A stretch of DNA of 64,000 nucleotides from Propionibacteriales bacterium (GTDB lineage: Bacteria > Actinomycetota > Actinomycetes > Propionibacteriales > Nocardioidaceae). The stretch is taken from NCBI GenBank assembly GCA_038252945.1, contig JBBSHN010000004.1, forward strand, positions 357-64,356, written 5' to 3'. Shown in pieces: positions 1 to 64,000 of this stretch. Both the position numbers and the translations under genes were made by a program. The first letter of the stretch is position 1. Each line of letters begins with the position of its first letter. Under the pieces are notes generated by a model. The model was not told where the DNA came from and searched no databases. It worked only from the letters and a program-made list of their open reading frames with translations.

Positions 1-117
1 GCCGTAGTCACTCACTGGTCACTCTCGTCTCGCCGCCGAATGCACGTACCTGCGCGACAACTACGGCGCGCGGCGCAAGATTCCTGCGACATAGTGAACG
101 AGCGGGCGACGAAGTGG

Positions 118-165
118 CTCCGACTCCGACTCCGACTCCGACTCCGACTCCGACTCCGACTCCGA
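118..165. repeat. Perfect hexanucleotide microsatellite (CTCCGA)x8 in the 5' region of a methyltransferase gene
   Basis: Eight uninterrupted head-to-tail CTCCGA units are read directly at 118-165. The array ends 1 nt before an AAGGA Shine-Dalgarno-like element (167-171) and 13 nt before ATG179. Confidence 0.95.
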
Positions 166-178
166 CAAGGATGTGACC

Positions 179-802
179 ATGTTCGACGAAGACTTCTGGG
201 AGCATCGGTACCGCTCCCATGAGGCTGTGTGGAGCGGACGAGCCAACCCTCAGCTGGTGGCCGAGGTGAACGACGTCGCTCCCGGGCGCGCGCTTGACGC
301 CGGCTGCGGCGAAGGCGCCGACGCTCTTTGGCTTGCTTCACGTGGCTGGCAGGTCACCGCAGCAGACATATCCGCCACCGCAGTGCAGCGTGGCGCTGCC
401 CAGTCCGCTCGCTCGGGCGTCGAGATGGCGGAACGCGTCAAGTGGGTCCACGCCGATCTGATCGAGTGGAGTCCTCCCGAGGGCAGCTTCGACTTGGTGT
501 CCGTCCAGTACATGCACGCTCCAAGTACCCAACGCGTGGCGATGTTCGCCCGGTTGGCTGCAGCTGTGGCCCCCGGCGGAACTCTTCTCATCGTCGGTCA
601 CCATCCCGATGACCTGCGCACCACGATTCCTCGGCCGCCCATGCCCGACCTCTTCTACACCGCCGAGTCGCTCGCGGACGCCCTCGACCCCGATTTTTGG
701 GATGTTCTCGTGGCGGAGTCCAGGCCACGCTCCGCCAGCGACCCAGAAGGTCGACAAGTGACCATCCACGACGCGGTCCTACGAGCCCGCAGATGCGCCT
801 AG
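179..802 (+). CDS. Class I SAM-dependent methyltransferase
   Basis: Same frame as track ORF 173..802. ATG179 lies 7 nt after AAGGA. Motif I is 'RALDAGCGEGADALWLASRG', followed by 'VTAADIS' and 'GGTLLIVGH'. Third codon positions are G/C-rich. Confidence 0.85.
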   Translation: MFDEDFWEHRYRSHEAVWSGRANPQLVAEVNDVAPGRALDAGCGEGADALWLASRGWQVTAADISATAVQRGAAQSARSGVEMAERVKWVHADLIEWSPPEGSFDLVSVQYMHAPSTQRVAMFARLAAAVAPGGTLLIVGHHPDDLRTTIPRPPMPDLFYTAESLADALDPDFWDVLVAESRPRSASDPEGRQVTIHDAVLRARRCA

Positions 803-969
803 CACCGTTGTGCTCGCGACCTCATAACGTCTTCCCCGCCCGCGGTTGGCAACTCTAGAACTTCAGTCTGCACACTGGCGCTGGCGCTGGCCGACGAGTA
901 AGAAAGGAACGGACAATCCGCGGCGGATGGCAACCGCCGTGAAGGTCACGATCGACACGAGGAGCAGCA

Positions 970-1473
970 ATGACACCGACCCCACACTCGCCGCGAGGAG
1001 TATCACGACTAGGACGGTGGGGATCAACAATCCTGCCCGTCCTCCTCATACTCACCGCTGCCGCCGCCGCGCCGCAAGCCGTGGCGGGGACGGTCGGAGC
1101 TTCGCAGCCGGCAGCGACATCCCGGCACCACTATCACAATGGTGTGTTCGGTCAGGCGGCCAAGCAGTTCTGCCACTCGACCACCACGTTCACGGCAAGC
1201 CACCTTATCCGGACCAAGATCGTCCGCTCCACAGACAAGTGGTCGAACACCATATCGAGTCGGTATCACAAGTTCACCCGCTGCACCGCGCGTCAGATGA
1301 CGAACACGATGTGGTGCACAACCAAACGGGTCGACGGCGTGAGCACCATGTGCATCACACCCCGCCCCAAGGCAGGCGGAGCATCACCGTGCCACCAGCG
1401 CCGCCTCGACGTTCGGGCCGTTTACCACCCGAAGACCGGGATTCTGCGAATCACCTGCGTCAACAAGTACTGA
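970..1473 (+). CDS. Hypothetical secreted cysteine-rich basic protein
   Basis: GAGGAG lies 5 nt upstream of ATG970. The N-terminus has a signal-like segment 'STILPVLLILTAAAAAPQAVA'. The mature part has six Cys and many His/Lys/Arg. No family recognised; G+C is locally lower. Confidence 0.5.
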   Translation: MTPTPHSPRGVSRLGRWGSTILPVLLILTAAAAAPQAVAGTVGASQPAATSRHHYHNGVFGQAAKQFCHSTTTFTASHLIRTKIVRSTDKWSNTISSRYHKFTRCTARQMTNTMWCTTKRVDGVSTMCITPRPKAGGASPCHQRRLDVRAVYHPKTGILRITCVNKY

Positions 1474-1555
1474 GCACAGCGTCGATAGGGGCCGCGCCGC
1501 GTCTGCTGGGCGCAATTCTGACGACAGGCACCTACGAGTTGGATAGCGTCTGTCC

Positions 1556-2098
1556 GTGGTGGACATTGTCGTCGAGGATTCCCGCGGCCACCCGGAAGTC
1601 GGGAACCTTCATCGTGCCGCGTTCGGCGACCACGGGCGGTTGGTTGTCGACCTCGTCGAGGATCTGCGGCGGACGATCACCGGGGACGACGGGCTGTCGC
1701 TCGTCGCGCTGGATGGTGAGGCAGTTGTGGGGCATGTGATGTTCACCCGCAGTCTGCTGGACGCCCCTCGACGACTCGTGGACGTGCAAGTTCTCAGCCC
1801 GGTGAGTGTGCTGCCGCAGCGCCAGGGGCAAGGAGTCGGATCAGCGCTCATCAGGCGAGGGCTGGATGTTATGGCTGCGCGCTCAGTGCCGATCGTGTTC
1901 CTTGAAGGGCCGCCGAAGTACTACACCCGTTTCGGCTTTGAGCCGGGAGTGGACCTCGGCTTTCGCAAGCCGTCACTGCGGATCCCCGACGCGGGGTTTC
2001 AGGCGCGACGGCTCTCTGCGTACGAGACGTGGATGACCGGAACATTGGTGTATTCCGACGCCTTCTGGAGACACGACGCAGTCGGGCTCCGCGACTGA
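1556..2098 (+). CDS. GNAT family N-acetyltransferase
   Basis: 'VLPQRQGQGVGSALIRRGL' matches the GNAT acetyl-CoA motif A (Q/R-x-x-G-x-G/A). The C-terminal 'YYTRFGFE' is typical of the family. 180 aa. Confidence 0.85.
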   Translation: MVDIVVEDSRGHPEVGNLHRAAFGDHGRLVVDLVEDLRRTITGDDGLSLVALDGEAVVGHVMFTRSLLDAPRRLVDVQVLSPVSVLPQRQGQGVGSALIRRGLDVMAARSVPIVFLEGPPKYYTRFGFEPGVDLGFRKPSLRIPDAGFQARRLSAYETWMTGTLVYSDAFWRHDAVGLRD

Positions 2099-2144
2099 CG
2101 GGGGTCCGCCGATTCGGCACGTCACCGCGGTTGCGTCGGTAGAC

Positions 2145-2164
2145 AAGGGGCGAGGCTCCCCCTT
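2145..2164. terminator. Small GC hairpin between convergent genes (possible bidirectional terminator)
   Basis: AAGGGG (2145-2150) pairs with CCCCTT (2159-2164) across an 8-nt loop. It sits between the GNAT stop (2098) and the minus-strand stop (2175). There is no U-tract. Confidence 0.25.
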
Positions 2165-2207
2165 CGTTGACCCGTCAGTCGTGGTTCGTTGACCCGTCAG
2201 TCGTGGT
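2164..2207. repeat. Exact 22-bp tandem duplication (TCGTTGACCCGTCAGTCGTGGT x2) spanning the stop codon of the 2175..2642 gene
   Basis: Copy 1 at 2164-2185 and copy 2 at 2186-2207 are identical base for base. The unit length is not a multiple of 3. Confidence 0.95.
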
Positions 2208-2642
2208 TGCTTCGGCTTCGTCATAGAACCCTTCGCCGGACAGTTGGAGCAGCATGTACGCACTAGCGGCCGCGAGCAAGACGGTAGAGGCGCCCTCGGC
2301 GGCGCTGATATGTGCGCTGACGTCATCGTCGTCGCTCACCGTGCCAGTGAGTTCCAGGACCGGGGGAGCGGCATGCCCGCTCACGTCCTCGTCACCGCTT
2401 TCTGCCACGGTGACCCGCAGTGTTTCGGCGTACTGGTTGTCAACTAGTTGAATGCGTACGTCAGGGTTCGAAGCAGCGCTCACCCGAAAGAATCCGTCGT
2501 CGTCTCTTCGTACAAAGAACCGATGCGCGTGCCTGCCCGCCTCGGGAGTGACCGCGACATCGAAGCCGTTGTCGCTGGTGGTGAGGTCGGTGATGGTGAA
2601 CGCGTGATCGCGCACACCATCGAACAACTCGACCGTCTGCAT
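2175..2642 (-). CDS. Hypothetical acidic protein
   Basis: Track ORF 2175..2831 is trimmed to ATG2642, which lies 7 nt downstream of GGAGG. The protein has D/E-rich runs and a C-terminal hydrophobic stretch 'STVLLAAASAYMLLQL'. No family recognised. Confidence 0.6.
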   Translation of the reverse strand: MQTVELFDGVRDHAFTITDLTTSDNGFDVAVTPEAGRHAHRFFVRRDDDGFFRVSAASNPDVRIQLVDNQYAETLRVTVAESGDEDVSGHAAPPVLELTGTVSDDDDVSAHISAAEGASTVLLAAASAYMLLQLSGEGFYDEAEATTTDGSTNHD

Positions 2643-2890
2643 CTTGAGACCTCCCAAGCCCTCGTCGGCATACGTTGTGGTACGCCTCAGGGAAGTCTGC
2701 GCTGAGCAGATGCCCACGGTCTGTTCGCTTGCTGACACAACAAGCGCCGTCCCTAGCTTTGACGACCGTTGGGGCGCTGAGCGAGAAGGTCCCGAATGAC
2801 CGTCAGCAGAGCGATGTCCCCCCTCCCTCACGAGCCGACGAAACCGCGTTACGGTTCAGCAACGGCCCGGAGTGGCAACCGCTCAGCGCT

Positions 2891-3655
2891 TCAGCGCAGG
2901 GTTCCCACCTTGAGGAAGACGTTGTCGACGTTGCCGTGGAACTGATCGTTGTTCGCCGACGTCCCGACGGCGCGTCCGCCTACAGTGACGGCTGCGGAGT
3001 TCGCGATCGACCCGGTCCGGAGGGTCGCAGTGCCCTGGACTAAGCCGTCGACGAACAATGTGTGTACTTGGCCGACTCGGCGACAGACCAGTTGATGCCA
3101 CTTGCCATCGTCGATGGGCTGCTTCGATCTGAGGTTCACCTGCCCCTTTGTTCCGTTGAAGACGCAGCTCGGCTTGGCTCCGATCAACTGCAGCTTCCAC
3201 TGGTTACTTCTGCGGCCGAAGAGGCCTTTCTGCACAATGTTCGGGTCGCGGGTCGGCTTGGCCCAGCGTGGCCTGACCCGAACGCTCGCGCCGAAGGTGA
3301 ACGGGTGCCGGTGCGGGTTCAAGTGCGCATTGTGGGCGATCTTGATGATCGCTCGGCCACCGTCGCGAGGATATCCAGCAGCCTTTCCGGTAACTCCACG
3401 TCGCACGGTCAGGTGTCCTGTGCCAGAGACCTGCACCACTCCATAGTGACCATGCCCAGTGACGTCAGGGACGCGAGTACCAGGCTTGAGGGACTCACCT
3501 TGGTCGAAGTTGAATCGAAAGCGGGGATGCCACCCCACGCTGACCACGGATGAGTCGTTGAGGGTGTACGGCGCAGCGTCCGCCGCCGCGGCGCCGCTCA
3601 CCAAGACTGTGATAGCGGCTGTGGTCGCCGCCAGCGTTCGTGCACGTCTTGCCAC
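2891..3655 (-). CDS. Secreted LamG / concanavalin-A-like lectin domain protein
   Basis: GTG3655 lies 7 nt after GGAGGA. The signal-like N-terminus is 'MARRARTLAATTAAITVLVSGAAAADA'. The C-terminal pattern 'WHQLVC...HTLFVDG...TVGG...FHGNVDNVFL' is typical of Laminin_G_3-type domains. Confidence 0.75.
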   Translation of the reverse strand: MARRARTLAATTAAITVLVSGAAAADAAPYTLNDSSVVSVGWHPRFRFNFDQGESLKPGTRVPDVTGHGHYGVVQVSGTGHLTVRRGVTGKAAGYPRDGGRAIIKIAHNAHLNPHRHPFTFGASVRVRPRWAKPTRDPNIVQKGLFGRRSNQWKLQLIGAKPSCVFNGTKGQVNLRSKQPIDDGKWHQLVCRRVGQVHTLFVDGLVQGTATLRTGSIANSAAVTVGGRAVGTSANNDQFHGNVDNVFLKVGTLR

Positions 3656-3928
3656 GGTTCATTCCTCCAATGGAGTCGGACGATTCTTCGTCCAATTCGG
3701 GGAAACACGGCGGGTCTACCGACCCAAGTGATCCATATAGGGACGAATCTACACGAAGATAACTAAAAAAGTCGGCCCAGGTTACGTGCCCATTTGTCCG
3801 TGTTAGCCGGCGCTCCCAGCCGCTCACTCGATTAGCCCTATACGGCTACAGGCTGCAACAGTACGGTGTGTGCGGGAAGGCTCGGAGAGCCGTTGTCGTC
3901 GAGACGCCGGGGGAAGACTCCAGAGACT

Positions 3929-4447
3929 ATGGTCGATGCCGTCTCCGCAACCACTCTCTCTGCTCCTCAGGTAGGTTCCTTTCGGCACCCCCGACCACTT
4001 GTCCTACTTCTGGTGTCAAGCAGTGGGGGAGTTCTCCTCGACATCCTGGCGCTGAAGCCGTGGTGGTCCCGGCACGAAACCCGGTGGGCTGTGGTTAAGG
4101 CTTCGGACACCGAGGATGTACTGGCTGACCAGAATGTGGACTGGCTTCCCGAACTATCGGAGGCCAGTCCGCTGGCAATGCTGCCGGCTCTGTTCGCCGC
4201 ATGGAGACTGCTTCGCCGACATCGGCCAGATGTCATTGTGTCTGCAGGTTCAGGTGTCGCCGTACCGCTGTTTGCCATGGCACGGTTGCTCCGGACGCCT
4301 GCTGTCTGGGTGGAGACGTTCAACATCGTCGGGCGTCCGGGAATCAGCTCTCGGATCTGCCAGAGACTGGCGGCCAAGGTGATCGTGCAGCGGCCTGACC
4401 TGATTTCATCGCGTCCGAACGCGGTGCTCGTCGGAGAGCTGTACTGA
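3929..4447 (+). CDS. Alg14/PssD-like glycosyltransferase accessory (membrane) subunit
   Basis: 'LLLVSSSGGVLLD' and 'DVIVSAGSGVAVPLFAMARLL...VWVETFN...IVQ' match the Alg14/PssD pattern. The start is uncertain: the track ORF begins at 3866, and ATG3929 was chosen. The stop overlaps the next start (TGATG). Confidence 0.75.
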   Translation: MVDAVSATTLSAPQVGSFRHPRPLVLLLVSSSGGVLLDILALKPWWSRHETRWAVVKASDTEDVLADQNVDWLPELSEASPLAMLPALFAAWRLLRRHRPDVIVSAGSGVAVPLFAMARLLRTPAVWVETFNIVGRPGISSRICQRLAAKVIVQRPDLISSRPNAVLVGELY

Positions 4448-5733
4448 TGCGGTCGGACAGCCCTTGCCTGAAGGTCTTCGGAACGGTGGGGATGGGGCGC
4501 TGGCCGTTTGATCGGTTCGTGCAAGCCGTGGACGCACTGTCTGATGACCATGACGTGTTCCTGCAGACCGGGACGTCGGCGTACGCGCCGTCATGCCCGC
4601 ATGTCGACTTCATTCCGTACGACGAAGTGCAACGTCGCATCAGCGATGCGGATGTTGTGATAACTCATGCGGGCAACAGCGTCCGACTCGTTCAACGCTC
4701 CGGGAAGGTTCCCATCGCGATTGCCCGGCAGGCCAGCCGAGGAGAGATGAGTAACGACCACCAAGTCGCCTATCTCCGCACGGAGGAACAGGCCGGCCGC
4801 GTCATCGCCGTATGGGATGTATCCCTACTCAAGGGCTATGTCACGCAGTACGCCGAGCGCGCGCGGCAGCTTGGTGACGACCGGGCGCTGGCCGCGCCGA
4901 CTGATCCCAAAGAAGTAGCCGATGTCCTCGACTCAGTCTGCGCCGATCTCCTCGGTGAGAGTGCGGACGAGGACCCCTTCGCGCGAGACCCGCTACGGCG
5001 GTACTCCTTTGCCTGGCGCCACCTGGCGCACGTATCCGGACCGCATCTGGACGTCGGAGTCGGCGCAGGAGATTTCGCTGGTCCCTTCGCGACCGCGACT
5101 GGTCGAGAGGTTCATGCAGTGGACCCGAACGAGGGGTATGTCGATGAGGTACGCCGGCGCTTTCCCCATATTGCCGTGAGGCACTGCTCGCAGGTCAGCC
5201 CGCTGCCCTACGTCAACGGCACCTTCACGTCTGCCAGTTTGCTGGACGTGCTGGAACACTGTCGCAGCGAGCGTGACTTGTTGCGTGAGGTGCATCGCGT
5301 GCTTGCCTCCGAGGGTCGGCTACTGGTGACGGTGCCGCATCGCCATGTCTTCTCGATGCTTGATCCTGACAACGCGAAATATCGATTTCCTAGACTCCAC
5401 AAGTTCGTCTACGTACGACGATTTGGGTCGGCTGCCTACGAACGGCGATTTCAAGATGTGTCGGATGGTTTGTTCGGGGACGTCTCGGTCGAACGCGGCT
5501 GGCACACCAACTACAGGGCTTCCGATCTCCTCGGTCTGCTGCGCGAGACTGGCTTTGAACCCGTGCTAGTGGAGGGAGCCAATCTTTTCTGGAGGTGGCT
5601 ACACATTCCTTATCTCATCGGACCACCCAGACTTCGGTCGGTTCTTGGTGCGGGGATACTCCTGGATGGCAAGCTCTTCCGAAACTCTTCCCTGGCGGCC
5701 AATCTGTTCGTCGTCGCGAGGAGGCTGCCGTGA
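4447..5733 (+). CDS. Alg13/PssE-like glycosyltransferase (GT28 C-terminal domain) fused to a class I SAM methyltransferase
   Basis: N-terminal motifs are 'KVFGTVG...FDRFV...ITHAGNSV...GKVPIAI...SNDHQ' (Alg13/PssE). C-terminal motifs are 'LDVGVGAGDF', 'LLDVLEH' and 'GRLLVTVP' (methyltransferase). The gene is coupled at both ends (TGATG at 4445-4449, GTGA at 5730-5733). Confidence 0.8.
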   Translation: MRSDSPCLKVFGTVGMGRWPFDRFVQAVDALSDDHDVFLQTGTSAYAPSCPHVDFIPYDEVQRRISDADVVITHAGNSVRLVQRSGKVPIAIARQASRGEMSNDHQVAYLRTEEQAGRVIAVWDVSLLKGYVTQYAERARQLGDDRALAAPTDPKEVADVLDSVCADLLGESADEDPFARDPLRRYSFAWRHLAHVSGPHLDVGVGAGDFAGPFATATGREVHAVDPNEGYVDEVRRRFPHIAVRHCSQVSPLPYVNGTFTSASLLDVLEHCRSERDLLREVHRVLASEGRLLVTVPHRHVFSMLDPDNAKYRFPRLHKFVYVRRFGSAAYERRFQDVSDGLFGDVSVERGWHTNYRASDLLGLLRETGFEPVLVEGANLFWRWLHIPYLIGPPRLRSVLGAGILLDGKLFRNSSLAANLFVVARRLP

Positions 5734-6818
5734 ATATTGTGGAGAACGGACGACTGGCGTGGTTCTTCACTCGATTGGCCGTGAAAGAGCACCTCGCTTC
5801 AGGGCTGCATGTCCGGCCACTCGTCGCCGAGATGTTCCTGACTGAGAACTGCAATCTGCGGTGTATCAGCTGCAACTGTTGGCGTGAGAACACGCTCGGC
5901 GAGCTGACTACCCAGGAATGGAAGCACGTCATCGACCAGCTCGTCGAGCTCAAGATACTCAAGGCAAACTTCACCGGCGGCGAGCCGCTGATCCGTCCAG
6001 ACGCTGTCGACATCCTTGCCTATGCACAGAGCAAAGGCATAACGCACCTGCATCTGAACACGAACGGTATCCGGCTTACTCCAGCGAAGACGCGAGACGT
6101 GCTCGACGCCGGAGTCCGCAGTTTCAACATCTCCGTTGACGGACCGAACGGGCTCGTCCACGACCGCATCCGCGGACGACTAGGTGCCTTCGACACGACG
6201 GTCAGCAACCTGAAGGACCTTTTAAGGCTGCGGGAGACCTACGGTCTCAAGGTTCGGATGAACTTCACTGTGATGCGCGCGAACGTCGATCAGCTTCCCG
6301 CGATCGCTGAACTAGCACAGCGCCTCAAAGTTCGCTTGTACCTGAATCTCGCCACGGACAGCACATTCCTGTTTCGAGCCGCCGAGGTGTCAGAGCAGAA
6401 GGTGATCGAGCCTGACGCGCTCGATCAGGCGCTTGTTGGCCTAGAAGAAACTCTTCGTCGCAACTCCCAGTGGTTGCCTAGGTACGCCGACCTCAGCTAC
6501 ATCCGGCGACATTTTTCCGATTTAGTGCAGCGTGACCTGCCGTGTGCGGAGTCTCAGCTCAAGTTGATGATCCACTCACGTGGGGAAGTGGGCGGCTGCT
6601 GGGGGCATGACCCTAAGTCGAACGTTCGGGTCACCAGCCTGCGAGAGATCGTGGACTCACCCGGCTATCGGCAAGAGCACGAACGGCTCTTCAAAAAGGA
6701 CTGCGTAGGCTGCGGAAGCAACTACAGCCTGAACCTGCGGTGGAGGCCTTCGACGTACACCGACGACCTGATGTGGAAGCTCGGTCGCCGCAGCCTTGCG
6801 CACAACGGTCGATCGTGA
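5730..6818 (+). CDS. Radical SAM enzyme with a C-terminal twitch/SPASM-like cysteine motif
   Basis: GTG5730 follows AGGAGG (5719-5724) and overlaps the upstream stop. 'CNLRCISC' is CX3CX2C, and 'FTGGEPLI' is the SAM-binding GGE. The C-terminal 'CAESQLKLMIHSRGEVGGC' is CX12GX4C, followed by 'CVGC' (CX2C). Confidence 0.85.
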   Translation: MNIVENGRLAWFFTRLAVKEHLASGLHVRPLVAEMFLTENCNLRCISCNCWRENTLGELTTQEWKHVIDQLVELKILKANFTGGEPLIRPDAVDILAYAQSKGITHLHLNTNGIRLTPAKTRDVLDAGVRSFNISVDGPNGLVHDRIRGRLGAFDTTVSNLKDLLRLRETYGLKVRMNFTVMRANVDQLPAIAELAQRLKVRLYLNLATDSTFLFRAAEVSEQKVIEPDALDQALVGLEETLRRNSQWLPRYADLSYIRRHFSDLVQRDLPCAESQLKLMIHSRGEVGGCWGHDPKSNVRVTSLREIVDSPGYRQEHERLFKKDCVGCGSNYSLNLRWRPSTYTDDLMWKLGRRSLAHNGRS

Positions 6819-7687
6819 CGACGTATCCCGTGGCCTCGTCGGCGGCCATTGGCCAGTGGGAGGTCCACGGAACCGCAGGACCACTGCGTCCGTCCGCGCC
6901 TCTCTACGACGCTCTGGCGGCCGACTACGAGCAACACTTCGCGGCACCTCACCGTCGCCTCTACGACGAGCTGGCATGGGAGCGGGTCACCGCGTTCCTC
7001 AATGACCCGTCAGTCGACGGGGGACCGGTTGTTGACGCGGGCTGCGGAATCGGGCGCTGGGCTCGACCTCTGGCGCAGCGCGGTCACGTCGTCATCGGGG
7101 TGGAGCACGCGCCGACCATGTTGCACGAGTTGCGGTCTGCGGCACCGATTCCTGGGTTTCGGGTCGTGGAGGGGTCGATCGACACACTGAGCCGAAACAC
7201 AGTGGTGGGGCCGCACAGCTCCGGCGCTCAGTTGGTGCTGGCCATGGGATCGGTCCAGTACACCCAGCGTCCAGCGAGCACCATAAGCAATCTGGCGTCG
7301 TGGCTGCGCCCGGGCGGTGTGCTCGCCGTGCTGGTCGACTCCCTGGTCGGCCTCGTGCTTGAGCTGATTGGTGACGGCCGTGAGGCGGAAGCCGCGAAGA
7401 GGCTCGCCACTGGCCGTGGCGTGTGGCGCATCCGTGGGCGGGAGGCCGACCTACATTTGCTGGACCGCGATCAACTCGTGGGTGCTTTTGCAGGAGCGGG
7501 GCTCGAGGACATCACGGCGTCCGGACTTCTGGTCACTGCCGCCGCACTGGGCAAGGGGCGGCTCCAGGAGGTGCTAGAGGCAGACTTCGACGAGTGTCTC
7601 GCTACCGAACGGCGGTGGGCAGATGACCCGCGGCTGGCTGACGTGGGCAAGCAGCTCCTCGTCACCGGCCGCCTGCCCACCACCTGA
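6815..7687 (+). CDS. Class I SAM-dependent methyltransferase
   Basis: GTG6815 overlaps the upstream stop (GTGA). Motif I is 'VVDAGCGIGRWARPLAQRGHVVIGVE'. 'GGVLAVLV' is the post-II strand. Confidence 0.8.
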   Translation: MTTYPVASSAAIGQWEVHGTAGPLRPSAPLYDALAADYEQHFAAPHRRLYDELAWERVTAFLNDPSVDGGPVVDAGCGIGRWARPLAQRGHVVIGVEHAPTMLHELRSAAPIPGFRVVEGSIDTLSRNTVVGPHSSGAQLVLAMGSVQYTQRPASTISNLASWLRPGGVLAVLVDSLVGLVLELIGDGREAEAAKRLATGRGVWRIRGREADLHLLDRDQLVGAFAGAGLEDITASGLLVTAAALGKGRLQEVLEADFDECLATERRWADDPRLADVGKQLLVTGRLPTT

Positions 7688-7720
7688 GCGCACGAAAGCA
7701 AATCGGGGAGGCATCGGCAC

Positions 7721-9784
7721 ATGACGGACAAGCCGGCGGCATTGGTCCTCGGCGGGGCGGGCTTCGTTGGGTCCGCTCTCTGCCGACGGCTGCGCGAGCA
7801 GGAGCATTCCGTCGTCGCTGTCGACCGACGGGAACCGGCAGCCCCGGATGCATGGCTGCGGTATGACGCTCTCACCGACGAGCCGGCAGATCTTCCGGCG
7901 GGAGAGCTTTTTCTCGTCCTTGGAGCCAGTGACCCTCGCCCCAGACGGCCGTGGACCTTGGTGCTCGAGAACGCGCTCGCCACAGCGCGCCTCCTGCCTG
8001 CTATGAAAGATCGTCGGGTCACGCTCGCATCCTCAGTCGAGGTCTACGGCTCCGCGGCCGCGCCTCTGCGAGAGGAGTCGACGCCCACGCTGCCGTTGTC
8101 GACCGAGGAGCTGGAGAACTGGTGTCTGACTGCCGAGCGGTTGAGCACCTCCCCGTGCCCTCCGTGGAGAGCAGAACGGACGGCAAGGGAGCTCGCTGAC
8201 GCTGATCCGTCCGGTCGATGGGTGTACGCACTGTCTAAATCCGCGCAGGAAATGCTCGTTCGCAAGGCCGTTGCTCCAGATCGCCTCCGCGTGCTCCGGC
8301 CGGCGAACCTGTTCGGTGTGGGTCAAGACCGTGTCGTCAGTCGTCTCGTGCGCCGGGTGCTCAACGGACGCACCGTCACGGTCACAGATTGCCTGCGGAC
8401 GTTTTCGCCCGTCGAGGAGCTGGTTGACGCGCTCCTCCTTGAGGAGACCGGTACCTTCAACGTGGGTTCGAGCGTCGTTTCGCTGGTCGAGCTGGCGAAG
8501 GAGATCGTCGAGCTTGTGGGGCATGACGTTCCGATCGAGGTGCTGCCGGCTCCGGACAACGACACGTGCGGCGTCGTCGACTCGAGCCTGCTCGCGAGCA
8601 GGGGATTCAGAGCCCGCTCGTTCGACGCCGCCCTCAAGGAGCTGGTGAACCAGCTGCGATTCGAGCACGTGCCAATCTTCGAGCCCCCTCTACCCGTGGT
8701 CATTCCACCGCGACCCGAGCAGCCGTCTCTACTCGCGGACCGACAGTTGGGGTGTCAATGGAGCGGCCGAGTCAAGCACGGGAATTATTGGACGGGCCGG
8801 CTGACCGATGAGCTCACGGAACGTCTTCGCCTACCGCCGGACAAGCGGCTCATTGTCACCAACACCGGGACTTCTGCCCTTCGGCTCCTGCTCTGGTCAA
8901 CTGTTGGGCCGGCCAAGCCCCGGCAGGCGGTGGCGCTGCCGGCGTACACGTTTCCGGCGACCGCTGAGGTCGCGTTGCAGCTCGGGTACAACCTGCGCTT
9001 CTGCGACGTGGACGCTGACTTCTGGACCATGACGGCGGAGAGCCTGCATGAGGCGTTGGACGAGCGGGTCCAAGCCGTGATATCGGTAGACACCTTCGGC
9101 AATCCGGTGCACTACAACGAGCTGCTTGGGGTGTGTCGCGCGGCCGCCATACCGCTGCTTGCGGATTCCGCACCTTCGCTGGGCAGTTGGTATCAGGGCG
9201 TTCCGGTGGGAGGCCAGGCGGACGGACACGCGTTCTCCATGAGCTTTGCCAAGGCTCTGACGGCAGGAGGCAGCGGAGGCGCAGTCGTTGTGCCCGCGGC
9301 AGCAAGCTTGAGCGGCCCCGAGAACCTGCTGCGCTCCTCCCTGATGCCCGAGATCAACGCGGCGGCCGCCTTGGACCTCCTTCCGGTGCTGGACGATCTG
9401 GTGTCGCGACGGCAAGAGATCGCCGACACGTACCAGGAGATGTGCGGGCGCTATCCCGACGTGCAGCACCAACGGATCCGGTCCGACGCCCGCTCAAGCT
9501 GGGTGCACTGGGTGATGTGTCTCGGACCGCGGTATGGCAGGGAGTCGGTAGTGGCCGGCTTGCGAAGACTGGGAGTGGAGACCAAGCCGTACTACTGGCC
9601 AGCGCTGCACGAGGCGGAGTGGCAGCACGGCTGGGAGCCCGGAAGCGCCTCCCGAGAGGCTCTGCCCGTCAGTTCCCGACTTCACCGGTCCGCACTTGCG
9701 CTCCCCATGTCGTCAGAGATGACGCTGTCCGACGCAGAGCGCGTCTCCTCGGCTGTTGACTCGGTGTTTGCCGAGTTCCACTAG
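7721..9784 (+). CDS. NAD-dependent sugar epimerase/dehydratase (SDR) fused to a DegT/DnrJ/EryC1/StrS-family PLP aminotransferase
   Basis: GGGGAGG lies 9 nt before ATG7721. N-terminal motifs are the Rossmann 'VLGGAGFVGSAL', 'SSVEVYG' and the catalytic 'YALSK'. C-terminal motifs are 'TNTGTSALRL', 'LPAYTFPAT', 'DVDADFWTM', 'VDTFGNP' and the Lys motif 'SMSFAKALTAG'. Confidence 0.85.
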   Translation: MTDKPAALVLGGAGFVGSALCRRLREQEHSVVAVDRREPAAPDAWLRYDALTDEPADLPAGELFLVLGASDPRPRRPWTLVLENALATARLLPAMKDRRVTLASSVEVYGSAAAPLREESTPTLPLSTEELENWCLTAERLSTSPCPPWRAERTARELADADPSGRWVYALSKSAQEMLVRKAVAPDRLRVLRPANLFGVGQDRVVSRLVRRVLNGRTVTVTDCLRTFSPVEELVDALLLEETGTFNVGSSVVSLVELAKEIVELVGHDVPIEVLPAPDNDTCGVVDSSLLASRGFRARSFDAALKELVNQLRFEHVPIFEPPLPVVIPPRPEQPSLLADRQLGCQWSGRVKHGNYWTGRLTDELTERLRLPPDKRLIVTNTGTSALRLLLWSTVGPAKPRQAVALPAYTFPATAEVALQLGYNLRFCDVDADFWTMTAESLHEALDERVQAVISVDTFGNPVHYNELLGVCRAAAIPLLADSAPSLGSWYQGVPVGGQADGHAFSMSFAKALTAGGSGGAVVVPAAASLSGPENLLRSSLMPEINAAAALDLLPVLDDLVSRRQEIADTYQEMCGRYPDVQHQRIRSDARSSWVHWVMCLGPRYGRESVVAGLRRLGVETKPYYWPALHEAEWQHGWEPGSASREALPVSSRLHRSALALPMSSEMTLSDAERVSSAVDSVFAEFH

Positions 9785-9992
9785 ACAGCACCCAGGGCGG
9801 AGATCAGGCTGCTAGACGTAGTGGAGAAAAGTCCGGATTAATGGGTATCTTCCGGCCAGTTTTGGTCCTAGTGTTGATCGTGCTTGGCCCGCCCCCTGCC
9901 GCCAGCGTATTGAGCAGTTGATGCTCTTCGTGCCTCGCCAGAGGAGGTCTAAAGCGACCGACGACTGAACCTAGCCAGCAGGGAGATCAACG

Positions 9993-11102
9993 ATGCGTCG
10001 AGCCGTCAAAGCATTGGTGCCCGCGACAGCTCTCCTGCTTGTCGGAGCCACTGCGGCGATGGCCGCGGTGTCAGATACGCCGCGTGCCACTGCGTCAGTG
10101 AACGGCATTGTTCGCGACGTGCTGGTGCTAGGCAACACCGTTTACGTCGCCGGGCTTTTCGACTCTGTGCGCGGCCCGTCAGGATCGACGTACATCAGGC
10201 ACAACGTGGCGGCATTCAACGCGTCAACCGGCGCCGTGAAGAAGTGGGATCCCAACGCTGACGACCAGGTGTATGCACTGGCTGCGCTCGACTCCGGTCA
10301 GATCGCTCTTGGGGGAGTCTTCAACACGGTCGGCTCAGCGAGGCACAGGCACCTGGCGGTCGTGAGCTCCGCGAGCGGCACCATAAAAACATCGTTCACG
10401 GCCTCCGCGAATGGCAAGGTCCGAGCCCTGGCGGTCGGCACGAACGGGTGGCTCTACGTGGGCGGCACGTTCACCTCCATCAGCGGACAGCCGAGCAGCG
10501 GACTCGCCGCCTTCGACGGGAACACGTTCACGTTGGAGCCTTGGGTTCCGCAGGCCGATGGCGGTGCGGTGCTGACGCTTGACGCCGCCAAGGGTTTGAT
10601 CTTTGTAGGCGGCAAATTCACCTCCCTTGGCATCGAGGCAGGATCCGGCTACCTGGACGGTTTGGACCCGAAAAGTGGGGCGATCAGGTGGAATCCGTCG
10701 ACGAGCATTCCGGTGCATGACGTGGCGGTTGGCAAGACATCCGTGTACGTCGCCGCTGACGGCAAGGGTGGGCACCTGTACGCCTACAACCTCAGCGGTG
10801 CTGGCCGCAAGTGGACGGTGACCACGGACGGTGGAGTCCAGGCTGTCGCGGTGATCGGCACCGACGTCTACTTCGGTGGTCACTTCGACAACGTCGGGAG
10901 TACGCACCTGCGTAAGCTGGCAGTGGCAACCACCACCGGAACTCTGCAATCCTCGTGGGCGCCGCAGGCGAACTCGAATCAAGGCGTATTCGTGTTGGCG
11001 AAAGGGTCGAACTCCAGCGGCTCATTCCTCGTCGCCGGAGGAGCCTTCACCACCTTCGACGGCGGAATCATCAAGCAAGCGGGCTACGCCGAGTTCCAGT
11101 AG
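9993..11102 (+). CDS. Secreted beta-propeller-like repeat protein (function unknown)
   Basis: GGGAG lies 7 nt before ATG9993. The signal peptide is 'ALVPATALLLVGATAAMAAV'. Blades recur about every 45 aa ('VYVAGLFDSV', 'IALGGVFNTV', 'LYVGGTFTSI', 'IFVGGKFTSL', 'VYFGGHFDNV', 'LVAGGAFTTF'). Confidence 0.7.
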   Translation: MRRAVKALVPATALLLVGATAAMAAVSDTPRATASVNGIVRDVLVLGNTVYVAGLFDSVRGPSGSTYIRHNVAAFNASTGAVKKWDPNADDQVYALAALDSGQIALGGVFNTVGSARHRHLAVVSSASGTIKTSFTASANGKVRALAVGTNGWLYVGGTFTSISGQPSSGLAAFDGNTFTLEPWVPQADGGAVLTLDAAKGLIFVGGKFTSLGIEAGSGYLDGLDPKSGAIRWNPSTSIPVHDVAVGKTSVYVAADGKGGHLYAYNLSGAGRKWTVTTDGGVQAVAVIGTDVYFGGHFDNVGSTHLRKLAVATTTGTLQSSWAPQANSNQGVFVLAKGSNSSGSFLVAGGAFTTFDGGIIKQAGYAEFQ

Positions 11103-11114
11103 CGCCTCGCGGCG

Positions 11115-12299
<1,185 letters not shown>

Positions 12300-12314
12300 T
12301 GCGCACTCCTTGGC

Positions 12315-13517
12315 TCACACCGTCGAGTATGGCGACGAGACCACTCTGCCCGTCACTTCACCGAGCATTACCCGGGTGCCGCGCGGACCCGGCGCCCAGC
12401 CGCGAAGAGTCACGACGTCGCCGTCCTCCAGGAACCCGCGGGCGGTCCCGTCGTCGAGCTGCAGGGGGTCGGTGCCGTTCCACGTCCGCTCGAGCAGGCT
12501 GCCGAACGTCTCCGGTGCCTCCCCGCTGACCGTGCCGGAGGCGAACAGGTCGCCGACGCGGAGGCCGGCGCCGTTGACCGTCAGGTGGGCCAGCATCTGC
12601 GCCGGTGACCAATACATGTCGCGGTACTCGGGCTTGGCGACCACGGTGCCGTTGAGCACCACCTCCAGGTGTAGGTCGAGCCCGCACGCCGCCTCACCGC
12701 CGGACAGATAGGGGAGCGGCTCAGGTTGCTGCATCGGCAGCGGAACCTGAGCGGCTTCGAGCGCCTCAAGCGGCACCACCCAGGCCGAGATGCTGGTGGC
12801 GAATGACTTGCCCAGGAACGGGCCGAGCGGCACGTACTCCCACGCCTGGATGTCGCGGGCGCTCCAGTCGTTGAGCAGCACGACGCCGAAGATGTAGTTC
12901 CAGGCCTCTGTGATGGGCACCGGCTGCCCGAGCTGGCTGGACCGGCCAACGACGAAGCCAACTTCGCACTCGATGTCGAGCCGCGTGCTCGGACCGAATG
13001 GCGGTCGCCGGTTGGGTTGTGGGCTTCGCTGACCTTGGGGCCGGATGACGTCGGTGCCGCTGACGATCACGGTGCCGGCGCGGCCGTGGTAGCCGATCGG
13101 AAGGTGCTTCCAGTTCGGAGGAAGCCCAGGGGAGTCGGGGCGGAAGATCTCACCCACGTTCGAGGCGTGCGACTTGCTGGCATAGAAGTCGACGTAGTCG
13201 GCAACCTCCAGCGGCAAACGCATTGTCACATCGTCCAGCGGCACCACGACGACGGCGTCGGGATCGGGGCAGCGGGCCACGTCCGCGACCCGTGCGCGTA
13301 CGTCGCGCCAGGCAGCCGGCCCCAGTGCCATGAACGCGTTCAACGATGGTGAGGCGAAGACCTCGGCATTTGGCCACTGCGATGCTGCCGCGGTCGCGGC
13401 TAGGTCCAACACCGAGTCGCCAAGGCGTACACCGATGCGCGGCGGCTCGCCCGGGCGCTCGAACACGCCGTATGGCAGCGTCCCAAGGCCGAACGGCGAG
13501 TCGCTGCTGTCGGTCAT
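12315..13517 (-). CDS. fahA: Fumarylacetoacetase
   Basis: The N-terminal 'FGLGTLPYGVF' and the 400-aa length are typical of fumarylacetoacetase. The gene is adjacent to homogentisate dioxygenase. Its start overlaps the upstream stop (ATGA at 13514-13517). Confidence 0.85.
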   Translation of the reverse strand: MTDSSDSPFGLGTLPYGVFERPGEPPRIGVRLGDSVLDLAATAAASQWPNAEVFASPSLNAFMALGPAAWRDVRARVADVARCPDPDAVVVVPLDDVTMRLPLEVADYVDFYASKSHASNVGEIFRPDSPGLPPNWKHLPIGYHGRAGTVIVSGTDVIRPQGQRSPQPNRRPPFGPSTRLDIECEVGFVVGRSSQLGQPVPITEAWNYIFGVVLLNDWSARDIQAWEYVPLGPFLGKSFATSISAWVVPLEALEAAQVPLPMQQPEPLPYLSGGEAACGLDLHLEVVLNGTVVAKPEYRDMYWSPAQMLAHLTVNGAGLRVGDLFASGTVSGEAPETFGSLLERTWNGTDPLQLDDGTARGFLEDGDVVTLRGWAPGPRGTRVMLGEVTGRVVSSPYSTV

Positions 13518-14326
13518 GACGCCTCCATCTCCAGCAGTCCCAGCCGCACGAGCTCGTGGACCGGGTCCTCCACGCCGCAGCAGCCGAACGACACGAACTC
13601 TTCGCGGACGACCGCAGCCTCAGCGGTTGACCACGAGTCGACCTCGTTGGTGACTGCGTCCTCGTTGCGAACGGTCAGCACATCGGCGACCGTCCCTGCA
13701 TCAGCTCCCTGTCGAGCCAGCAACGAGCCGTGCATCAGGTTGAGGAAGCCGTGGTGCTCGAAGCCGGTGGACGGATCTGTGCACCGGACGGCCGAGTGGA
13801 GGCCGGCCGTGAACTTCAGCGGTGCCCGAACGGTCGCCGAGATCACCAACACCTCGGCCGCCGTGTCCACGCTGGGAAAGGCGTCCGCAATGGTGCCTCC
13901 GGTGCGGAACTTGCCGATGACGTCTCGTCCCTTTGCGCGCTGTTCGGCCACGGCTGCGAGCAGCTCGGACCGGTCTTGACCCGGCATCTCGCACGCCAGC
14001 CGGCGCGACGCCGCAACGACAGGGAGCGGGGTGCCGGTCACGGGCACCTCGAATCCGACCAGGTCCAGTGCGGCGGGCAGGTGCTGTGGCTCCCTCGACG
14101 AGCCCACCACAGTGACAGCCAGCGGAGGTGACCCCGCCGCCGCATGAGCGTCGAGGAACTCCTCCCACCGCTGGGCCGAGACCAGGAGCGGCCCGACGAG
14201 GCCCGCGTATGGCGACCGTTTGTGCTGGAGATGTTCGGTGATTGCGACAGACGCCGGCGCGTTGCCCGGAGGGAACATGGCCGCGTCATCGAGCAGGCCA
14301 CCGAACAGCCCAGGCGTCGTTGACAC
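13514..14326 (-). CDS. Hypothetical protein inside the homogentisate operon (unknown family)
   Basis: Same frame as track ORF 13514..14464. The upstream part would collide with the divergent hmgA start, so GTG14326 (or ATG14278) is chosen; the start is uncertain. Motifs 'GKFRTGG' and 'LKFTAGLHSAVR' are noted but not assigned. Confidence 0.6.
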   Translation of the reverse strand: MSTTPGLFGGLLDDAAMFPPGNAPASVAITEHLQHKRSPYAGLVGPLLVSAQRWEEFLDAHAAAGSPPLAVTVVGSSREPQHLPAALDLVGFEVPVTGTPLPVVAASRRLACEMPGQDRSELLAAVAEQRAKGRDVIGKFRTGGTIADAFPSVDTAAEVLVISATVRAPLKFTAGLHSAVRCTDPSTGFEHHGFLNLMHGSLLARQGADAGTVADVLTVRNEDAVTNEVDSWSTAEAAVVREEFVSFGCCGVEDPVHELVRLGLLEMEAS

Positions 14327-14430
14327 GCCAGCACCGTACTGTAATCGTGAAGAGCGATTTCCTGCCTCCGAAGCTGGCCAACGGCCTCGGCCCGCTAACG
14401 GTTCGATAAGCGCCCGAAGGAGGGGAACCA

Positions 14431-15678
14431 GTGGCCTACTACCGGTCGTGCGGATCTGTGCCACCCAAGCGGCACACCCAGCACCGCCCAGACGGTGGAG
14501 CGCTCGCCTACGAGGAGCTCATGGGAGAGGAGGGCTTCTTCTCCGACTCCTCACTGCTCTACCACCACAATCTGCCGTCTCGAATTATCGACGCGCAGTG
14601 CTGGGTTCCCGGCAATCTGGAGACCACGCCGAATCACCCACTGTTGCCGCGACACCTGCAACTGCATCGGCTCTTCAAGGACGAAGCGGGCGCAGTCGCT
14701 GACGTGGACGTCGTCACGGGACGCCGACTCGTCTTGGGTAACCCCGACGTCCGTATCTCCTACGTCGTCGCGGGCTCTCCCTCTCCGCTGTACCGCAACG
14801 GGCTCGGCGACGAGTGCCTGTACGTCGAGCGGGGAGCGGCGCGGGTCGAGACCATCTTCGGCGCGTTCGAGGTCGGCCAAGGCGATTACGTCATCATGCC
14901 GCGGGCTACCACGCATCGGTGGATTCCGCGAGCCGGCGACGAGCTACTTCGAGTTTACTGCATCGAGGCGAACTCGCATCTCACTCCGCCTAGGCGGTAC
15001 CTCTCCAAATTTGGGCAGCTGCTCGAGCACTCGCCGTACTCTGAGCGGGATCTCCGTGGTCCGGAAGGGCCGCTGCTCGCCGGAGATCTCGGCGAGGATC
15101 AGGACGCGGAGACCGAGGTCTACGTCAAGCATCGTGGCAGCGGACCGAGCGGTGCGGTGGGCACGATCTTCACGTACCCCTTCCACCCGTTCGACGTAGT
15201 GGGCTGGGATGGCTGCCTGTACCCGTACGTCTTCAACGTCGCGGACTTTGAGCCGATCACCGGCCGGGTGCACCAGCCACCGCCGGTGCACCAGGTGTTC
15301 GAGGCTCACAACTTCGTAGTGTGCAACTTCGTGCCTCGCAAGGTGGACTACCATCCGCTGGCCATTCCGGTGCCGTACTACCACTCGAACGTCGACAGCG
15401 ACGAGGTGATGTTCTACGTCGACGGTGACTACGAGGCGCGCAGAGGCTCCGGCATCGCGAAGGGTTCCATCACGCTGCATCCTGGTGGCCACGCGCACGG
15501 TCCGCAGACCGGAGCCTACGAGCGGTCCATCGGCACTGAGTTCTTCGATGAGCTTGCCGTCATGGTCGACACGTTCCGGCCGCTCGAGCTGGGCGAGGCA
15601 GGCGTCACAGCAGACGACGGCGCCTACGCGTGGTCGTGGGCTCGGGGCGCCGATTCAGGGACCGACGGCACCGGCTGA
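14431..15678 (+). CDS. hmgA: Homogentisate 1,2-dioxygenase (actinobacterial type)
   Basis: AAGGAGG lies 7 nt before GTG14431. The N-terminal 'YYRSCGSVPPKRHTQHRPDGG...YEELMGEEGFFSDSSLLYH' and the His-rich 'YYHSNVDSDEVMFY...HPGGHAHGP' match my recollection of actinobacterial HmgA. Confidence 0.8.
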   Translation: MAYYRSCGSVPPKRHTQHRPDGGALAYEELMGEEGFFSDSSLLYHHNLPSRIIDAQCWVPGNLETTPNHPLLPRHLQLHRLFKDEAGAVADVDVVTGRRLVLGNPDVRISYVVAGSPSPLYRNGLGDECLYVERGAARVETIFGAFEVGQGDYVIMPRATTHRWIPRAGDELLRVYCIEANSHLTPPRRYLSKFGQLLEHSPYSERDLRGPEGPLLAGDLGEDQDAETEVYVKHRGSGPSGAVGTIFTYPFHPFDVVGWDGCLYPYVFNVADFEPITGRVHQPPPVHQVFEAHNFVVCNFVPRKVDYHPLAIPVPYYHSNVDSDEVMFYVDGDYEARRGSGIAKGSITLHPGGHAHGPQTGAYERSIGTEFFDELAVMVDTFRPLELGEAGVTADDGAYAWSWARGADSGTDGTG

Positions 15679-15814
15679 ACTCGAGGTTTCCGCCTTCGCT
15701 TCGTCGGGATTTCGGTCAGCTCGCTGCGGCTGACATGTGCGAGGCGTGCGGTTGCGGCGTACTAAGGTTTCGGTGTGGCGGGAGGTTGCCGCCGCGGCGG
15801 GTGCGGAGGAGCGC

Positions 15815-16432
15815 GTGGCTGATCAGCCGGAAGTTGTCACCAATCGCATCATTACCGTGCCGAATGTGCTGAGCATTGCGCGCTTGTTCGGCGTGCCGCT
15901 GTTCCTGTGGCTGGTGCTTGTCCCACATGCCGACGGCTGGGCGCTCGTGGTGCTCATGATCTCCGGTATCACCGACTGGCTCGACGGAAAGCTGGCTCGC
16001 ACACTCAACCAGGCCTCGAAGCTTGGGCAGTTGCTCGATCCGGTGGCAGACCGCCTCTACATTCTGGCGGTCGTGATCGGCCTGGCACTTCGACAGATCA
16101 TTCCGTGGTGGCTCGCCGTGCTGCTGCCCATGCGCGACGTGCTGCTCTTCGTTTTGGTGCCGTTTTTGCGCACCCGCGGATACAGCGCCTTGCCCGTCCA
16201 TTTCCTCGGCAAGGCCGCCACAGCCAGCCTGCTCTACGCGTTCCCGCTGCTCCTGCTCGGGGACGGCCCGGGAGATCTGCAGACCTCCGCAAACGTCCTC
16301 GGGTGGGCTTTTGCCATCTGGGGAGCGGGGCTCTACTGGTGGGCTGGCGTTCTATACACCTACCAGGTCGTCCAGCTGCTGCGGCGGCCACGCGCCTCTG
16401 CCGGCGCGCCTGCAGCAAGGACGCCGGCGTGA
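15815..16432 (+). CDS. pgsA: CDP-alcohol phosphatidyltransferase (PgsA-like)
   Basis: 'DWLDGKLARTLNQASKLGQLLDPVAD' matches D-x2-DG-x2-AR...G-x3-D-x3-D. The start is placed at GTG15815, 4 nt after GGAGGA; the track ORF begins at 15737. Confidence 0.85.
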   Translation: MADQPEVVTNRIITVPNVLSIARLFGVPLFLWLVLVPHADGWALVVLMISGITDWLDGKLARTLNQASKLGQLLDPVADRLYILAVVIGLALRQIIPWWLAVLLPMRDVLLFVLVPFLRTRGYSALPVHFLGKAATASLLYAFPLLLLGDGPGDLQTSANVLGWAFAIWGAGLYWWAGVLYTYQVVQLLRRPRASAGAPAARTPA

Positions 16433-17268
16433 CCGGCTCCTTGGGCCATGATGACCGGGCCGACAGGCGGTCGGTTGGCCAGAACCTCCTCACCCAGATC
16501 CTCGACAACTCCCTCGAAGAGGACTACCGCGCGGTCGCGGAGGCTCGCGGTGGCGACTCGCCATCGTCGCGCGGCAGCCGACTGCGGCTGCTGGGAGTCG
16601 TCGCGGTCTTCGGCGTACTGATCAGTACGTCAGCGGTACAGACGCAACAGGATCGGCCGCAGGCTCTGGTGGAGCGAGCAGGTCTGATCTCCGAGATCAG
16701 GGCGCGGCAACACCGGCTCGACTCGCTGGAGACACAACTGCGTACTCTGCAGTCCGACGTCGCCGCGTTGCAGACGCAGGCGGCCCAGCAGTCCGATGTG
16801 CAGGCCAAGCTGAGCGGCGAGGTGAGCACACTCGGTGTGGCCGCCGGCACCGCCTCTGTGCGCGGCCCGGGCATCGTCATCACGACCGACGACGGGCCGA
16901 GCGCGGCGGGAAGCGCGGGCACCATCGCCGACAGTGACCTCCAAGCGCTTATCAACAGTCTCTGGGCGGCGGGGGCCGAGGCGATCGCCGTCAACGGCCA
17001 CCGGCTTACGCCGCTCACCGCCATAAGGCTCGCGGGCCAGGCCATCACCGTCGACTACCGCTCGCTACGGCCGCCGTACGTCGTCCAGGCCATCGGCAAC
17101 CCCAACCTGCTGCCCTCTCGGCTTCTCCAGACTCAGGGCGGCCAGCTGTGGCTGAGCCTGCGAGCCAACTTCGGCATCCGTTTCACCGTGCGCGCCAGCA
17201 ACCAGATCACACTGCCTGGGCAGGCTCACGTCTCGCTGCTGTGGGCGCGACATCGGATACGGCGATGA
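16429..17268 (+). CDS. DUF881 domain-containing membrane protein
   Basis: GTG16429 overlaps the pgsA stop (GTGA). The protein has one TM segment ('LLGVVAVFGVLISTSAV'), a coiled region, then 'GPGIVITTDD...AGAEAIAVNGHRL...PPYVVQAIG'. It is syntenic with Rv1823. Confidence 0.8.
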   Translation: MTGSLGHDDRADRRSVGQNLLTQILDNSLEEDYRAVAEARGGDSPSSRGSRLRLLGVVAVFGVLISTSAVQTQQDRPQALVERAGLISEIRARQHRLDSLETQLRTLQSDVAALQTQAAQQSDVQAKLSGEVSTLGVAAGTASVRGPGIVITTDDGPSAAGSAGTIADSDLQALINSLWAAGAEAIAVNGHRLTPLTAIRLAGQAITVDYRSLRPPYVVQAIGNPNLLPSRLLQTQGGQLWLSLRANFGIRFTVRASNQITLPGQAHVSLLWARHRIRR

Positions 17269-17597
17269 TCGCAGTAATCGGGCTCGTGATCGGCATTCTG
17301 GCCGGCCTGTTCCTGCAACTCACGGTGCCGACCGCCCTTCAGCCGTATCTGCCGATCGCGGTGGTAGCCGCGCTTGACGCCGTCTTCGGCGCGATGCGAG
17401 CCCATCTCGACGGCATCTTCGACGACCGCGTGTTCGTGATCTCCTTCTTCTCCAACGTCTTGATCGCCGCACTCATTGTGTATCTCGGCGACCAGCTCGG
17501 GGTGGGAGGGCAACTGTCCACGGGAGTGGTGGTCGTACTCGGCATCCGCATCTTTTCCAACGTCGCAGCCATTCGTCGGCATGTCTTCCGAGCCTGA
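17265..17597 (+). CDS. sbp: Small basic membrane protein (Sbp, DUF1290)
   Basis: ATG17265 overlaps the upstream stop (ATGA). The 110-aa protein is hydrophobic and ends 'AAIRRHVFRA'. It sits between two DUF881 genes, as Rv1824 does. Confidence 0.8.
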   Translation: MIAVIGLVIGILAGLFLQLTVPTALQPYLPIAVVAALDAVFGAMRAHLDGIFDDRVFVISFFSNVLIAALIVYLGDQLGVGGQLSTGVVVVLGIRIFSNVAAIRRHVFRA

Positions 17598-17600
17598 GCC

Positions 17601-18308
17601 TTGGTGACTCCACCACCTGGCCGAAGTGGCGGCGTTCGCCGACAGCTGGTCATCGGCGCCCTACTGGCACTTCTGGGATTCGCCGGCGCCACGCAGATTC
17701 GGTCCACTCACCGGACCGACAGCTTCGAGCACCAGCCGCGCGACAATCTCGTGCAGTTGCTCGACTCACTCTCTGCCGCCGCCGACCGGGTCCAGGTGCA
17801 GATCACTCAGCTGCAGCACACGCGCGATGACCTGTCGGGAACTGCCAAACGCCGACAGACGGCGCTCGCTGTGGCCCGCAAACGCCTGGAAGAACTCCGG
17901 CTCCTCGCTGGCACGGTGCCCGCGCAAGGCCCCGGAGTGACCATCACTATCACTGACTCCCGCGGAGGGGTCACCGCCGCCAGTATCCTCGACGGCATCG
18001 AGGAGCTCCGAGACGCAGGCGCAGAGGCGATCGAGATCAACAACCACGTCCGCGTTGTCGCGTCGACGTCGTTCACCGCACCAACTGGAGTCCTGATGGT
18101 TGACGGCATGCAGGTCCGCCCTCCGTACGTCATCGATGCGATCGGTTCATCGCACACACTCAGCGAGGCCGTCGCATTCCCGGGCGGCTTGAGGGACCAG
18201 GTCTCGGCTCTGGGCGGCACGGTGTCGGTGAAGGAGGCCGACGAGGTGCACATCGACTCATTGCATCGGGTCCAGCCGCCTGAGTACGCTCAGCCGACCG
18301 GCGGATGA
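17601..18308 (+). CDS. DUF881 domain-containing membrane protein (second copy)
   Basis: 'GPGVTITITD...AGAEAIEINNHVR...PPYVIDAIG' is paralogous to 16429..17268. Syntenic with Rv1825. Confidence 0.8.
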   Translation: MVTPPPGRSGGVRRQLVIGALLALLGFAGATQIRSTHRTDSFEHQPRDNLVQLLDSLSAAADRVQVQITQLQHTRDDLSGTAKRRQTALAVARKRLEELRLLAGTVPAQGPGVTITITDSRGGVTAASILDGIEELRDAGAEAIEINNHVRVVASTSFTAPTGVLMVDGMQVRPPYVIDAIGSSHTLSEAVAFPGGLRDQVSALGGTVSVKEADEVHIDSLHRVQPPEYAQPTGG

Positions 18309-18324
18309 GGGAAGGAGCTGCTGG

Positions 18325-18711
18325 GTGTATCCCGACGAACTGAAGTACACCGGGGACCACGAGTGGGTGAGCAGTCTCAGCGACAACGGGACTGTCCGAG
18401 TCGGCATCACAGAGTACGCCGCCGAGCAGCTGGGAGACATTGTGTACGTTGACCTGCCCGACGTCGGCACCAACTGCGAGGCGCACGACGCGGTGGGGGA
18501 GCTGGAGTCCACCAAGAGCGTCAACGACGTTTTCGCACCGGTGCGCGGCACGGTGGTCGCTCGCAACGAGGCGTTGGACTCCACGCCGGAGCTGTGCAGC
18601 AGCGACCCCTACGGCGACGGCTGGATTCTGGAGCTGTCTGTTGCCGACCCCGAATCGCTGGAGGGACTGCTGTCCGCCGACGAGTACGAGGCGACAGTAA
18701 CGTCGCAGTAA
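18325..18711 (+). CDS. gcvH: Glycine cleavage system H protein
   Basis: GGAAGGAG lies 7 nt before GTG18325. 'GELESTKSVNDVFAPV' carries the lipoyl-lysine motif. 128 aa. Confidence 0.92.
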   Translation: MYPDELKYTGDHEWVSSLSDNGTVRVGITEYAAEQLGDIVYVDLPDVGTNCEAHDAVGELESTKSVNDVFAPVRGTVVARNEALDSTPELCSSDPYGDGWILELSVADPESLEGLLSADEYEATVTSQ

Positions 18712-18763
18712 AGGTCGAGAGTTGGGCTGAGCAATTTGTCTATTGACATAAAGAAGGGAACTC

Positions 18764-19270
18764 ATGCCGTACTGCACCGAGTGTGGACACGAAAATCCGG
18801 CGGGCGCTCGCTTCTGCTCGCAGTGCGGCCACCGACTCACCGCTTCGGAGCGACCGAACGACTCGACGTCAACCATCCACTTCGGTGCGCCTGAACGCGT
18901 GGAAGCCGACGCGGAGAGCAGGCTGTCGGAGGTCGAGGAGGCCGCCGTCGACGCCCTCCCGCGAGCAAGCGCTTTGCTCATCGTGCAGCGAGGTCCGAGC
19001 GCCGGCAGCCGATTTCTTCTCGACACCGACGAGGTGACTGCGGGACGCCATCCGGACAGCGACATTTTTCTCGATGACGTGACGGTCAGTCGCCGGCATG
19101 CGGTGTTTCGGCGAACCGAGGACGGCTACCAAGTCGTCGACGTCGGAAGCCTCAACGGCACGTACGTCAACCGCGACCGGATCGACGCCGTCACGTTGTC
19201 TGGTGGCGACGAGGTGCAGATCGGCAAGTACCGGCTCGTGTACTTCGAGAGCGCTCAAGGCAGACGCTGA
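18764..19270 (+). CDS. garA: FHA-domain regulator GarA/OdhI homologue with an N-terminal zinc-ribbon
   Basis: The N-terminus 'CTECGHENPAGARFCSQCGH' is CxxC-x12-CxxC. A Thr-rich 'STSTIHF' segment follows. The FHA core is 'GRHPDSDIFLDDVTVSRRHAVF...VVDVGSLNGTYVN'. The gene follows gcvH as in Rv1826/Rv1827. Confidence 0.85.
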   Translation: MPYCTECGHENPAGARFCSQCGHRLTASERPNDSTSTIHFGAPERVEADAESRLSEVEEAAVDALPRASALLIVQRGPSAGSRFLLDTDEVTAGRHPDSDIFLDDVTVSRRHAVFRRTEDGYQVVDVGSLNGTYVNRDRIDAVTLSGGDEVQIGKYRLVYFESAQGRR

Positions 19271-20037
19271 TGGCAGCTGCCGCATCCGCGCCGCGCGGAC
19301 GCAGCGGAATGAGCATTGGGCAGGTTATTCACGAGTTGAAGCCGGACTTCCCTGAGGTCAGCATCTCCAAGCTGAGGTTCCTTGAGGCGGAAGGGCTCGT
19401 GCAGCCACAGCGCTCGCCTTCGGGCTACCGCAAGTTCTCAGCCGACGACGTCGAGCGGGTCCGGTACATCTTGGAGGCACAACGCGACCACTACTACCCG
19501 TTGCGGGTGATCAAGAAGCACCTCGACGCGCTGGCTCGCGGGCTGGAGCCTCCAGCGGTCGCGGGGCAGCTGCCGCGCGTTCCCTCTCCGTCAGCATTCC
19601 CTGCGGCCACGCTGGAGTCCGGCTTCTCAGCGGAGGAACGAGATCCGGAGCGGCGTCCAGCGATACGCCTGTCGGCTGAAGAGCTGCGTGCTAACTCCGG
19701 ACTGGACGAGCGGCAGCTCGATCAGCTGATCGAGTTCGGCTTGATCCGGTCGTACCCGGGTGGTGACTTCTTCGGCGAGGAGGCGCTCACCATCGCCTCG
19801 GCGGTGCTTCGGCTAGGGGAGTACGGGCTGGAGCCCCGGCACCTGCGCACAGTCAAGACTGCCGCCGACCGAGAAGTCAGCCTGATCGAGCACGTCGCCC
19901 GCCCGCTGCGCCGCCGACGGGCAGAAAACTCAGAAGACGTTCACGACACCGTTGTCACCGAGCTGACCGAACTGTGCCTGGTTCTGCACTCGTCGCTCAT
20001 GCAAGCCGCTCTCGCGAGAGGCGCCGCAACCGCGTGA
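19270..20037 (+). CDS. ftsR: MerR-family transcriptional regulator (FtsR / Rv1828-like)
   Basis: 'MSIGQVIHELKPDFPEVSISKLRFLEAEGLVQPQRSPSGYRKFSADDVERVRYILEAQRDHYYPLRVIK' is a MerR HTH. The start is either ATG19270 (overlapping the garA stop) or ATG19310. Confidence 0.85.
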   Translation: MAAAASAPRGRSGMSIGQVIHELKPDFPEVSISKLRFLEAEGLVQPQRSPSGYRKFSADDVERVRYILEAQRDHYYPLRVIKKHLDALARGLEPPAVAGQLPRVPSPSAFPAATLESGFSAEERDPERRPAIRLSAEELRANSGLDERQLDQLIEFGLIRSYPGGDFFGEEALTIASAVLRLGEYGLEPRHLRTVKTAADREVSLIEHVARPLRRRRAENSEDVHDTVVTELTELCLVLHSSLMQAALARGAATA

Positions 20038-20067
20038 AGCCGTCGTCGATGCGAGTAGGCTGATTGC

Positions 20068-20541
20068 GTGCGTGAGGTAGACGTTGTAGGCGTCCGCGTT
20101 GAAATGCCATCCAACACACCGATCGTTCTGCTTCGTGAGGCGTCCGGAGAGCGCTATCTGCCTATCTGGGTGGGCGCGGTCGAAGCAACCGCAATCGCTT
20201 TTGCGCAGCAAGGCGTCACCCCCCCGCGGCCTTTGACGCACGACCTTCTCAAGGATGTGTTGACCGCCACCGGAAACGAGCTCGTCGAGGTGCAGATCAC
20301 TGAGGTCCGTGACGGCGTCTTCTACGCCAATCTGGTGTTGGCGAGCGGAGTGGAAGTCAGCGCCCGGCCGTCTGACTCCATTGCTCTTGCGCTGCGGACG
20401 GGAAGCCGGATCGTGGCCAGCGACACGGTGCTGGACGAAGCAGGACTCGCCGTACCAGACGACCAAGAGGAAGAGGTCGAGAAGTTCCGAGAGTTCCTCG
20501 ATCAGATCAACCCTGAGGACTTCGACGCAGAACAGCACTAG
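20068..20541 (+). CDS. Bifunctional nuclease family protein (DUF151/BFN)
   Basis: 'PIVLLREASGERYLPIWVGAVEATAIA...THDLL...ARPSDSIALALR' is typical of the family. Syntenic with Rv1829. Confidence 0.8.
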   Translation: MREVDVVGVRVEMPSNTPIVLLREASGERYLPIWVGAVEATAIAFAQQGVTPPRPLTHDLLKDVLTATGNELVEVQITEVRDGVFYANLVLASGVEVSARPSDSIALALRTGSRIVASDTVLDEAGLAVPDDQEEEVEKFREFLDQINPEDFDAEQH

Positions 20542-20724
20542 CGCGCCCTGCTTGTCATGAGGCATGAACCTCGGCATGGCAAATGCGCCGTAAGCACCGC
20601 AGATCCGCCATGCAGACGTTGCATCCGCCACGCCCGCATGGCAAACCGCTAAGCAAAGCAAGCGCGTAGTCTGAAGCTTTACTTGAAGGTTAGAGACTCG
20701 AGGCGCTAGCGCACTTCGATGTCG

Positions 20725-20753
20725 TTGACGGCATGGGCTTAGCGCCGTAGCGT
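20725..20753 (+). promoter_or_regulatory. Candidate sigma-A-type promoter TTGACG-N17-TAGCGT for the downstream MerR gene
   Basis: TTGACG is at 20725-20730, a 17-nt spacer follows, and TAGCGT (TAnnnT) is at 20748-20753. It lies 30-90 nt upstream of the candidate start codons. Confidence 0.3.
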
Positions 20754-20840
20754 CACTGAGGACCGCGTTGTAACTTCACGGATGTGGTTGTGCCACCAGC
20801 GCATAGCGCCTGGCAAAACCACGGGATGTACGGAGATGTC

Positions 20841-21446
20841 ATGGCTGCAGACAGCCGCATTCCGGTTTCGGGCATGACGACCGAGCCGACTGACGACAAG
20901 ACATCGGAGGCCAGCGCCCAAGGACTGCTGTTCGACGACGACGTTGCCCCGATGCCCGACGACGTCGGCTATCGGGGACCTACAGCCTGCAACGCGGCTG
21001 GCATTACCTACCGGCAGCTGGATTACTGGGCTCGCACCGGACTGGTTGAGCCGAGTGTCCGCACAGCCGAAGGCTCTGGCACTCAGCGGTTGTACTCGTT
21101 CCGCGACGTGCTGATGCTCAAGGTCATCAAGCGCCTGCTGGATGCCGGCGTATCCCTCCAGCAGATCCGTGCGGCGGTTCATCACCTCCGTGAGCGCGGC
21201 ACGGACGACCTGACCCGGGTGACGCTGATGAGCGACGGCGCGAGTGTGTACGAGTGTCGATCCCCGGACGAAGTGATCGACTTGCTGCAAGGCGGTCAAG
21301 GCGTTTTCGGCATCGCGATCGGGGGAGTGTGGCGCGAGATTGAAGGCACCCTGGCCGAGCTCCCAAGTGAGCGAGCAGCTCGTGAGGACGCGAGCGACGT
21401 ACACGACGAGTTGGCGGCTCGTCGCCGCGCCCGTCGGACGGGATAG
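20841..21446 (+). CDS. MerR-family transcriptional regulator (Rv1830-like)
   Basis: 'ACNAAGITYRQLDYWARTGLVEPSVRTAEGSGTQRLYSFRDVLMLKVIKRLLDAGVSLQQIR' is a MerR HTH. The start is uncertain: the track gives GTG20784, and ATG20841 follows ACGGAGA. Confidence 0.8.
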   Translation: MAADSRIPVSGMTTEPTDDKTSEASAQGLLFDDDVAPMPDDVGYRGPTACNAAGITYRQLDYWARTGLVEPSVRTAEGSGTQRLYSFRDVLMLKVIKRLLDAGVSLQQIRAAVHHLRERGTDDLTRVTLMSDGASVYECRSPDEVIDLLQGGQGVFGIAIGGVWREIEGTLAELPSERAAREDASDVHDELAARRRARRTG

Positions 21447-21488
21447 GGCGCCCAAACGCGCCGTTGAGGCTTCGCTTCGCTGCTAGGG

Positions 21489-24374
21489 TTGCGGGTGTCT
21501 CACCAATCCTTAAGTTCTCTTGAAGCTGCTGACCGCTTCGCCTGCCGCCACATCGGTCCTGATTCCGACGAACAGCAGCGAATGCTGGAGGCGCTCGGCT
21601 ACGAATCGGCCACTGCGCTCGCGGAAGCGGCGATCCCTTCCTCCATCCGCGCGCAGAAAGGGCTGGAGCTCCCACCGGCCCGGACCGAAGCCGCGGTAGC
21701 TCGCAAGCTGCGCGAGCTCTCCGAGCGTAACTCCCCGCAGGTGCCAATGATCGGCCTCGGTTACCACGGCACCTTGACCCCGGCGGTCATCCGCCGCAAC
21801 GTGCTGGAGAACCCTGCCTGGTACACCGCCTACACGCCGTACCAACCAGAGATCTCCCAGGGCAGACTCGAGGCACTGCTCAACTTCCAGACCATGGTGG
21901 GCGACCTCACTGGCCTGCCCACGGCCAATGCGTCGTTGCTTGATGAGGCGACGGCCGCAGCTGAGGCGATGACGCTGGTACGTCGAGGGAACCGCTCGAA
22001 TTCCTCCGACCGGTTCATCGTCGATCGAGACTGTTTGCCGCAGACGATCGCGGTGATACAGACCCGTGCGCGTGCGCTAGGCATCTGTGTCGAGGTGCTC
22101 GATGTGTACACCGACCTGCCTGCTGACAACTTCGCCGGAGTGCTGGTCGCTTATCCCGGGGCGACTGGTCGACTTGTCAACCCTCGGCCGGTTATCGATG
22201 CTGCGCACGAGGCAGGCGCTCTAGCCGTAGTGGCGGCCGACCTGCTGGCGCTCACGCTGATCGAGGCGCCGGGTGCTCTGGGAGCCGACGTGGTCGTTGG
22301 CAGCACGCAGCGGTTCGGTGTTCCGCTGTTCTACGGCGGCCCACACGCCGGCTATATGGCGGTGCGGTCCGGTCTGGAACGGCAGCTTCCCGGCCGGTTG
22401 GTGGGCGTCTCAGTCGATGCGCAGGGGTTGCCGGCATACCGGCTTGCATTGCAGACCCGGGAACAGCACATCCGCCGGGACAAGGCCACGTCGAACATCT
22501 GCACCGCCCAGGTGCTGCTCGCCGTCGCCGCCTCGATGTACGCGGTCTATCACGGCCCCGACGGGTTGAGCGCGATTGCGTCGCGGGTAGCGCGTTACGC
22601 CACTGTGCTTGCCGACTCACTGCGAGACGGTGGAGTCTCGGTGGAGCACGAGACCTTCTTCGACACCTTGTCGATTTACGTGCCAGGGCAAGGGCAGCGA
22701 CTGCGGCTCCGTGCTCGCGAGCGCGGCCTGCACATTCTCGCCGACGGCGAGGACCGGATCGGTATCGCGTTGTCTGAGTTGACTACTCGCGACCATCTGG
22801 AGGCAGTGCTGGAGAGCTTTGAACTGCCGGTCCCGGACTTCGACTCGCTCGATTCGCGCAGCGAGAACGCTGTTCCTGACGATCTGCGTCGAACCACACC
22901 GTTCCTCACGCATCCGGTGTTCACCGGGCACTCCTCCGAGACTGAGATGCTGCGTTACATCAGCAGGCTGTCGCGCCGCGACTACGGCCTGGACCGCGGC
23001 ATGATTCCGCTCGGGTCGTGCACCATGAAGCTCAACGCCACAACCGAGATGGAGCCGATCAGTCTTCCGGGCTTCGCTGACCTTCACCCCTTCGCGCCGG
23101 CAGAAGACGCCGCCGGATACCTCGAGCTCATCGACTCCCTGGAGGCGCAGCTCGCGGCGATCACCGGCTACGCGAAGGTGTCCGTGCAACCGAACGCCGG
23201 TTCACAGGGAGAGCTGGCTGGGTTGCTGGCCATCCGGGCCTATCACCATGCGCAGGGTGATGAGCAACGCAATGTGTGCCTGATCCCGTCGAGCGCACAC
23301 GGCACGAACGCCGCGTCCGCCGTCCTCGCCGGCATGCGCGTCGTGGTCGTGGCCGCCGACGCGGACGGCTCGGTGGACCTCGACGACTTGCGAGCTCAGT
23401 GCGAGGCTCACCGCGACGACTTGGCCGCAATTATGGTGACCTACCCGTCGACTCACGGTGCCTTCGAGGCCACGATCGAGGAGCTGGGTGCTCTCGTGCA
23501 TCAATTCGGAGGGCAGGTATACGTCGACGGCGCGAACTTGAACGCACTTCTCGGCCTGGCGAAGCCGGGGGAGTTCGGCGGCGACGTGTCCCACCTCAAT
23601 CTGCACAAGACCTTCTGCATTCCGCACGGTGGAGGAGGGCCTGGAGTCGGTCCGGTCGCTGTGGCCGCGCATCTTGCGGCGTATCTGCCGAGTCATCCGA
23701 TGCATCCGGACCCGGCTCACCGCGACGGCATCGGCCCGGTCAGTGCCGCACCGTTCGGTTCTGCTGGAATTCTGCCGATCTCGTGGGCTTATCTCGCACT
23801 GATGGGGCCGGACGGTCTCACGCAGGCCACCGAGGTCGCCGTACTCTCCGCCAACTACATCGTCCGACGGCTGCAGGACCACTATCCGGTGCTGTATCAC
23901 GGTCCGGGCGGCCTGGTGGCTCACGAGTGCATCCTCGACCTTCGGGCGTTGATCAAGTCCACAGGCATCACCGTCGACGACGTCGCCAAGCGGCTGATCG
24001 ACTACGGCTTCCATGCTCCGACGATGAGCTTTCCGGTCGCGGGGACTTTGATGGTCGAACCCACCGAATCCGAGCCACTGGACGAGCTGGACCGGTTCTG
24101 CGAGGCGATGATCGCCATCCGGCACGAAATCGCGGCGCTGGAGAACGGCGAGATGAGCGTGGCGGACAGTCCGCTTCGCCACGCGCCGCACACGGCTGCG
24201 CAGCTCGTGGGCGAGTGGGAGCGTGCCTATACCCGCCAAACCGGCGCCTATCCCGGCGAGGTCAGTGCCGACAAGTACTGGCCACCGGTATCACGGATAG
24301 ACCAGGCCTACGGTGACCGCCATCTCGTCTGCTCGTGCCCGGACGTGTCGGCTTTCGCCTCGCCCGACGCTTGA
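21489..24374 (+). CDS. gcvP: Glycine dehydrogenase (decarboxylating), glycine cleavage P protein
   Basis: '[30 protein letters not shown]' is present, and '[19 protein letters not shown]' carries the PLP lysine. 961 aa. Confidence 0.95.
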
Positions 24375-24375
24375 C

Positions 24376-25713
24376 GTGGCGGTGCCCGACGATTGGCGGG
24401 CGACCTGCCAGCAGCTTCTTGACGACGCGCATGCCCGCAGCCCGGTTCCGGGCATCCTCGCGGCGACGTTCACGTCCGACGGCATTCTGTGGGAGGGTCA
24501 CGTCGGAGCAGTGACCCGGCAGTACCGCATCGGGTCGATCACCAAGACGTTCACCGCGGTGGCCGTTCTTCAGCTTCGCGAAGCCCGCGAGCTCGACCTC
24601 GACGATCCGCTCGCGCGCCACGTGCCGGATGCGCCGTACGGCGAAGCGACGTTGCGCGACCTGCTCTCACACAGCTCTGGACTGACGGCGGAGCCGATCG
24701 GGCCATGGTGGGAACGCACACCCGGCGTCCCCTGGGACATGCTGGCCGAGCTGAACGGGCACCCGCACCATGCTCTTCCTCCGCGGCTCGCCTACCACTA
24801 CTCCAATCTGGGTTATGCGCTGCTCGGAGAAGTGGTGGCGAGGCAACGGGGAACGACTTGGTACGACGCTGTGCGCGACAAGATTCTGGGGCCGCTGGGG
24901 TTGGCCGACACTACCTACCATCCGGCGGTGGGTGCGGCTCTGGGGACGTCGCGACACCCGCGCTCAGGAGCGCTGGTCGAGGAGCCTGCCTTCGACAGCG
25001 TAGCGATGGCAGCCGCCGGTCAGCTGTGGAGCACGCTGGCTGACCTGGCACGGTGGGGCACATTTTTGGTGGAGGGGCGCGACGACGTGCTGCCGGGCGC
25101 GGTGCTCAAAGAGATGCGCACGGCTGCCTCCGCCGACCCCGACACCCAGCACGAAGGCGCGTACGGCTTCGGGCTGCGCTTACTGTGGCGCGCCGGCAGC
25201 ACGCTCGTGGGCCACACCGGATCGATGCCGGGCTTCCTGGCCGCCCTGTTCACCGATGCGGCGTCCGGCGTCGGAACGGCGGTGTTGACGAACGCGACGA
25301 CCGGAGTTGCTCCGGAGGAACTCGCCTCAGCTCTCGTCGTGCGAGCAGCGACGGCGGCCCGATCGGAGTCGACTCCCGAGGTGACGCCGTCAGCTGAACC
25401 CGTCGGTGGTCCGGCGACCGGTCTGTCGGGGGAGTGGTACTGGGGCAACACCGAAATGACGCTGCGGCCTACCTCCGCTGGGTTTTTTCTGCACACGCCA
25501 AACGGGGTTCGCACCTTCGCCGCGGTCACGGCCGAGGAGTTCGTCGGACTCGACGGGTATTTCGCGGGGGAGCGGCTGCAGGTGGTGCGACGCTCGGACG
25601 GCTCGGTGTCACATCTGGAGGTGGTGACCTTCGTCCTCACCCGCGAGCCCTACGACCCGACCGCACCCATTCCCGGCGGAGTGCCGCAGCCGCTGGTCAG
25701 CTCGCCTGACTGA
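24376..25713 (+). CDS. Serine hydrolase (class C beta-lactamase / PBP-like family)
   Basis: Contains SxxK 'SITK' and YxN 'YSN'. The start is moved to GTG24376, just after the gcvP stop; the track ORF begins at 24313 inside gcvP. Confidence 0.8.
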   Translation: MAVPDDWRATCQQLLDDAHARSPVPGILAATFTSDGILWEGHVGAVTRQYRIGSITKTFTAVAVLQLREARELDLDDPLARHVPDAPYGEATLRDLLSHSSGLTAEPIGPWWERTPGVPWDMLAELNGHPHHALPPRLAYHYSNLGYALLGEVVARQRGTTWYDAVRDKILGPLGLADTTYHPAVGAALGTSRHPRSGALVEEPAFDSVAMAAAGQLWSTLADLARWGTFLVEGRDDVLPGAVLKEMRTAASADPDTQHEGAYGFGLRLLWRAGSTLVGHTGSMPGFLAALFTDAASGVGTAVLTNATTGVAPEELASALVVRAATAARSESTPEVTPSAEPVGGPATGLSGEWYWGNTEMTLRPTSAGFFLHTPNGVRTFAAVTAEEFVGLDGYFAGERLQVVRRSDGSVSHLEVVTFVLTREPYDPTAPIPGGVPQPLVSSPD

Positions 25714-27079
25714 CGCTCGACATGTTGAAGTCTGGCACCCTCAGCGCCGGAGTCTGCGTCCGCGGGAAGTAGTCACCCCATTCCCGCGAGAACGACCGAA
25801 CGCTCTCCCCGGCAGCTGTGAACCTGTTCAACAGATCGATGGGGCTCTCGTTGAAGCGGAAGTTGTTCACTGCTCCGACCACCTCGCCGTTCTCGACCAG
25901 ATAGACGCCGTCGCGGGTGAGCCCCGTGAGCAGCAGTGTCTGGGGGTCGACTTCGCGGATGTACCAGAGGCAGGTGAGAAGCAAAGATCGGTCAGCGGAC
26001 CCGACAAGCTGGTCGATACCGCCGCTGCCGCCGTCGACGGACACCAGCAGATTGTCGACGTAGGGCGTAAACGGCAGACCTGTCAGCGTCGCGGTGTGGC
26101 GCGAGCTACCGAGGGCTCGCAGCGTGCCAGCGGAGATCCACTCGGTGGCGCCCACGGACAGGCCATTGTCGAAGACGCTCTGCGCCGACGATGACGCTCG
26201 CGCTGACACGAAGGGAGCGGTAGCTAGGCCCGCGGCCCCAGGATCTGACCGCACATGCACCGACTCCTTCGCGATCCGCTGACCCACGCGGGTGCCGCCG
26301 TTCGGATCGCTGTAGACGGTATGACCCTCGTGCGCGTCGCGTGCGCTGGACACCCAGTACGCGTAGATCGCGAGGTCGGCCACGGCCGTCGGCGGAAGCA
26401 GGGTGTCGTAACGACCGGCCGGCAGGTCGATGCGGCGCGCAGCCCAGCCGAGCCGGCGTTCGAGCTCGGCGTCGAGATCGGGCACGCTCATCTCGGCGAT
26501 GCTCTCTGCTGCCTGGCCAACCCAGGCCGAAGCGGACCGGTCGGCCGTTTTGCCGGTGATGCCGACGTGGCTGGTCGGTTGCTCAAAGCGCAGCCGTAGC
26601 CCGCGTGAGGTGCCGACGTACGTCGTCGTGACGTCCTGCTCGACGTACCCGTACAGCAGGTGGTCCTGTGCAGTTGCCTGCTCCAGAGACTGACCCAGGT
26701 CACTGGCGAAGTCGGCGAGCACGGCCGTCAATGTCTGACCGGCAGGGGAGGACCAGTCAGCTGTCTCCTCACCACCGGCGACCTCGGCCGCGTCTTCAGC
26801 CGGCCCAGAGGACCGTGCAGCCGCGTCCGCTTCAGCGACCAGCGCCTTGACCTGCGACGTCGAGGGTGCGGTCCGAGTGAGTACTCCAGCCGCCGCGCCT
26901 TCTCCTCCGTCGGCGACCGAGACCACCGTGATGGAGTTTCCCGCCATGACGCCGTTGGTCGTGAGCGTGTTGTTGGCCCACCGCAAGTTCGCGGTGGAGG
27001 AGACGCCGAGAACGACGACGCAGTCATCAGCCGTGGAGCTGTCGAGGGCGGTCTCGACCAGTTCTTGAGGAGTCACCAT
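25697..27079 (-). CDS. pmbA: TldD/PmbA-family metalloprotease component (PmbA/TldE-like)
   Basis: 460 aa. The N-terminal 'TANLRWANNTLTTNG' and the C-terminal 'TRDGVYLVENGEVVGAV.NFRFN' are typical. It lies immediately downstream of tldD with a 1-nt gap. Confidence 0.8.
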   Translation of the reverse strand: MVTPQELVETALDSSTADDCVVVLGVSSTANLRWANNTLTTNGVMAGNSITVVSVADGGEGAAAGVLTRTAPSTSQVKALVAEADAAARSSGPAEDAAEVAGGEETADWSSPAGQTLTAVLADFASDLGQSLEQATAQDHLLYGYVEQDVTTTYVGTSRGLRLRFEQPTSHVGITGKTADRSASAWVGQAAESIAEMSVPDLDAELERRLGWAARRIDLPAGRYDTLLPPTAVADLAIYAYWVSSARDAHEGHTVYSDPNGGTRVGQRIAKESVHVRSDPGAAGLATAPFVSARASSSAQSVFDNGLSVGATEWISAGTLRALGSSRHTATLTGLPFTPYVDNLLVSVDGGSGGIDQLVGSADRSLLLTCLWYIREVDPQTLLLTGLTRDGVYLVENGEVVGAVNNFRFNESPIDLLNRFTAAGESVRSFSREWGDYFPRTQTPALRVPDFNMSSVSQAS

Positions 27080-27080
27080 G

Positions 27081-28595
27081 TCAGTGCCCCGCCTCGGTTC
27101 CGGTGTTGAGGATGCGGATGTTGCGGAATAGAGCGGGTGGGCAGCCGTGGCTCACGGGGGCGACCTGTCCAGGTTGTGCCTTGCCGCAGTTGAAGGCGCC
27201 ATGCAGCACCCACGTGTCGGCTCCGCCCACGGCGTCCATCGCCCCCCAGAAGTCCGTGGTCGTCGCCTGGTACGCCGCGTCGCGCACCTGACCGTGGATC
27301 TCACCGTCGCGGATCTCGAAGAAGCGCTGCCCTGTGAACTGGAAGTTGTAGCGCTGCATGTCAATGCTCCACGACTTGTCACCGACGACGTACAGGCCCC
27401 GGTCGACTCCGGAGACCAAGTCGTCTAGGGACACGTCGGTCGTCGCGGGCTGTAGCGAGACGTTCGCCATCCGTTGAATCGGGATGTGGCCGGGGGAGTC
27501 GGCGAATGCGCAGCCGTTGGATCGCCCGAGCTGCATCAGGGCCGCCATCCGGCGGTCAGTCTGATATCCGACCAGGACTCCGCTGTTGACGATGTCAAAG
27601 GACTGGGACTCCACACCGTCGTCGTCGTAGCCGACGGTCGCGAGCCCGTGCTCAGTGGTGCGGTCACCCACGACGTGCATGTGCTCAGAGCCATAGTGCA
27701 GCGAGCCCAGCTGATCGGGGGTGGCGAACGACGTACCCGCGTAGTTGGCCTCGTAGCCCAACGCCCGGTCGAGCTCGGTGGCGTGGCCGACACTTTCGTG
27801 AATCGTGAGCCACAGGTTGGACGGGTCGATGACGAGGTCGTAGGTGCCCGCCTCGACCGAGTGGGCTGCCAGCTTGGCCGCCAGATGGTCGGGCAGCTCC
27901 GCCAGCTCGGCGGCCCAGTCGTAGCGACCGTCGCCCAGGTACTCCCAGCCGCGGCCGACCGGTGGCGCGATCGTGCGCATGGAGTCGAAGATGCCGCGGC
28001 GACGGTCGACGCCGTAAGCCTCGAGCACCGGATGGAGCCGCACACGCTGCTGCGTCGTCGTCGTTCCAGCGGAGTCGGAGTAGAACTTGTGCTCCCTGAC
28101 CTGGTCGACAACGGCTGACACGTGCGCGACCGACGAGGCGGCCAGCAGGTCGTTGCTCCACTCACGGAGCAGGTCCACCTTGTCAGCGGTCGGGACGGTG
28201 AAGGGGTCGATGTCGTACGCCGACACCCAGGTGGCGTCGTCGTACACGGGCTCGACGGCGAGCTCGATCCGTTCAGTGGTCATGGCTTTGGAGATCCGAG
28301 CGATGCCGACCGCTTGCTCTGTGGCCAGCACCACGTCGTCGGTGGTGAGGGAAACGCCGGCGGCGAAGCCCCAGGTGCCGTCGACGATGACACGCACCCC
28401 GAATCCGGTTTCGTCGTCCTCCGAGGCATCGATGAGTGTGCCGTCTCGCAGCGTCAGGCGCTGGCGGTGCAGCCGTTCGAGACGGAAGTCCGCATGCGTG
28501 GCGTGAAAGTCACGCGCCCGCTCCAGCGCGGTGTCGGCCAGCCGCCGGAGCGGAAGGTCGACGAAGTCGGCGTCGGGAGCCTGAGGAGGCGACAT
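27081..28595 (-). CDS. tldD: TldD-family metalloprotease
   Basis: Track ORF trimmed to ATG28595. 'GFGVRVIVDGTWGFA', 'HESVGHATELD' (HExxxH-type site) and 'CGKAQPGQVAPVSHGCP' are TldD hallmarks. Confidence 0.85.
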   Translation of the reverse strand: MSPPQAPDADFVDLPLRRLADTALERARDFHATHADFRLERLHRQRLTLRDGTLIDASEDDETGFGVRVIVDGTWGFAAGVSLTTDDVVLATEQAVGIARISKAMTTERIELAVEPVYDDATWVSAYDIDPFTVPTADKVDLLREWSNDLLAASSVAHVSAVVDQVREHKFYSDSAGTTTTQQRVRLHPVLEAYGVDRRRGIFDSMRTIAPPVGRGWEYLGDGRYDWAAELAELPDHLAAKLAAHSVEAGTYDLVIDPSNLWLTIHESVGHATELDRALGYEANYAGTSFATPDQLGSLHYGSEHMHVVGDRTTEHGLATVGYDDDGVESQSFDIVNSGVLVGYQTDRRMAALMQLGRSNGCAFADSPGHIPIQRMANVSLQPATTDVSLDDLVSGVDRGLYVVGDKSWSIDMQRYNFQFTGQRFFEIRDGEIHGQVRDAAYQATTTDFWGAMDAVGGADTWVLHGAFNCGKAQPGQVAPVSHGCPPALFRNIRILNTGTEAGH

Positions 28596-28615
28596 GGGGA
28601 TGGAGCCTAACAACG

Positions 28616-29527
28616 TCAGGGCACGACCAGCGGCGCGCTGTGACCGGTGATCCGCTCGGGCCTGGTGTACACGGTTGCGCGGCCCTGCCGCACGAATCCA
28701 CAGATCGTGATACCGGCGCGCTGAGCCAGGTCGACGGCGAGACTCGATGCGCCGCCCACTGCTGCGACCACGCAGATTCGGCCAGCAACCGCTTTGCTGA
28801 CAATGTCGAACCCGACCCGGCCGCTGACGCACAGCATGGCGGTCTCGTCGTAGCTCACCGAACCCAGCGTCCGCGCCCCCAAGACCTTGTCGACGGCGTT
28901 GTGGCGCCCCACGTCTTCCCGTACGACGACGAGGTCTCCGCCGGTGCGAAAGATCCCACCGGCGTGAGCGGCCCCCGTCCGGTCGAAAAGCGGCTGCACT
29001 GAGCGCATCTGCTGCAGCATGTCAGCGAGGGACGACTCGGAAACGCAATGCTCAACACGGAGCGGCTCGGAAGCGGGCGAGAACACCTCGTCCAGACTCT
29101 GCGTGCCGCACACTCCACAGGCACTCGAGACCGCCGTCGAGCGAGCACCTGGCACCCGGGCAGGCGCTTGCCGGAGCGTGACGGTGACGACGTTGTACTG
29201 CTGCGCTGGCTTAAGAGCCTGGTCCAGGCAATAGGCAACGGTCGCTGGACGCTCGCCGAGCCGCAGGGCTCCCTCGCTGAGCAAGAAGCCGCAGGCCAGC
29301 TCGAAGTCGTGGCCCGGAGTTCGCATCACCACGGCCACCCCGAACGGTGGCTGACCGGGCCAGGCCAGGCGCACTTCAAGCGGCTCCTCAGTCACGACCG
29401 TGTCAGGCGCGGTCACTGACACACCATCCCGGGTGCGCGTGACCGACCGTCGGCTGATGGTGCCAGGACGTTTTCGGTCGCTCACTGACGCGCTTTCGTT
29501 GTCACCAGGGCAGGATAAGTTGAGCAT
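28616..29527 (-). CDS. fdhD: Formate dehydrogenase accessory sulfurtransferase FdhD
   Basis: 'SSACGVCG' is the Cys pair, with 'EDVGRHNAVDKV' and 'SGRVGFDIVSKA'. The start is set at ATG29527 (or 29542); the track ORF extends to 29827. Confidence 0.85.
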   Translation of the reverse strand: MLNLSCPGDNESASVSDRKRPGTISRRSVTRTRDGVSVTAPDTVVTEEPLEVRLAWPGQPPFGVAVVMRTPGHDFELACGFLLSEGALRLGERPATVAYCLDQALKPAQQYNVVTVTLRQAPARVPGARSTAVSSACGVCGTQSLDEVFSPASEPLRVEHCVSESSLADMLQQMRSVQPLFDRTGAAHAGGIFRTGGDLVVVREDVGRHNAVDKVLGARTLGSVSYDETAMLCVSGRVGFDIVSKAVAGRICVVAAVGGASSLAVDLAQRAGITICGFVRQGRATVYTRPERITGHSAPLVVP

Positions 29528-29530
29528 GCG

Positions 29531-30229
29531 ATGAACCTCCATCCGCGCACTGGGCTTGCCCGCCCAGTCGAGCTCCCGCCACCCGAGCAGTCGCCACCAT
29601 CGCCACTGCCGGGACTGATGCTCGCCGGAATGCTTGGGGGAGCGTTTGCGGCGCTCACGTGGTTCCTCGCTGGTCCTCTGAACGGGTCGTGGATCGACCG
29701 AGTGCTCAACCGCAAGCACGACATCACCGGCTACATGCCACTTCTGCACGTGCTTGACCGCGTCGGCCAGCGGGCCGTCTGCTTGCCGGTGCTCGCCATT
29801 GTCACTCTCTGGGTGGCGTGGCGGCACCGGTCAGCGCGTCCCGTGTTGCTCTCGGTGTGCGCGGTGCTGGCCGTCAACCTCTTGGTCCTGGTTCTGAAAA
29901 TCTGGTTAGGGCGCGGCGCTCCGCTTGCACACCGCCCCGCGTTCTTCATCAACGGTGAGATGTACCCGAGTGGGCACACCAGCAACATCATCGCTGTCTT
30001 CGGCACGGCGGTGCATCTGTTGTCCCGGTACGGCGACATCACCAATACGGTCCGCAAGGTGCTCTACGCGCTGGTCGCGTTGCTCGCTCTGCTCATGACC
30101 TCGACGTCTCTGCTGTTGCGGTGGCACTGGTTCACCGATCTGATTGCGGGCTTCCTGATCGGCGGGCTCGTGCTGGCCACCACTGTTGCGTTCGACAACG
30201 CCACGCCGTTCGAGTCACCTCGCCGTAGC

Positions 30230-30259
<30 letters not shown>
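29531..30259 (+). CDS. PAP2-family phosphatase (membrane)
   Basis: The three PAP2 motifs are 'LKIWLGRGAP', 'PSGHTS' and 'RWHWFTDLIAG'. The start is uncertain (an internal Met at 29618 is possible). Confidence 0.75.
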
Positions 30260-32704
<2,445 letters not shown>

Positions 32705-32804
32705 GCCGGCGAGCCTAGTGTGGTCGTCGCCCGGGAAGGACCGCGTGTTCCTGCCGGGCGGAGGAGCGGGGGTGGAACTCGGACGGGGGGATTTGCGTCC
32801 GCAC

Positions 32805-32825
32805 CATTATGATGTCATTATGATG
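32805..32825. promoter_or_regulatory. A/T-rich direct repeat CATTATGATG-N1-CATTATGATG in the pepN/ABC divergent promoter region
   Basis: CATTATGATG is at 32805-32814 and again at 32816-32825 (11-bp period). It lies 36 nt upstream of ATG32861. Confidence 0.3.
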
Positions 32826-32860
32826 CGCATGGACGTCACGATACACGAGGAAAGCGTTCG

Positions 32861-33886
32861 ATGTCGTCGGCGGCCGACCCTAGGGTTGCAGACGTGAACG
32901 GAGCGTATGCCGTCGAGGCCGACCGCTTGACCAAGCGGTTTGGCAATACGTTGGCAGTCGACGACGTCAGTTTCGCCGTGCCCCAAGGGTCCGTCGTGGG
33001 GTTGCTCGGTCCCAACGGTGCGGGAAAGACCACCACAGTCCGGATGCTCACGACGCTGAGCGTCCCGACGTCAGGAACCGGACGCGTCGCCGGACACGAC
33101 GTGCGCAAGGAGCCCGACGCGGTGCGCCGCAGCATGGGCCTGACCGGTCAGGTTGCCACGGTCGACGAGCTTTTGACCGGGCGAGAGAACATCCGCCTCA
33201 TCGGTCGGCTGTACGGGCTGCCGTTGAGCTATCTGCGTACAGCAGCGGATCGACTGCTCGAGCAGTTCTCGCTCTCCGACGCCGCCGACCGGATCGCCAA
33301 GACGTACTCCGGCGGGATGCGCCGGCGGCTCGATTTGGCGGTGAGTCTCGTAGCCGCACCACCCGTGCTCTTTCTCGACGAGCCCACGACCGGTCTTGAC
33401 CCTCGCAGTCGGGCTGATCTGTGGTTGCTCCTGCAGGACCTCGTACGCAACGGCACGACGCTGCTCCTCACCACCCAGTATCTGGAGGAGGCCGACACCC
33501 TGGCCGATCAGATCGTCGTGATCGACTCCGGGCGTGTGATCGCCTCCGGCACCCCGAGTGAACTCAAGGAGAAGGCAGGCGCGGCTCGCGTGGTCGTCAC
33601 GGTCTCCAACGCTTCCGACATCGACGGGGCCGGCGCCATTTTGCGTCGATTCAGCTCGGAGGTGCAGGTGGACGAGGCAACGCGCCGTCTCACCGCGGCC
33701 GCCGGATTGAATGAGATGACGCAGATCGCGCAAGTGTTCGCCGACAGCAGAATCGACGTCGACGATCTGGGGCTGAAGCGCCCGAGCTTGGACGACGTGT
33801 TCTTGCACCTCACCGGCCATCCAGCAGAAGAGCAGACCGACGAATCAGCAGCGGGGGAGCGCGAAGTCGTGGAGGCGCTGCGATGA
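32861..33886 (+). CDS. ABC transporter ATP-binding protein (DrrA-like, ABC-2 exporter)
   Basis: Walker A 'GPNGAGKTT', signature 'YSGGMRRRL' and Walker B 'VLFLDEPT'. Confidence 0.9.
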   Translation: MSSAADPRVADVNGAYAVEADRLTKRFGNTLAVDDVSFAVPQGSVVGLLGPNGAGKTTTVRMLTTLSVPTSGTGRVAGHDVRKEPDAVRRSMGLTGQVATVDELLTGRENIRLIGRLYGLPLSYLRTAADRLLEQFSLSDAADRIAKTYSGGMRRRLDLAVSLVAAPPVLFLDEPTTGLDPRSRADLWLLLQDLVRNGTTLLLTTQYLEEADTLADQIVVIDSGRVIASGTPSELKEKAGAARVVVTVSNASDIDGAGAILRRFSSEVQVDEATRRLTAAAGLNEMTQIAQVFADSRIDVDDLGLKRPSLDDVFLHLTGHPAEEQTDESAAGEREVVEALR

Positions 33887-34713
33887 CTGCGCTGAGCAGC
33901 TACGAGGTTCCGCCGCTGGAGCGCCGGTCCTTGCTGCAGCACTCACTCACCGTCGTTTGGCGCAATCTCCTGCACATCCGGCGGATGCCGGAGATGCTGC
34001 TGGACGTCACCATTCAGCCGATCATGTTCGTGCTGCTCTTCGCTTATGTCTTCGGTGGGGCAATTCACGTAGACGGTGCTTCGTACCGGGAATTTCTGCT
34101 CCCCGGAATCATGGCGCAGACCATGGTGTTCTCAGCGGCGGTCGTGGCGATAGGGCTGACCAACGATCTGGAGAAGGGCATCGTCGATCGGTTCAAATCA
34201 CTGCCAATGTCGCGCTGGGCGGTATTGATCGGGCGCAGCGTGTCGAGCCTCATCCACTCCAGCATCGGCATCGTCGTCATGGCTCTCACCGGCCTTGCCG
34301 TCGGTTGGCGGATTCGCAACGGAGTGATCGACGCTGTCGCAGCGTTTGCGCTGCTGGTGTTGTTCGGCTTTGCGATGATCTGGCTCGGAATCTGGGTCGG
34401 ATCGCTCATGCGGTCGGTCGAAGCGGTCCAGGGCTTGGTGTTCACGGTGATGTTTCCGCTCACCTTCGTCGCGAACACCTTCGTGCCCACGGACAACATG
34501 CCGACCTGGCTGAGGGGCATCGCCGAGTGGAATCCCGTCTCCGCACTCACCGGCAGCTGCCGCGAGCTGTGGGGCAACGGACCGGTCGCGCCACCGGGTT
34601 CGTCGTGGCCGCTTCTGCATCCAGAGGTGGCCACGGTCGCCTGGTCGGTCTTGCTTACGGTGGTCTTCGCGCCGTTGGCCATGACCGCATTCCGTCGGCG
34701 TTCCGAGGACTGA
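33883..34713 (+). CDS. ABC-2 type transporter permease
   Basis: ATGA overlap with the ATPase gene. About six hydrophobic segments. 276 aa. Confidence 0.85.
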   Translation: MTALSSYEVPPLERRSLLQHSLTVVWRNLLHIRRMPEMLLDVTIQPIMFVLLFAYVFGGAIHVDGASYREFLLPGIMAQTMVFSAAVVAIGLTNDLEKGIVDRFKSLPMSRWAVLIGRSVSSLIHSSIGIVVMALTGLAVGWRIRNGVIDAVAAFALLVLFGFAMIWLGIWVGSLMRSVEAVQGLVFTVMFPLTFVANTFVPTDNMPTWLRGIAEWNPVSALTGSCRELWGNGPVAPPGSSWPLLHPEVATVAWSVLLTVVFAPLAMTAFRRRSED

Positions 34714-34757
34714 AATGATCGTGGCAAGACCCGGACACACCAGCAGAGGAGCTCGTC

Positions 34758-35324
34758 GTGACAACGCTGTCAGGTCGACCCAACACCGCTTTGATGGTAA
34801 TCGACGTTCAGAACCGCGTCGTCGCCGATGCACACCAGCGTGACGCAGTTGTCGCCAACATCGGCACGCTCGTCGACAAGGCTCGTGAAGAGAGTGTCCC
34901 GATCGTCTGGGTCCAACACAACGATGAGAACCTGGAGAAGGGGAGTGCCGCCTGGGAGTACGTGCCTGAGCTCATCCGCCAGGAGACTGAACCGCTAGTG
35001 CACAAGTCGTTCGGTGACTCCTTCGAGGGCACCGAGTTAGAGGACGTGCTGGCCAAGGGTGGAATCGGACGTCTGCTTGTGGCCGGGGCGCAGACGGATG
35101 AATGCGTCAGGTCCACGATTCATGGCGCTTTTACACGCGGCTACGACGTGACGCTCGTCGGTGACGCACACACGACGGAGGATCAGACTGAGTGGGGTGC
35201 TCCGCCGCCTGACAAGGTTATTGCACACACAAACCTCTACTGGCAGTACCAGGAGGCGCCCGGCCGCACGGCTGGCGTCACCGAGACCAAGGACGTGACA
35301 TTTCAGGTCAGTGAGAAGGGGTAG
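34758..35324 (+). CDS. Isochorismatase-family cysteine hydrolase
   Basis: 'ALMVIDVQN', 'VWVQH' and 'LLVAGAQTDECVRST' (catalytic Cys). Confidence 0.85.
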   Translation: MTTLSGRPNTALMVIDVQNRVVADAHQRDAVVANIGTLVDKAREESVPIVWVQHNDENLEKGSAAWEYVPELIRQETEPLVHKSFGDSFEGTELEDVLAKGGIGRLLVAGAQTDECVRSTIHGAFTRGYDVTLVGDAHTTEDQTEWGAPPPDKVIAHTNLYWQYQEAPGRTAGVTETKDVTFQVSEKG

Positions 35325-35449
35325 GAGAGGCAGCACTTGACATAATGTCGCTTATCGGCGTTCGAACCCTGCGGAGGCATAGCTGCTGGCCGCCGTTGCA
35401 GTCCGTCGGTGAGGATCCTCCCGGCGGGATGGCAAGCCACGCACATCTC

Positions 35450-36256
35450 CTAGCCGAGGTTTCTGTAGACCAAGGCTGCAAAGCTGCGCTGTCCGCGTCG
35501 GTTTGGGTGGTAGGACTCCTCAAGCGGCCAGGACAGGCCGTTGACCCATTCATGAGCAGCGCAGATGGCATGTCGAGCGAACGCCGAGCGTGGGTCAGCG
35601 AAGTCGAAGCCCGCGGCCGTGGAACGAGCGCCGCTCACCTGATCGAGAAGGTCGGCGGTGGCGTTCAATCGGCGCTCCTCCCCTGGGCTGAACCAAGTTC
35701 CCGCGTTGCAGTCCTCACCGTTGAAGAGCCGCGGGTAACCCACGACGACCACGTGCGCGTCAGAAGCATGCCTGCGGACAGCCGCGTAGAGCCGATCGAG
35801 TCGCTTCGGCAAAGTCGTGCTGATATACCGTTTCGCGGCTTTGATCGCGGCGTAGCACTTTTTGGTCGACCGCGGCTCAGCGCAGGCCAGCATGACCGAG
35901 CCAAAGCCCGCATCGTTACCCCCGACGGTGAGGGTCACGTCAGTCGTCTCGGCAGCGAGCCGGGGAACCTGGTCGTGCAGAACGCGATCGACGGTCGCGC
36001 CGGCACATGCGGCAAACGAGAGGCTCGCACCCAACCGATGGGCATCCCGGACCGGATAGGCGTACGGCGAGCGCTTACACGTTCCGGACGCCGGAAAGTA
36101 TGCCCGAGTGCCCACGCCGGACGCGTAGGAGTCGCCCAAGGCAACCAGCTGACGGCTGCTCGCTTCGGCGGCTCGCGGGACAAGCGCGACCACCGCCGTG
36201 ACCATAACGAGCGAGCCGAGCAGCGAAAGTGTGCGCCTACAGCCGGCTGTACTCAT
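35450..36256 (-). CDS. Secreted SGNH/GDSL hydrolase (lipase/esterase-like)
   Basis: GGAGGA lies 5 nt before ATG36256. There is a signal peptide, then block I 'LVALGDSYASG', block III 'VGGNDAG', and a C-terminal 'HPNRRG' (His). Confidence 0.85.
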   Translation of the reverse strand: MSTAGCRRTLSLLGSLVMVTAVVALVPRAAEASSRQLVALGDSYASGVGTRAYFPASGTCKRSPYAYPVRDAHRLGASLSFAACAGATVDRVLHDQVPRLAAETTDVTLTVGGNDAGFGSVMLACAEPRSTKKCYAAIKAAKRYISTTLPKRLDRLYAAVRRHASDAHVVVVGYPRLFNGEDCNAGTWFSPGEERRLNATADLLDQVSGARSTAAGFDFADPRSAFARHAICAAHEWVNGLSWPLEESYHPNRRGQRSFAALVYRNLG

Positions 36257-36392
36257 GGATGTCCTCCTGGTGTGGCGAACTCAGTGAAGCCTCCCGTCTG
36301 TTCCCCTTCCCTGCGGCCTGCTGGCATTATTTGTGGGCGCCGTTTTCGAGCTGACAACAATGTGGAAACCGCGTCGCGTGTCGCCATTCGCC

Positions 36393-36412
36393 GTATCTCA
36401 AATATGAGATAC
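36393..36412. promoter_or_regulatory. Perfect 20-bp palindrome GTATCTCA-AATA-TGAGATAC; candidate operator of the HTH-MurA gene
   Basis: The 8-bp arms are exact reverse complements. The element lies 12-18 nt upstream of the candidate starts (GTG36424/ATG36430) and overlaps a TAnnnT hexamer, TACGCT (36410-36415). Confidence 0.45.
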
Positions 36413-36423
36413 GCTCGCTGGCC

Positions 36424-37959
36424 GTGGTGATGAGCGACAACTATCTCAGCCGGATCGGTAACCTCATCAGGGACGCCCGAACCCACCGGGGATACACCCA
36501 GGCGCAGCTGGCCGATCTTCTCGGTACCAGCCAGAGCGCCATCAATCGCATCGAACGGGGACATCAGAACCTGACCCTCGACATGCTGGCGCGCATCGGT
36601 GAGGCGCTGGACTCCGAGCTCGTCTCACTCGGCAATTTCGGACCCACTCATCTGCGTGTAGTCGGGGAGACCACGCTGTCGGGCTCGATCGACGTCAAGA
36701 CCAGCAAGAACGCCGGAGTTGCGCTGCTCTGCGCCTCCTTGCTCAACCGCGGACGTACGACGCTGCGCAAGGTGGCACGCATCGAGGAGGTCAACCGCAT
36801 CCTCGAAGTGCTCAACAGCATCGGCGTGAAGTCGACGTGGCTGAACGCCGACAACGATCTGGAGCTCATCGCCCCCGATGTGCTCGACCTCTCCGCCATC
36901 GACGCTGCGGCCGCTCGGCGTACCCGCAGCGTCATCATGTTCTTGGGTCCGCTGCTGCACGCCGAGGGAACGTTCTCGCTTCCATACGCGGGAGGGTGCG
37001 ATCTCGGCACTCGCACCGTCGAGCCACATCTGTCAGCGCTCCGGCACTTCGGGCTCGAGGTCCGTGCCACCGAGGGGCAGTACCGCACCACAGTCACTCC
37101 TGGTGCCGGACCGAACCGTCCCATCGTGCTGACCGAGCGAGGCGACACCGTCACTGAGAACGTGCTGCTGGCCGCCGCGCGTCACGACGGAGTCACCATC
37201 ATCCGCAACGCGAGCCCCAACTACATGGTGCAGGACTTGTGCTTCTTCCTCACCAAACTCGGTGTACGCATCGACGGCGTTGGTACGACGACGCTCGTCG
37301 TTCGGGGCGTCAGGGACATCAACGTCGACGTTGATTACGCACCGTCAGAAGACCCGATCGAGGCAATGAGCCTGCTCGCCGCTGCCATCGTCACCTCGTC
37401 GAACATCACCATTCGCCGGGTACCGATCGAGTTCCTCGAGATCGAGCTGGCGCTGCTTGAGGAGATGGGTTTCTCGTACGACCTCAGTCCGGAATATCTC
37501 GCCGGAAACGGGCACACCCGACTTGTTGACCTCACGACGTACCCCTCGCACCTTCACGCGCCGATCGACAAGATTCACCCGATGCCATTCCCGGGGCTGA
37601 ACATCGACAACGTGCCCTTCTTTGCGGTCATCGCCGCGACCGCGCATGGGCAGACGATGATTCACGACTGGGTGTATGAGAACCGGGCCATCTACCTCAC
37701 CGAACTCACCAAGCTCGGTGCGTCGGTCACGCTGCTGGATCCCCATCGAGTGCTGGTCGAGGGCCCAACCCGGTGGTCGGCCGCGGAGCTAATGTGCCCA
37801 CCGGCACTGCGGCCGGCTGTGGTGTTGCTGCTCGCCATGCTCGCCGCCAAAGGCACATCGGTCCTCCGGAACGTCTACGTCATCCACCGGGGCTATGAGG
37901 ACCTCGCCGAGCGGCTCAACGCGCTAGGCGCCCAGATCGAGACCTTCCGAGACAGCTGA
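36424..37959 (+). CDS. XRE-family HTH domain fused to a UDP-N-acetylglucosamine 1-carboxyvinyltransferase (MurA-like enolpyruvyl transferase)
   Basis: The N-terminal 'GYTQAQLADLLGTSQSAINRIERGHQNLTLDMLARIGEAL' is an XRE HTH. The MurA-like part has 'KTSKNAGVALLCASLL' (Lys22 region), 'YAGGCDLGTRTVEPH' (Cys115-loop equivalent) and 'HRGYEDLAERLNALGA' at the C-terminus. The start is GTG36424 or ATG36430. Confidence 0.8.
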   Translation: MVMSDNYLSRIGNLIRDARTHRGYTQAQLADLLGTSQSAINRIERGHQNLTLDMLARIGEALDSELVSLGNFGPTHLRVVGETTLSGSIDVKTSKNAGVALLCASLLNRGRTTLRKVARIEEVNRILEVLNSIGVKSTWLNADNDLELIAPDVLDLSAIDAAAARRTRSVIMFLGPLLHAEGTFSLPYAGGCDLGTRTVEPHLSALRHFGLEVRATEGQYRTTVTPGAGPNRPIVLTERGDTVTENVLLAAARHDGVTIIRNASPNYMVQDLCFFLTKLGVRIDGVGTTTLVVRGVRDINVDVDYAPSEDPIEAMSLLAAAIVTSSNITIRRVPIEFLEIELALLEEMGFSYDLSPEYLAGNGHTRLVDLTTYPSHLHAPIDKIHPMPFPGLNIDNVPFFAVIAATAHGQTMIHDWVYENRAIYLTELTKLGASVTLLDPHRVLVEGPTRWSAAELMCPPALRPAVVLLLAMLAAKGTSVLRNVYVIHRGYEDLAERLNALGAQIETFRDS

Positions 37960-37965
37960 CCTCGT

Positions 37966-38613
37966 TCAAGGCGTCCGGTTTCCGAGCGAGCCGATGAGGG
38001 TGGCTCCCCCGTCAGCAAGCCGATACGACATGCCCACGACTGCACAGGAACCGGCGTTGACCGCGGCTGCGAGAACTTCGGACTGCTCCTGCAGCTGAGC
38101 CACTGTCTGCTCGACGTGCACCTTCGCGAAACCGTCGACGTCACCGATGCCCCGAGCCCTTGCTCGCTCGATGCTCGGGGTGACGGCCTTCACGACAGTG
38201 GCAACGAATCCCGACGGCTGGGCGCGACCGGTTGCGGCGTCGAGAGCAGTCGCCACAGCCCCGCAGGAGCTGTGGCCGAGCACCACGACGAGTGGAGTCC
38301 GCAAAACCGTGACCGCGTATTCGATACTGCCGAGAACCTCTGCTCCCACCGTGTGTCCGACCGTCCGTACGACGAACAGGTCCCCAAGGCCTTGGTCGAA
38401 GATGATCTCCGCGGCCAGCCGAGAGTCTGAGCATCCAAATATCACGGCAAACGGAGACTGCGCGTCCGCCAACGCCGCCCGATGCGCCGCGTCCTGGTTG
38501 GGATGAAGCGCAGCGCCGCCGACAAATCTCTCGTTGCCATGACGGAGCGCGGTAAGCGCCGCTCCAGGTGTGGTCGGCCGCTCAGACAGCCGCGTAGTCA
38601 CCTTGGCGGCCAC
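37966..38613 (-). CDS. Beta-class carbonic anhydrase
   Basis: Zinc-ligand motifs 'FGCSDSR' and 'GHSSCGAV'. 215 aa. Confidence 0.9.
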   Translation of the reverse strand: MAAKVTTRLSERPTTPGAALTALRHGNERFVGGAALHPNQDAAHRAALADAQSPFAVIFGCSDSRLAAEIIFDQGLGDLFVVRTVGHTVGAEVLGSIEYAVTVLRTPLVVVLGHSSCGAVATALDAATGRAQPSGFVATVVKAVTPSIERARARGIGDVDGFAKVHVEQTVAQLQEQSEVLAAAVNAGSCAVVGMSYRLADGGATLIGSLGNRTP

Positions 38614-38713
38614 GTTGGGCAGGTACGACTTTTTGCCATGTTCGTCACCTCGATGGCCTCCATTCGTCTTAGCGCCATCATCGGCGCGTCTCAGTGTCAG
38701 TTCAGGTGCTCTG

Positions 38714-38739
38714 GGAATGATGGGACTAGCTGAAGCGTT
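38714..38739 (+). promoter_or_regulatory. ECF sigma (SigR/SigH/SigE-type) promoter GGAAT-N18-GTT upstream of rbpA
   Basis: GGAAT is at 38714-38718, an exactly 18-nt spacer follows, and GTT is at 38737-38739. It lies 40 nt upstream of ATG38779. Confidence 0.5.
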
Positions 38740-38778
38740 GGCAAAGATGTCCGTCGCAAACGATTGATCGGGGAGCGC

Positions 38779-39174
38779 ATGTCAGAGCGAGCCACTTTGA
38801 AAGGCTCTCGCCTTGGTGGGACGAGCTTCGAAGACGAAACCGGCATCGAGTTCGCGCCACGTCAGCACGTCATGTACGACTGCCTCAACGGTCATGATTT
38901 TGACATACCTATGGCCGCGGACGCCGAGGTCCCCTTTGGATGGGAGTGCCCGCGGTGCGGCGCCGAGTCCCGCCAACGAGACGCCCAGCCGCCGGAGCCC
39001 AAGCTTGACCGTCCGGCACGTACGCACTGGGACATGTTGCTGGAGCGCCGGTCTATCCCTGAGCTCGAAGACATCCTCTCTGAGCGGCTCGAGTTGCTGC
39101 GCGCCGGCGTCATCGGCCCTGCTCACCTGCATCGAGGTGGCGCTCGCACGGCCAACTCAAAAAAGTCCGCCTGA
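38779..39174 (+). CDS. rbpA: RNA polymerase-binding protein RbpA
   Basis: GGGGAG precedes ATG38779. 'LKGSRLGGTSFEDE...YDCLNGHDFDIPMA...WECPRCG' and 'RTHWDMLLERRSIPELEDILSERL' are RbpA core and sigma-interaction motifs. Confidence 0.92.
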   Translation: MSERATLKGSRLGGTSFEDETGIEFAPRQHVMYDCLNGHDFDIPMAADAEVPFGWECPRCGAESRQRDAQPPEPKLDRPARTHWDMLLERRSIPELEDILSERLELLRAGVIGPAHLHRGGARTANSKKSA

Positions 39175-39193
39175 TCCCATCGCAGCAACCTAG

Positions 39194-39214
39194 TCGCAGC
39201 CTCGATAGCTGCGA
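39194..39214. terminator. Hairpin between convergent rbpA and fxsA
   Basis: TCGCAGC (39194-39200) pairs perfectly with GCTGCGA (39208-39214) across a 7-nt loop. There is no U-tract. Confidence 0.35.
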
Positions 39215-39285
39215 AGTGGGCTGTCGCCCCAAGCCGTAGAGTCGAACGTCGACCGCTTGCAGAACAAATCTCCCCGCGTCGTCGG

Positions 39286-39723
39286 CTAGTCTCCCCCTGG
39301 TCGGTGTATCTCATGCGCACCGCGCCGACGTCTGGAATAGCGACCTGCCGCGCGACGAGCAGCCCTGCGGGTCAGTGCAGACGTCACCAAGCGGCGTGCG
39401 AGTGGCCGGGTGAACGGAAGCACGAAGAAGAAGCCAAATACGTCAGTGACGAACCCCGGCGTCAGCAGCAGCGTGCCGCCGACCAGCACCAGCGCCGCGT
39501 CCATGAGCTCCCGCCCAGGCAATTGTCCGGTCGACACGGTGGTTCGGAGGGCGTCCCAGGCCCGGCGACCTTCCCTCTTGACCAGCCAACCGCCCAGAAC
39601 AGACTCAACGAGCAGAAGCGCGATCGTCGGTAGCGCGCCGATGGCCAGGCCGACCTGCACGATGATGTACAGCTCCAGGATCGGCACACCGACGAACAGC
39701 CCAACCAGCAACCAGCCGGGCAC
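39286..39723 (-). CDS. fxsA: FxsA family membrane protein
   Basis: GTG39723 lies 1 nt after the ppm1 stop. 'PILELYIIVQVG...GGWLVKREG...LLLTPGFVTD..GFFFVLPFTR' is the FxsA pattern. Confidence 0.85.
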   Translation of the reverse strand: MPGWLLVGLFVGVPILELYIIVQVGLAIGALPTIALLLVESVLGGWLVKREGRRAWDALRTTVSTGQLPGRELMDAALVLVGGTLLLTPGFVTDVFGFFFVLPFTRPLARRLVTSALTRRAARRAAGRYSRRRRGAHEIHRPGGD

Positions 39724-39724
39724 G

Positions 39725-40483
39725 TCAGGCGCTCCCGGTGTGTCGCCGCTGAAGCAGGCGGCGCACTTGCGTAAAGCGGGTCTGCAGCGCCCAGGCGGTG
39801 ACTCGGACAAGCGACTCCCGAACGATGTCACCGCTCATCTTCGACTCGCCGTACTTGCGTTCGACGAAGGTGATCGGCACCTCCGCGACCCGCAGCTCAG
39901 CCGCCAGAGTCCGGCGGGCCAGGTCAACTTGGAAGCAGTATCCCGCTGAGGCGACTGAGTCCAAGGAGATGCCCTCAAGAGTGCTGCGTCGGAAGACGCG
40001 GAAGCCGCCTGTGGCGTCGTGCAGCGGAATGCCGAGTGCGAAGCGGGTGTAGAGGTTGCCACCCCTTGACAGCAGCTTGCGCCACAGCGGCCAGTTCACC
40101 ACCCGACCTCCGGGCACCCACCGGGAGCCGAGCACCAGATCCGCAGCCGGCAGAGCCGCGAGCAGCCGAGGCAGCTCCTCGGGCGCATGAGAACCGTCGG
40201 CGTCCATCTCGACGAACACCTCATATCCACGCTGCAGTCCCCAGTCGAAGCCGGCGAGATAGGCAGCGCCGAGCCCGGCTTTGCCACTGCGGTGCAGCAC
40301 GTGAACTGACGAATCCGCCGCTGCCGCCTTGTCCGCGAGCTCCCCCGTGCCGTCTGGCGACGCGTCGTCGACAACAAGGGCGTCCGCCTGGGGCACCGCC
40401 GCACGCACCCGGTCGAGGATGAGCTCGAGGTTGTCGACCTCGTTGTAGGTCGGGATGACGACCAGCGTGCGCTCAGCGTTCAC
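39725..40483 (-). CDS. ppm1: Polyprenol-phosphate mannosyltransferase (GT2; Ppm1)
   Basis: Contains 'VVIPTYNE', 'VVDDASPDGT' and 'EMDADGSH'. ATGA overlap with lnt (40480-40483). The lnt-ppm1 pairing matches Rv2051c. Confidence 0.9.
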   Translation of the reverse strand: MNAERTLVVIPTYNEVDNLELILDRVRAAVPQADALVVDDASPDGTGELADKAAAADSSVHVLHRSGKAGLGAAYLAGFDWGLQRGYEVFVEMDADGSHAPEELPRLLAALPAADLVLGSRWVPGGRVVNWPLWRKLLSRGGNLYTRFALGIPLHDATGGFRVFRRSTLEGISLDSVASAGYCFQVDLARRTLAAELRVAEVPITFVERKYGESKMSGDIVRESLVRVTAWALQTRFTQVRRLLQRRHTGSA

Positions 40484-42000
40484 GTCGCCATCGTGCCAAT
40501 CCGCCTGGACAACCCCAAACGCGCCGCGCCCACCAGCAGGACCCCCAGCCCGCTCAGGACATCGTCAACGATTCCCCCAAACCGGACACCAAGGGTTTCA
40601 GCCGACCCGAGCTGGACCGAACTCTCCAACACCGCCTGAGTGTTGATGGCGGTCTCTGCGACCACGGACCCGTCGGGAGCGATGATGCCACTGATGCCGC
40701 TCGTCGCCGCGATCACCACGTAGCGCCCGGTTTCAATCGCCCGATACCTCGAGATCGCGAACTGCTGGCCCAACTGATCCGTGCCTGTGTACGTCGCGTT
40801 GTTCGTCTGTACAACGATCAGCTCAGCACCTCCTGCGACGTCGTCGCGGATCAGTCCGTCGTACGCCACCTCGAAGCAGATCACGTCACCGATACGAGCC
40901 GGTCCAAGCTGTAGAACTCCCGGCGTGGAGCCCGGAGCGAAGTCCACTGGAATCTGGCGGAGACGCTTGATAAAGCCGACGAGCACGCTGCGGAATGGGA
41001 TGTACTCCCCGAACGGGACGAGATGCTGCTTCACGTACCGTTTTCCCGGCCCGCTATGTGGATCCCACACGATGCCGACGTTCTGCACGTGACTCTTGTC
41101 CGGTCCAGCCACCACAGCGCCAATCAGCGTCGGAGACTTCACGGCTCGCACCGCCGCGTTGATCTCGGCGTACACGGAGGGGTCACCGAACGGGTCGATG
41201 TCTGTGGAGTTCTCTGGCCACACCACGAAGTCCGGCTGCTGAGCCTTGCCGGCCGCTACCCTCGCGGCCAGCTGATGCGTGGCGGCTGCATGGTTGTCGA
41301 GCACAGCCCGACGTTCCGCGAACGGATCCATGCCCCGACCCGGCACGTTGCCCTGGACTGCGGCGATGGTCACCGGCTGGCCGCCGCCGGCGAGGCCAAC
41401 GGGCACCAAGGCGGCTCCGCCGGCGACTGCCGCTCCGGCCACGAGACACACAACCGTGTACAGGTCAGCGCGTCGGCGCAGAACTGCTGCCAGGACCAAG
41501 GCGACAGCCAACACGGTCGCGAAGGCGACCAGCTCCGCGCCGCCCACCCGGCCGTAGCGGACCAACGGAGTGTCGACCAAGGCAAACGCAAGGCGCCCCC
41601 AGGGCAGTCCTCCCAACGGCACGAAACTGCGCAGCTCCTCAATCGCCACCCAGCTAGCGGCCATGCCGACCGGCCACCAGGGCGTTCCGCGTAACCACGT
41701 CCACCCCCAGCCGAGGAGTCCGAGAAAGACAGCCTCGACAGTGCTCACCGCGACCCACGCGTCTGCTCCGATGACGGTGAGCCAGCGCAGGAGCGGCAGC
41801 AGAAGTGCGAGGCCGAACACGAAGCCCACGATGAACCCGAGGCCACCGCGTCGTCGCGGAATGGCCAGCATGAGTCCAGCGAGTCCTACCGGCAGCAGCT
41901 CCCAGTCGCCGGACGGAGCAAACGCCCAGGCTCCCGCGAGGCCGCTGAGCAACGCCACAATCGCCCGCCAGAGCACGTCGGCGCCTGGGAGGCGGGGCAT
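40480..42000 (-). CDS. lnt: Apolipoprotein N-acyltransferase
   Basis: Track ORF trimmed to ATG42000. A multi-TM N-terminal half is followed by the CN-hydrolase triad context 'FVVWPENS', 'YVKQHLVPFGEYIP' and 'DVICFEVAY'. Confidence 0.85.
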   Translation of the reverse strand: MPRLPGADVLWRAIVALLSGLAGAWAFAPSGDWELLPVGLAGLMLAIPRRRGGLGFIVGFVFGLALLLPLLRWLTVIGADAWVAVSTVEAVFLGLLGWGWTWLRGTPWWPVGMAASWVAIEELRSFVPLGGLPWGRLAFALVDTPLVRYGRVGGAELVAFATVLAVALVLAAVLRRRADLYTVVCLVAGAAVAGGAALVPVGLAGGGQPVTIAAVQGNVPGRGMDPFAERRAVLDNHAAATHQLAARVAAGKAQQPDFVVWPENSTDIDPFGDPSVYAEINAAVRAVKSPTLIGAVVAGPDKSHVQNVGIVWDPHSGPGKRYVKQHLVPFGEYIPFRSVLVGFIKRLRQIPVDFAPGSTPGVLQLGPARIGDVICFEVAYDGLIRDDVAGGAELIVVQTNNATYTGTDQLGQQFAISRYRAIETGRYVVIAATSGISGIIAPDGSVVAETAINTQAVLESSVQLGSAETLGVRFGGIVDDVLSGLGVLLVGAARLGLSRRIGTMAT

Positions 42001-42414
42001 GGCCGCGACACTACCGGCGAAAGGAGCCTGCTTCACCGAAAACGGCAGGAGCCCGATCCCCTTCGGACCGAGCGCTGCGTCACCGGTTGTGACGTCACGC
42101 GCCCGTTGTCTACTGGGGACCGAGCTCCGTCCGGGTCCGCCCACCTTCAAGGCCAGCACCCGCCGGGTCGCACCGCTGCCGGTTGTGGAGTGGAGCACCA
42201 CAACGGAACGACCCCACGACGGCGGTCCCTCTGGTGACCTGCTGTTGCGGACTTTTCGGCACCTTGGCAACTGCACGAGGGCCTTGTCAACCAGCCTCTG
42301 AACAGGGCTTACCCGGCGAACAGCGAGGTCAGGCGAATGGCCTCGGTCGAGCACTTTTTTGGCTCGGCTCCCGCGTACCCGCGTGTTAGCCGACGCCACG
42401 CCGACGTCGAGTTA

Positions 42415-42807
42415 CTAGTGACCAGGCACCACGACGACGCCGGTAGCTCGGGTGGCCACCAGGGGCTGGTCGAGGACCTGGGCGGCGGACGGGCTGGAGT
42501 CGGGAAGAGCCCGGCAGACCACCCGGAGCTCGAAGTCGAGGGTGCGGGAGCGTCTGCCGACTCGGGAGACCACCGCCTCGGCCTCGACCACGTCGCCGGC
42601 ATGCACAGCCGCCGAGAACTGGACGTCACTGTAGGAAGCGAAGAGCCCTTCATCGCCGTCGGTGCGGATGCAAAGCTCCGTGGCGGCGTCACCGAACATC
42701 TGCAGGCTGAAGGCGCCGTCGACGAGATTGCCCCCGTAGTGGGCGTGGGAGTAGTCGACGTAGCGTCGATGAGTGACCGATGCCCCGAGCTTTGGGTCGT
42801 CGCTCAC
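42415..42807 (-). CDS. kal: Hot-dog-fold protein, probable 3-aminobutyryl-CoA ammonia-lyase
   Basis: 130 aa. GTGA overlap with the kamE stop. 'HYGGNLVDGAFSLQMFGDAATEL' is present. The size, the position as last gene of the kam operon and the fold expectation match Kal. Confidence 0.6.
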   Translation of the reverse strand: MSDDPKLGASVTHRRYVDYSHAHYGGNLVDGAFSLQMFGDAATELCIRTDGDEGLFASYSDVQFSAAVHAGDVVEAEAVVSRVGRRSRTLDFELRVVCRALPDSSPSAAQVLDQPLVATRATGVVVVPGH

Positions 42808-43583
42808 TGCTGCCGCACCTGCTGAGGACGAAGCGGGGAGGTCACGAGAGCATGAACCAGATAGCTGGCGACGTCACCTGGGGTCGTGCCCCGGGCGAAG
42901 ATGCGGTCGACTCCGAGCTCGGCTGTCTGGCGCTCCTCGAAGCGTGGGCCTCCCACGATGAGGAGCGGCAGGGTCTCGGCCGGATAGGCCTCACGGAACG
43001 CCGCCGACATCTCCTTGGTGTTGAGCAGGTGCGCGTCGCGCTGTGTCACGACTTGCGAGACCAGTACGGCGTCCGCTCGCTCCTCCTGTGCTCGGGCCAC
43101 TAGCTCGGGTACGGACACCTGCGCTCCGAGGTTGACCACCTTGATCTCCCGGTAGTACTCCAGCCCCTTCTCCCCGGCGAACCCCTTGATGCTGAGGATG
43201 GCGTCGATGCCTACCGTGTGAGCGTCGGTGCCGATGCATCCTCCGACAACCACCAGGCGGCGGTGCAGGCCGCGCTTGATAGCGGCGTTGACCTCCTTAG
43301 CCGACAGGTGCAGGTAGTCGCGCTCCACCACTTCGACCGCGCGAAGATCGACGAGGTGGTGCACGCGGCCGTAGACGATGAAGAACGTGAAGTCAGGCCC
43401 AACCGCCTTGGCGTGCGCAACGAGTACAGGGTCCAGGCCCATCTTCGAACCCAGCTGAGCGGCGGCACCCTCGGCGCGCTTGTCGTGCGGGATGGGGAGG
43501 GTGAAGGACAGTTGCACCATGCCGTCACCGGTGGTGTCGCCGTACGGCCGGAGAATCGGCCCGGAAGCCGAGGTGGTGGTCAT
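42804..43583 (-). CDS. kamE: Lysine 5,6-aminomutase beta subunit (cobalamin/PLP-binding)
   Basis: The N-terminal 'ILRPYGDTTGDGMVQLSFTLP' and 'VVGGCIGTDAHTVG' (DxHxxG B12 motif) are present. ATGA overlap with kamD. Confidence 0.85.
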   Translation of the reverse strand: MTTTSASGPILRPYGDTTGDGMVQLSFTLPIPHDKRAEGAAAQLGSKMGLDPVLVAHAKAVGPDFTFFIVYGRVHHLVDLRAVEVVERDYLHLSAKEVNAAIKRGLHRRLVVVGGCIGTDAHTVGIDAILSIKGFAGEKGLEYYREIKVVNLGAQVSVPELVARAQEERADAVLVSQVVTQRDAHLLNTKEMSAAFREAYPAETLPLLIVGGPRFEERQTAELGVDRIFARGTTPGDVASYLVHALVTSPLRPQQVRQQ

Positions 43584-45163
43584 GCCGTCGCTGCCAGCAG
43601 CTCGCTGGCCGGGTTGTAATAGTCGTCGGCCTTGCGCGCCACTCCCCCCAGCCCCTTGCCTGCGTCGGCTGGCCGCTTCATCAGTCCGAAAGTGCCGTCG
43701 GCGATCGCGTCGAGCAGTCCGTTGTCGTGAGCGAGGATCTTCTCCAGTAGCTCAATCGACTCGCTGAGCACCTGCCGCGCGCGTGTGCCGATGAAGCCGT
43801 CAGGGTCGGGTTTGAAGTCCTCGGCCAGCCCACTGGCGGCGTTGACGACGTACCGGACGTTCCCGAGAGCGAGATCGCGGTCGGAGAGCCACGGTGTGAC
43901 CACTGCCTCTGTCATCATGCCGACGAGAAGAATGTCTTGGCCGGTGAGAACACCTGCGAGGTTGAAGAATGCGTTGAGGAGATAGCCGCGGAAGATGTCG
44001 CCAGTCATGTGCCGCGTCGGCGGCATCCACTTCATCGGCGCGTCAGGGAAAAGCTCACGGGCGAGCAGCGCATGTGCCAGCTCCAGCCGGAAGCTGTCCG
44101 GCAGCGAGGGGTCGATCTCGAACGCGTGGCCAAGACCGAGCTGCCAGTCGGCGAGCCCCGCCTCCTTAGCGAAGTACTCGTTGAGCAGCTGGCTCACGGT
44201 CACCGTGTGGGCGGCCTCGACCGCATCGCTCGTGGTGAGGTAGTTGTCTTCGCCGGTGTTGATGATGATGCCAGCACGAGCGTGCACTTGGCGGCTGAAC
44301 CGCTGGTCGACGAAGGTCCGGATCGGGTTGATGTCGCGGAACAAGATGCCGTACATCGAGTCGTTGAGCATCATGTCGAGCCGCTCGAGGCCCGCAAGCG
44401 CAGCAATCTCCGGCATACACAGTCCTGAGGCGTAGTTCGTGAGACGCACGTATCTGCCAAGCTCACGGCTCGTCTCGTCGAGCGCAGCGCGCATAAGCCG
44501 GAAATTTTCCTGCGTCGCATAGGTGCCGGCGAAGCCCTCTCTGGTGGCTCCTTCGGGAACGTAGTCGAGCAGCGACTGGCCGGTGGACCGGATCACCGCG
44601 ATGACGTCGGCGCCTTCTCGCGCGGCCGCCTGTGCCTGCGGAATGTCTTCGTAGATGTCGCCGGACGCCACGATGAGGTAGACCCACGGCTTGGTAGGCG
44701 GGTCGCCCCAGCGCTTGACGAGCCGCTCCCGCTCCCTTCGCCGGGCGTCGACGCGGCGCAGGCCGGTTCGTACGGCGGACTTGGCGGCGCTGCGGGCACG
44801 AGTCGCGTCGCGACCTTGCGGCACAGAGAACCGGAGATCTCCTCCTGCCGCCTTGGCCGCAAGCGTGTGCAGATCAGCACCCGCGGTGATCATCGCGTGC
44901 CACACCGGCAGCGCGATGCCGTGCTCGAGCCCGACGTCGGCGCGTGCGGCATCGATGAGCCGATTCACCCACGGTGTGCCGTCGGTGTCTCCACCAGCAA
45001 GTCCCGCCAGGCGCAACGTCGCCCGCTCGACCGACACCGTGGTGTGCTCCTGAGCCAGCGTGACGATCGGCGCACCGGCACGTGCGGCCAGCCGACGGGC
45101 CCGCCGTACAGTCGCCGGATCGAGACGGAGTTTGCTTGTCGTCTTCGCCGCCGTCATGGGCAT
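43580..45163 (-). CDS. kamD: Lysine 5,6-aminomutase alpha subunit
   Basis: About 525 aa. 'NDSMYGILFRDINP', 'NTGEDNYLTTSDA' and pairing with kamE support the call. The start is ATG45163 or ATG45157; the latter gives an ATGA overlap with the upstream stop. Confidence 0.8.
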   Translation of the reverse strand: MPMTAAKTTSKLRLDPATVRRARRLAARAGAPIVTLAQEHTTVSVERATLRLAGLAGGDTDGTPWVNRLIDAARADVGLEHGIALPVWHAMITAGADLHTLAAKAAGGDLRFSVPQGRDATRARSAAKSAVRTGLRRVDARRRERERLVKRWGDPPTKPWVYLIVASGDIYEDIPQAQAAAREGADVIAVIRSTGQSLLDYVPEGATREGFAGTYATQENFRLMRAALDETSRELGRYVRLTNYASGLCMPEIAALAGLERLDMMLNDSMYGILFRDINPIRTFVDQRFSRQVHARAGIIINTGEDNYLTTSDAVEAAHTVTVSQLLNEYFAKEAGLADWQLGLGHAFEIDPSLPDSFRLELAHALLARELFPDAPMKWMPPTRHMTGDIFRGYLLNAFFNLAGVLTGQDILLVGMMTEAVVTPWLSDRDLALGNVRYVVNAASGLAEDFKPDPDGFIGTRARQVLSESIELLEKILAHDNGLLDAIADGTFGLMKRPADAGKGLGGVARKADDYYNPASELLAATA

Positions 45164-46728
45164 CCCTTCGCCGTCAGTTCGTCAAATACCACAGTGCCAG
45201 ACACCACCGTCTCAAGGCAGCGCGGAACGGCCGCTTCGTCGGTGAGATCGGGAAGGCCGTCGACGAGATCACCCGAAACATCCCAGACGGCGTACGTCGC
45301 TGGCTTCCCTGGGGCAAGCACGCCGTGGCCGTCGCGTCGAGCCGCCGAATGACCGCCGGTGGTCGCAGCCGCGAACGCCACTTGCGGCTTCAGCCGCTCG
45401 TCCGGATTGTTGTGGTGCACCGCCGCGCGCACGCCAGCCCAGGGAGCCAACGGTGTCACCGGACTGTCGGAGCCAAAGGCCAGTCCGACACCGGCATCGG
45501 CCAACGTGGCGAACGGGTTCATCCCCTCGGCGCGGAAGCGGCCGAGCCGCTGCTCGTAGAGACCGCCAGGACCACCCCAGGTTGCATCGAAGGCTGGTTG
45601 GACGCTCGCCGTGACCCCAAGGTGGGCCAACGTCCTGATCGCCGCAACCGACGGCATCTCGACATGCTCCAGCCGGTGCCGGCTCGCCGCCAGTGCTGAG
45701 CGCCCGACCGTCTGCTCGGCAGCTCGCAGACCGGCTATGACCTCGTCGAGCGCGCGGTCGCCGATGACGTGGAAGCCTGCCTGAAGGCCGCGCTCAGTGC
45801 AGAAGATGAGGTGAGACGCGATCTCGTCAGCGTCCAGGTACAGATAGCCGGTGCTGTTGGAATCGGCGTACGGCTCCCTCAATCCGGCCGTACGCGAGCC
45901 GATGGACCCGTCGACGCATAAGTCACCGGCGAAGCCGAGGACGGCGTCAGCCGGGACGTTGCCACCGTGCAGCTCTCCCCAGTAGCAGATCACCTCAGGG
46001 AGCGGCTCAGTCTCAGCCAGCTCCGCGAGAAGCATCCAGTCGTCGACAGGCGCGATGTGAGGCGCGTTCAGCTCGTGGAGGGTGCCGATGCCCCGACTCG
46101 CGGCGCACCGCAGTGCCAACAGCAGCGCCTCGCGCCGCTTCTCAGTCGTCCACAGCCCGTGAAGGGCGGCTCGTGCAGCATGATGCGCCTCCCGCTCGAC
46201 GACCCCGTCGCCGCGCCAGCCGGGCTTGCGTGCCATGCCTGCGTCCCGCTCGAGTAGCGCTGAGGACACTGCGGCCGAGTGTGAGTCCACGCGTGCGGCG
46301 TACACGACTCGCCCTGCTGTGCAGCCGTCCAGGTCTGCCATCGTGAGGGGACGGCGCTCCGGCCAGGTGGACTCGTCCCAGCCGGAGGCGAACACCGCGC
46401 TGTCCGGCGGAAGCTCTGCGGCGTAGCTGGCGAGGCGCTCCAGAGCGACTGAGAGCGAGTCGCACGAGGAGAGGTCCAGTGTGCTGAGCGCCTGACCAGT
46501 CATCGACAGGTGCACGTGGGCGTCGACGAAGGCCGGGGTGACGAAGCGACCGTCGAGGTCGACGATGTCGTTGACGGAACCGGCAACGGACTCCGCCTCG
46601 GTCTCTGTCCCCACCCACTCGATGTCTGAGCCGGTCACGAGCATGGCCGTCGCGGGGGGGCCGGCCGGTGCGTAGATGCACCCACGTCGCAGCAGCACCC
46701 GCCGGCCGTCTTCTGCCTCGGTGGTCAC
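45154..46728 (-). CDS. Amidohydrolase-family (Amidohydro_3/YtcJ-like) metal-dependent hydrolase
   Basis: 'TPAFVDAHVHLSMTG' is the HxH metal motif. 524 aa. GTGA overlap with the kdd stop (46725-46728). Confidence 0.75.
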   Translation of the reverse strand: MTTEAEDGRRVLLRRGCIYAPAGPPATAMLVTGSDIEWVGTETEAESVAGSVNDIVDLDGRFVTPAFVDAHVHLSMTGQALSTLDLSSCDSLSVALERLASYAAELPPDSAVFASGWDESTWPERRPLTMADLDGCTAGRVVYAARVDSHSAAVSSALLERDAGMARKPGWRGDGVVEREAHHAARAALHGLWTTEKRREALLLALRCAASRGIGTLHELNAPHIAPVDDWMLLAELAETEPLPEVICYWGELHGGNVPADAVLGFAGDLCVDGSIGSRTAGLREPYADSNSTGYLYLDADEIASHLIFCTERGLQAGFHVIGDRALDEVIAGLRAAEQTVGRSALAASRHRLEHVEMPSVAAIRTLAHLGVTASVQPAFDATWGGPGGLYEQRLGRFRAEGMNPFATLADAGVGLAFGSDSPVTPLAPWAGVRAAVHHNNPDERLKPQVAFAAATTGGHSAARRDGHGVLAPGKPATYAVWDVSGDLVDGLPDLTDEAAVPRCLETVVSGTVVFDELTAKGCP

Positions 46729-47777
46729 TGCGCCGCCTCGTGCTCCAGTCGTAGCTCGAACAATCGCCGCACGCCCGGATGTGAGCGCATGAGCTGTACG
46801 GCGTAGTCGGCGTGCCCCCGCACGTACCCGTTGCCGATCAGCATGGTGATGTCAGCGGCCAAGCCCTCGGCGCCCAGGGCCGCCGCCGAGAACGACGTGG
46901 CCATCGAGAAGAAGATCACGGTGCCGTTTTCCGCCGTACTGAGAATGGCTCCCCCTTCGCATCCCGGTACGTCGACGCAGACGACCGTGATGTCGGCCGG
47001 TTCCCCCGACTTTTGCAACGCGCGAGAGGCGGCGACCGGGTCGCGCGCATCCGCGATGACGACCTCGTCGCAGAGCTCCTTGTCTGACAGCAGATCGGCC
47101 TCTCGCTGCACAGGGACCAGCGCGACCGTCCTGGTGGCTCCCGCGTCACGAGCCGCGGCCAACGCCAACGATCCGCTCTTTCCGGCGCCGCCTATCACGC
47201 AAACTGTCACCTTCGGCTGCCGCTCGAGGTATTGACACACGACCCGAGCGGTCAAAGCCGGAGCGCCGCAGACGTCCATGCACGCCAGAGCGAGCGGCAT
47301 CGGCAGGTCCTCCGGCACCACCGCGGCGATCGAGCGGCCGAAGAGAATCGCATATCCCTCACACGGCACCTGCTCGCTGGTTCCATCCCAGCGAGTGAGC
47401 TCATCGGTGAGGAAGAGCGGGGTAAGAGTGAGCGACACCAAGGTCGCGATGAGATCTCCACGGTGCAGGCCGAGCGGGGACTGCGGTCCCACCTCATCCA
47501 CCGTCCCGAGGAGCATTCCTCCCGAGCCGGTGACCGGGTTGTGCATCTTGCCGCGGCGCGTGACGATGTCGAGCACCTCGGCTCGCACCGCCACACCATC
47601 GCCGCCGTGCTTCGTCCAGAGCTGCCGAAACGAGGCCGCATCCAGATTGAGCCGGGAAACACGCACGCGCACCTCGTCAGGCCACAGCGTCGATCTCGTG
47701 TCGAGGCGCTCGGCTGTCTGGGGAAGCACGCCGGGGGGCGACAGAACACGATGTAGCCCGGTCGGGTCGGACGACAT
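46725..47777 (-). CDS. kdd: L-erythro-3,5-diaminohexanoate dehydrogenase
   Basis: Track ORF trimmed to ATG47777, 5 nt after AGGAAGG. 'GLHRVLSPPGVLPQTAERLD' resembles the Kdd N-terminus as I recall it. The Rossmann motif is 'VIGGAGKSGS'. Confidence 0.75.
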   Translation of the reverse strand: MSSDPTGLHRVLSPPGVLPQTAERLDTRSTLWPDEVRVRVSRLNLDAASFRQLWTKHGGDGVAVRAEVLDIVTRRGKMHNPVTGSGGMLLGTVDEVGPQSPLGLHRGDLIATLVSLTLTPLFLTDELTRWDGTSEQVPCEGYAILFGRSIAAVVPEDLPMPLALACMDVCGAPALTARVVCQYLERQPKVTVCVIGGAGKSGSLALAAARDAGATRTVALVPVQREADLLSDKELCDEVVIADARDPVAASRALQKSGEPADITVVCVDVPGCEGGAILSTAENGTVIFFSMATSFSAAALGAEGLAADITMLIGNGYVRGHADYAVQLMRSHPGVRRLFELRLEHEAAQ

Positions 47778-47913
47778 GCAAACCTTCCTATGGCGAGTGC
47801 AGCACAAGCGAGATCTTGCGGCGCGGCATTGATATAACCGGACGTTCTCCCGTACTCTGGCAGATGGGAGCCATGTCGTTCAACCAAATGCTCCCCCATC
47901 CTGCTGCGCCGTC

Positions 47914-49365
47914 GTGCTTGAAGGACTCGTGGTGACCCACTCTCCCGCTGCTGACCAGCCGTACCACTATTCCCGCGTCGACCTCGTCGAGCCTGACTGG
48001 ACCCGGTTCTCGGGCTGGCGCGATGTCACGGCCGCGGACTGGGAGTCCGCGCAATGGCAACGTGCCCACTGCGTCAAGAACGCCAAGCAGCTGCGCACCG
48101 TTCTCGGCGATACGGTGGGCGAGAAGTTCTACGCCGACTTGGAGCGCGACCAGGCCGAGCGCGCGACCATGTCGATGCTTCTGCCGCCACAGATGCTCAA
48201 CACCATGATGTCGGGTCAGGCGCCCACCACCGAGGCGATGTACGCCGACCCCGTGCGTCGGTACATGCTGCCGGTGTTCTCCGACCGTCGTACCGACTGG
48301 CCAAGCCACCCATACGCGACCCGCGATAGTTTGCACGAGCACGACATGTGGGTAGCCGAGGGGCTCACCCACCGCTACCCCACCAAGGTGCTCGCGGAGT
48401 TGCTGTCCACCTGCCCGCAGTACTGCGGTCACTGCACCCGCATGGACCTGGTAGGCAACTCCACTGCGGTGATCGACAAGCTGAAGTTTGAGTTGAAGCC
48501 GGTCGACCGGCACGAGCAGATGCTCGACTACCTGCGCCGTAACCCAGGCGTACGCGACGTAGTGGTGTCCGGTGGTGATGTCGCCAATCTGCCCTGGCCG
48601 CGGCTCGAGGCGTTCGTCGGCGCTCTGCTCGACATCGAAAACGTCCGCGACATCCGCCTAGCGACGAAGGCCCTCATGGGCCTGCCGCAGCACTGGCTGC
48701 AGGACGAGGTCGTCGCCGGCATGACGCGGCTCGCAACCACAGCCAACGAGCGCGGAGTGTCGATCGCGATCCACACTCACATCAACGCCGCGAACTCCGT
48801 CACTCCCCTAGTCGCCAAAGCGACCCGAGCCATGCTCGACACCGGCATCCGGGACGTGCGCAATCAGGGTGTGCTGATGGGCGGGGTCAACGACGACCCG
48901 CACGCTCTGCTCGACTTGTGCTTTGCGTTGCTCGACGGTGCCGGCATCATGCCGTACTACTTCTACATGTGCGACATGATCCCGTTCAGTGAGCACTGGC
49001 GGGTGTCGGTGGCTCGCGCGCAGGAGCTGCAGCATGCGATCTTGGGCTACCTGCCCGGATTCGCCACCCCCCGAATCGTGTGCGACGTGCCGTTCGTCGG
49101 CAAGCGCTGGGTGCACCAGTGGGAGTCCTACGACCGTGACCACGGCATCACGTACTGGACGAAGAATTACCGCACGTCGATCGAGGAGAGCGACCCGGAG
49201 GTGCTGAAGCGCTCGTACGAGTACTACGACCCGATTCACACCCTCCCGGACTCGGGCCAGCGGTGGTGGCTCGACCACGCCGGTGACACCCTTGCGGCCG
49301 CTGAGGTCGCAGCGTCGGCCTCCCGGGCTGCTGCTGAGTCACAAAAGTCCCTCGTCGTCGGCTAG
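47914..49365 (+). CDS. kamA: Lysine 2,3-aminomutase (KamA-family radical SAM)
   Basis: 'CPQYCGHCTR' is CX3CX2C. 'VVVSGGD', 'NQGVLMGGVND' and 'PYYFYMCD' are KamA patterns. The start may be GTG47929/47932, after GAAGGA. Confidence 0.88.
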   Translation: MLEGLVVTHSPAADQPYHYSRVDLVEPDWTRFSGWRDVTAADWESAQWQRAHCVKNAKQLRTVLGDTVGEKFYADLERDQAERATMSMLLPPQMLNTMMSGQAPTTEAMYADPVRRYMLPVFSDRRTDWPSHPYATRDSLHEHDMWVAEGLTHRYPTKVLAELLSTCPQYCGHCTRMDLVGNSTAVIDKLKFELKPVDRHEQMLDYLRRNPGVRDVVVSGGDVANLPWPRLEAFVGALLDIENVRDIRLATKALMGLPQHWLQDEVVAGMTRLATTANERGVSIAIHTHINAANSVTPLVAKATRAMLDTGIRDVRNQGVLMGGVNDDPHALLDLCFALLDGAGIMPYYFYMCDMIPFSEHWRVSVARAQELQHAILGYLPGFATPRIVCDVPFVGKRWVHQWESYDRDHGITYWTKNYRTSIEESDPEVLKRSYEYYDPIHTLPDSGQRWWLDHAGDTLAAAEVAASASRAAAESQKSLVVG

Positions 49366-49808
49366 AACGGCGGCGGTCGGTGCTCGTACGCCGTCGACAG
49401 CACAATCGTGGTCCGGGTGGCGACGTTGGCGCTGCTCCTGATCCGCGCGAGCAGTGCCTCTAGGTCGCTTGGTTCGGCGACTCTCACCTGCAAGATGTAG
49501 GCCTCGTCGCCCGCCACCGAGTGACAGGCTTCGATCTCGGGGATACTTTCGAGCCGCTCGGGTGAGTCGTCGGGCTGGGACGGATCAATCGGGCGGATGG
49601 AGATGAACGCGGTCAGCGGCAGCCCGATTGCCCGCGGATTGATCTCCGCCCGATAGCCGCAGATCACCCCCCGCTGCTCCAGCCGCTTGACCCGCTGATG
49701 CACCGCGGACGTCGACAAGCCCGTCTTGCGCCCAAGATCGGTGAACGACATCCGACCGTTCGCGCCCAGCAGAGCACAGATCATGCGATCGACCTCTTCA
49801 AGGTTCAT
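49362..49808 (-). CDS. Lrp/AsnC-family transcriptional regulator
   Basis: The HTH is 'MSFTDLGRKTGLSTSAVHQRVKRLEQRGVI', followed by a RAM domain. ATGA overlap with the upstream peptidase gene. Confidence 0.9.
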   Translation of the reverse strand: MNLEEVDRMICALLGANGRMSFTDLGRKTGLSTSAVHQRVKRLEQRGVICGYRAEINPRAIGLPLTAFISIRPIDPSQPDDSPERLESIPEIEACHSVAGDEAYILQVRVAEPSDLEALLARIRSSANVATRTTIVLSTAYEHRPPPF

Positions 49809-50953
49809 CCAGCCACCACGGTGAGCTCGCGGGGAGTCCTGTTGAGCCGCTCAGCGCCGTCGCTCGTCACAGCGACGATGTCCTCGATGCGGGCACCGTG
49901 GCGGTTCGGCAGGTAGATTCCCGGCTCGACCGAGAAAACCATGCCTGGCTCGAGTTCACAGTCGTTGCCTTCCACGATGTACGGCCTCTCGTGAGTGTCC
50001 AGGCCGATGCCGTGCCCGGCGCGATGGATGAAGCGGTCGCCGTACCCGGCGTCGCTGATCAGCCGGCGGCCGATCCGGTCGACGTACTCCGCGGAGACGC
50101 CCGGACGGACAGCATCGCATTGGGCTTGCTGAGCCTGCAGCAGCACGCCGTAGTAGCGGAGGAACTCGGCGTCTGGCTGACTCCCGACGACGTAGGTCCG
50201 TGTGCTGTCAGAGCAGTAGCCGCTCGGCATTGTGCCGCCGATGTCCACGACAATGGGGTCGCCGTTGTCGAGCAAGCGGTCGGAGATGCTGTGGTGCGGA
50301 GACGCGCCGTTTGGTCCCGACCCGACGATGACGAAGTCGACGCACGCGTGGCCCTCGGCGAGGATGGCGTTGCCCAGGTCGGCGGCCACCTCCCGCTCCG
50401 AGCGACCCACTTCGAGGAACTCCGTCATCCGGTCGTGCACTCGGTCGATGGCTGCGGCGGCTCGACGCAGCGCTCCGAGCTCGTCCGGCCCCTTGCGAAG
50501 CCGGAGGTCCGACAACAGTGACCCCGCTGGTTGAAAGTCAGCGTGCGGCAGCGCTCCATGCAGGGAAAACAGGTGCAAAGCGGGCGTCCAGTCGCTCACA
50601 GCGAGCCGCTGAGCACCTCGCACGCTCCGCAAAGCCATCCCATAGGCATCTTCGGTCTCTGCATGCGCCTCGAGCCGGATACCTGCCCGTGCGCCGGGTG
50701 AGCGTTCGGCCTCCGCCTGCTCGAGCCTCGGGACGACGAGCACCGGCTCGCCGTCCGCCGGGACCACTAGCGCAGTCAGCCGCTCCAGCGGCAAGGCGTC
50801 ATACCCGGTGAGATAGCGCAGGTCCGCTCCCGGCGTCACCACTACCGCATCAACGCCCGCCGACTTCATTACCGCCTGGACGCGGCGGATCCGTGAGCCG
50901 AGGTCCGTCTCCACCCGCTCCGCGTCGCAGGTCACCGCCGCGTCGTAGGTCAC
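49805..50953 (-). CDS. M24-family Xaa-Pro aminopeptidase/dipeptidase
   Basis: The pita-bread metal-ligand pattern is 'VVDIGG', 'CSDSTRT', 'HRAGHGIGLDTHE', 'VFSVEPGIY' and 'ARIEDIV'. Confidence 0.85.
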   Translation of the reverse strand: MTYDAAVTCDAERVETDLGSRIRRVQAVMKSAGVDAVVVTPGADLRYLTGYDALPLERLTALVVPADGEPVLVVPRLEQAEAERSPGARAGIRLEAHAETEDAYGMALRSVRGAQRLAVSDWTPALHLFSLHGALPHADFQPAGSLLSDLRLRKGPDELGALRRAAAAIDRVHDRMTEFLEVGRSEREVAADLGNAILAEGHACVDFVIVGSGPNGASPHHSISDRLLDNGDPIVVDIGGTMPSGYCSDSTRTYVVGSQPDAEFLRYYGVLLQAQQAQCDAVRPGVSAEYVDRIGRRLISDAGYGDRFIHRAGHGIGLDTHERPYIVEGNDCELEPGMVFSVEPGIYLPNRHGARIEDIVAVTSDGAERLNRTPRELTVVAG

Positions 50954-51161
50954 GACAGCACTCTAGTTGCGCTCCCTCTTCCGCCGACACGCCATGAAGG
51001 GCCTCCATTTACCGGTGTGGCGGCTGCCAATTGACGCTACCCGCGCTACATCCCAATCCTCGCTCCCCCACGCGTGCGGACTCCGCTGCATGGATCGGCG
51101 AAGTTCTCGGCGACCGCGCTGGCAGCAGTCAGCATGTCGACTCTTGGGACACGCCGCTGGG

Positions 51162-51995
51162 TCACAGTCGAGAGTCCAAGGTGTCGACATTGGGGGCCAC
51201 CACCTTCAGAGCGTCCATGTCCCGTTCTGCGAACAGCCGGTGGTGCCACTCCTCGTCGAGGATTATCAGCAGGCATTCGCGCACCGGGTAGCTGATGGGC
51301 TGCGGCCATCCGGGCGCCTCGACCGGCTCGGTGTGGCGATCCAGTGACTTGTCCGTCAGGCCGTCGATCACCTCTCGCACGGTGGCCATCCGGTCGCGGC
51401 GAAGGTCGAGAACCTCGTCGAGTGACGGACGTACGTCTCGGTTGCGCGGCACCCCCGGCGTGTCAGGCATCTCGTCCCACGGCAGGTCTAGGGGATCCCA
51501 CGGCGACGGATCACCGAGGATCGCCCGCCGAATCCAAGCGTCGGTGGCGAACACTAGGTGGCGCAGCGTCTCGACGAACGACCATTCGCCATCCACCGAT
51601 TGATGCAGCAACTGCGGCTCGAGGCCACGGGCCCGTCGGACGGTGCCATCCCATAGCCGCTCGATGACGTCCCAGGCCTCCCGGAATCCGGTTGGATCGG
51701 TCGGCCGCATCTTGGCTCGGTCCGGGTAGCGCCGGTCAAGTTCCGCGTCGACCAGGGGCGCGATGTCGACCCCATTGATCGTCAGGTTCTCGATCTCGCC
51801 GTCGATCTCGACGCCGACTAGTTCGACGCCGCGCATCTTGGCACCGCTCATGTCGACGCCGCGGAACCGGGATTGAGCCAGGTCGACGGCCTGGAACCGC
51901 GCGCCTGTCAGGTCGACGCGTTCGAACCGGGCATCGGCCAGGACCACGCGCTCGAACTCGGAACCCGTCAGATCGTCATGGATGAAGTCGGCCAT
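51162..51995 (-). CDS. Pentapeptide-repeat domain fused to a DinB-family domain
   Basis: Track ORF trimmed to ATG51995. N-terminal pentapeptide repeats are 'DLTGSEFERVVLADARFERVDLTGARFQAVDLAQSRFRGVDMSGAKMRGVEL'. The C-terminal 'EWSFVETLRHLVFATDAWI...DEEWHH' is DinB-like. Confidence 0.7.
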   Translation of the reverse strand: MADFIHDDLTGSEFERVVLADARFERVDLTGARFQAVDLAQSRFRGVDMSGAKMRGVELVGVEIDGEIENLTINGVDIAPLVDAELDRRYPDRAKMRPTDPTGFREAWDVIERLWDGTVRRARGLEPQLLHQSVDGEWSFVETLRHLVFATDAWIRRAILGDPSPWDPLDLPWDEMPDTPGVPRNRDVRPSLDEVLDLRRDRMATVREVIDGLTDKSLDRHTEPVEAPGWPQPISYPVRECLLIILDEEWHHRLFAERDMDALKVVAPNVDTLDSRL

Positions 51996-52166
51996 GCCCA
52001 AACCGTAGCGGCGACCCGGGCGCCAAGCTGAACTGTCAGGCTGCTCGCCGCGCCGACCTCGGATCGCTCGAGCTCGTCGCATGCGCGATCATGGGCCGAT
52101 GCCGAAGTCAGCCGCACACGTCGACGAGTTACTACATCAACGAGCGACCGGCGACTGAGCCTGACG

Positions 52167-53099
52167 ATGTCCGCGCCTTCCAAGTGCCTGTTGCTCGACA
52201 CCGCCTCGCTGTACTTCCGGGCGTACTACGGAGTGCCGGACACCGTGCGGGCTCCAGACGGCACGCCGGTCAACGCCGTACGCGGCCTTCTCGACTTCAT
52301 TGCGCGGTTGGCGTCGACGTACCACCCCACGTCGCTCGTCTGCTGCTGGGACAACGACTGGCGTCCGCAGTGGCGGGTCGATCTGATCCCGAGCTATAAG
52401 GCGCACCGGGTGGTGCGGGAGGTTGACAACGGAGTCGACGTGGAGGAGGCACCCGACCCGCTGGCGACGCAGGTTCCGCTCATCCAGGAGGTCCTTGCGG
52501 CGCTCGGAATCGCGGTCGTCGGCGCGGAGGACTATGAAGCCGACGACGTCATTGGCACGCTCGCGGCAGGGGCCGCCAAGAGCTCCATCGACGTGGTGAC
52601 CGGCGACCGTGACCTGTTCCAGCTCGTCGACGACGCAGTGCCGGTACGCGTGCTCTACACAGCACGCGGCGTTGGGAACCTCGAGGTCCTCGACGAGGCT
52701 GCGGTCGTAAGCAAGTACGGGGTTCTTCCGCAGCAGTACGCCGACTTCGCCGTACTGCGCGGTGACGCCTCCGACGGTCTGCCCGGCGTCAAAGGAATCG
52801 GCGCCAAGACGGCGGCAGGTCTCCTCCGTCAGTACGGCGACCTGGGCAGCATTGTGGCGGCTGCTACCGACGAGACCAGCGGCCTGGGGTCAACGGTGCG
52901 CGGCAAGCTGCGGGCCGCAGCCGACTATCTCACGGTCGCGCCCACAGTGGTCGAGGTGGCGAGGGACGTGAAGCTTCCGCCGTTCGACGCCAAGCTGAAA
53001 CCTCCCGCCGACGACGGGTTGCAGGCGCGGGAGTTGGCCGAGCGCTGGGGGCTGAAGTCTCCAATCGACCGAGTACTAGCGGTGCTGCGCGAGCAGTAG
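52167..53099 (+). CDS. 5'-3' exonuclease (FEN/Pol I N-terminal-domain family)
   Basis: Contains 'LLLDTASLYFRAYYG', 'YEADDVIGTLA' and 'VTGDRDLFQLV', plus a helix-hairpin-helix 'GVKGIGAKTAAGLL'. Compare Rv2090. Confidence 0.9.
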   Translation: MSAPSKCLLLDTASLYFRAYYGVPDTVRAPDGTPVNAVRGLLDFIARLASTYHPTSLVCCWDNDWRPQWRVDLIPSYKAHRVVREVDNGVDVEEAPDPLATQVPLIQEVLAALGIAVVGAEDYEADDVIGTLAAGAAKSSIDVVTGDRDLFQLVDDAVPVRVLYTARGVGNLEVLDEAAVVSKYGVLPQQYADFAVLRGDASDGLPGVKGIGAKTAAGLLRQYGDLGSIVAAATDETSGLGSTVRGKLRAAADYLTVAPTVVEVARDVKLPPFDAKLKPPADDGLQARELAERWGLKSPIDRVLAVLREQ

Positions 53100-53149
53100 C
53101 GGTCACTTCGCGCGTAGCCGGTGCGCCGGCGCTGAGACGTCAACCTGCG

Positions 53150-53191
53150 GCCGACACTCCGACAAAAGCGGGCTTTTCGTGGCGTGTCGGC
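53150..53191. terminator. Two-tier hairpin between the convergent exonuclease and helY genes
   Basis: The outer perfect 8-bp stem is GCCGACAC (53150-53157) / GTGTCGGC (53184-53191). It encloses an inner AAAAG/CTTTT stem. Confidence 0.4.
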
Positions 53192-53207
53192 GAAAAGGGG
53201 GGAGGTG

Positions 53208-55970
53208 TCACGACGCGATGTCGGCGGAGTAGGCAACGACGCCGCGCCGCATCGACCGCACGACCTCGCGAGCAGTGCTGCGCAGAGCAGAGTCGCCGGC
53301 AGCGGAGGCGATCTGCTCGGTTACGTCGAGCACCTGCTTGACCCAGCGCACGAAGTCGCCGGGCGCGAGATCGGTCTCGTCGAGGACTTCTTCTAGGCTC
53401 GCGCCGCCGGCCCAGCGGTACGCCGCCTGCGCGAACCCGGGGTCTGGTTCTCGCAGAAAGCTCAGCCGGTGCCGCTGCTCGAGTGTGTCCAGGCGGCTCC
53501 AGATCCGCCTCATCTCCGCAAGCACTCGGGCCACGGCCCCGCCCGGAAGTTGTGGTGTCTGAAGCTCCGGCGTGCGCGACTCGAACGCCAACGCCGAGAG
53601 CACCGCCGCAAGTGCCGGCGCCTCCAAGCCCTCCCACACCGCAAGCCGCAAACATTCAGCGGCCACGAGGTCCAGTTCGCTGTAGATCTGCGCCAGCGTC
53701 GACCCGGCTTCGGTGACGGCGTTGGCTGCCAGATAGTCGAGGTCGCTGAGCACCTCGCACACGCGATCGAATTGCCGAGCGATGGTGTTCGTGCGCTGCT
53801 CGATACGGCGGCGCACAGCATCGGTCTCCCGCTCCAACTTGAGGAACCGTTCACCCCAACGGGCGTGGTCCTCACGCTTGTCGCAGCCATGACACGGATG
53901 AGAGCGGAGCTCGTGCCGAAGCCGACGCACGTCAGCATCCTCTCCCGCAGCGTGGCTCCGGTTGGAGCCACCGCTGCTGCGGGGGGATGCGCGTCCATGG
54001 TCGGAGTGCGGCGCCAAAGTGTCCAGGTCCCGCGTGCGCTCCCGCAACTGGGCGGCGAGCTCGCGCCGCTGCGCCGGCACACGCGGATTGAACGACTTCC
54101 CTATCCGCAGCCTGGTCAGCGGCTCGACCGGAGCGGGGAAGTCGACCATCGAAAGCCGCCGCGCTTGTCGATCCATCGTCACCACCAACGGCCGGGGGCC
54201 GTCTTGGGCCGAACGGACACCTGGGTCGATCACGACGGCGAACCCCGACCACTTACCGACCGGTACGTTGATCACGTCACCGACGCGGAGCCGCTCCAGC
54301 GAATCGACGGCCTCCTGCCGGCGGTCGGACCGCCACCTTTTCGCGACGGCGGCCTCACGGTCGGACAGCGCTCCCCGCAGCGCGGCGTACTCGGCGAAGT
54401 TCCCCCGATCACACGCCATCGCCTCGGCGTACCCGTCCAGCGCCTCCTCCGCCTTGCGCACCTGCCGGGCCAGGCCCACGACCGCTCGGTCGGCCTGAAA
54501 CTGGGCGAACGACGACTCCAGCAGCTCGCGCGCGCGTTCTCGCCCGAACTGGCGCACTAGATTGACAGCCATGTTGTACGACGGGCGAAACGACGACCGC
54601 AGCGGATACGTGCGGGTCGAGGCGAGACCGGCGACCGACCTCGGGTCGAACCCCGGCGCCCATAGCACGACTGCGTGACCTTCGACGTCGATGCCGCGGC
54701 GCCCCGCCCTTCCGGTGAGTTGGGTGTACTCCCCCGGTGTGATGTCGGCGTGCGTCTCACCGTTCCACTTCGACAGCTTCTCCAACACCACCGAGCGGGC
54801 CGGCATGTTGATGCCGAGCGCGAGCGTCTCCGTAGCGAAGACGACCTTGACGAGGCCACGCGTGAACAGCTCCTCGATGCACTCCTTGAACACCGGCAAC
54901 ATGCCAGCGTGATGAGCAGCGACCCCGTTCACCAAGCCCGCCAACCAGAGGGGATAGCCCAAGACGTCCAGGTCGTCGCCGGAAAGCCTCGACGCCCGCT
55001 CCTCGGCGTACACGGTGATCTCCCGCCGCTCCCTCGCGGTCGTGAGCCGGACGTTGGCGCTGAGGCACTGCTGCACGGCTGCGTCGCAGCCAGCGCGGCT
55101 GAAGATGAAGACGATCGAGGGCAGCAGCCCCTCGGCGTCAAGCCGGTCGATCACCTCCAGCCGGCTCGGAGGGCGGGTGCGCGTCCGGGGGAGGTAGTAG
55201 CTGCCGCGGCCAGAGCGAGCCGGATGCCGCGTGGGCCGCTGCCTGCGCCAGTCGTCGCGCGCGACCCGAGTCAGCTCCGGATTGACCCGAGCAGCGCTGT
55301 CGGCCCCTTCGGAGTCGGCGAACAAGTCGTAGAGCCGCGAGCCCACCATCACATGCTGAAAGAGCGGCACGGGTCGCCGCTCCTCCACGATCGTGTCGTT
55401 CGCTCCGCGTACGGTGCTCAGCCAGTCACCGAACTCCTCCGCGTTGGACACTGTCGCCGACAACGACACGACGGCCACCGAGTCCTGAAGGTGGATGATC
55501 ACCTCTTCCCACACGGCGCCGCGTGACCGGTCGGCGAGGTAGTGCACCTCGTCCATAACGACGTACCGCAAGCCGGTCAAAGCTCGCGATCGGGCGTAGA
55601 GCATGTTGCGAAGCACCTCGGTGGTCATCACCACGACCGGAGCGTTGCCATTGATCGAGTTGTCACCGGTCAGGAGTCCCACCCGCGCGGCGCCGTACCG
55701 GAGCGTGAGGTCAGCGAACTTCTGATTGGACAACGCCTTGATGGGGGTGGTGTAGAAGCACTTGCCGCCTTGCTCCAGCGCGAGGTGTACAGCGAACTCC
55801 CCCACCACGGTCTTGCCGGAGCCGGTCGGTGCGGCAACGAGGACGCCGTGGCCGGCCGCGAGCGATTCGCATGCCCGCAGCTGGAACTCGTCGAGACCGA
55901 AGTCATACATGGCGGTGAACCGCGCCAGCGAGCTCTCGGCACCGGCAGTGCTCACGACGGTGGACTCCAT
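53208..55970 (-). CDS. helY: Ski2-like DEAD/DEAH-box helicase HelY
   Basis: Walker A is 'AAPTGSGKTVV' and the DEVH box is 'VVMDEVHYL'. 'TETLALGINMPA' is present. 920 aa. Position upstream of tatC matches Rv2092c. Confidence 0.9.
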   Translation of the reverse strand: MESTVVSTAGAESSLARFTAMYDFGLDEFQLRACESLAAGHGVLVAAPTGSGKTVVGEFAVHLALEQGGKCFYTTPIKALSNQKFADLTLRYGAARVGLLTGDNSINGNAPVVVMTTEVLRNMLYARSRALTGLRYVVMDEVHYLADRSRGAVWEEVIIHLQDSVAVVSLSATVSNAEEFGDWLSTVRGANDTIVEERRPVPLFQHVMVGSRLYDLFADSEGADSAARVNPELTRVARDDWRRQRPTRHPARSGRGSYYLPRTRTRPPSRLEVIDRLDAEGLLPSIVFIFSRAGCDAAVQQCLSANVRLTTARERREITVYAEERASRLSGDDLDVLGYPLWLAGLVNGVAAHHAGMLPVFKECIEELFTRGLVKVVFATETLALGINMPARSVVLEKLSKWNGETHADITPGEYTQLTGRAGRRGIDVEGHAVVLWAPGFDPRSVAGLASTRTYPLRSSFRPSYNMAVNLVRQFGRERARELLESSFAQFQADRAVVGLARQVRKAEEALDGYAEAMACDRGNFAEYAALRGALSDREAAVAKRWRSDRRQEAVDSLERLRVGDVINVPVGKWSGFAVVIDPGVRSAQDGPRPLVVTMDRQARRLSMVDFPAPVEPLTRLRIGKSFNPRVPAQRRELAAQLRERTRDLDTLAPHSDHGRASPRSSGGSNRSHAAGEDADVRRLRHELRSHPCHGCDKREDHARWGERFLKLERETDAVRRRIEQRTNTIARQFDRVCEVLSDLDYLAANAVTEAGSTLAQIYSELDLVAAECLRLAVWEGLEAPALAAVLSALAFESRTPELQTPQLPGGAVARVLAEMRRIWSRLDTLEQRHRLSFLREPDPGFAQAAYRWAGGASLEEVLDETDLAPGDFVRWVKQVLDVTEQIASAAGDSALRSTAREVVRSMRRGVVAYSADIAS

Positions 55971-55973
55971 GAC

Positions 55974-56354
55974 TTACAGCGTCACGGCAACGGTGAAGTT
56001 GCTCTCCGGTGCACCCACGGCCTTTGCGACCCGACGCAGCGCTTCACAGGCGAGGTTGGCGTCGAACCGCGTACCGGGCACTGCGGCGGCCAACCGGCCA
56101 TCGACGTCCAGTAATGCGACCTCGCCGTAGTGCCACGACTGATGCGCCGCCGAACGCTGCGGCTCTGGGCATACCGGTTGTGGATGCGCTGCATCGACCG
56201 CAAGCAGATCCAGCTGCTGAGTGAGCTCTGGCCCAGCCGCCACCACGCCGGGAACGCTCGGGCTGAGCAGCAACGAGGACTCCGCGTGCCACCTGACCTC
56301 GTGCGTTCCGAGCCACTCCGGCAGATCGAAGGCATCCGCGATGCTGATCTTCAT
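55974..56354 (-). CDS. Hypothetical protein (co-oriented between tatC and helY)
   Basis: 126 aa. The stop lies 3 nt before the helY start. Codon bias is good. No family recognised. Confidence 0.55.
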   Translation of the reverse strand: MKISIADAFDLPEWLGTHEVRWHAESSLLLSPSVPGVVAAGPELTQQLDLLAVDAAHPQPVCPEPQRSAAHQSWHYGEVALLDVDGRLAAAVPGTRFDANLACEALRRVAKAVGAPESNFTVAVTL

Positions 56355-56374
56355 GACTCCGTCCCGACCCGGTG

Positions 56375-57217
56375 TTACGTCAGCGGCGACGCCTCGTCGT
56401 CTGCGTAGGCAGCGTAGTCGTCACCTCCGGCTCTCCGCCGGTCGACCACTCGTGCGATGACTTCGGAGATCAAGAACAAGCCGGTCATGGGAAGAGCGAG
56501 CAGCAGCATGGTGATGGGATCGGTCGAGGGCGTGGCGACCGCCGCGAAGACGAAGGTCCCGAAGACGATCCAGGAACGCCACCTGCTCAGCTGGGCGGCG
56601 CGCACGACTCCGGCCAAATTCAGCAAGACGACGAACAACGGAATCTCGAACGCCACCCCGAACACCAACAGGATCCGCAGCACGAAGCTGAGGTAGCCGG
56701 CCAGGTCCACCAGGCCGGTGACGTTGTGAGGAGTGAAGCCGATGAGGACTTGAAGTCCCTTCGGCAAGATGACGTACCCCAAGGCGATGCCGCTGAGAAA
56801 GAGTGGACCAGCGATCGCGACGAAGGCAAGGGTCCACTTCTTCTCGTGTCGGTGGAGCCCCGGCACGATGAAGGCCCACAGCTCGTACAGCCACACCGGG
56901 CACGAGAAAGCGATTCCAGCGACGAGGGCCACCTTGGCCTGCAGCATGAAGGGCGCGGCGACCCCGGTGATGACGGCCCGGGAGTCGATGCCCTGCTGCT
57001 TGGCAAGCGTGCGCACCACGGAGTCGTACGGCTGAAGCAGGAGGTCGGAAAGCCGGCCGTAGTAGATCCACCCCGCGACGAACCCCACCGCGATGGCAGC
57101 CATGGCGATGCCGAGCCGTGTGCGTAGCTCCCGCAAGTGGTCGGCCAACGGCATCCGGCCCTCGGGGCCAGCCGAAGGCCGGCTCCGGCCTTTGCCGGTG
57201 CGCGCAAGGATCGCCAT
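56375..57217 (-). CDS. tatC: Twin-arginine translocase subunit TatC
   Basis: 'PLADHLRELRTRL', six TM segments, 'FSCPVWLYELWAFIVPGL' and 'PSTDPITM'. Confidence 0.92.
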   Translation of the reverse strand: MAILARTGKGRSRPSAGPEGRMPLADHLRELRTRLGIAMAAIAVGFVAGWIYYGRLSDLLLQPYDSVVRTLAKQQGIDSRAVITGVAAPFMLQAKVALVAGIAFSCPVWLYELWAFIVPGLHRHEKKWTLAFVAIAGPLFLSGIALGYVILPKGLQVLIGFTPHNVTGLVDLAGYLSFVLRILLVFGVAFEIPLFVVLLNLAGVVRAAQLSRWRSWIVFGTFVFAAVATPSTDPITMLLLALPMTGLFLISEVIARVVDRRRAGGDDYAAYADDEASPLT

Positions 57218-57234
57218 GTCGACCGCCGGGACGG

Positions 57235-57603
57235 TCAGCTTTCAGTATGCGTAGGCGGCAAATCCGTCGAGTAGCCGCTAGCGCTGGCGTCCAGCTCAGA
57301 GGCCGCAGTGGCGCCGCTTGGATGCGGTGAGGACGACCCTGCGGTCGAACTCGGAGCCGGCGGAAGACTCGCTCGCGTCGGCGTCTGTGCCTGCGAAACG
57401 GATTCGTCGTCGTCGTCGTCCATGAGGCCTTTGGTCTCGGCCTTGAAGATGCGCAGAGCTCGCCCGGTACCTCGAGCCATCTCGGGGAGCTTGCGGCCAC
57501 CGAAGAGCAGGAGCAGCACGAGGAGGATGATGATCAGCTCGGACGGCCCCAGTCCTCCGAGCGCTGCCAGCGTCGGGTGCAGGGTCGGGGTGGCCAAGGA
57601 CAT
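57235..57603 (-). CDS. tatA: Twin-arginine translocase subunit TatA
   Basis: Track ORF trimmed to ATG57603 (preceded by GGAAGAGG). 'ELIIILLVLLLLFGGRKLPEMARGTGRALRIFKAE' is the TatA TM plus amphipathic helix. The tail is acidic and Ser/Pro-rich. Confidence 0.88.
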   Translation of the reverse strand: MSLATPTLHPTLAALGGLGPSELIIILLVLLLLFGGRKLPEMARGTGRALRIFKAETKGLMDDDDDESVSQAQTPTRASLPPAPSSTAGSSSPHPSGATAASELDASASGYSTDLPPTHTES

Positions 57604-57680
57604 GCGCGCGCCTCTTCCGTCGTACGGACAATTGCACTTGCAGCCTTCTATGGTACGCCGAGAGGGCCGACAAGACGCCG

Positions 57681-58649
57681 TTACGCCTGATAATAGGCGA
57701 GAGCCGCTTGCGCGCGCTCGCGTACGGCCAGCGCCGCTTCGGGTGGGTGGACCACCGTTGCACCGCCCCCTACCCGAAGCACAAGCCGGATCAGCCACTC
57801 GTAGTCGCGGACTCGCAAAGCCACGCGCTGGTGCCCGTCGGGCAGGCTGACGTTCTCCTCCAACGGATAGTAGTCGGCCAGCCAGGCAGCGGAGGGATCA
57901 AGCTCCAACACCGCGACCGGATCATCGGAAGCCGGCTGAAACAGCCCCTGAGAGACGTCGCCGCGACCGGCCCCCGGCGGTGGCGACGCCGGTTCGTCCA
58001 GTACGGTCGCAGCCAGCATGCGGTCAAGTCGAAAGAACCGCACTGCGTCCGCGCGGGAGCACCACGCCTCAAGGTAGGCATGACCTTCGGTGATGACCAG
58101 CCGGAGGGGTTCTACCTCTCGCTCGGTTGTCTCGTCTCGCCCCGGAACGTAGTAGCGCAGATGGAGTCGACGATTTGCGTGGAGCGCAGCGTCGACAGCT
58201 GAGCGCACATCGGCATCGATCGGGTCCATCCACACGTCCACTGCCGCGGCGGTGGAAGGCGCCTCGCTTGCGGCGGATTCAAGCTTGGCAAGTGCCCGGT
58301 CGATCGCTTGTTGCTCTGTGCCGCTTGCCGGCTCACGCAGTGCACGAAGCGACACCACAAGCGCCAACGCTTCGTGCGGCGCGAGTCGCAGCGGTCGGGT
58401 CAGAAACTCAGCGTTGCTGAGACGTATGACGCCCTCGCCCTCCAGCGCGTCCATGTCCACGTCAATCATGTCGCCGGGCATGGCGTCGGGCAGACCACAG
58501 AACCACAGCACGTTGAGGTCCTTGACGATCTGCGTCGGTTTGACTTTGAAGTCGCGCGCGACCTCGTCGACTGAGATGCCATCGCGGTCCTGCAGGTAGG
58601 GCACAAGAGCGAGCATGCGCTCCACCTGAGCTTGCGCGTTTGCTGTCAC
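57681..58649 (-). CDS. pafC: Proteasome accessory factor PafC (HTH-WYL regulator)
   Basis: 'RMLALVPYLQDRDGISVDEVARDFKVKPTQIVKDL' is present, followed by a WYL domain. The gene overlaps pafB by 4 nt. Confidence 0.88.
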   Translation of the reverse strand: MTANAQAQVERMLALVPYLQDRDGISVDEVARDFKVKPTQIVKDLNVLWFCGLPDAMPGDMIDVDMDALEGEGVIRLSNAEFLTRPLRLAPHEALALVVSLRALREPASGTEQQAIDRALAKLESAASEAPSTAAAVDVWMDPIDADVRSAVDAALHANRRLHLRYYVPGRDETTEREVEPLRLVITEGHAYLEAWCSRADAVRFFRLDRMLAATVLDEPASPPPGAGRGDVSQGLFQPASDDPVAVLELDPSAAWLADYYPLEENVSLPDGHQRVALRVRDYEWLIRLVLRVGGGATVVHPPEAALAVRERAQAALAYYQA

Positions 58650-59605
58650 CCCGCCGCCTCCGCGACTCGGCTCAGCCGGCTGACAACCGCCGCTCGCAGC
58701 TCAGCTGGGCCACTCACCACAACGTCGGGTCCAAATGACACGAGCTCGTCGGCAAGTGCCGAGGCATCGCCGTACGCAAGCTCCAGCTCGGTCCACTCGT
58801 CGTCGATGGCGGCGGTGCTCTTGGCTCGGCGCCGCAGCGGGTCACCGGCGCCTGCGCGTACTCGAAGCGCAGCGACGTTCTCACCGTCTGGCGGTCCCAG
58901 GGAGGAGGCAAGAGCGCGCAGGTTCAGGGCGTCAGGAGGCTCGAACATTCCAGGGTCGCCCAACGCCACGGCTCCTTCGATCCGCGACAGCCGAAACATG
59001 CGCGGCGCTTGTCGGTCCAGGTCCATGCCGACGGTGTACCAGTGACCGTGCCAGGAAACGATTCCCCACGGCTCAAGCCGACGGCGATTCGAGGTGGGAT
59101 CTCCGGGTCGCCGGTAGTCGAACTCGGCGCTCTGACGGGAGGTCACGGCATCGAACAGCGGCTCGAAGGCCGGTTCAGAGGTGGCCAGATGCGGCTCGAG
59201 CAACGACAGGGCCGCCTCGTCGACGTCCACGCCGCCCGCTCGCAGCTTGCGCAGACCCTGGGTGGTTGCCGATGCCAGCCTGGCGTCTTGCCACACTCGG
59301 GCCGCGAGCCCCACCACCGCTGCCTCGTCGGGCTCGAGCTCGATCTCCGGCAGTTCGAAGGAGTCCCTGCGAATCCGGTAGCCGGGCTCGTCCTCGAACG
59401 CCTTCGTGATCGTGCCGACCTCAATCGGTACTCCGAGTGCCCGCAGCTCCTCCTTGTCGCGGTCAAACATGCGGTCGAAGGCGTCGTCGGACAGCTCGTG
59501 GTAGCCCTCCACCGCCTGCCGGATGCGCTGTTTCGGCACGTAGTGGCGAGCCACCAGAAGGCAGATGGTCAGGTTCATCAAGCGTTCGGACTTGCGCGCG
59601 GTCAT
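58646..59605 (-). CDS. pafB: Proteasome accessory factor PafB (HTH-WYL regulator)
   Basis: 'ERLMNLTICLLVARHYVPKQRIRQAVEGY' is the HTH. A WYL segment 'WGIVSWHGHWYTVG' follows. Confidence 0.88.
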   Translation of the reverse strand: MTARKSERLMNLTICLLVARHYVPKQRIRQAVEGYHELSDDAFDRMFDRDKEELRALGVPIEVGTITKAFEDEPGYRIRRDSFELPEIELEPDEAAVVGLAARVWQDARLASATTQGLRKLRAGGVDVDEAALSLLEPHLATSEPAFEPLFDAVTSRQSAEFDYRRPGDPTSNRRRLEPWGIVSWHGHWYTVGMDLDRQAPRMFRLSRIEGAVALGDPGMFEPPDALNLRALASSLGPPDGENVAALRVRAGAGDPLRRRAKSTAAIDDEWTELELAYGDASALADELVSFGPDVVVSGPAELRAAVVSRLSRVAEAAG

Positions 59606-59617
59606 TGTCGAGCTCCC

Positions 59618-60559
59618 CTATGACGCTTGCAGGATGTCGACCGCGAAGATCAGGTCCGAGTTCGGGGGAATCGTGCTTCCGCTTCCGGTCGAGCCGTATC
59701 CCAGAGCAGCGGGAAGCACCAAAATAACGCGCGAGCCCACGCGTTGACCGAGGAGGCCCTGATCCAATCCCGGGATAACCTGACCGGTGCCGATGGTGAA
59801 CGTCAACGGCGCGGGCTTCGACCACGATCGGTCGAAGACCGACCCGTCAGGGTAGATCTGCCCGAGGTACTGCACGGTCAGGGTCTGTCCGGACTTCACC
59901 ACCGGACCATGTCCTTGGATGATCGGATATGCGCCCAGCTTGCTGACGGTCTTCGGTGTCTGGGGGGTCGCCACAAAGTTCTCCGGATGGCCAGCCGAGT
60001 CGTACGTGAGCCGAGGAACAGCGGCCGGAGCCGGATTCGTGGTGCCAGTTGCCTCACTGAGCGGCGTCCGCACCTTGCGTACGTCGACAACGAAGACGAC
60101 GCTGTCGCCGCGCCGGATGGACGTACCGTTGCCGATCGGGTCGTACGCGTCCTTCGATGGGACGCCGATAAGAACCCGGTCACCCGCGTGGGCACCCTGC
60201 AGCCCCTTGGCCAATCCGGAGATGACGTCCGTGAGCTGGAACGTCGCAGGCTTGCCCCGCTGCCAGCTGCTGTCGAACTGCGCACCATCACTGGCGTTGA
60301 TTCCGACGTAGTCGACGGTCACTTGCGAGTCAGGCTGAATGGCGTCACCTTTGCCGGGGCCGTGGGTCAAGATCACGCGCCGAAGCGTTGCGAAGGACAG
60401 TGGCGCCTTGAAATGCACTTGAGGCTTGGCGTTGGACGAGCCGGACACCGCGATGTCGGCAAGAGTCGCCACCGGCGTCTTTGCGGGAGCGGCGGCACTT
60501 CCCGCGCACGCTGTGGCGGTGAGCAGAACCGCAAGCAGGACGCTGACCTTTCGACACAC
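59618..60559 (-). CDS. Two-domain FKBP-type peptidyl-prolyl cis-trans isomerase, probable lipoprotein
   Basis: The start is set at GTG60559, 6 nt after GAGGGG, giving the signal 'MCRKVSVLLAVLLTATAC'. The two FKBP_C modules are 'VTVDYVGINASDGAQFDSSW' and 'LTVQYLGQIYPDGSVFDRSW'. Confidence 0.85.
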   Translation of the reverse strand: MCRKVSVLLAVLLTATACAGSAAAPAKTPVATLADIAVSGSSNAKPQVHFKAPLSFATLRRVILTHGPGKGDAIQPDSQVTVDYVGINASDGAQFDSSWQRGKPATFQLTDVISGLAKGLQGAHAGDRVLIGVPSKDAYDPIGNGTSIRRGDSVVFVVDVRKVRTPLSEATGTTNPAPAAVPRLTYDSAGHPENFVATPQTPKTVSKLGAYPIIQGHGPVVKSGQTLTVQYLGQIYPDGSVFDRSWSKPAPLTFTIGTGQVIPGLDQGLLGQRVGSRVILVLPAALGYGSTGSGSTIPPNSDLIFAVDILQAS

Positions 60560-60614
60560 AGACAACCCCTCGGCGAAATGGAATGCGGGAACCGGAGAGC
60601 GGCCCGGCCCATTG

Positions 60615-61976
60615 TCACATGGACTCGATGAGTCGCTCGACTCGCTCGTCATGGGCCCGGAAAGGGTCCTTGCACAGCACGGTACGTTGCGCCTGATCAT
60701 TCAGCTTCAGGTGCACCCAGTCCACTGTGAAGTCGCGTCGACGTTCTTGCGCGCGGCGGATGAACTCACCTCGCAGGCGCGCCCGCGTGGTCTGCGGCGG
60801 CAGTGACTTCGCCTGGAAGACGGCTAGGTCGGTGGTCACCCGGGCGACCGCCCCTCGCTTCTCCAAGAGGTAGTAGAGGCCACGGTTGCGATGAATGTCG
60901 TGGTAGGCCAAGTCAAGCTGGGCCACCCGGGCGGACGTGAGCCCGAGCTTATGTTGGGCACGGTACCGCTCGATCAGTCGGTATTTGATCACCCAGTCGA
61001 TCTCGCGCTCGATCAGGCTCAGATCGTCTGACTCGACCGCCTTGAGGCTGCGCTCCCAGAGGTCTAGTGCCTGGTCGATGATCGGTGTGCGGATCTCTCG
61101 TCGGTCGACGAAGTCACGCGCTTTCGCGAGGTACTCGCTTTGGATGTCCAACGCGGAGGCGTCTCGGCCGTTGGCGAGACGCACCTTACGCTGGCCGGTC
61201 ATGTCGTGGGAGATCTCGCGGATGGCCCGGATCGGGTTTTCCATCGTCATGTCGCGCATCACGACCCCGGCCTCGATCATGCGCAAAACGAGATCCGTGC
61301 TTGCCACCTTGAGCATTGTCGTTGTCTCGCTCATGTTCGAGTCACCCACGATGACGTGGAGCCGCCTGAAGCGCTCCGCGTCGGCGTGCGGCTCGTCACG
61401 GGTGTTGATGATCGGCCGCGACCGGGTGGTGGCGCTCGACACTCCCTCCCAGATGTGTTCGGCGCGCTGGCTGACGGCGTACACGGCTCCTCGAGGCGTC
61501 TGCAGCACCTTTCCGGCACCACAGATGATCTGCCTGCTGACCAGGAATGGGATCAACACGTCGGCGAGCCGCCCGAACTCTCCGTGTCGGCCGACCAAGT
61601 AGTTCTCGTGACAGCCGTAGGAGTTGCCGGCGGAGTCGGTGTTGTTCTTGAAGAGGTAGACGTCACCAGCGATGCCTTCGTCGCGCAGCCTGCGCTCTGC
61701 GTCTACGAGCAGCCCCTCCAGCACCCGCTCCCCCGCCTTGTCGTGCGCCACAAGATCGGGCACGGAGTCACACTCCGGCGTGGCGTACTCCGGATGGCTG
61801 CCGACGTCGAGGTACAACCGCGCACCGTTGCGCAAGAAGACGTTGCTGGACCGTCCCCAAGAGACGACACGACGAAACAAGTAGCGGGCGACCTCGTCGG
61901 GGGATAACCGCCGAGCGCCCCGAAACGTGCACGTCACGCCGTACTCGTTCTCGATTCCGAAGATTCGACGGTCCAC
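60615..61976 (-). CDS. pafA: Pup--protein ligase PafA
   Basis: '[16 protein letters not shown]' and '[22 protein letters not shown]' are present. 453 aa. The gene is adjacent to pafBC. Confidence 0.93.
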
Positions 61977-61994
61977 GCAGTTCAGCCTAGATCA

Positions 61995-62017
61995 AGGCCC
62001 TCGCCGCGCCGAGGCCT
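61995..62017 (-). terminator. GC-rich bulged hairpin after the NUDIX stop
   Basis: AGGCCCTCG (61995-62003) pairs with CCGAGGCCT (62009-62017) with a one-base bulge. It lies 28 nt downstream of the minus-strand stop at 62045. Confidence 0.3.
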
Positions 62018-62044
62018 CAATCCGCAGCTGACGCGTCGCAGGGG

Positions 62045-62596
62045 TCAGAGAAGTTCCGCGTGGTCGAGAGCGAGATAGACCATCTCGTTGCCGGTCATAC
62101 GGCCAGACTTCAGTTCCGCCCGTACGTCGGCTACCGGAAGCACGACCACTTCGCAGTCCTCGTACTCGTCGAGCGCCTGCTGGCCGGCCGGCACGCAGTT
62201 GCGGGCGATGACCACGTGTCGGTGACCGGTGGACGAGGCAGCCATCGCGGTGACCACATGCTCGAGCTCTCCGGCGACGTAACCGGTCTCCTCGGTGAGC
62301 TCGCGAGCCGCCCCCTCCACTGGGGTCTCATCTGGCTCCACGAATCCTCCGGGCAGATTGAGCACGATGCGATCCGGCCCCGGCCGGAACTGCCGCACAC
62401 ACACCACCGCTCCGTCTGGCGTCAGCGCCAGCACGCCGACGGAAGAGCCACCGCCGAACATGTCCCAGCGGACGTGCCGGCCGTCCGGGAGCCGATAAAT
62501 GCGCTGTGTGACGCGGACCCAACCGTCATGGATGACCTCGTCATTGCCCACAAGCTCCCAGCGCCTGCCGGCGCAGTCGTGGTCCGTTTCACTCAT
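62045..62596 (-). CDS. NUDIX hydrolase
   Basis: Track ORF trimmed to ATG62596. The Nudix box '[24 protein letters not shown]' fits GX5EX7REUXEEXGU exactly. The gene overlaps the prcA 3' end by 8 nt. Confidence 0.85.
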
Positions 62597-63458
62597 TCGG
62601 TGAGTCGGTGCGGTCCTCTGGGAGCTCGTCAATGAGCTCGCTGGGGTCTTCGAGGGACCCGGCATCGGCTCCGCCGTCGGTCGAGCCGCTGCCTTGATCG
62701 TCGGCCGCGCTGCCCTCGTCGGCGGTCGAGCCTGTCGACTTGTCGCCGTTCGACTCCGCCGTTTGCTCACCAAACAGCCGGGTGAGCTGGGACTTCGGAA
62801 CCCTTCGGAACTTCCGCGGTTGAGTGCGGGTACGGTCGAGCACCGCCACCTCCAGCCGTTCACCGTCGATCCGTCGGACGCTGGAGCCGTCGTGCCCGAG
62901 TGCCTCAACGGCGATCCGAAGGGCGGATTCGAAATCGAGTCCCTCGGTGTAACGCTGCTGCAGGTACTCCGCCATCGGTTCGACCGTTCCGCCCATGACG
63001 GCGAAGCCCCGGACGTCGGCAACCGACCCGTCGTAGGTGAGGCGGTAGATCTGGTCCGCGTCGTTGGAGTCGCCCACCTCCGCAACGAAGATCTCCACCT
63101 CGTACGGCTTCTCCGCCCCGGACGAAAAGATCGTGCCGAGCGTTTGTGCGTAGGCGTTCGCCAAGCCGCGTCCGGTGACGTCTCGGCGGTCGTAGGAGTA
63201 GCCGCGCATGTCGGCCAGGCGCACGCCGGCGATCCGCAGGTTCTCGAACTCGTTGTAACGACCGACCGCCGCGAACGCCAGCCGGTCGTACAACTCGGAG
63301 ATCTTGTGCAGAGACGGAGAGGTGTTCTCGGAGCAGAAGAGCAGGCCGTCGGCGTACTGCACCACGACCAGCCCGCGTCCGCGCGCTATCCCCTTGCGCG
63401 CGAAGTCGGCGCGATCCTTCATCAGTTGTTCAGGTGACACGTAGAACGGCATCGACAC
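62589..63458 (-). CDS. prcA: Proteasome subunit alpha with an extended acidic C-terminal tail
   Basis: '[25 protein letters not shown]', '[23 protein letters not shown]' and '[23 protein letters not shown]' are close to mycobacterial PrcA as I recall it. Confidence 0.93.
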
Positions 63459-63471
63459 GGCGGCTTACCTC

Positions 63472-64000
63472 TCAGGTCAACGGGGCCGCTGGGCCGTCGG
63501 GCCGTTGCATCCGTGCTGCGATGACTGTGTCGGCGATCTGCGCGACGTCCTCATCGAGGAGCCGACGGAAACCCTGGTCGGTCACCGACGACACCACCGG
63601 AAAGATTCTCCGCGTGAGGTCGGGGCCACCGGTGGCGGAGTCATCGTCGGCGGCGTCGTAGAGAGCTTGCACGACCGCCGTGACGCATTCCTCGACCGTG
63701 AAGTGCTCGGAGTAGAGCTTCTTCAGCGCTCCCCTCGCGAACACAGACCCCGAGCCGACCGAATGAAACGCCTTCTCCTCGTAGCGACCGCCGGTCACGT
63801 CGTAGGAGAAGATGCGTCCCACTCCGGCGTGTAGGTCGTAGCCGGCGAACAGCGGGACGACGGCCAGGCCCTGCATCGCCATGCCGAGGTTGCCGCGCAG
63901 CAAAGACGCCAGCCGGTTTGCCTTGCCGTCCAGCGACAGTGTCGTTCCCTCGATCTTCTCGTAGTGCTCCAGCTCGGCCTGAAAGAGTCGGACCATCTCC
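63472..64000 (-). CDS. prcB: Proteasome subunit beta (3' part; gene continues past the window end)
   Basis: '[19 protein letters not shown]' and 'ATGGPD' are present. The frame stays open to the window edge. The gene lies immediately upstream of prcA. Confidence 0.9.

Follow-up and report, generated by a model that had tools for sequence, protein, structure and literature searches.

A Widespread Bacterial Gene Cassette Combining a Split Glycosyltransferase, a Radical SAM Enzyme, Two Methyltransferases and an SDR-Aminotransferase Fusion: A Probable Sugar-Unit Module

Introduction

The glycosyltransferases PssDE of Rhizobium and WelK transfer glucuronic acid (GlcA), and DesII, a radical SAM (rSAM) enzyme without an auxiliary cluster, acts on a 4-amino-4,6-dideoxy sugar. 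SPASM/twitch rSAM enzymes are frequently peptide maturases; to our knowledge, the characterised twitch enzymes that edit sugars or cyclitols, namely BtrN, SpeY, NeoN and AprD4, and also BlsE and DesII, all come from antibiotic pathways. Aminotransferases of the DegT family act, as far as we know, on nucleotide sugars, free cyclitols and nucleosides, and not on lipid-linked glycans. BlsE takes as its substrate a glucuronide sugar, cytosylglucuronic acid (PMC3715490). Here, we describe an operon of five plus-strand genes, read directly from the sequence and its list of open reading frames (ORFs) at positions 3929-9784 of a 64-kb window (the whole stretch of DNA analysed), in which proteins resembling several of these enzymes are encoded side by side.

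Organization of the Operon

The five ORFs are given in Table 1. Their products of 362, 290 and 687 aa were matched by independent gene calls on a Logan contig, and those of 172 and 428 aa were recovered by exact-sequence look-up. The junctions, re-read in the sequence, bear out the overlaps given in the preliminary description: genes 1 and 2 overlap in TGATG (4445-4449), genes 2 and 3 in GTGA (5730-5733), with a Shine-Dalgarno-like GAGGAGG on the 5' side at 5718-5724, and genes 3 and 4 in GTGA (6815-6818), and a 33-nt gap (7688-7720) with GGGGAGG ahead of the ATG at 7721 lies between genes 4 and 5. Four-base start/stop overlaps are frequent in high-GC actinobacterial operons, and those seen here are compatible with co-translation and, taken alone, unremarkable. 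Upstream, the spacer separates the operon from a minus-strand LamG-domain gene (2891-3655), and it contains neither a sigma-70 consensus nor an Rfam element; in the downstream spacer no terminator-like hairpin was scored, and the only ORF there encodes a hydrophobic peptide of 26 aa (9841-9921). Both spacers lie below the GC content of the whole window (65.3%), so that they are A/T-rich, as the upstream one was earlier called, only in a relative sense, such values being ordinary for intergenic DNA. The operon is surrounded by housekeeping genes, and no phosphoglycosyltransferase, flippase, polymerase, Ugd (UDP-glucose dehydrogenase) or UXS gene was found in the 64-kb window. Since no transmembrane segment is predicted in any of the five proteins, the chemistry would be cytoplasmic. 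Pfam and NCBIfam HMM scans of the five proteins agree with all the domain assignments first made by eye, and the motifs on which these relied (CNLRCISC, CX12GX4C...CX2C, GGAGFVGS, YALSK and SMSFAK) are every one present in the translations.

Table 1. Features of the operon and its bracketing spacers.
Feature	Position	Strand	Basis or composition
Upstream spacer, divergent, presumed promoter region	3656..3928		273 nt, 56.4% GC
Five ORFs	3929-4447, 4447-5733, 5730-6818, 6815-7687, 7721-9784	all +	ORF list
PssD/Alg14-like N-half subunit of split MurG-type (GT-B) glycosyltransferase, 172 aa	3929..4447	+	Pfam, NCBIfam
PssE/Alg13-like C-half, nucleotide-sugar-binding, residues 1-165 of 428-aa fusion	4447..4941	+	NCBIfam
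MT1, class I SAM methyltransferase domain fused to PssE	4942..5733	+	Pfam, Foldseek
Twitch-like radical SAM enzyme of 362 aa with a single auxiliary [4Fe-4S] site, signature gene of the cassette	5730..6818	+	Pfam, motifs
MT2, class I SAM methyltransferase, 290 aa	6815..7687	+	Pfam
Extended-SDR NDP-sugar oxidoreductase domain, residues 1-320 of 687-aa fusion, presumed 4-keto-forming step	7721..8680	+	Pfam
DegT/DnrJ/EryC1/StrS PLP aminotransferase domain, residues 321-687	8681..9784	+	Pfam
Downstream spacer, operon end	9785..9992		208 nt, 57.7% GC

Distribution and Genomic Context in Relatives

Far from being peculiar to the source genome, the gene set is a cassette of wide distribution. A search for the same neighbourhood, as the preliminary description had proposed, finds it in about 69 other species; synteny of the seven domains on this scale is far beyond chance. 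The rSAM family is tight (52-75% identity) and occurs in about 69 genomes at species level, drawn from the Actinomycetota, Chloroflexota and Alphaproteobacteria; the best 120 of 696 rSAM homologues share 62-75% identity. Across 70 loci, PssD, PssE, rSAM and MT2 are each present in 69, MT1 in 62, DegT in 58 and SDR in 53, and MT2 adjoins the rSAM gene wherever it is present (69 of the 70). The species that carry the cassette, some 70 in three phyla, are soil bacteria, in which it frequently lies within a polysaccharide locus. The two fusions, thought unusual at first, prove common in the family: SDR and DegT are fused in 54 of 55 loci, PssE and MT1 in 36 (separate in about 26), and at least 271 and 208 protein clusters contain the SDR-DegT and PssE-MT fusions, respectively. 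In addition, a triple PssE-MT1-rSAM fusion is found in two loci (L055 and L067), and one protein (P0377) is an rSAM-MT fusion. No characterised counterpart was found, in keeping with the first impression that the set matched no characterised cluster, and the database names of its proteins are all generic; the cassette appears to be uncharacterised by anyone.

Most loci, about 55 of 69, lack any gene for export or priming within 10 kb. A phosphoglycosyltransferase gene directly adjoins SDR-DegT in 12 species loci, which suggests that this fusion supplies the priming nucleotide sugar, and about 13 loci have UXS-like (UDP-glucuronate decarboxylase-like) genes nearby and five have Ugd. In one locus (L087), the cassette stands amid Wzz, a MOP-type transporter, UDP-glucose dehydrogenase and a UXS-like SDR, together with a second, canonical Alg14/GT28_C pair and a large phosphoglycosyltransferase. 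In another (L090), a distant paralogous module (GT4-MT-DegT-SDR-rSAM-MT-GT4...Wzx) lies within a Wzx-type locus; its glycosyltransferase being a GT4, the tailoring set appears independent of PssDE. The acceptor had been described as open, which is correct for this window, but the phosphoglycosyltransferase, Wzz and flippase neighbours in relatives point to a polyprenyl-linked one.

The Radical SAM Enzyme

The rSAM protein matches Pfam Radical_SAM at 1.6e-22, without a SPASM match in the Pfam scan. Its invariant residues comprise C41/C45/C48 (CX3CX2C), GGEP and C272-X12-G-X4-C290...C325-X2-C328, the last a four-Cys auxiliary pattern which we take to be that of a BtrN-type twitch domain. In Foldseek, the AF2 model (pTM 0.83) best matches BlsE (7vob, 2e-15), with DesII (7e-12) likewise among its foremost matches, a likeness at the level of the fold only (21% and 18% identity) which barely exceeds that to the peptide-modifying SkfB and PqqE; unlike DesII, the cassette enzyme has one auxiliary cluster. 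Among 57 long rSAM relatives, 18 are fused to a GT2 domain and another to the flippase domain Polysacc_synt_3, the GT2 glycosyltransferase fusions belonging to relatives more distant from the cassette enzyme.

It is highly improbable that the rSAM enzyme is a maturase of a ribosomal peptide (RiPP), with the glycosyltransferase and methyltransferases decorating the product. SkfB, PqqE, SuiB and CteB are indeed among its structural or sequence matches, and MT1 and MT2 match a daptide methyltransferase model weakly; however, neither the operon nor its flanks contain a small ORF resembling a precursor, relatives leave no room for one, and a RiPP recognition element, a protease and a transporter are all lacking. 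Its partners are the nucleotide-sugar enzymes SDR, DegT and PssDE, and the genomic context in relatives is that of glycan assembly.

The SDR-DegT Fusion and the Split Glycosyltransferase

The SDR domain (Pfam Epimerase, 3.6e-24) carries GxxGxxG, S104-S105-V-E107 and Y169xxxK173, with its catalytic S/E/Y/K residues intact and invariant, and a conserved insertion of about 40 aa. Against the PDB, its profile matches MoeE5 (2.9e-18), GalE-1 (3e-16) and UXS1 (1e-15) ahead of RmlB (~1e-4). It is thus nearer to UDP-GlcA 4-epimerase, UXS and GalE-like enzymes than to RmlB-type dehydratases, and has S-V-E in place of T-D-E, so that its initial naming as a dehydratase is not established. The DegT domain (Pfam DegT_DnrJ_EryC1, 1.1e-46, 160 bits) matches the NCBIfam models PseC (8.6e-37), LegC family (2e-28) and DesI (4.3e-24, full length), and all 52 sequences compared keep its PLP lysine, K511 in SMSFAK.

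The PssD-like protein matches Pfam Alg14 at 5.4e-09 (36.7 bits, cut-off 27) and the NCBIfam models PssD (2.6e-20), WelK N-half (1.3e-13) and murG (4.7e-08), and its family profile matches the N-half of MurG at 5e-4. The PssE domain matches PssE (1.5e-15) and the WelK C-half (2.1e-11), the scores of both halves lying under the NCBIfam equivalog cut-offs; Pfam Glyco_tran_28_C is matched at just 0.0094, also under its cut-off. PssE homologues carry the JGI name "ALG13 subunit", 24 orthologues all share the motifs THAGN and NDHQ, and the AF2 model of the domain is a Rossmann-like beta-alpha-beta fold with pLDDT >90. Whereas canonical Alg14, PssD and MurG have a His in the G-loop, that of the cassette PssD is SSGGV, with Val invariant in the family, which may mean that the acceptor is something other than a classical lipid-diphosphate-sugar.

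The missing diphosphate-binding His would also suit a diffusible small molecule instead of an envelope glycan, such as a secondary metabolite of the aminoglycoside, aminocyclitol or nucleoside type, or a compatible solute. The pathway would begin with oxidation by the SDR and transamination, continue with a BtrN/SpeY-like oxidation by the rSAM enzyme and N-methylation, and end with glycosylation of a soluble aglycone. The antibiotic origin of the known sugar- and cyclitol-editing twitch enzymes, the BtrN-type Cys pattern, PDB matches of DegT that include 2-deoxy-scyllo-inosose and scyllo-inositol aminotransferases, and the lack of membrane proteins in the operon and of export or priming genes in the window all fit such a product. 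We nevertheless consider it quite doubtful: the set has stayed compact in all three phyla and is accompanied by no genes for resistance, regulation, transport or a scaffold, its informative neighbours are phosphoglycosyltransferase, Wzz, Wzx/MOP, Ugd and UXS, and rSAM relatives are fused to GT2 and a polysaccharide flippase domain.

The Methyltransferases and a Glucuronic Acid Route

MT1 and MT2 both match Pfam Methyltransf_11, _25 and _23 at 1e-10 to 1e-12 (Methyltransf_11 at 2.9e-12 for MT1, Methyltransf_23 at 6.7e-12 for MT2). MT1, whose conserved, family-specific lid (LDPDNAK...HTNY) contains invariant residues, finds its best Foldseek matches in TM1389 (2avn) and the sugar O-methyltransferases AtmM and RebM; MT2, for its part, most resembles, though weakly, the carboxyl methyltransferases CmoM, Tam, BioC and BchM. 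Such weak matches cannot reveal the substrate classes of the two enzymes.

The carboxyl methyltransferases among the matches of MT2 would nevertheless agree with GlcA chemistry after transfer, in which PssD/PssE moves GlcA and the rSAM enzyme edits the bound glucuronide like BlsE, by decarboxylation or dehydration to a 4-keto sugar, SDR-DegT and the methyltransferases (one of them a carboxyl methyltransferase) then finishing the lipid-linked residue. We hold this route to be possible, if unlikely. The best named matches of both glycosyltransferase halves are the glucuronosyltransferases PssD/PssE and WelK, the SDR profile comes closest to MoeE5 and UXS1, which use UDP-GlcA, Ugd and UXS-like genes border the cassette in relatives, editing may be physically tied to transfer, to judge from the PssE-MT1(-rSAM) fusions, and the top structural match BlsE uses cytosylglucuronic acid (PMC3715490). 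All these similarities are weak and under family cut-offs, however, and SDR-DegT is linked most tightly to the phosphoglycosyltransferase gene, not to the glycosyltransferase. The aminotransferase would have to act on a lipid-linked glycan, contrary to known DegT enzymes, and the paralogous tailoring set of L090 is accompanied by a GT4 and so does not depend on PssDE.

Proposed Function

The original proposal, in general terms, that these genes form a compact route by which a sugar is aminated, edited by radical chemistry, methylated and passed to an acceptor is supported by the strict co-occurrence of its parts in about 69 genomes, by the polysaccharide-locus context in relatives and by the match of the rSAM model to the sugar editors BlsE and DesII. 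While the sequences themselves show which domains and catalytic motifs are present, how the operon is built, and how its parts co-occur, fuse and are placed in relatives, we infer the identities of the substrates, the order of the steps, the type of rSAM reaction and the nature of the acceptor as follows. The SDR domain would oxidise a UDP- or NDP-sugar at C4, with 4,6-dehydration or decarboxylation, and the fused DegT domain would convert the 4-keto product to a 4-amino sugar by transamination. The twitch-type rSAM enzyme may then abstract a ring hydrogen from the amino sugar, free or glycosidically bound, and edit it in the manner of BlsE, DesII or BtrN, whether by deamination or dehydration, by decarboxylation, by oxidation or by epimerisation, and the two class I methyltransferases would add N- and/or O-methyl (or ester) groups. 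Finally, PssD and PssE would transfer a sugar to a membrane-bound, polyprenyl-linked acceptor, presumably primed by a phosphoglycosyltransferase encoded elsewhere in the genome, outside the window. The cassette is thus probably a widespread cytoplasmic "sugar-unit" module for the assembly of envelope or extracellular glycans, which would deliver a methylated, radical-edited amino sugar to a lipid-linked glycan.

Distribution and Domain Fusions of the Cassette

The five-gene operon is one copy of a widespread and unstudied cassette, and not a one-off. Its genes encode, in order, a PssD/Alg14-like protein, a PssE/Alg13-like domain fused to a class I SAM methyltransferase (PssE-MT1), a radical SAM enzyme, a second class I methyltransferase (MT2), and an SDR fused to a DegT-family aminotransferase (SDR-DegT). 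A search for the same neighbourhood in other genomes, which the preliminary description had named as a check, recovered the gene set at about 69 species loci when one genome per GTDB species was scanned, with orthologous radical SAM genes at 52–70% identity. The carriers are Micromonospora, Actinoplanes, Actinoallomurus, Streptosporangiaceae, Nocardioides, Kribbella, Kineosporia, Frankiaceae, Mycobacteriales MAGs, Acidimicrobiales, Microthrixaceae and Solirubrobacterales, as well as one Chloroflexota MAG. Alphaproteobacterial carriers are Roseiarcus fermentans, a Xanthobacteraceae MAG and a Sphingobium MAG.

Co-occurrence was scored by tblastn, with seven domains of the window as queries against 70 loci including the window itself. 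PssD, PssE, the radical SAM enzyme and MT2 were each present in 69 loci, MT1 in 62, DegT in 58 and SDR in 53, and the complete seven-domain set was found in 46 of the 70. The Acidimicrobiales loci scored as lacking the SDR actually possess an SDR-DegT fusion, more divergent and about 700 aa long. Gene order and strand are variable, in that PssD-PssE-MT1 may precede or follow the radical SAM gene and SDR-DegT may lie on either strand, and it is therefore the set, rather than a single transcript, that selection maintains. Clustering of neighbouring genes was based on non-overlapping gene calls, and its outcome is still imperfect.

The domain fusions, which had at first been regarded as unusual, are the rule in this family. 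SDR and DegT are fused in 54 of the 55 loci in which both halves were seen, and the fusion is represented by at least 271 protein clusters of 670–740 aa. PssE and MT1 are fused in 36 loci, against about 26 where they are separate (e.g., Micromonospora), with at least 208 protein clusters of the fused form, which the JGI pipeline labels 'SAM-dependent methyltransferase/UDP-GlcNAc transferase subunit ALG13'. In addition, a single frame of about 850–870 aa spans PssE, MT1 and the radical SAM domain in a Microthrixaceae MAG (locus L055) and an Acidimicrobiales MAG (L067), both being candidate triple fusions as judged from their reading frames, and one relative of the radical SAM protein (P0377) is a radical SAM-methyltransferase fusion. 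Taken together, the PssE-MT1, radical SAM and SDR-DegT fusions argue that transfer, methylation and radical chemistry target one molecule.

Organization of the Operon and Its Surroundings

The five ORFs and their junctions, re-read directly in the sequence, agree with the preliminary description, and the products are identical in independent gene calls. Four-base overlaps are frequent in high-GC operons, and those seen here would fit co-translation. Besides the good Shine-Dalgarno-like element ahead of the radical SAM start, a second one, GGGGAGG, stands ahead of the last gene. The spacers flanking the operon, of 273 and 208 nt, contain 56–58% GC, compared with 65% for the window. Third-position GC of the first three genes (3929–6818) is 0.65, 0.69 and 0.73 versus 0.74–0.85 in the neighbours, and the radical SAM gene has 58.5% GC; this may be a mild hint of horizontal acquisition, too weak to call. 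No Rfam element matched in the window or in the upstream spacer, and a search for promoter and terminator consensus sequences yielded nothing informative. The strongly hydrophobic 26-aa ORF (MGIFRPVLVLVLIVLGPPPAASVLSS) inside the downstream spacer is probably spurious.

Coordinates of the operon, its junctions and neighbours in the window, and of selected loci in relatives
Feature	Location (nt)	Strand	Remarks
LamG/concanavalin-like lectin-fold protein	2891–3655	-	predicted secreted; upstream of operon
PssD/Alg14-like protein	3929–4447	+	gene 1
Junction TGATG	4445–4449		genes 1 and 2
PssE-MT1 fusion	4447–5733	+	gene 2, 428 aa
Shine-Dalgarno-like GAGGAGG	5718–5724		ahead of radical SAM start
Junction GTGA	5730–5733		genes 2 and 3
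Radical SAM enzyme	5730–6818	+	gene 3, 362 aa
Junction GTGA	6815–6818		genes 3 and 4
MT2	6815–7687	+	gene 4, 290 aa
SDR-DegT fusion	7721–9784	+	gene 5, 687 aa; preceded by 33-nt gap
26-aa ORF	9841–9921	+	in downstream spacer
Beta-propeller protein	9993–11102	+	predicted secreted; downstream of operon; Pfam matches weak only
Tyrosine/homogentisate-degradation-like group	11115–15678		directly downstream; thiolase, fumarylacetoacetase, cupin/HgmA_C homogentisate dioxygenase-like
HTH_3/XRE-EPSP-synthase/MurA-fold ORF	36424–37959	+	511 aa
Lysine 5,6-aminomutase alpha subunit	43580–46728	-	amidohydrolase adjoining
Pup ligase PafA	57681–61976	-	with PafB/PafC-like WYL regulators
Candidate PssE-MT1-radical SAM fusion	L055:8435–11047		Microthrixaceae MAG
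Wzx-type locus	L090:5148–16622		metagenomic, 44% GC
Second radical SAM/SPASM protein	L042:7037–8302		adjoins cassette
Second radical SAM/SPASM protein	L047:7122–8315		adjoins cassette
Second radical SAM/SPASM protein	L065:14035–15243		adjoins cassette

Within the window the operon stands isolated among housekeeping genes. Two predicted secreted proteins with signal-like N-termini flank it, neither of which is conserved beside the cassette in other genomes, and the homogentisate-type group beyond them appears unrelated to the operon. Farther off lie GcvP, Lnt, lysine 5,6-aminomutase and PafA/PafBC. PafA, PafBC, Lnt and DUF881 mark the window as part of an actinobacterial chromosome. A separate observation concerns an ORF in which an N-terminal HTH_3/XRE domain (7e-15) is joined to a full EPSP-synthase/MurA-fold domain (7e-45), an unusual fusion of regulator and enzyme.

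Association with Polysaccharide Loci

No phosphoglycosyltransferase, UDP-glucose dehydrogenase (Ugd), UDP-glucuronate decarboxylase (UXS) or flippase is encoded anywhere in the 64-kb window. Among the relatives, 12 species loci, with each of the three phyla represented, have a Bac_transf phosphoglycosyltransferase directly beside SDR-DegT or MT2. Near about 13 loci there is a UXS-like SDR whose motif reads T-S-E; 5 loci have a UDP-glucose 6-dehydrogenase close by, and about 8 a sulfotransferase-like gene. At locus L087, where the radical SAM enzyme is 70% identical, the cassette lies within a classical polysaccharide locus. In addition to Wzz, Ugd and a UXS-like gene, this locus contains a transporter of the MOP family, a phosphoglycosyltransferase of 525 aa and a second Alg14/GT28_C pair, which is canonical. 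A more distant Wzx-type locus, L090, has the order GT4-MT-DegT-SDR-rSAM-MT-GT4-SDR-SDR-MT-Wzx (rSAM, radical SAM), and its 374-aa radical SAM relative is 31% identical along the full length. L090 thus carries the functional equivalent of the cassette, unfused and with another type of glycosyltransferase.

A full-library HMM search reduced the core radical SAM family to one 50%-identity representative and surrounded it with a shell of relatives at 140–250 bits. In this shell are large multidomain proteins (P0382, P0401, P0408, P0410 and P0435, together with 14 of the 47 members of alignment A6). Of 57 scanned relatives with a length of at least 600 aa, 18 contain GT2, about five have a methyltransferase and a single one has a Polysacc_synt_3 flippase domain; the others are tandem radical SAM proteins. 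By their domain content, the GT2- and flippase-fused relatives look like a class of radical SAM enzymes that is linked to glycans and so far unstudied. Among the new evidence on function, this link of the radical SAM clade to glycan assembly is the strongest.

The Radical SAM Enzyme

The enzyme of the window matches PF04055 with 80.9 bits against a cut-off of 29.5 (1.6e-22), which places it in the radical SAM superfamily. Invariant in 18 diverse members are C41, C45 and C48 (CX3CX2C), C50 and G83-G84-E85-P86, as well as the C-terminal cysteines of C272-X12-G285-X4-C290 and C325-X2-C328. The C-terminal region has the features of a twitch domain, namely CX9-15GX4C, a beta-hairpin (model strands 278–281 and 286–289) and two further Cys. 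It is not a SPASM domain, having four conserved C-terminal Cys only, without the seven-Cys pattern (CX2CX5CX3C) and without a match to PF13186. One fully Cys-ligated auxiliary site, of twitch type and not the two-cluster SPASM type, is thus what sequence and model predict.

By sequence, the solved structures that come nearest are PqqE, BlsE, SkfB and MoaA, all of them matched over no more than the core, and the BlsE match (1.8e-12) is weaker than that to PqqE. When the AlphaFold2 model (pLDDT 79, pTM 0.83) was searched with Foldseek, BlsE ranked best (E 2e-15, TM 0.63/0.69, 21% identity), followed by SkfB, PqqE and DesII (7e-12, 18%). Neither search reaches similarity to BlsE or DesII at the level of orthology. 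Antibiotic pathways (desosamine, butirosin, blasticidin, spectinomycin) are almost the only setting in which radical SAM enzymes are known to act on sugars. The cassette enzyme shares with BlsE (blasticidin S), DesII (desosamine) and BtrN (butirosin) a core with CX3CX2C and GGE, and its gene is accompanied by that of a DegT-family aminotransferase, as in BlsE/BlsH, DesI/DesII and BtrN/BtrS; its own auxiliary site has the four twitch-like cysteines (CX12GX4C...CX2C). Unlike BlsE and DesII, to which it is only 18–21% identical, it belongs to a separate, very tightly conserved family: of its 696 homologues (E ≤ 1e-10), the 120 best are full-length, 62–75% identical across phyla, and all generically named.

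These likenesses bring in a small-molecule product as an alternative. We consider it improbable, because the cassette enzyme, unlike BlsE, DesII and BtrN, occurs in a set of glycosyltransferase and methyltransferase genes tied to polysaccharide loci and not in an antibiotic cluster, and has relatives fused to GT2 or Wzx-type domains. A RiPP maturase, with PqqE and SkfB among the nearest solved relatives, was considered as well and rejected as very improbable, since no precursor-like ORF was found. Anti-phage defence was also rejected, PADLOC having given only a generic match of the radical SAM core to pVip and a methyltransferase match to mad2. As a side observation, a second, distinct radical SAM/SPASM protein of about 400–420 aa adjoins the cassette in Roseiarcus fermentans and two actinobacterial MAGs (L042, L047 and L065).

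The Split Glycosyltransferase and the Methyltransferases

All domain assignments of the preliminary description were upheld by Pfam and NCBIfam profiles, at family level. No NCBIfam equivalog cut-off is reached by any of the five proteins, and the calls are therefore to be read as family-level and not orthologue-level. The first gene product matches Pfam Alg14 (36.7 against a cut-off of 27) and NCBIfam PssD (2.6e-20), and the N-terminus of the second matches PssE (1.5e-15) and the C-half of WelK, with the class I methyltransferase following. WelK matches both halves, and the PssD family profile matches the N-half of MurG at 5e-4, which supports membership in the split glycosyltransferases. The scores for PssD (73.3 versus 110 bits), PssE (57.4 versus 120) and Pfam Glyco_tran_28_C (16.4 versus 22) lie below the respective cut-offs.

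As in PssD/PssE of Rhizobium leguminosarum, Cps14F/Cps14G of S. pneumoniae type 14, eukaryotic Alg14/Alg13, WelK and MurG, the enzyme is made of two halves, an acceptor/membrane-side N-half of about 150–170 aa and a nucleotide-sugar-binding C-half, and the donor-side motifs THAG and DHQ of PssE are invariant. It nevertheless departs from the canon. Unlike the PssD/PssE type, it has in most cases a methyltransferase joined to its C-half, at times with the radical SAM enzyme in addition, and PssD lacks the N-terminal membrane anchor, no transmembrane segment being predicted in any of the five proteins. The canonical G-loop is GSGGH, with GGH in Alg14, PssD and MurG, whereas the cassette PssD reads SSGGV, and all 24 orthologues compared have the Val; the acceptor-side chemistry may thus differ from that of the classical enzymes. 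In L087 the canonical pair, with GSSGGH in its G-loop, coexists with the cassette pair at only 35–40% identity. The PssE profile had no PDB match, and the Foldseek search with the PssE-MT1 model was swamped by the methyltransferase domain and hence gave no independent structural confirmation of the Alg13-like fold.

Both MT1 and MT2 score above the cut-offs of Methyltransf_11, _23 and _25, as class I methyltransferases do, with LDVGVGAG and VVDAGCGIG, respectively, as motif I. The lid of MT1 is highly conserved and rich in invariant Asp, His, Arg and Tyr. In Foldseek the MT1 model is similar to TM1389 and to two sugar O-methyltransferases, AtmM and RebM. The best, weak, matches of MT2 are carboxyl methyltransferases. 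The methyl acceptor is fixed by neither set of matches. Glycosyltransferase-methyltransferase fusions in glycan assembly are known from WsaE of the Geobacillus S-layer glycan and from WbdD-type terminators. Compared by architecture, the cassette shares with them a SAM methyltransferase physically joined to a glycosyltransferase, a coupling which implies that the newly transferred sugar is methylated. It differs in having a split GT28-like rather than a GT2/GT4 enzyme and another domain order, with no coiled-coil or kinase module.

The SDR-Aminotransferase Fusion

The SDR half is an extended SDR by its match to PF01370 (Epimerase; 85.9 bits against a cut-off of 20.9, 3.6e-24), and GxxGxxG (G11/G14/G17), S104-S105-V-E107 and Y169xxxK173 are conserved, with a conserved insertion of about 40 residues between Ser and Tyr. 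The nearest profiles are MoeE5, a UDP-GlcA 4-epimerase (2.9e-18), GalE-1 and human UXS1 (1e-15). With such neighbours, and with BlsE acting on cytosylglucuronic acid (PMC3715490), a glucuronic-acid-centred, post-transfer version of the chemistry is the main rival on the details, which we regard as rather unlikely beside a nucleotide sugar that is ketonized and aminated before transfer. The early reading as an SDR dehydratase/epimerase holds as far as the extended-SDR family is concerned; a dehydratase of the RmlB type is not supported, since the motif is S-V-E and not the T-D-E expected before VYG, and RmlB entries score only about 1e-4, far behind MoeE5 and UXS1. UXS, ArnA and GDP-mannose dehydratase use Glu at the corresponding SDR position, and the conserved Glu here makes a dehydratase or decarboxylase that forms a 4-keto product more likely than a plain epimerase.

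The DegT half matches PF01041 with 160.1 bits against a cut-off of 19.8 (1.1e-46), and its PLP lysine, K511, is invariant in 52 sequences, where PMP dehydratases have His. Among named families it matches the C4 aminotransferases PseC, LegC, DesI and ArnB best, at scores below the equivalog cut-offs (PseC 126.9 versus 423.5, DesI 85.3 versus 650, ArnB 66.7 versus 631). An extended SDR with Ser/Glu/Tyr/Lys followed by a Lys-containing DegT is also the arrangement of PglF/PglE, PseB/PseC, RmlB/DesI and ArnA(DH)/ArnB, and a small PglC-like phosphoglycosyltransferase adjoins SDR-DegT in relatives. Unlike those pairs, the cassette holds both enzymes in one polypeptide of about 690 aa, its SDR has S-V-E instead of T-D-E or T-S-E and the insertion of about 40 aa, and methyltransferases take the place of an N-acetyltransferase. 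We know of no characterised SDR-DegT fusion of this kind, nor of a characterised counterpart to the GT-MT(-rSAM) fusions.

A Possible Pathway and Its Significance

On balance we favour, with some confidence, a cassette that makes, radical-edits and methylates a sugar and transfers it to a polyprenyl-linked acceptor. SDR-DegT would convert a nucleotide sugar to a 4-keto intermediate and then to a 4-amino sugar. The radical SAM enzyme may then abstract a ring hydrogen and perform an edit of the BlsE, DesII or BtrN type; the substrate of DesII is a 4-amino-4,6-dideoxy sugar. MT1 and MT2 would methylate, and PssD/PssE would move a sugar onto a polyprenyl-linked acceptor primed, as the context suggests, by a phosphoglycosyltransferase of the kind adjacent in the 12 relatives, here presumably encoded outside the window. 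By analogy, this logic resembles Pgl-type initiation combined with radical sugar editing of the desosamine or blasticidin type, all parts being of known superfamilies. Literature searches on PssD/PssE or Alg14 with radical SAM, on twitch radical SAM enzymes and lipid-linked glycans, on radical SAM polysaccharide clusters and on GT2-radical SAM fusions found nothing relevant, and one on the solved structures that DegT matches best was uninformative.

A broader proposal is put forward only tentatively, as a possibility: the radical SAM family, together with its GT2- and flippase-fused relatives, may form a class that edits lipid-linked or envelope-glycan sugars in non-antibiotic metabolism. The cassette would then give rise to an undescribed methylated amino/deoxy sugar unit common to Actinomycetota, Chloroflexota and Alphaproteobacteria, with the editing physically coupled to a split MurG-like transferase.

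A very strongly conserved radical SAM enzyme is firmly linked to a glycosyltransferase, a pair of methyltransferases and an oxidoreductase-aminotransferase, and the set recurs in polysaccharide loci. In terms of annotation, some 70 groups of labels such as 'radical SAM protein / methyltransferase domain-containing protein' become one recognisable cassette. If an envelope-glycan sugar is edited, soil bacteria would have a sugar or sugar modification that is new, the reach of radical SAM enzymology would widen to glycan assembly, and enzymes testable in vitro would be on offer, namely the fused SDR-aminotransferase and the GT-MT(-rSAM) fusion. The cassette is a concrete and testable way into the radical SAM chemistry of envelope-glycan biosynthesis.
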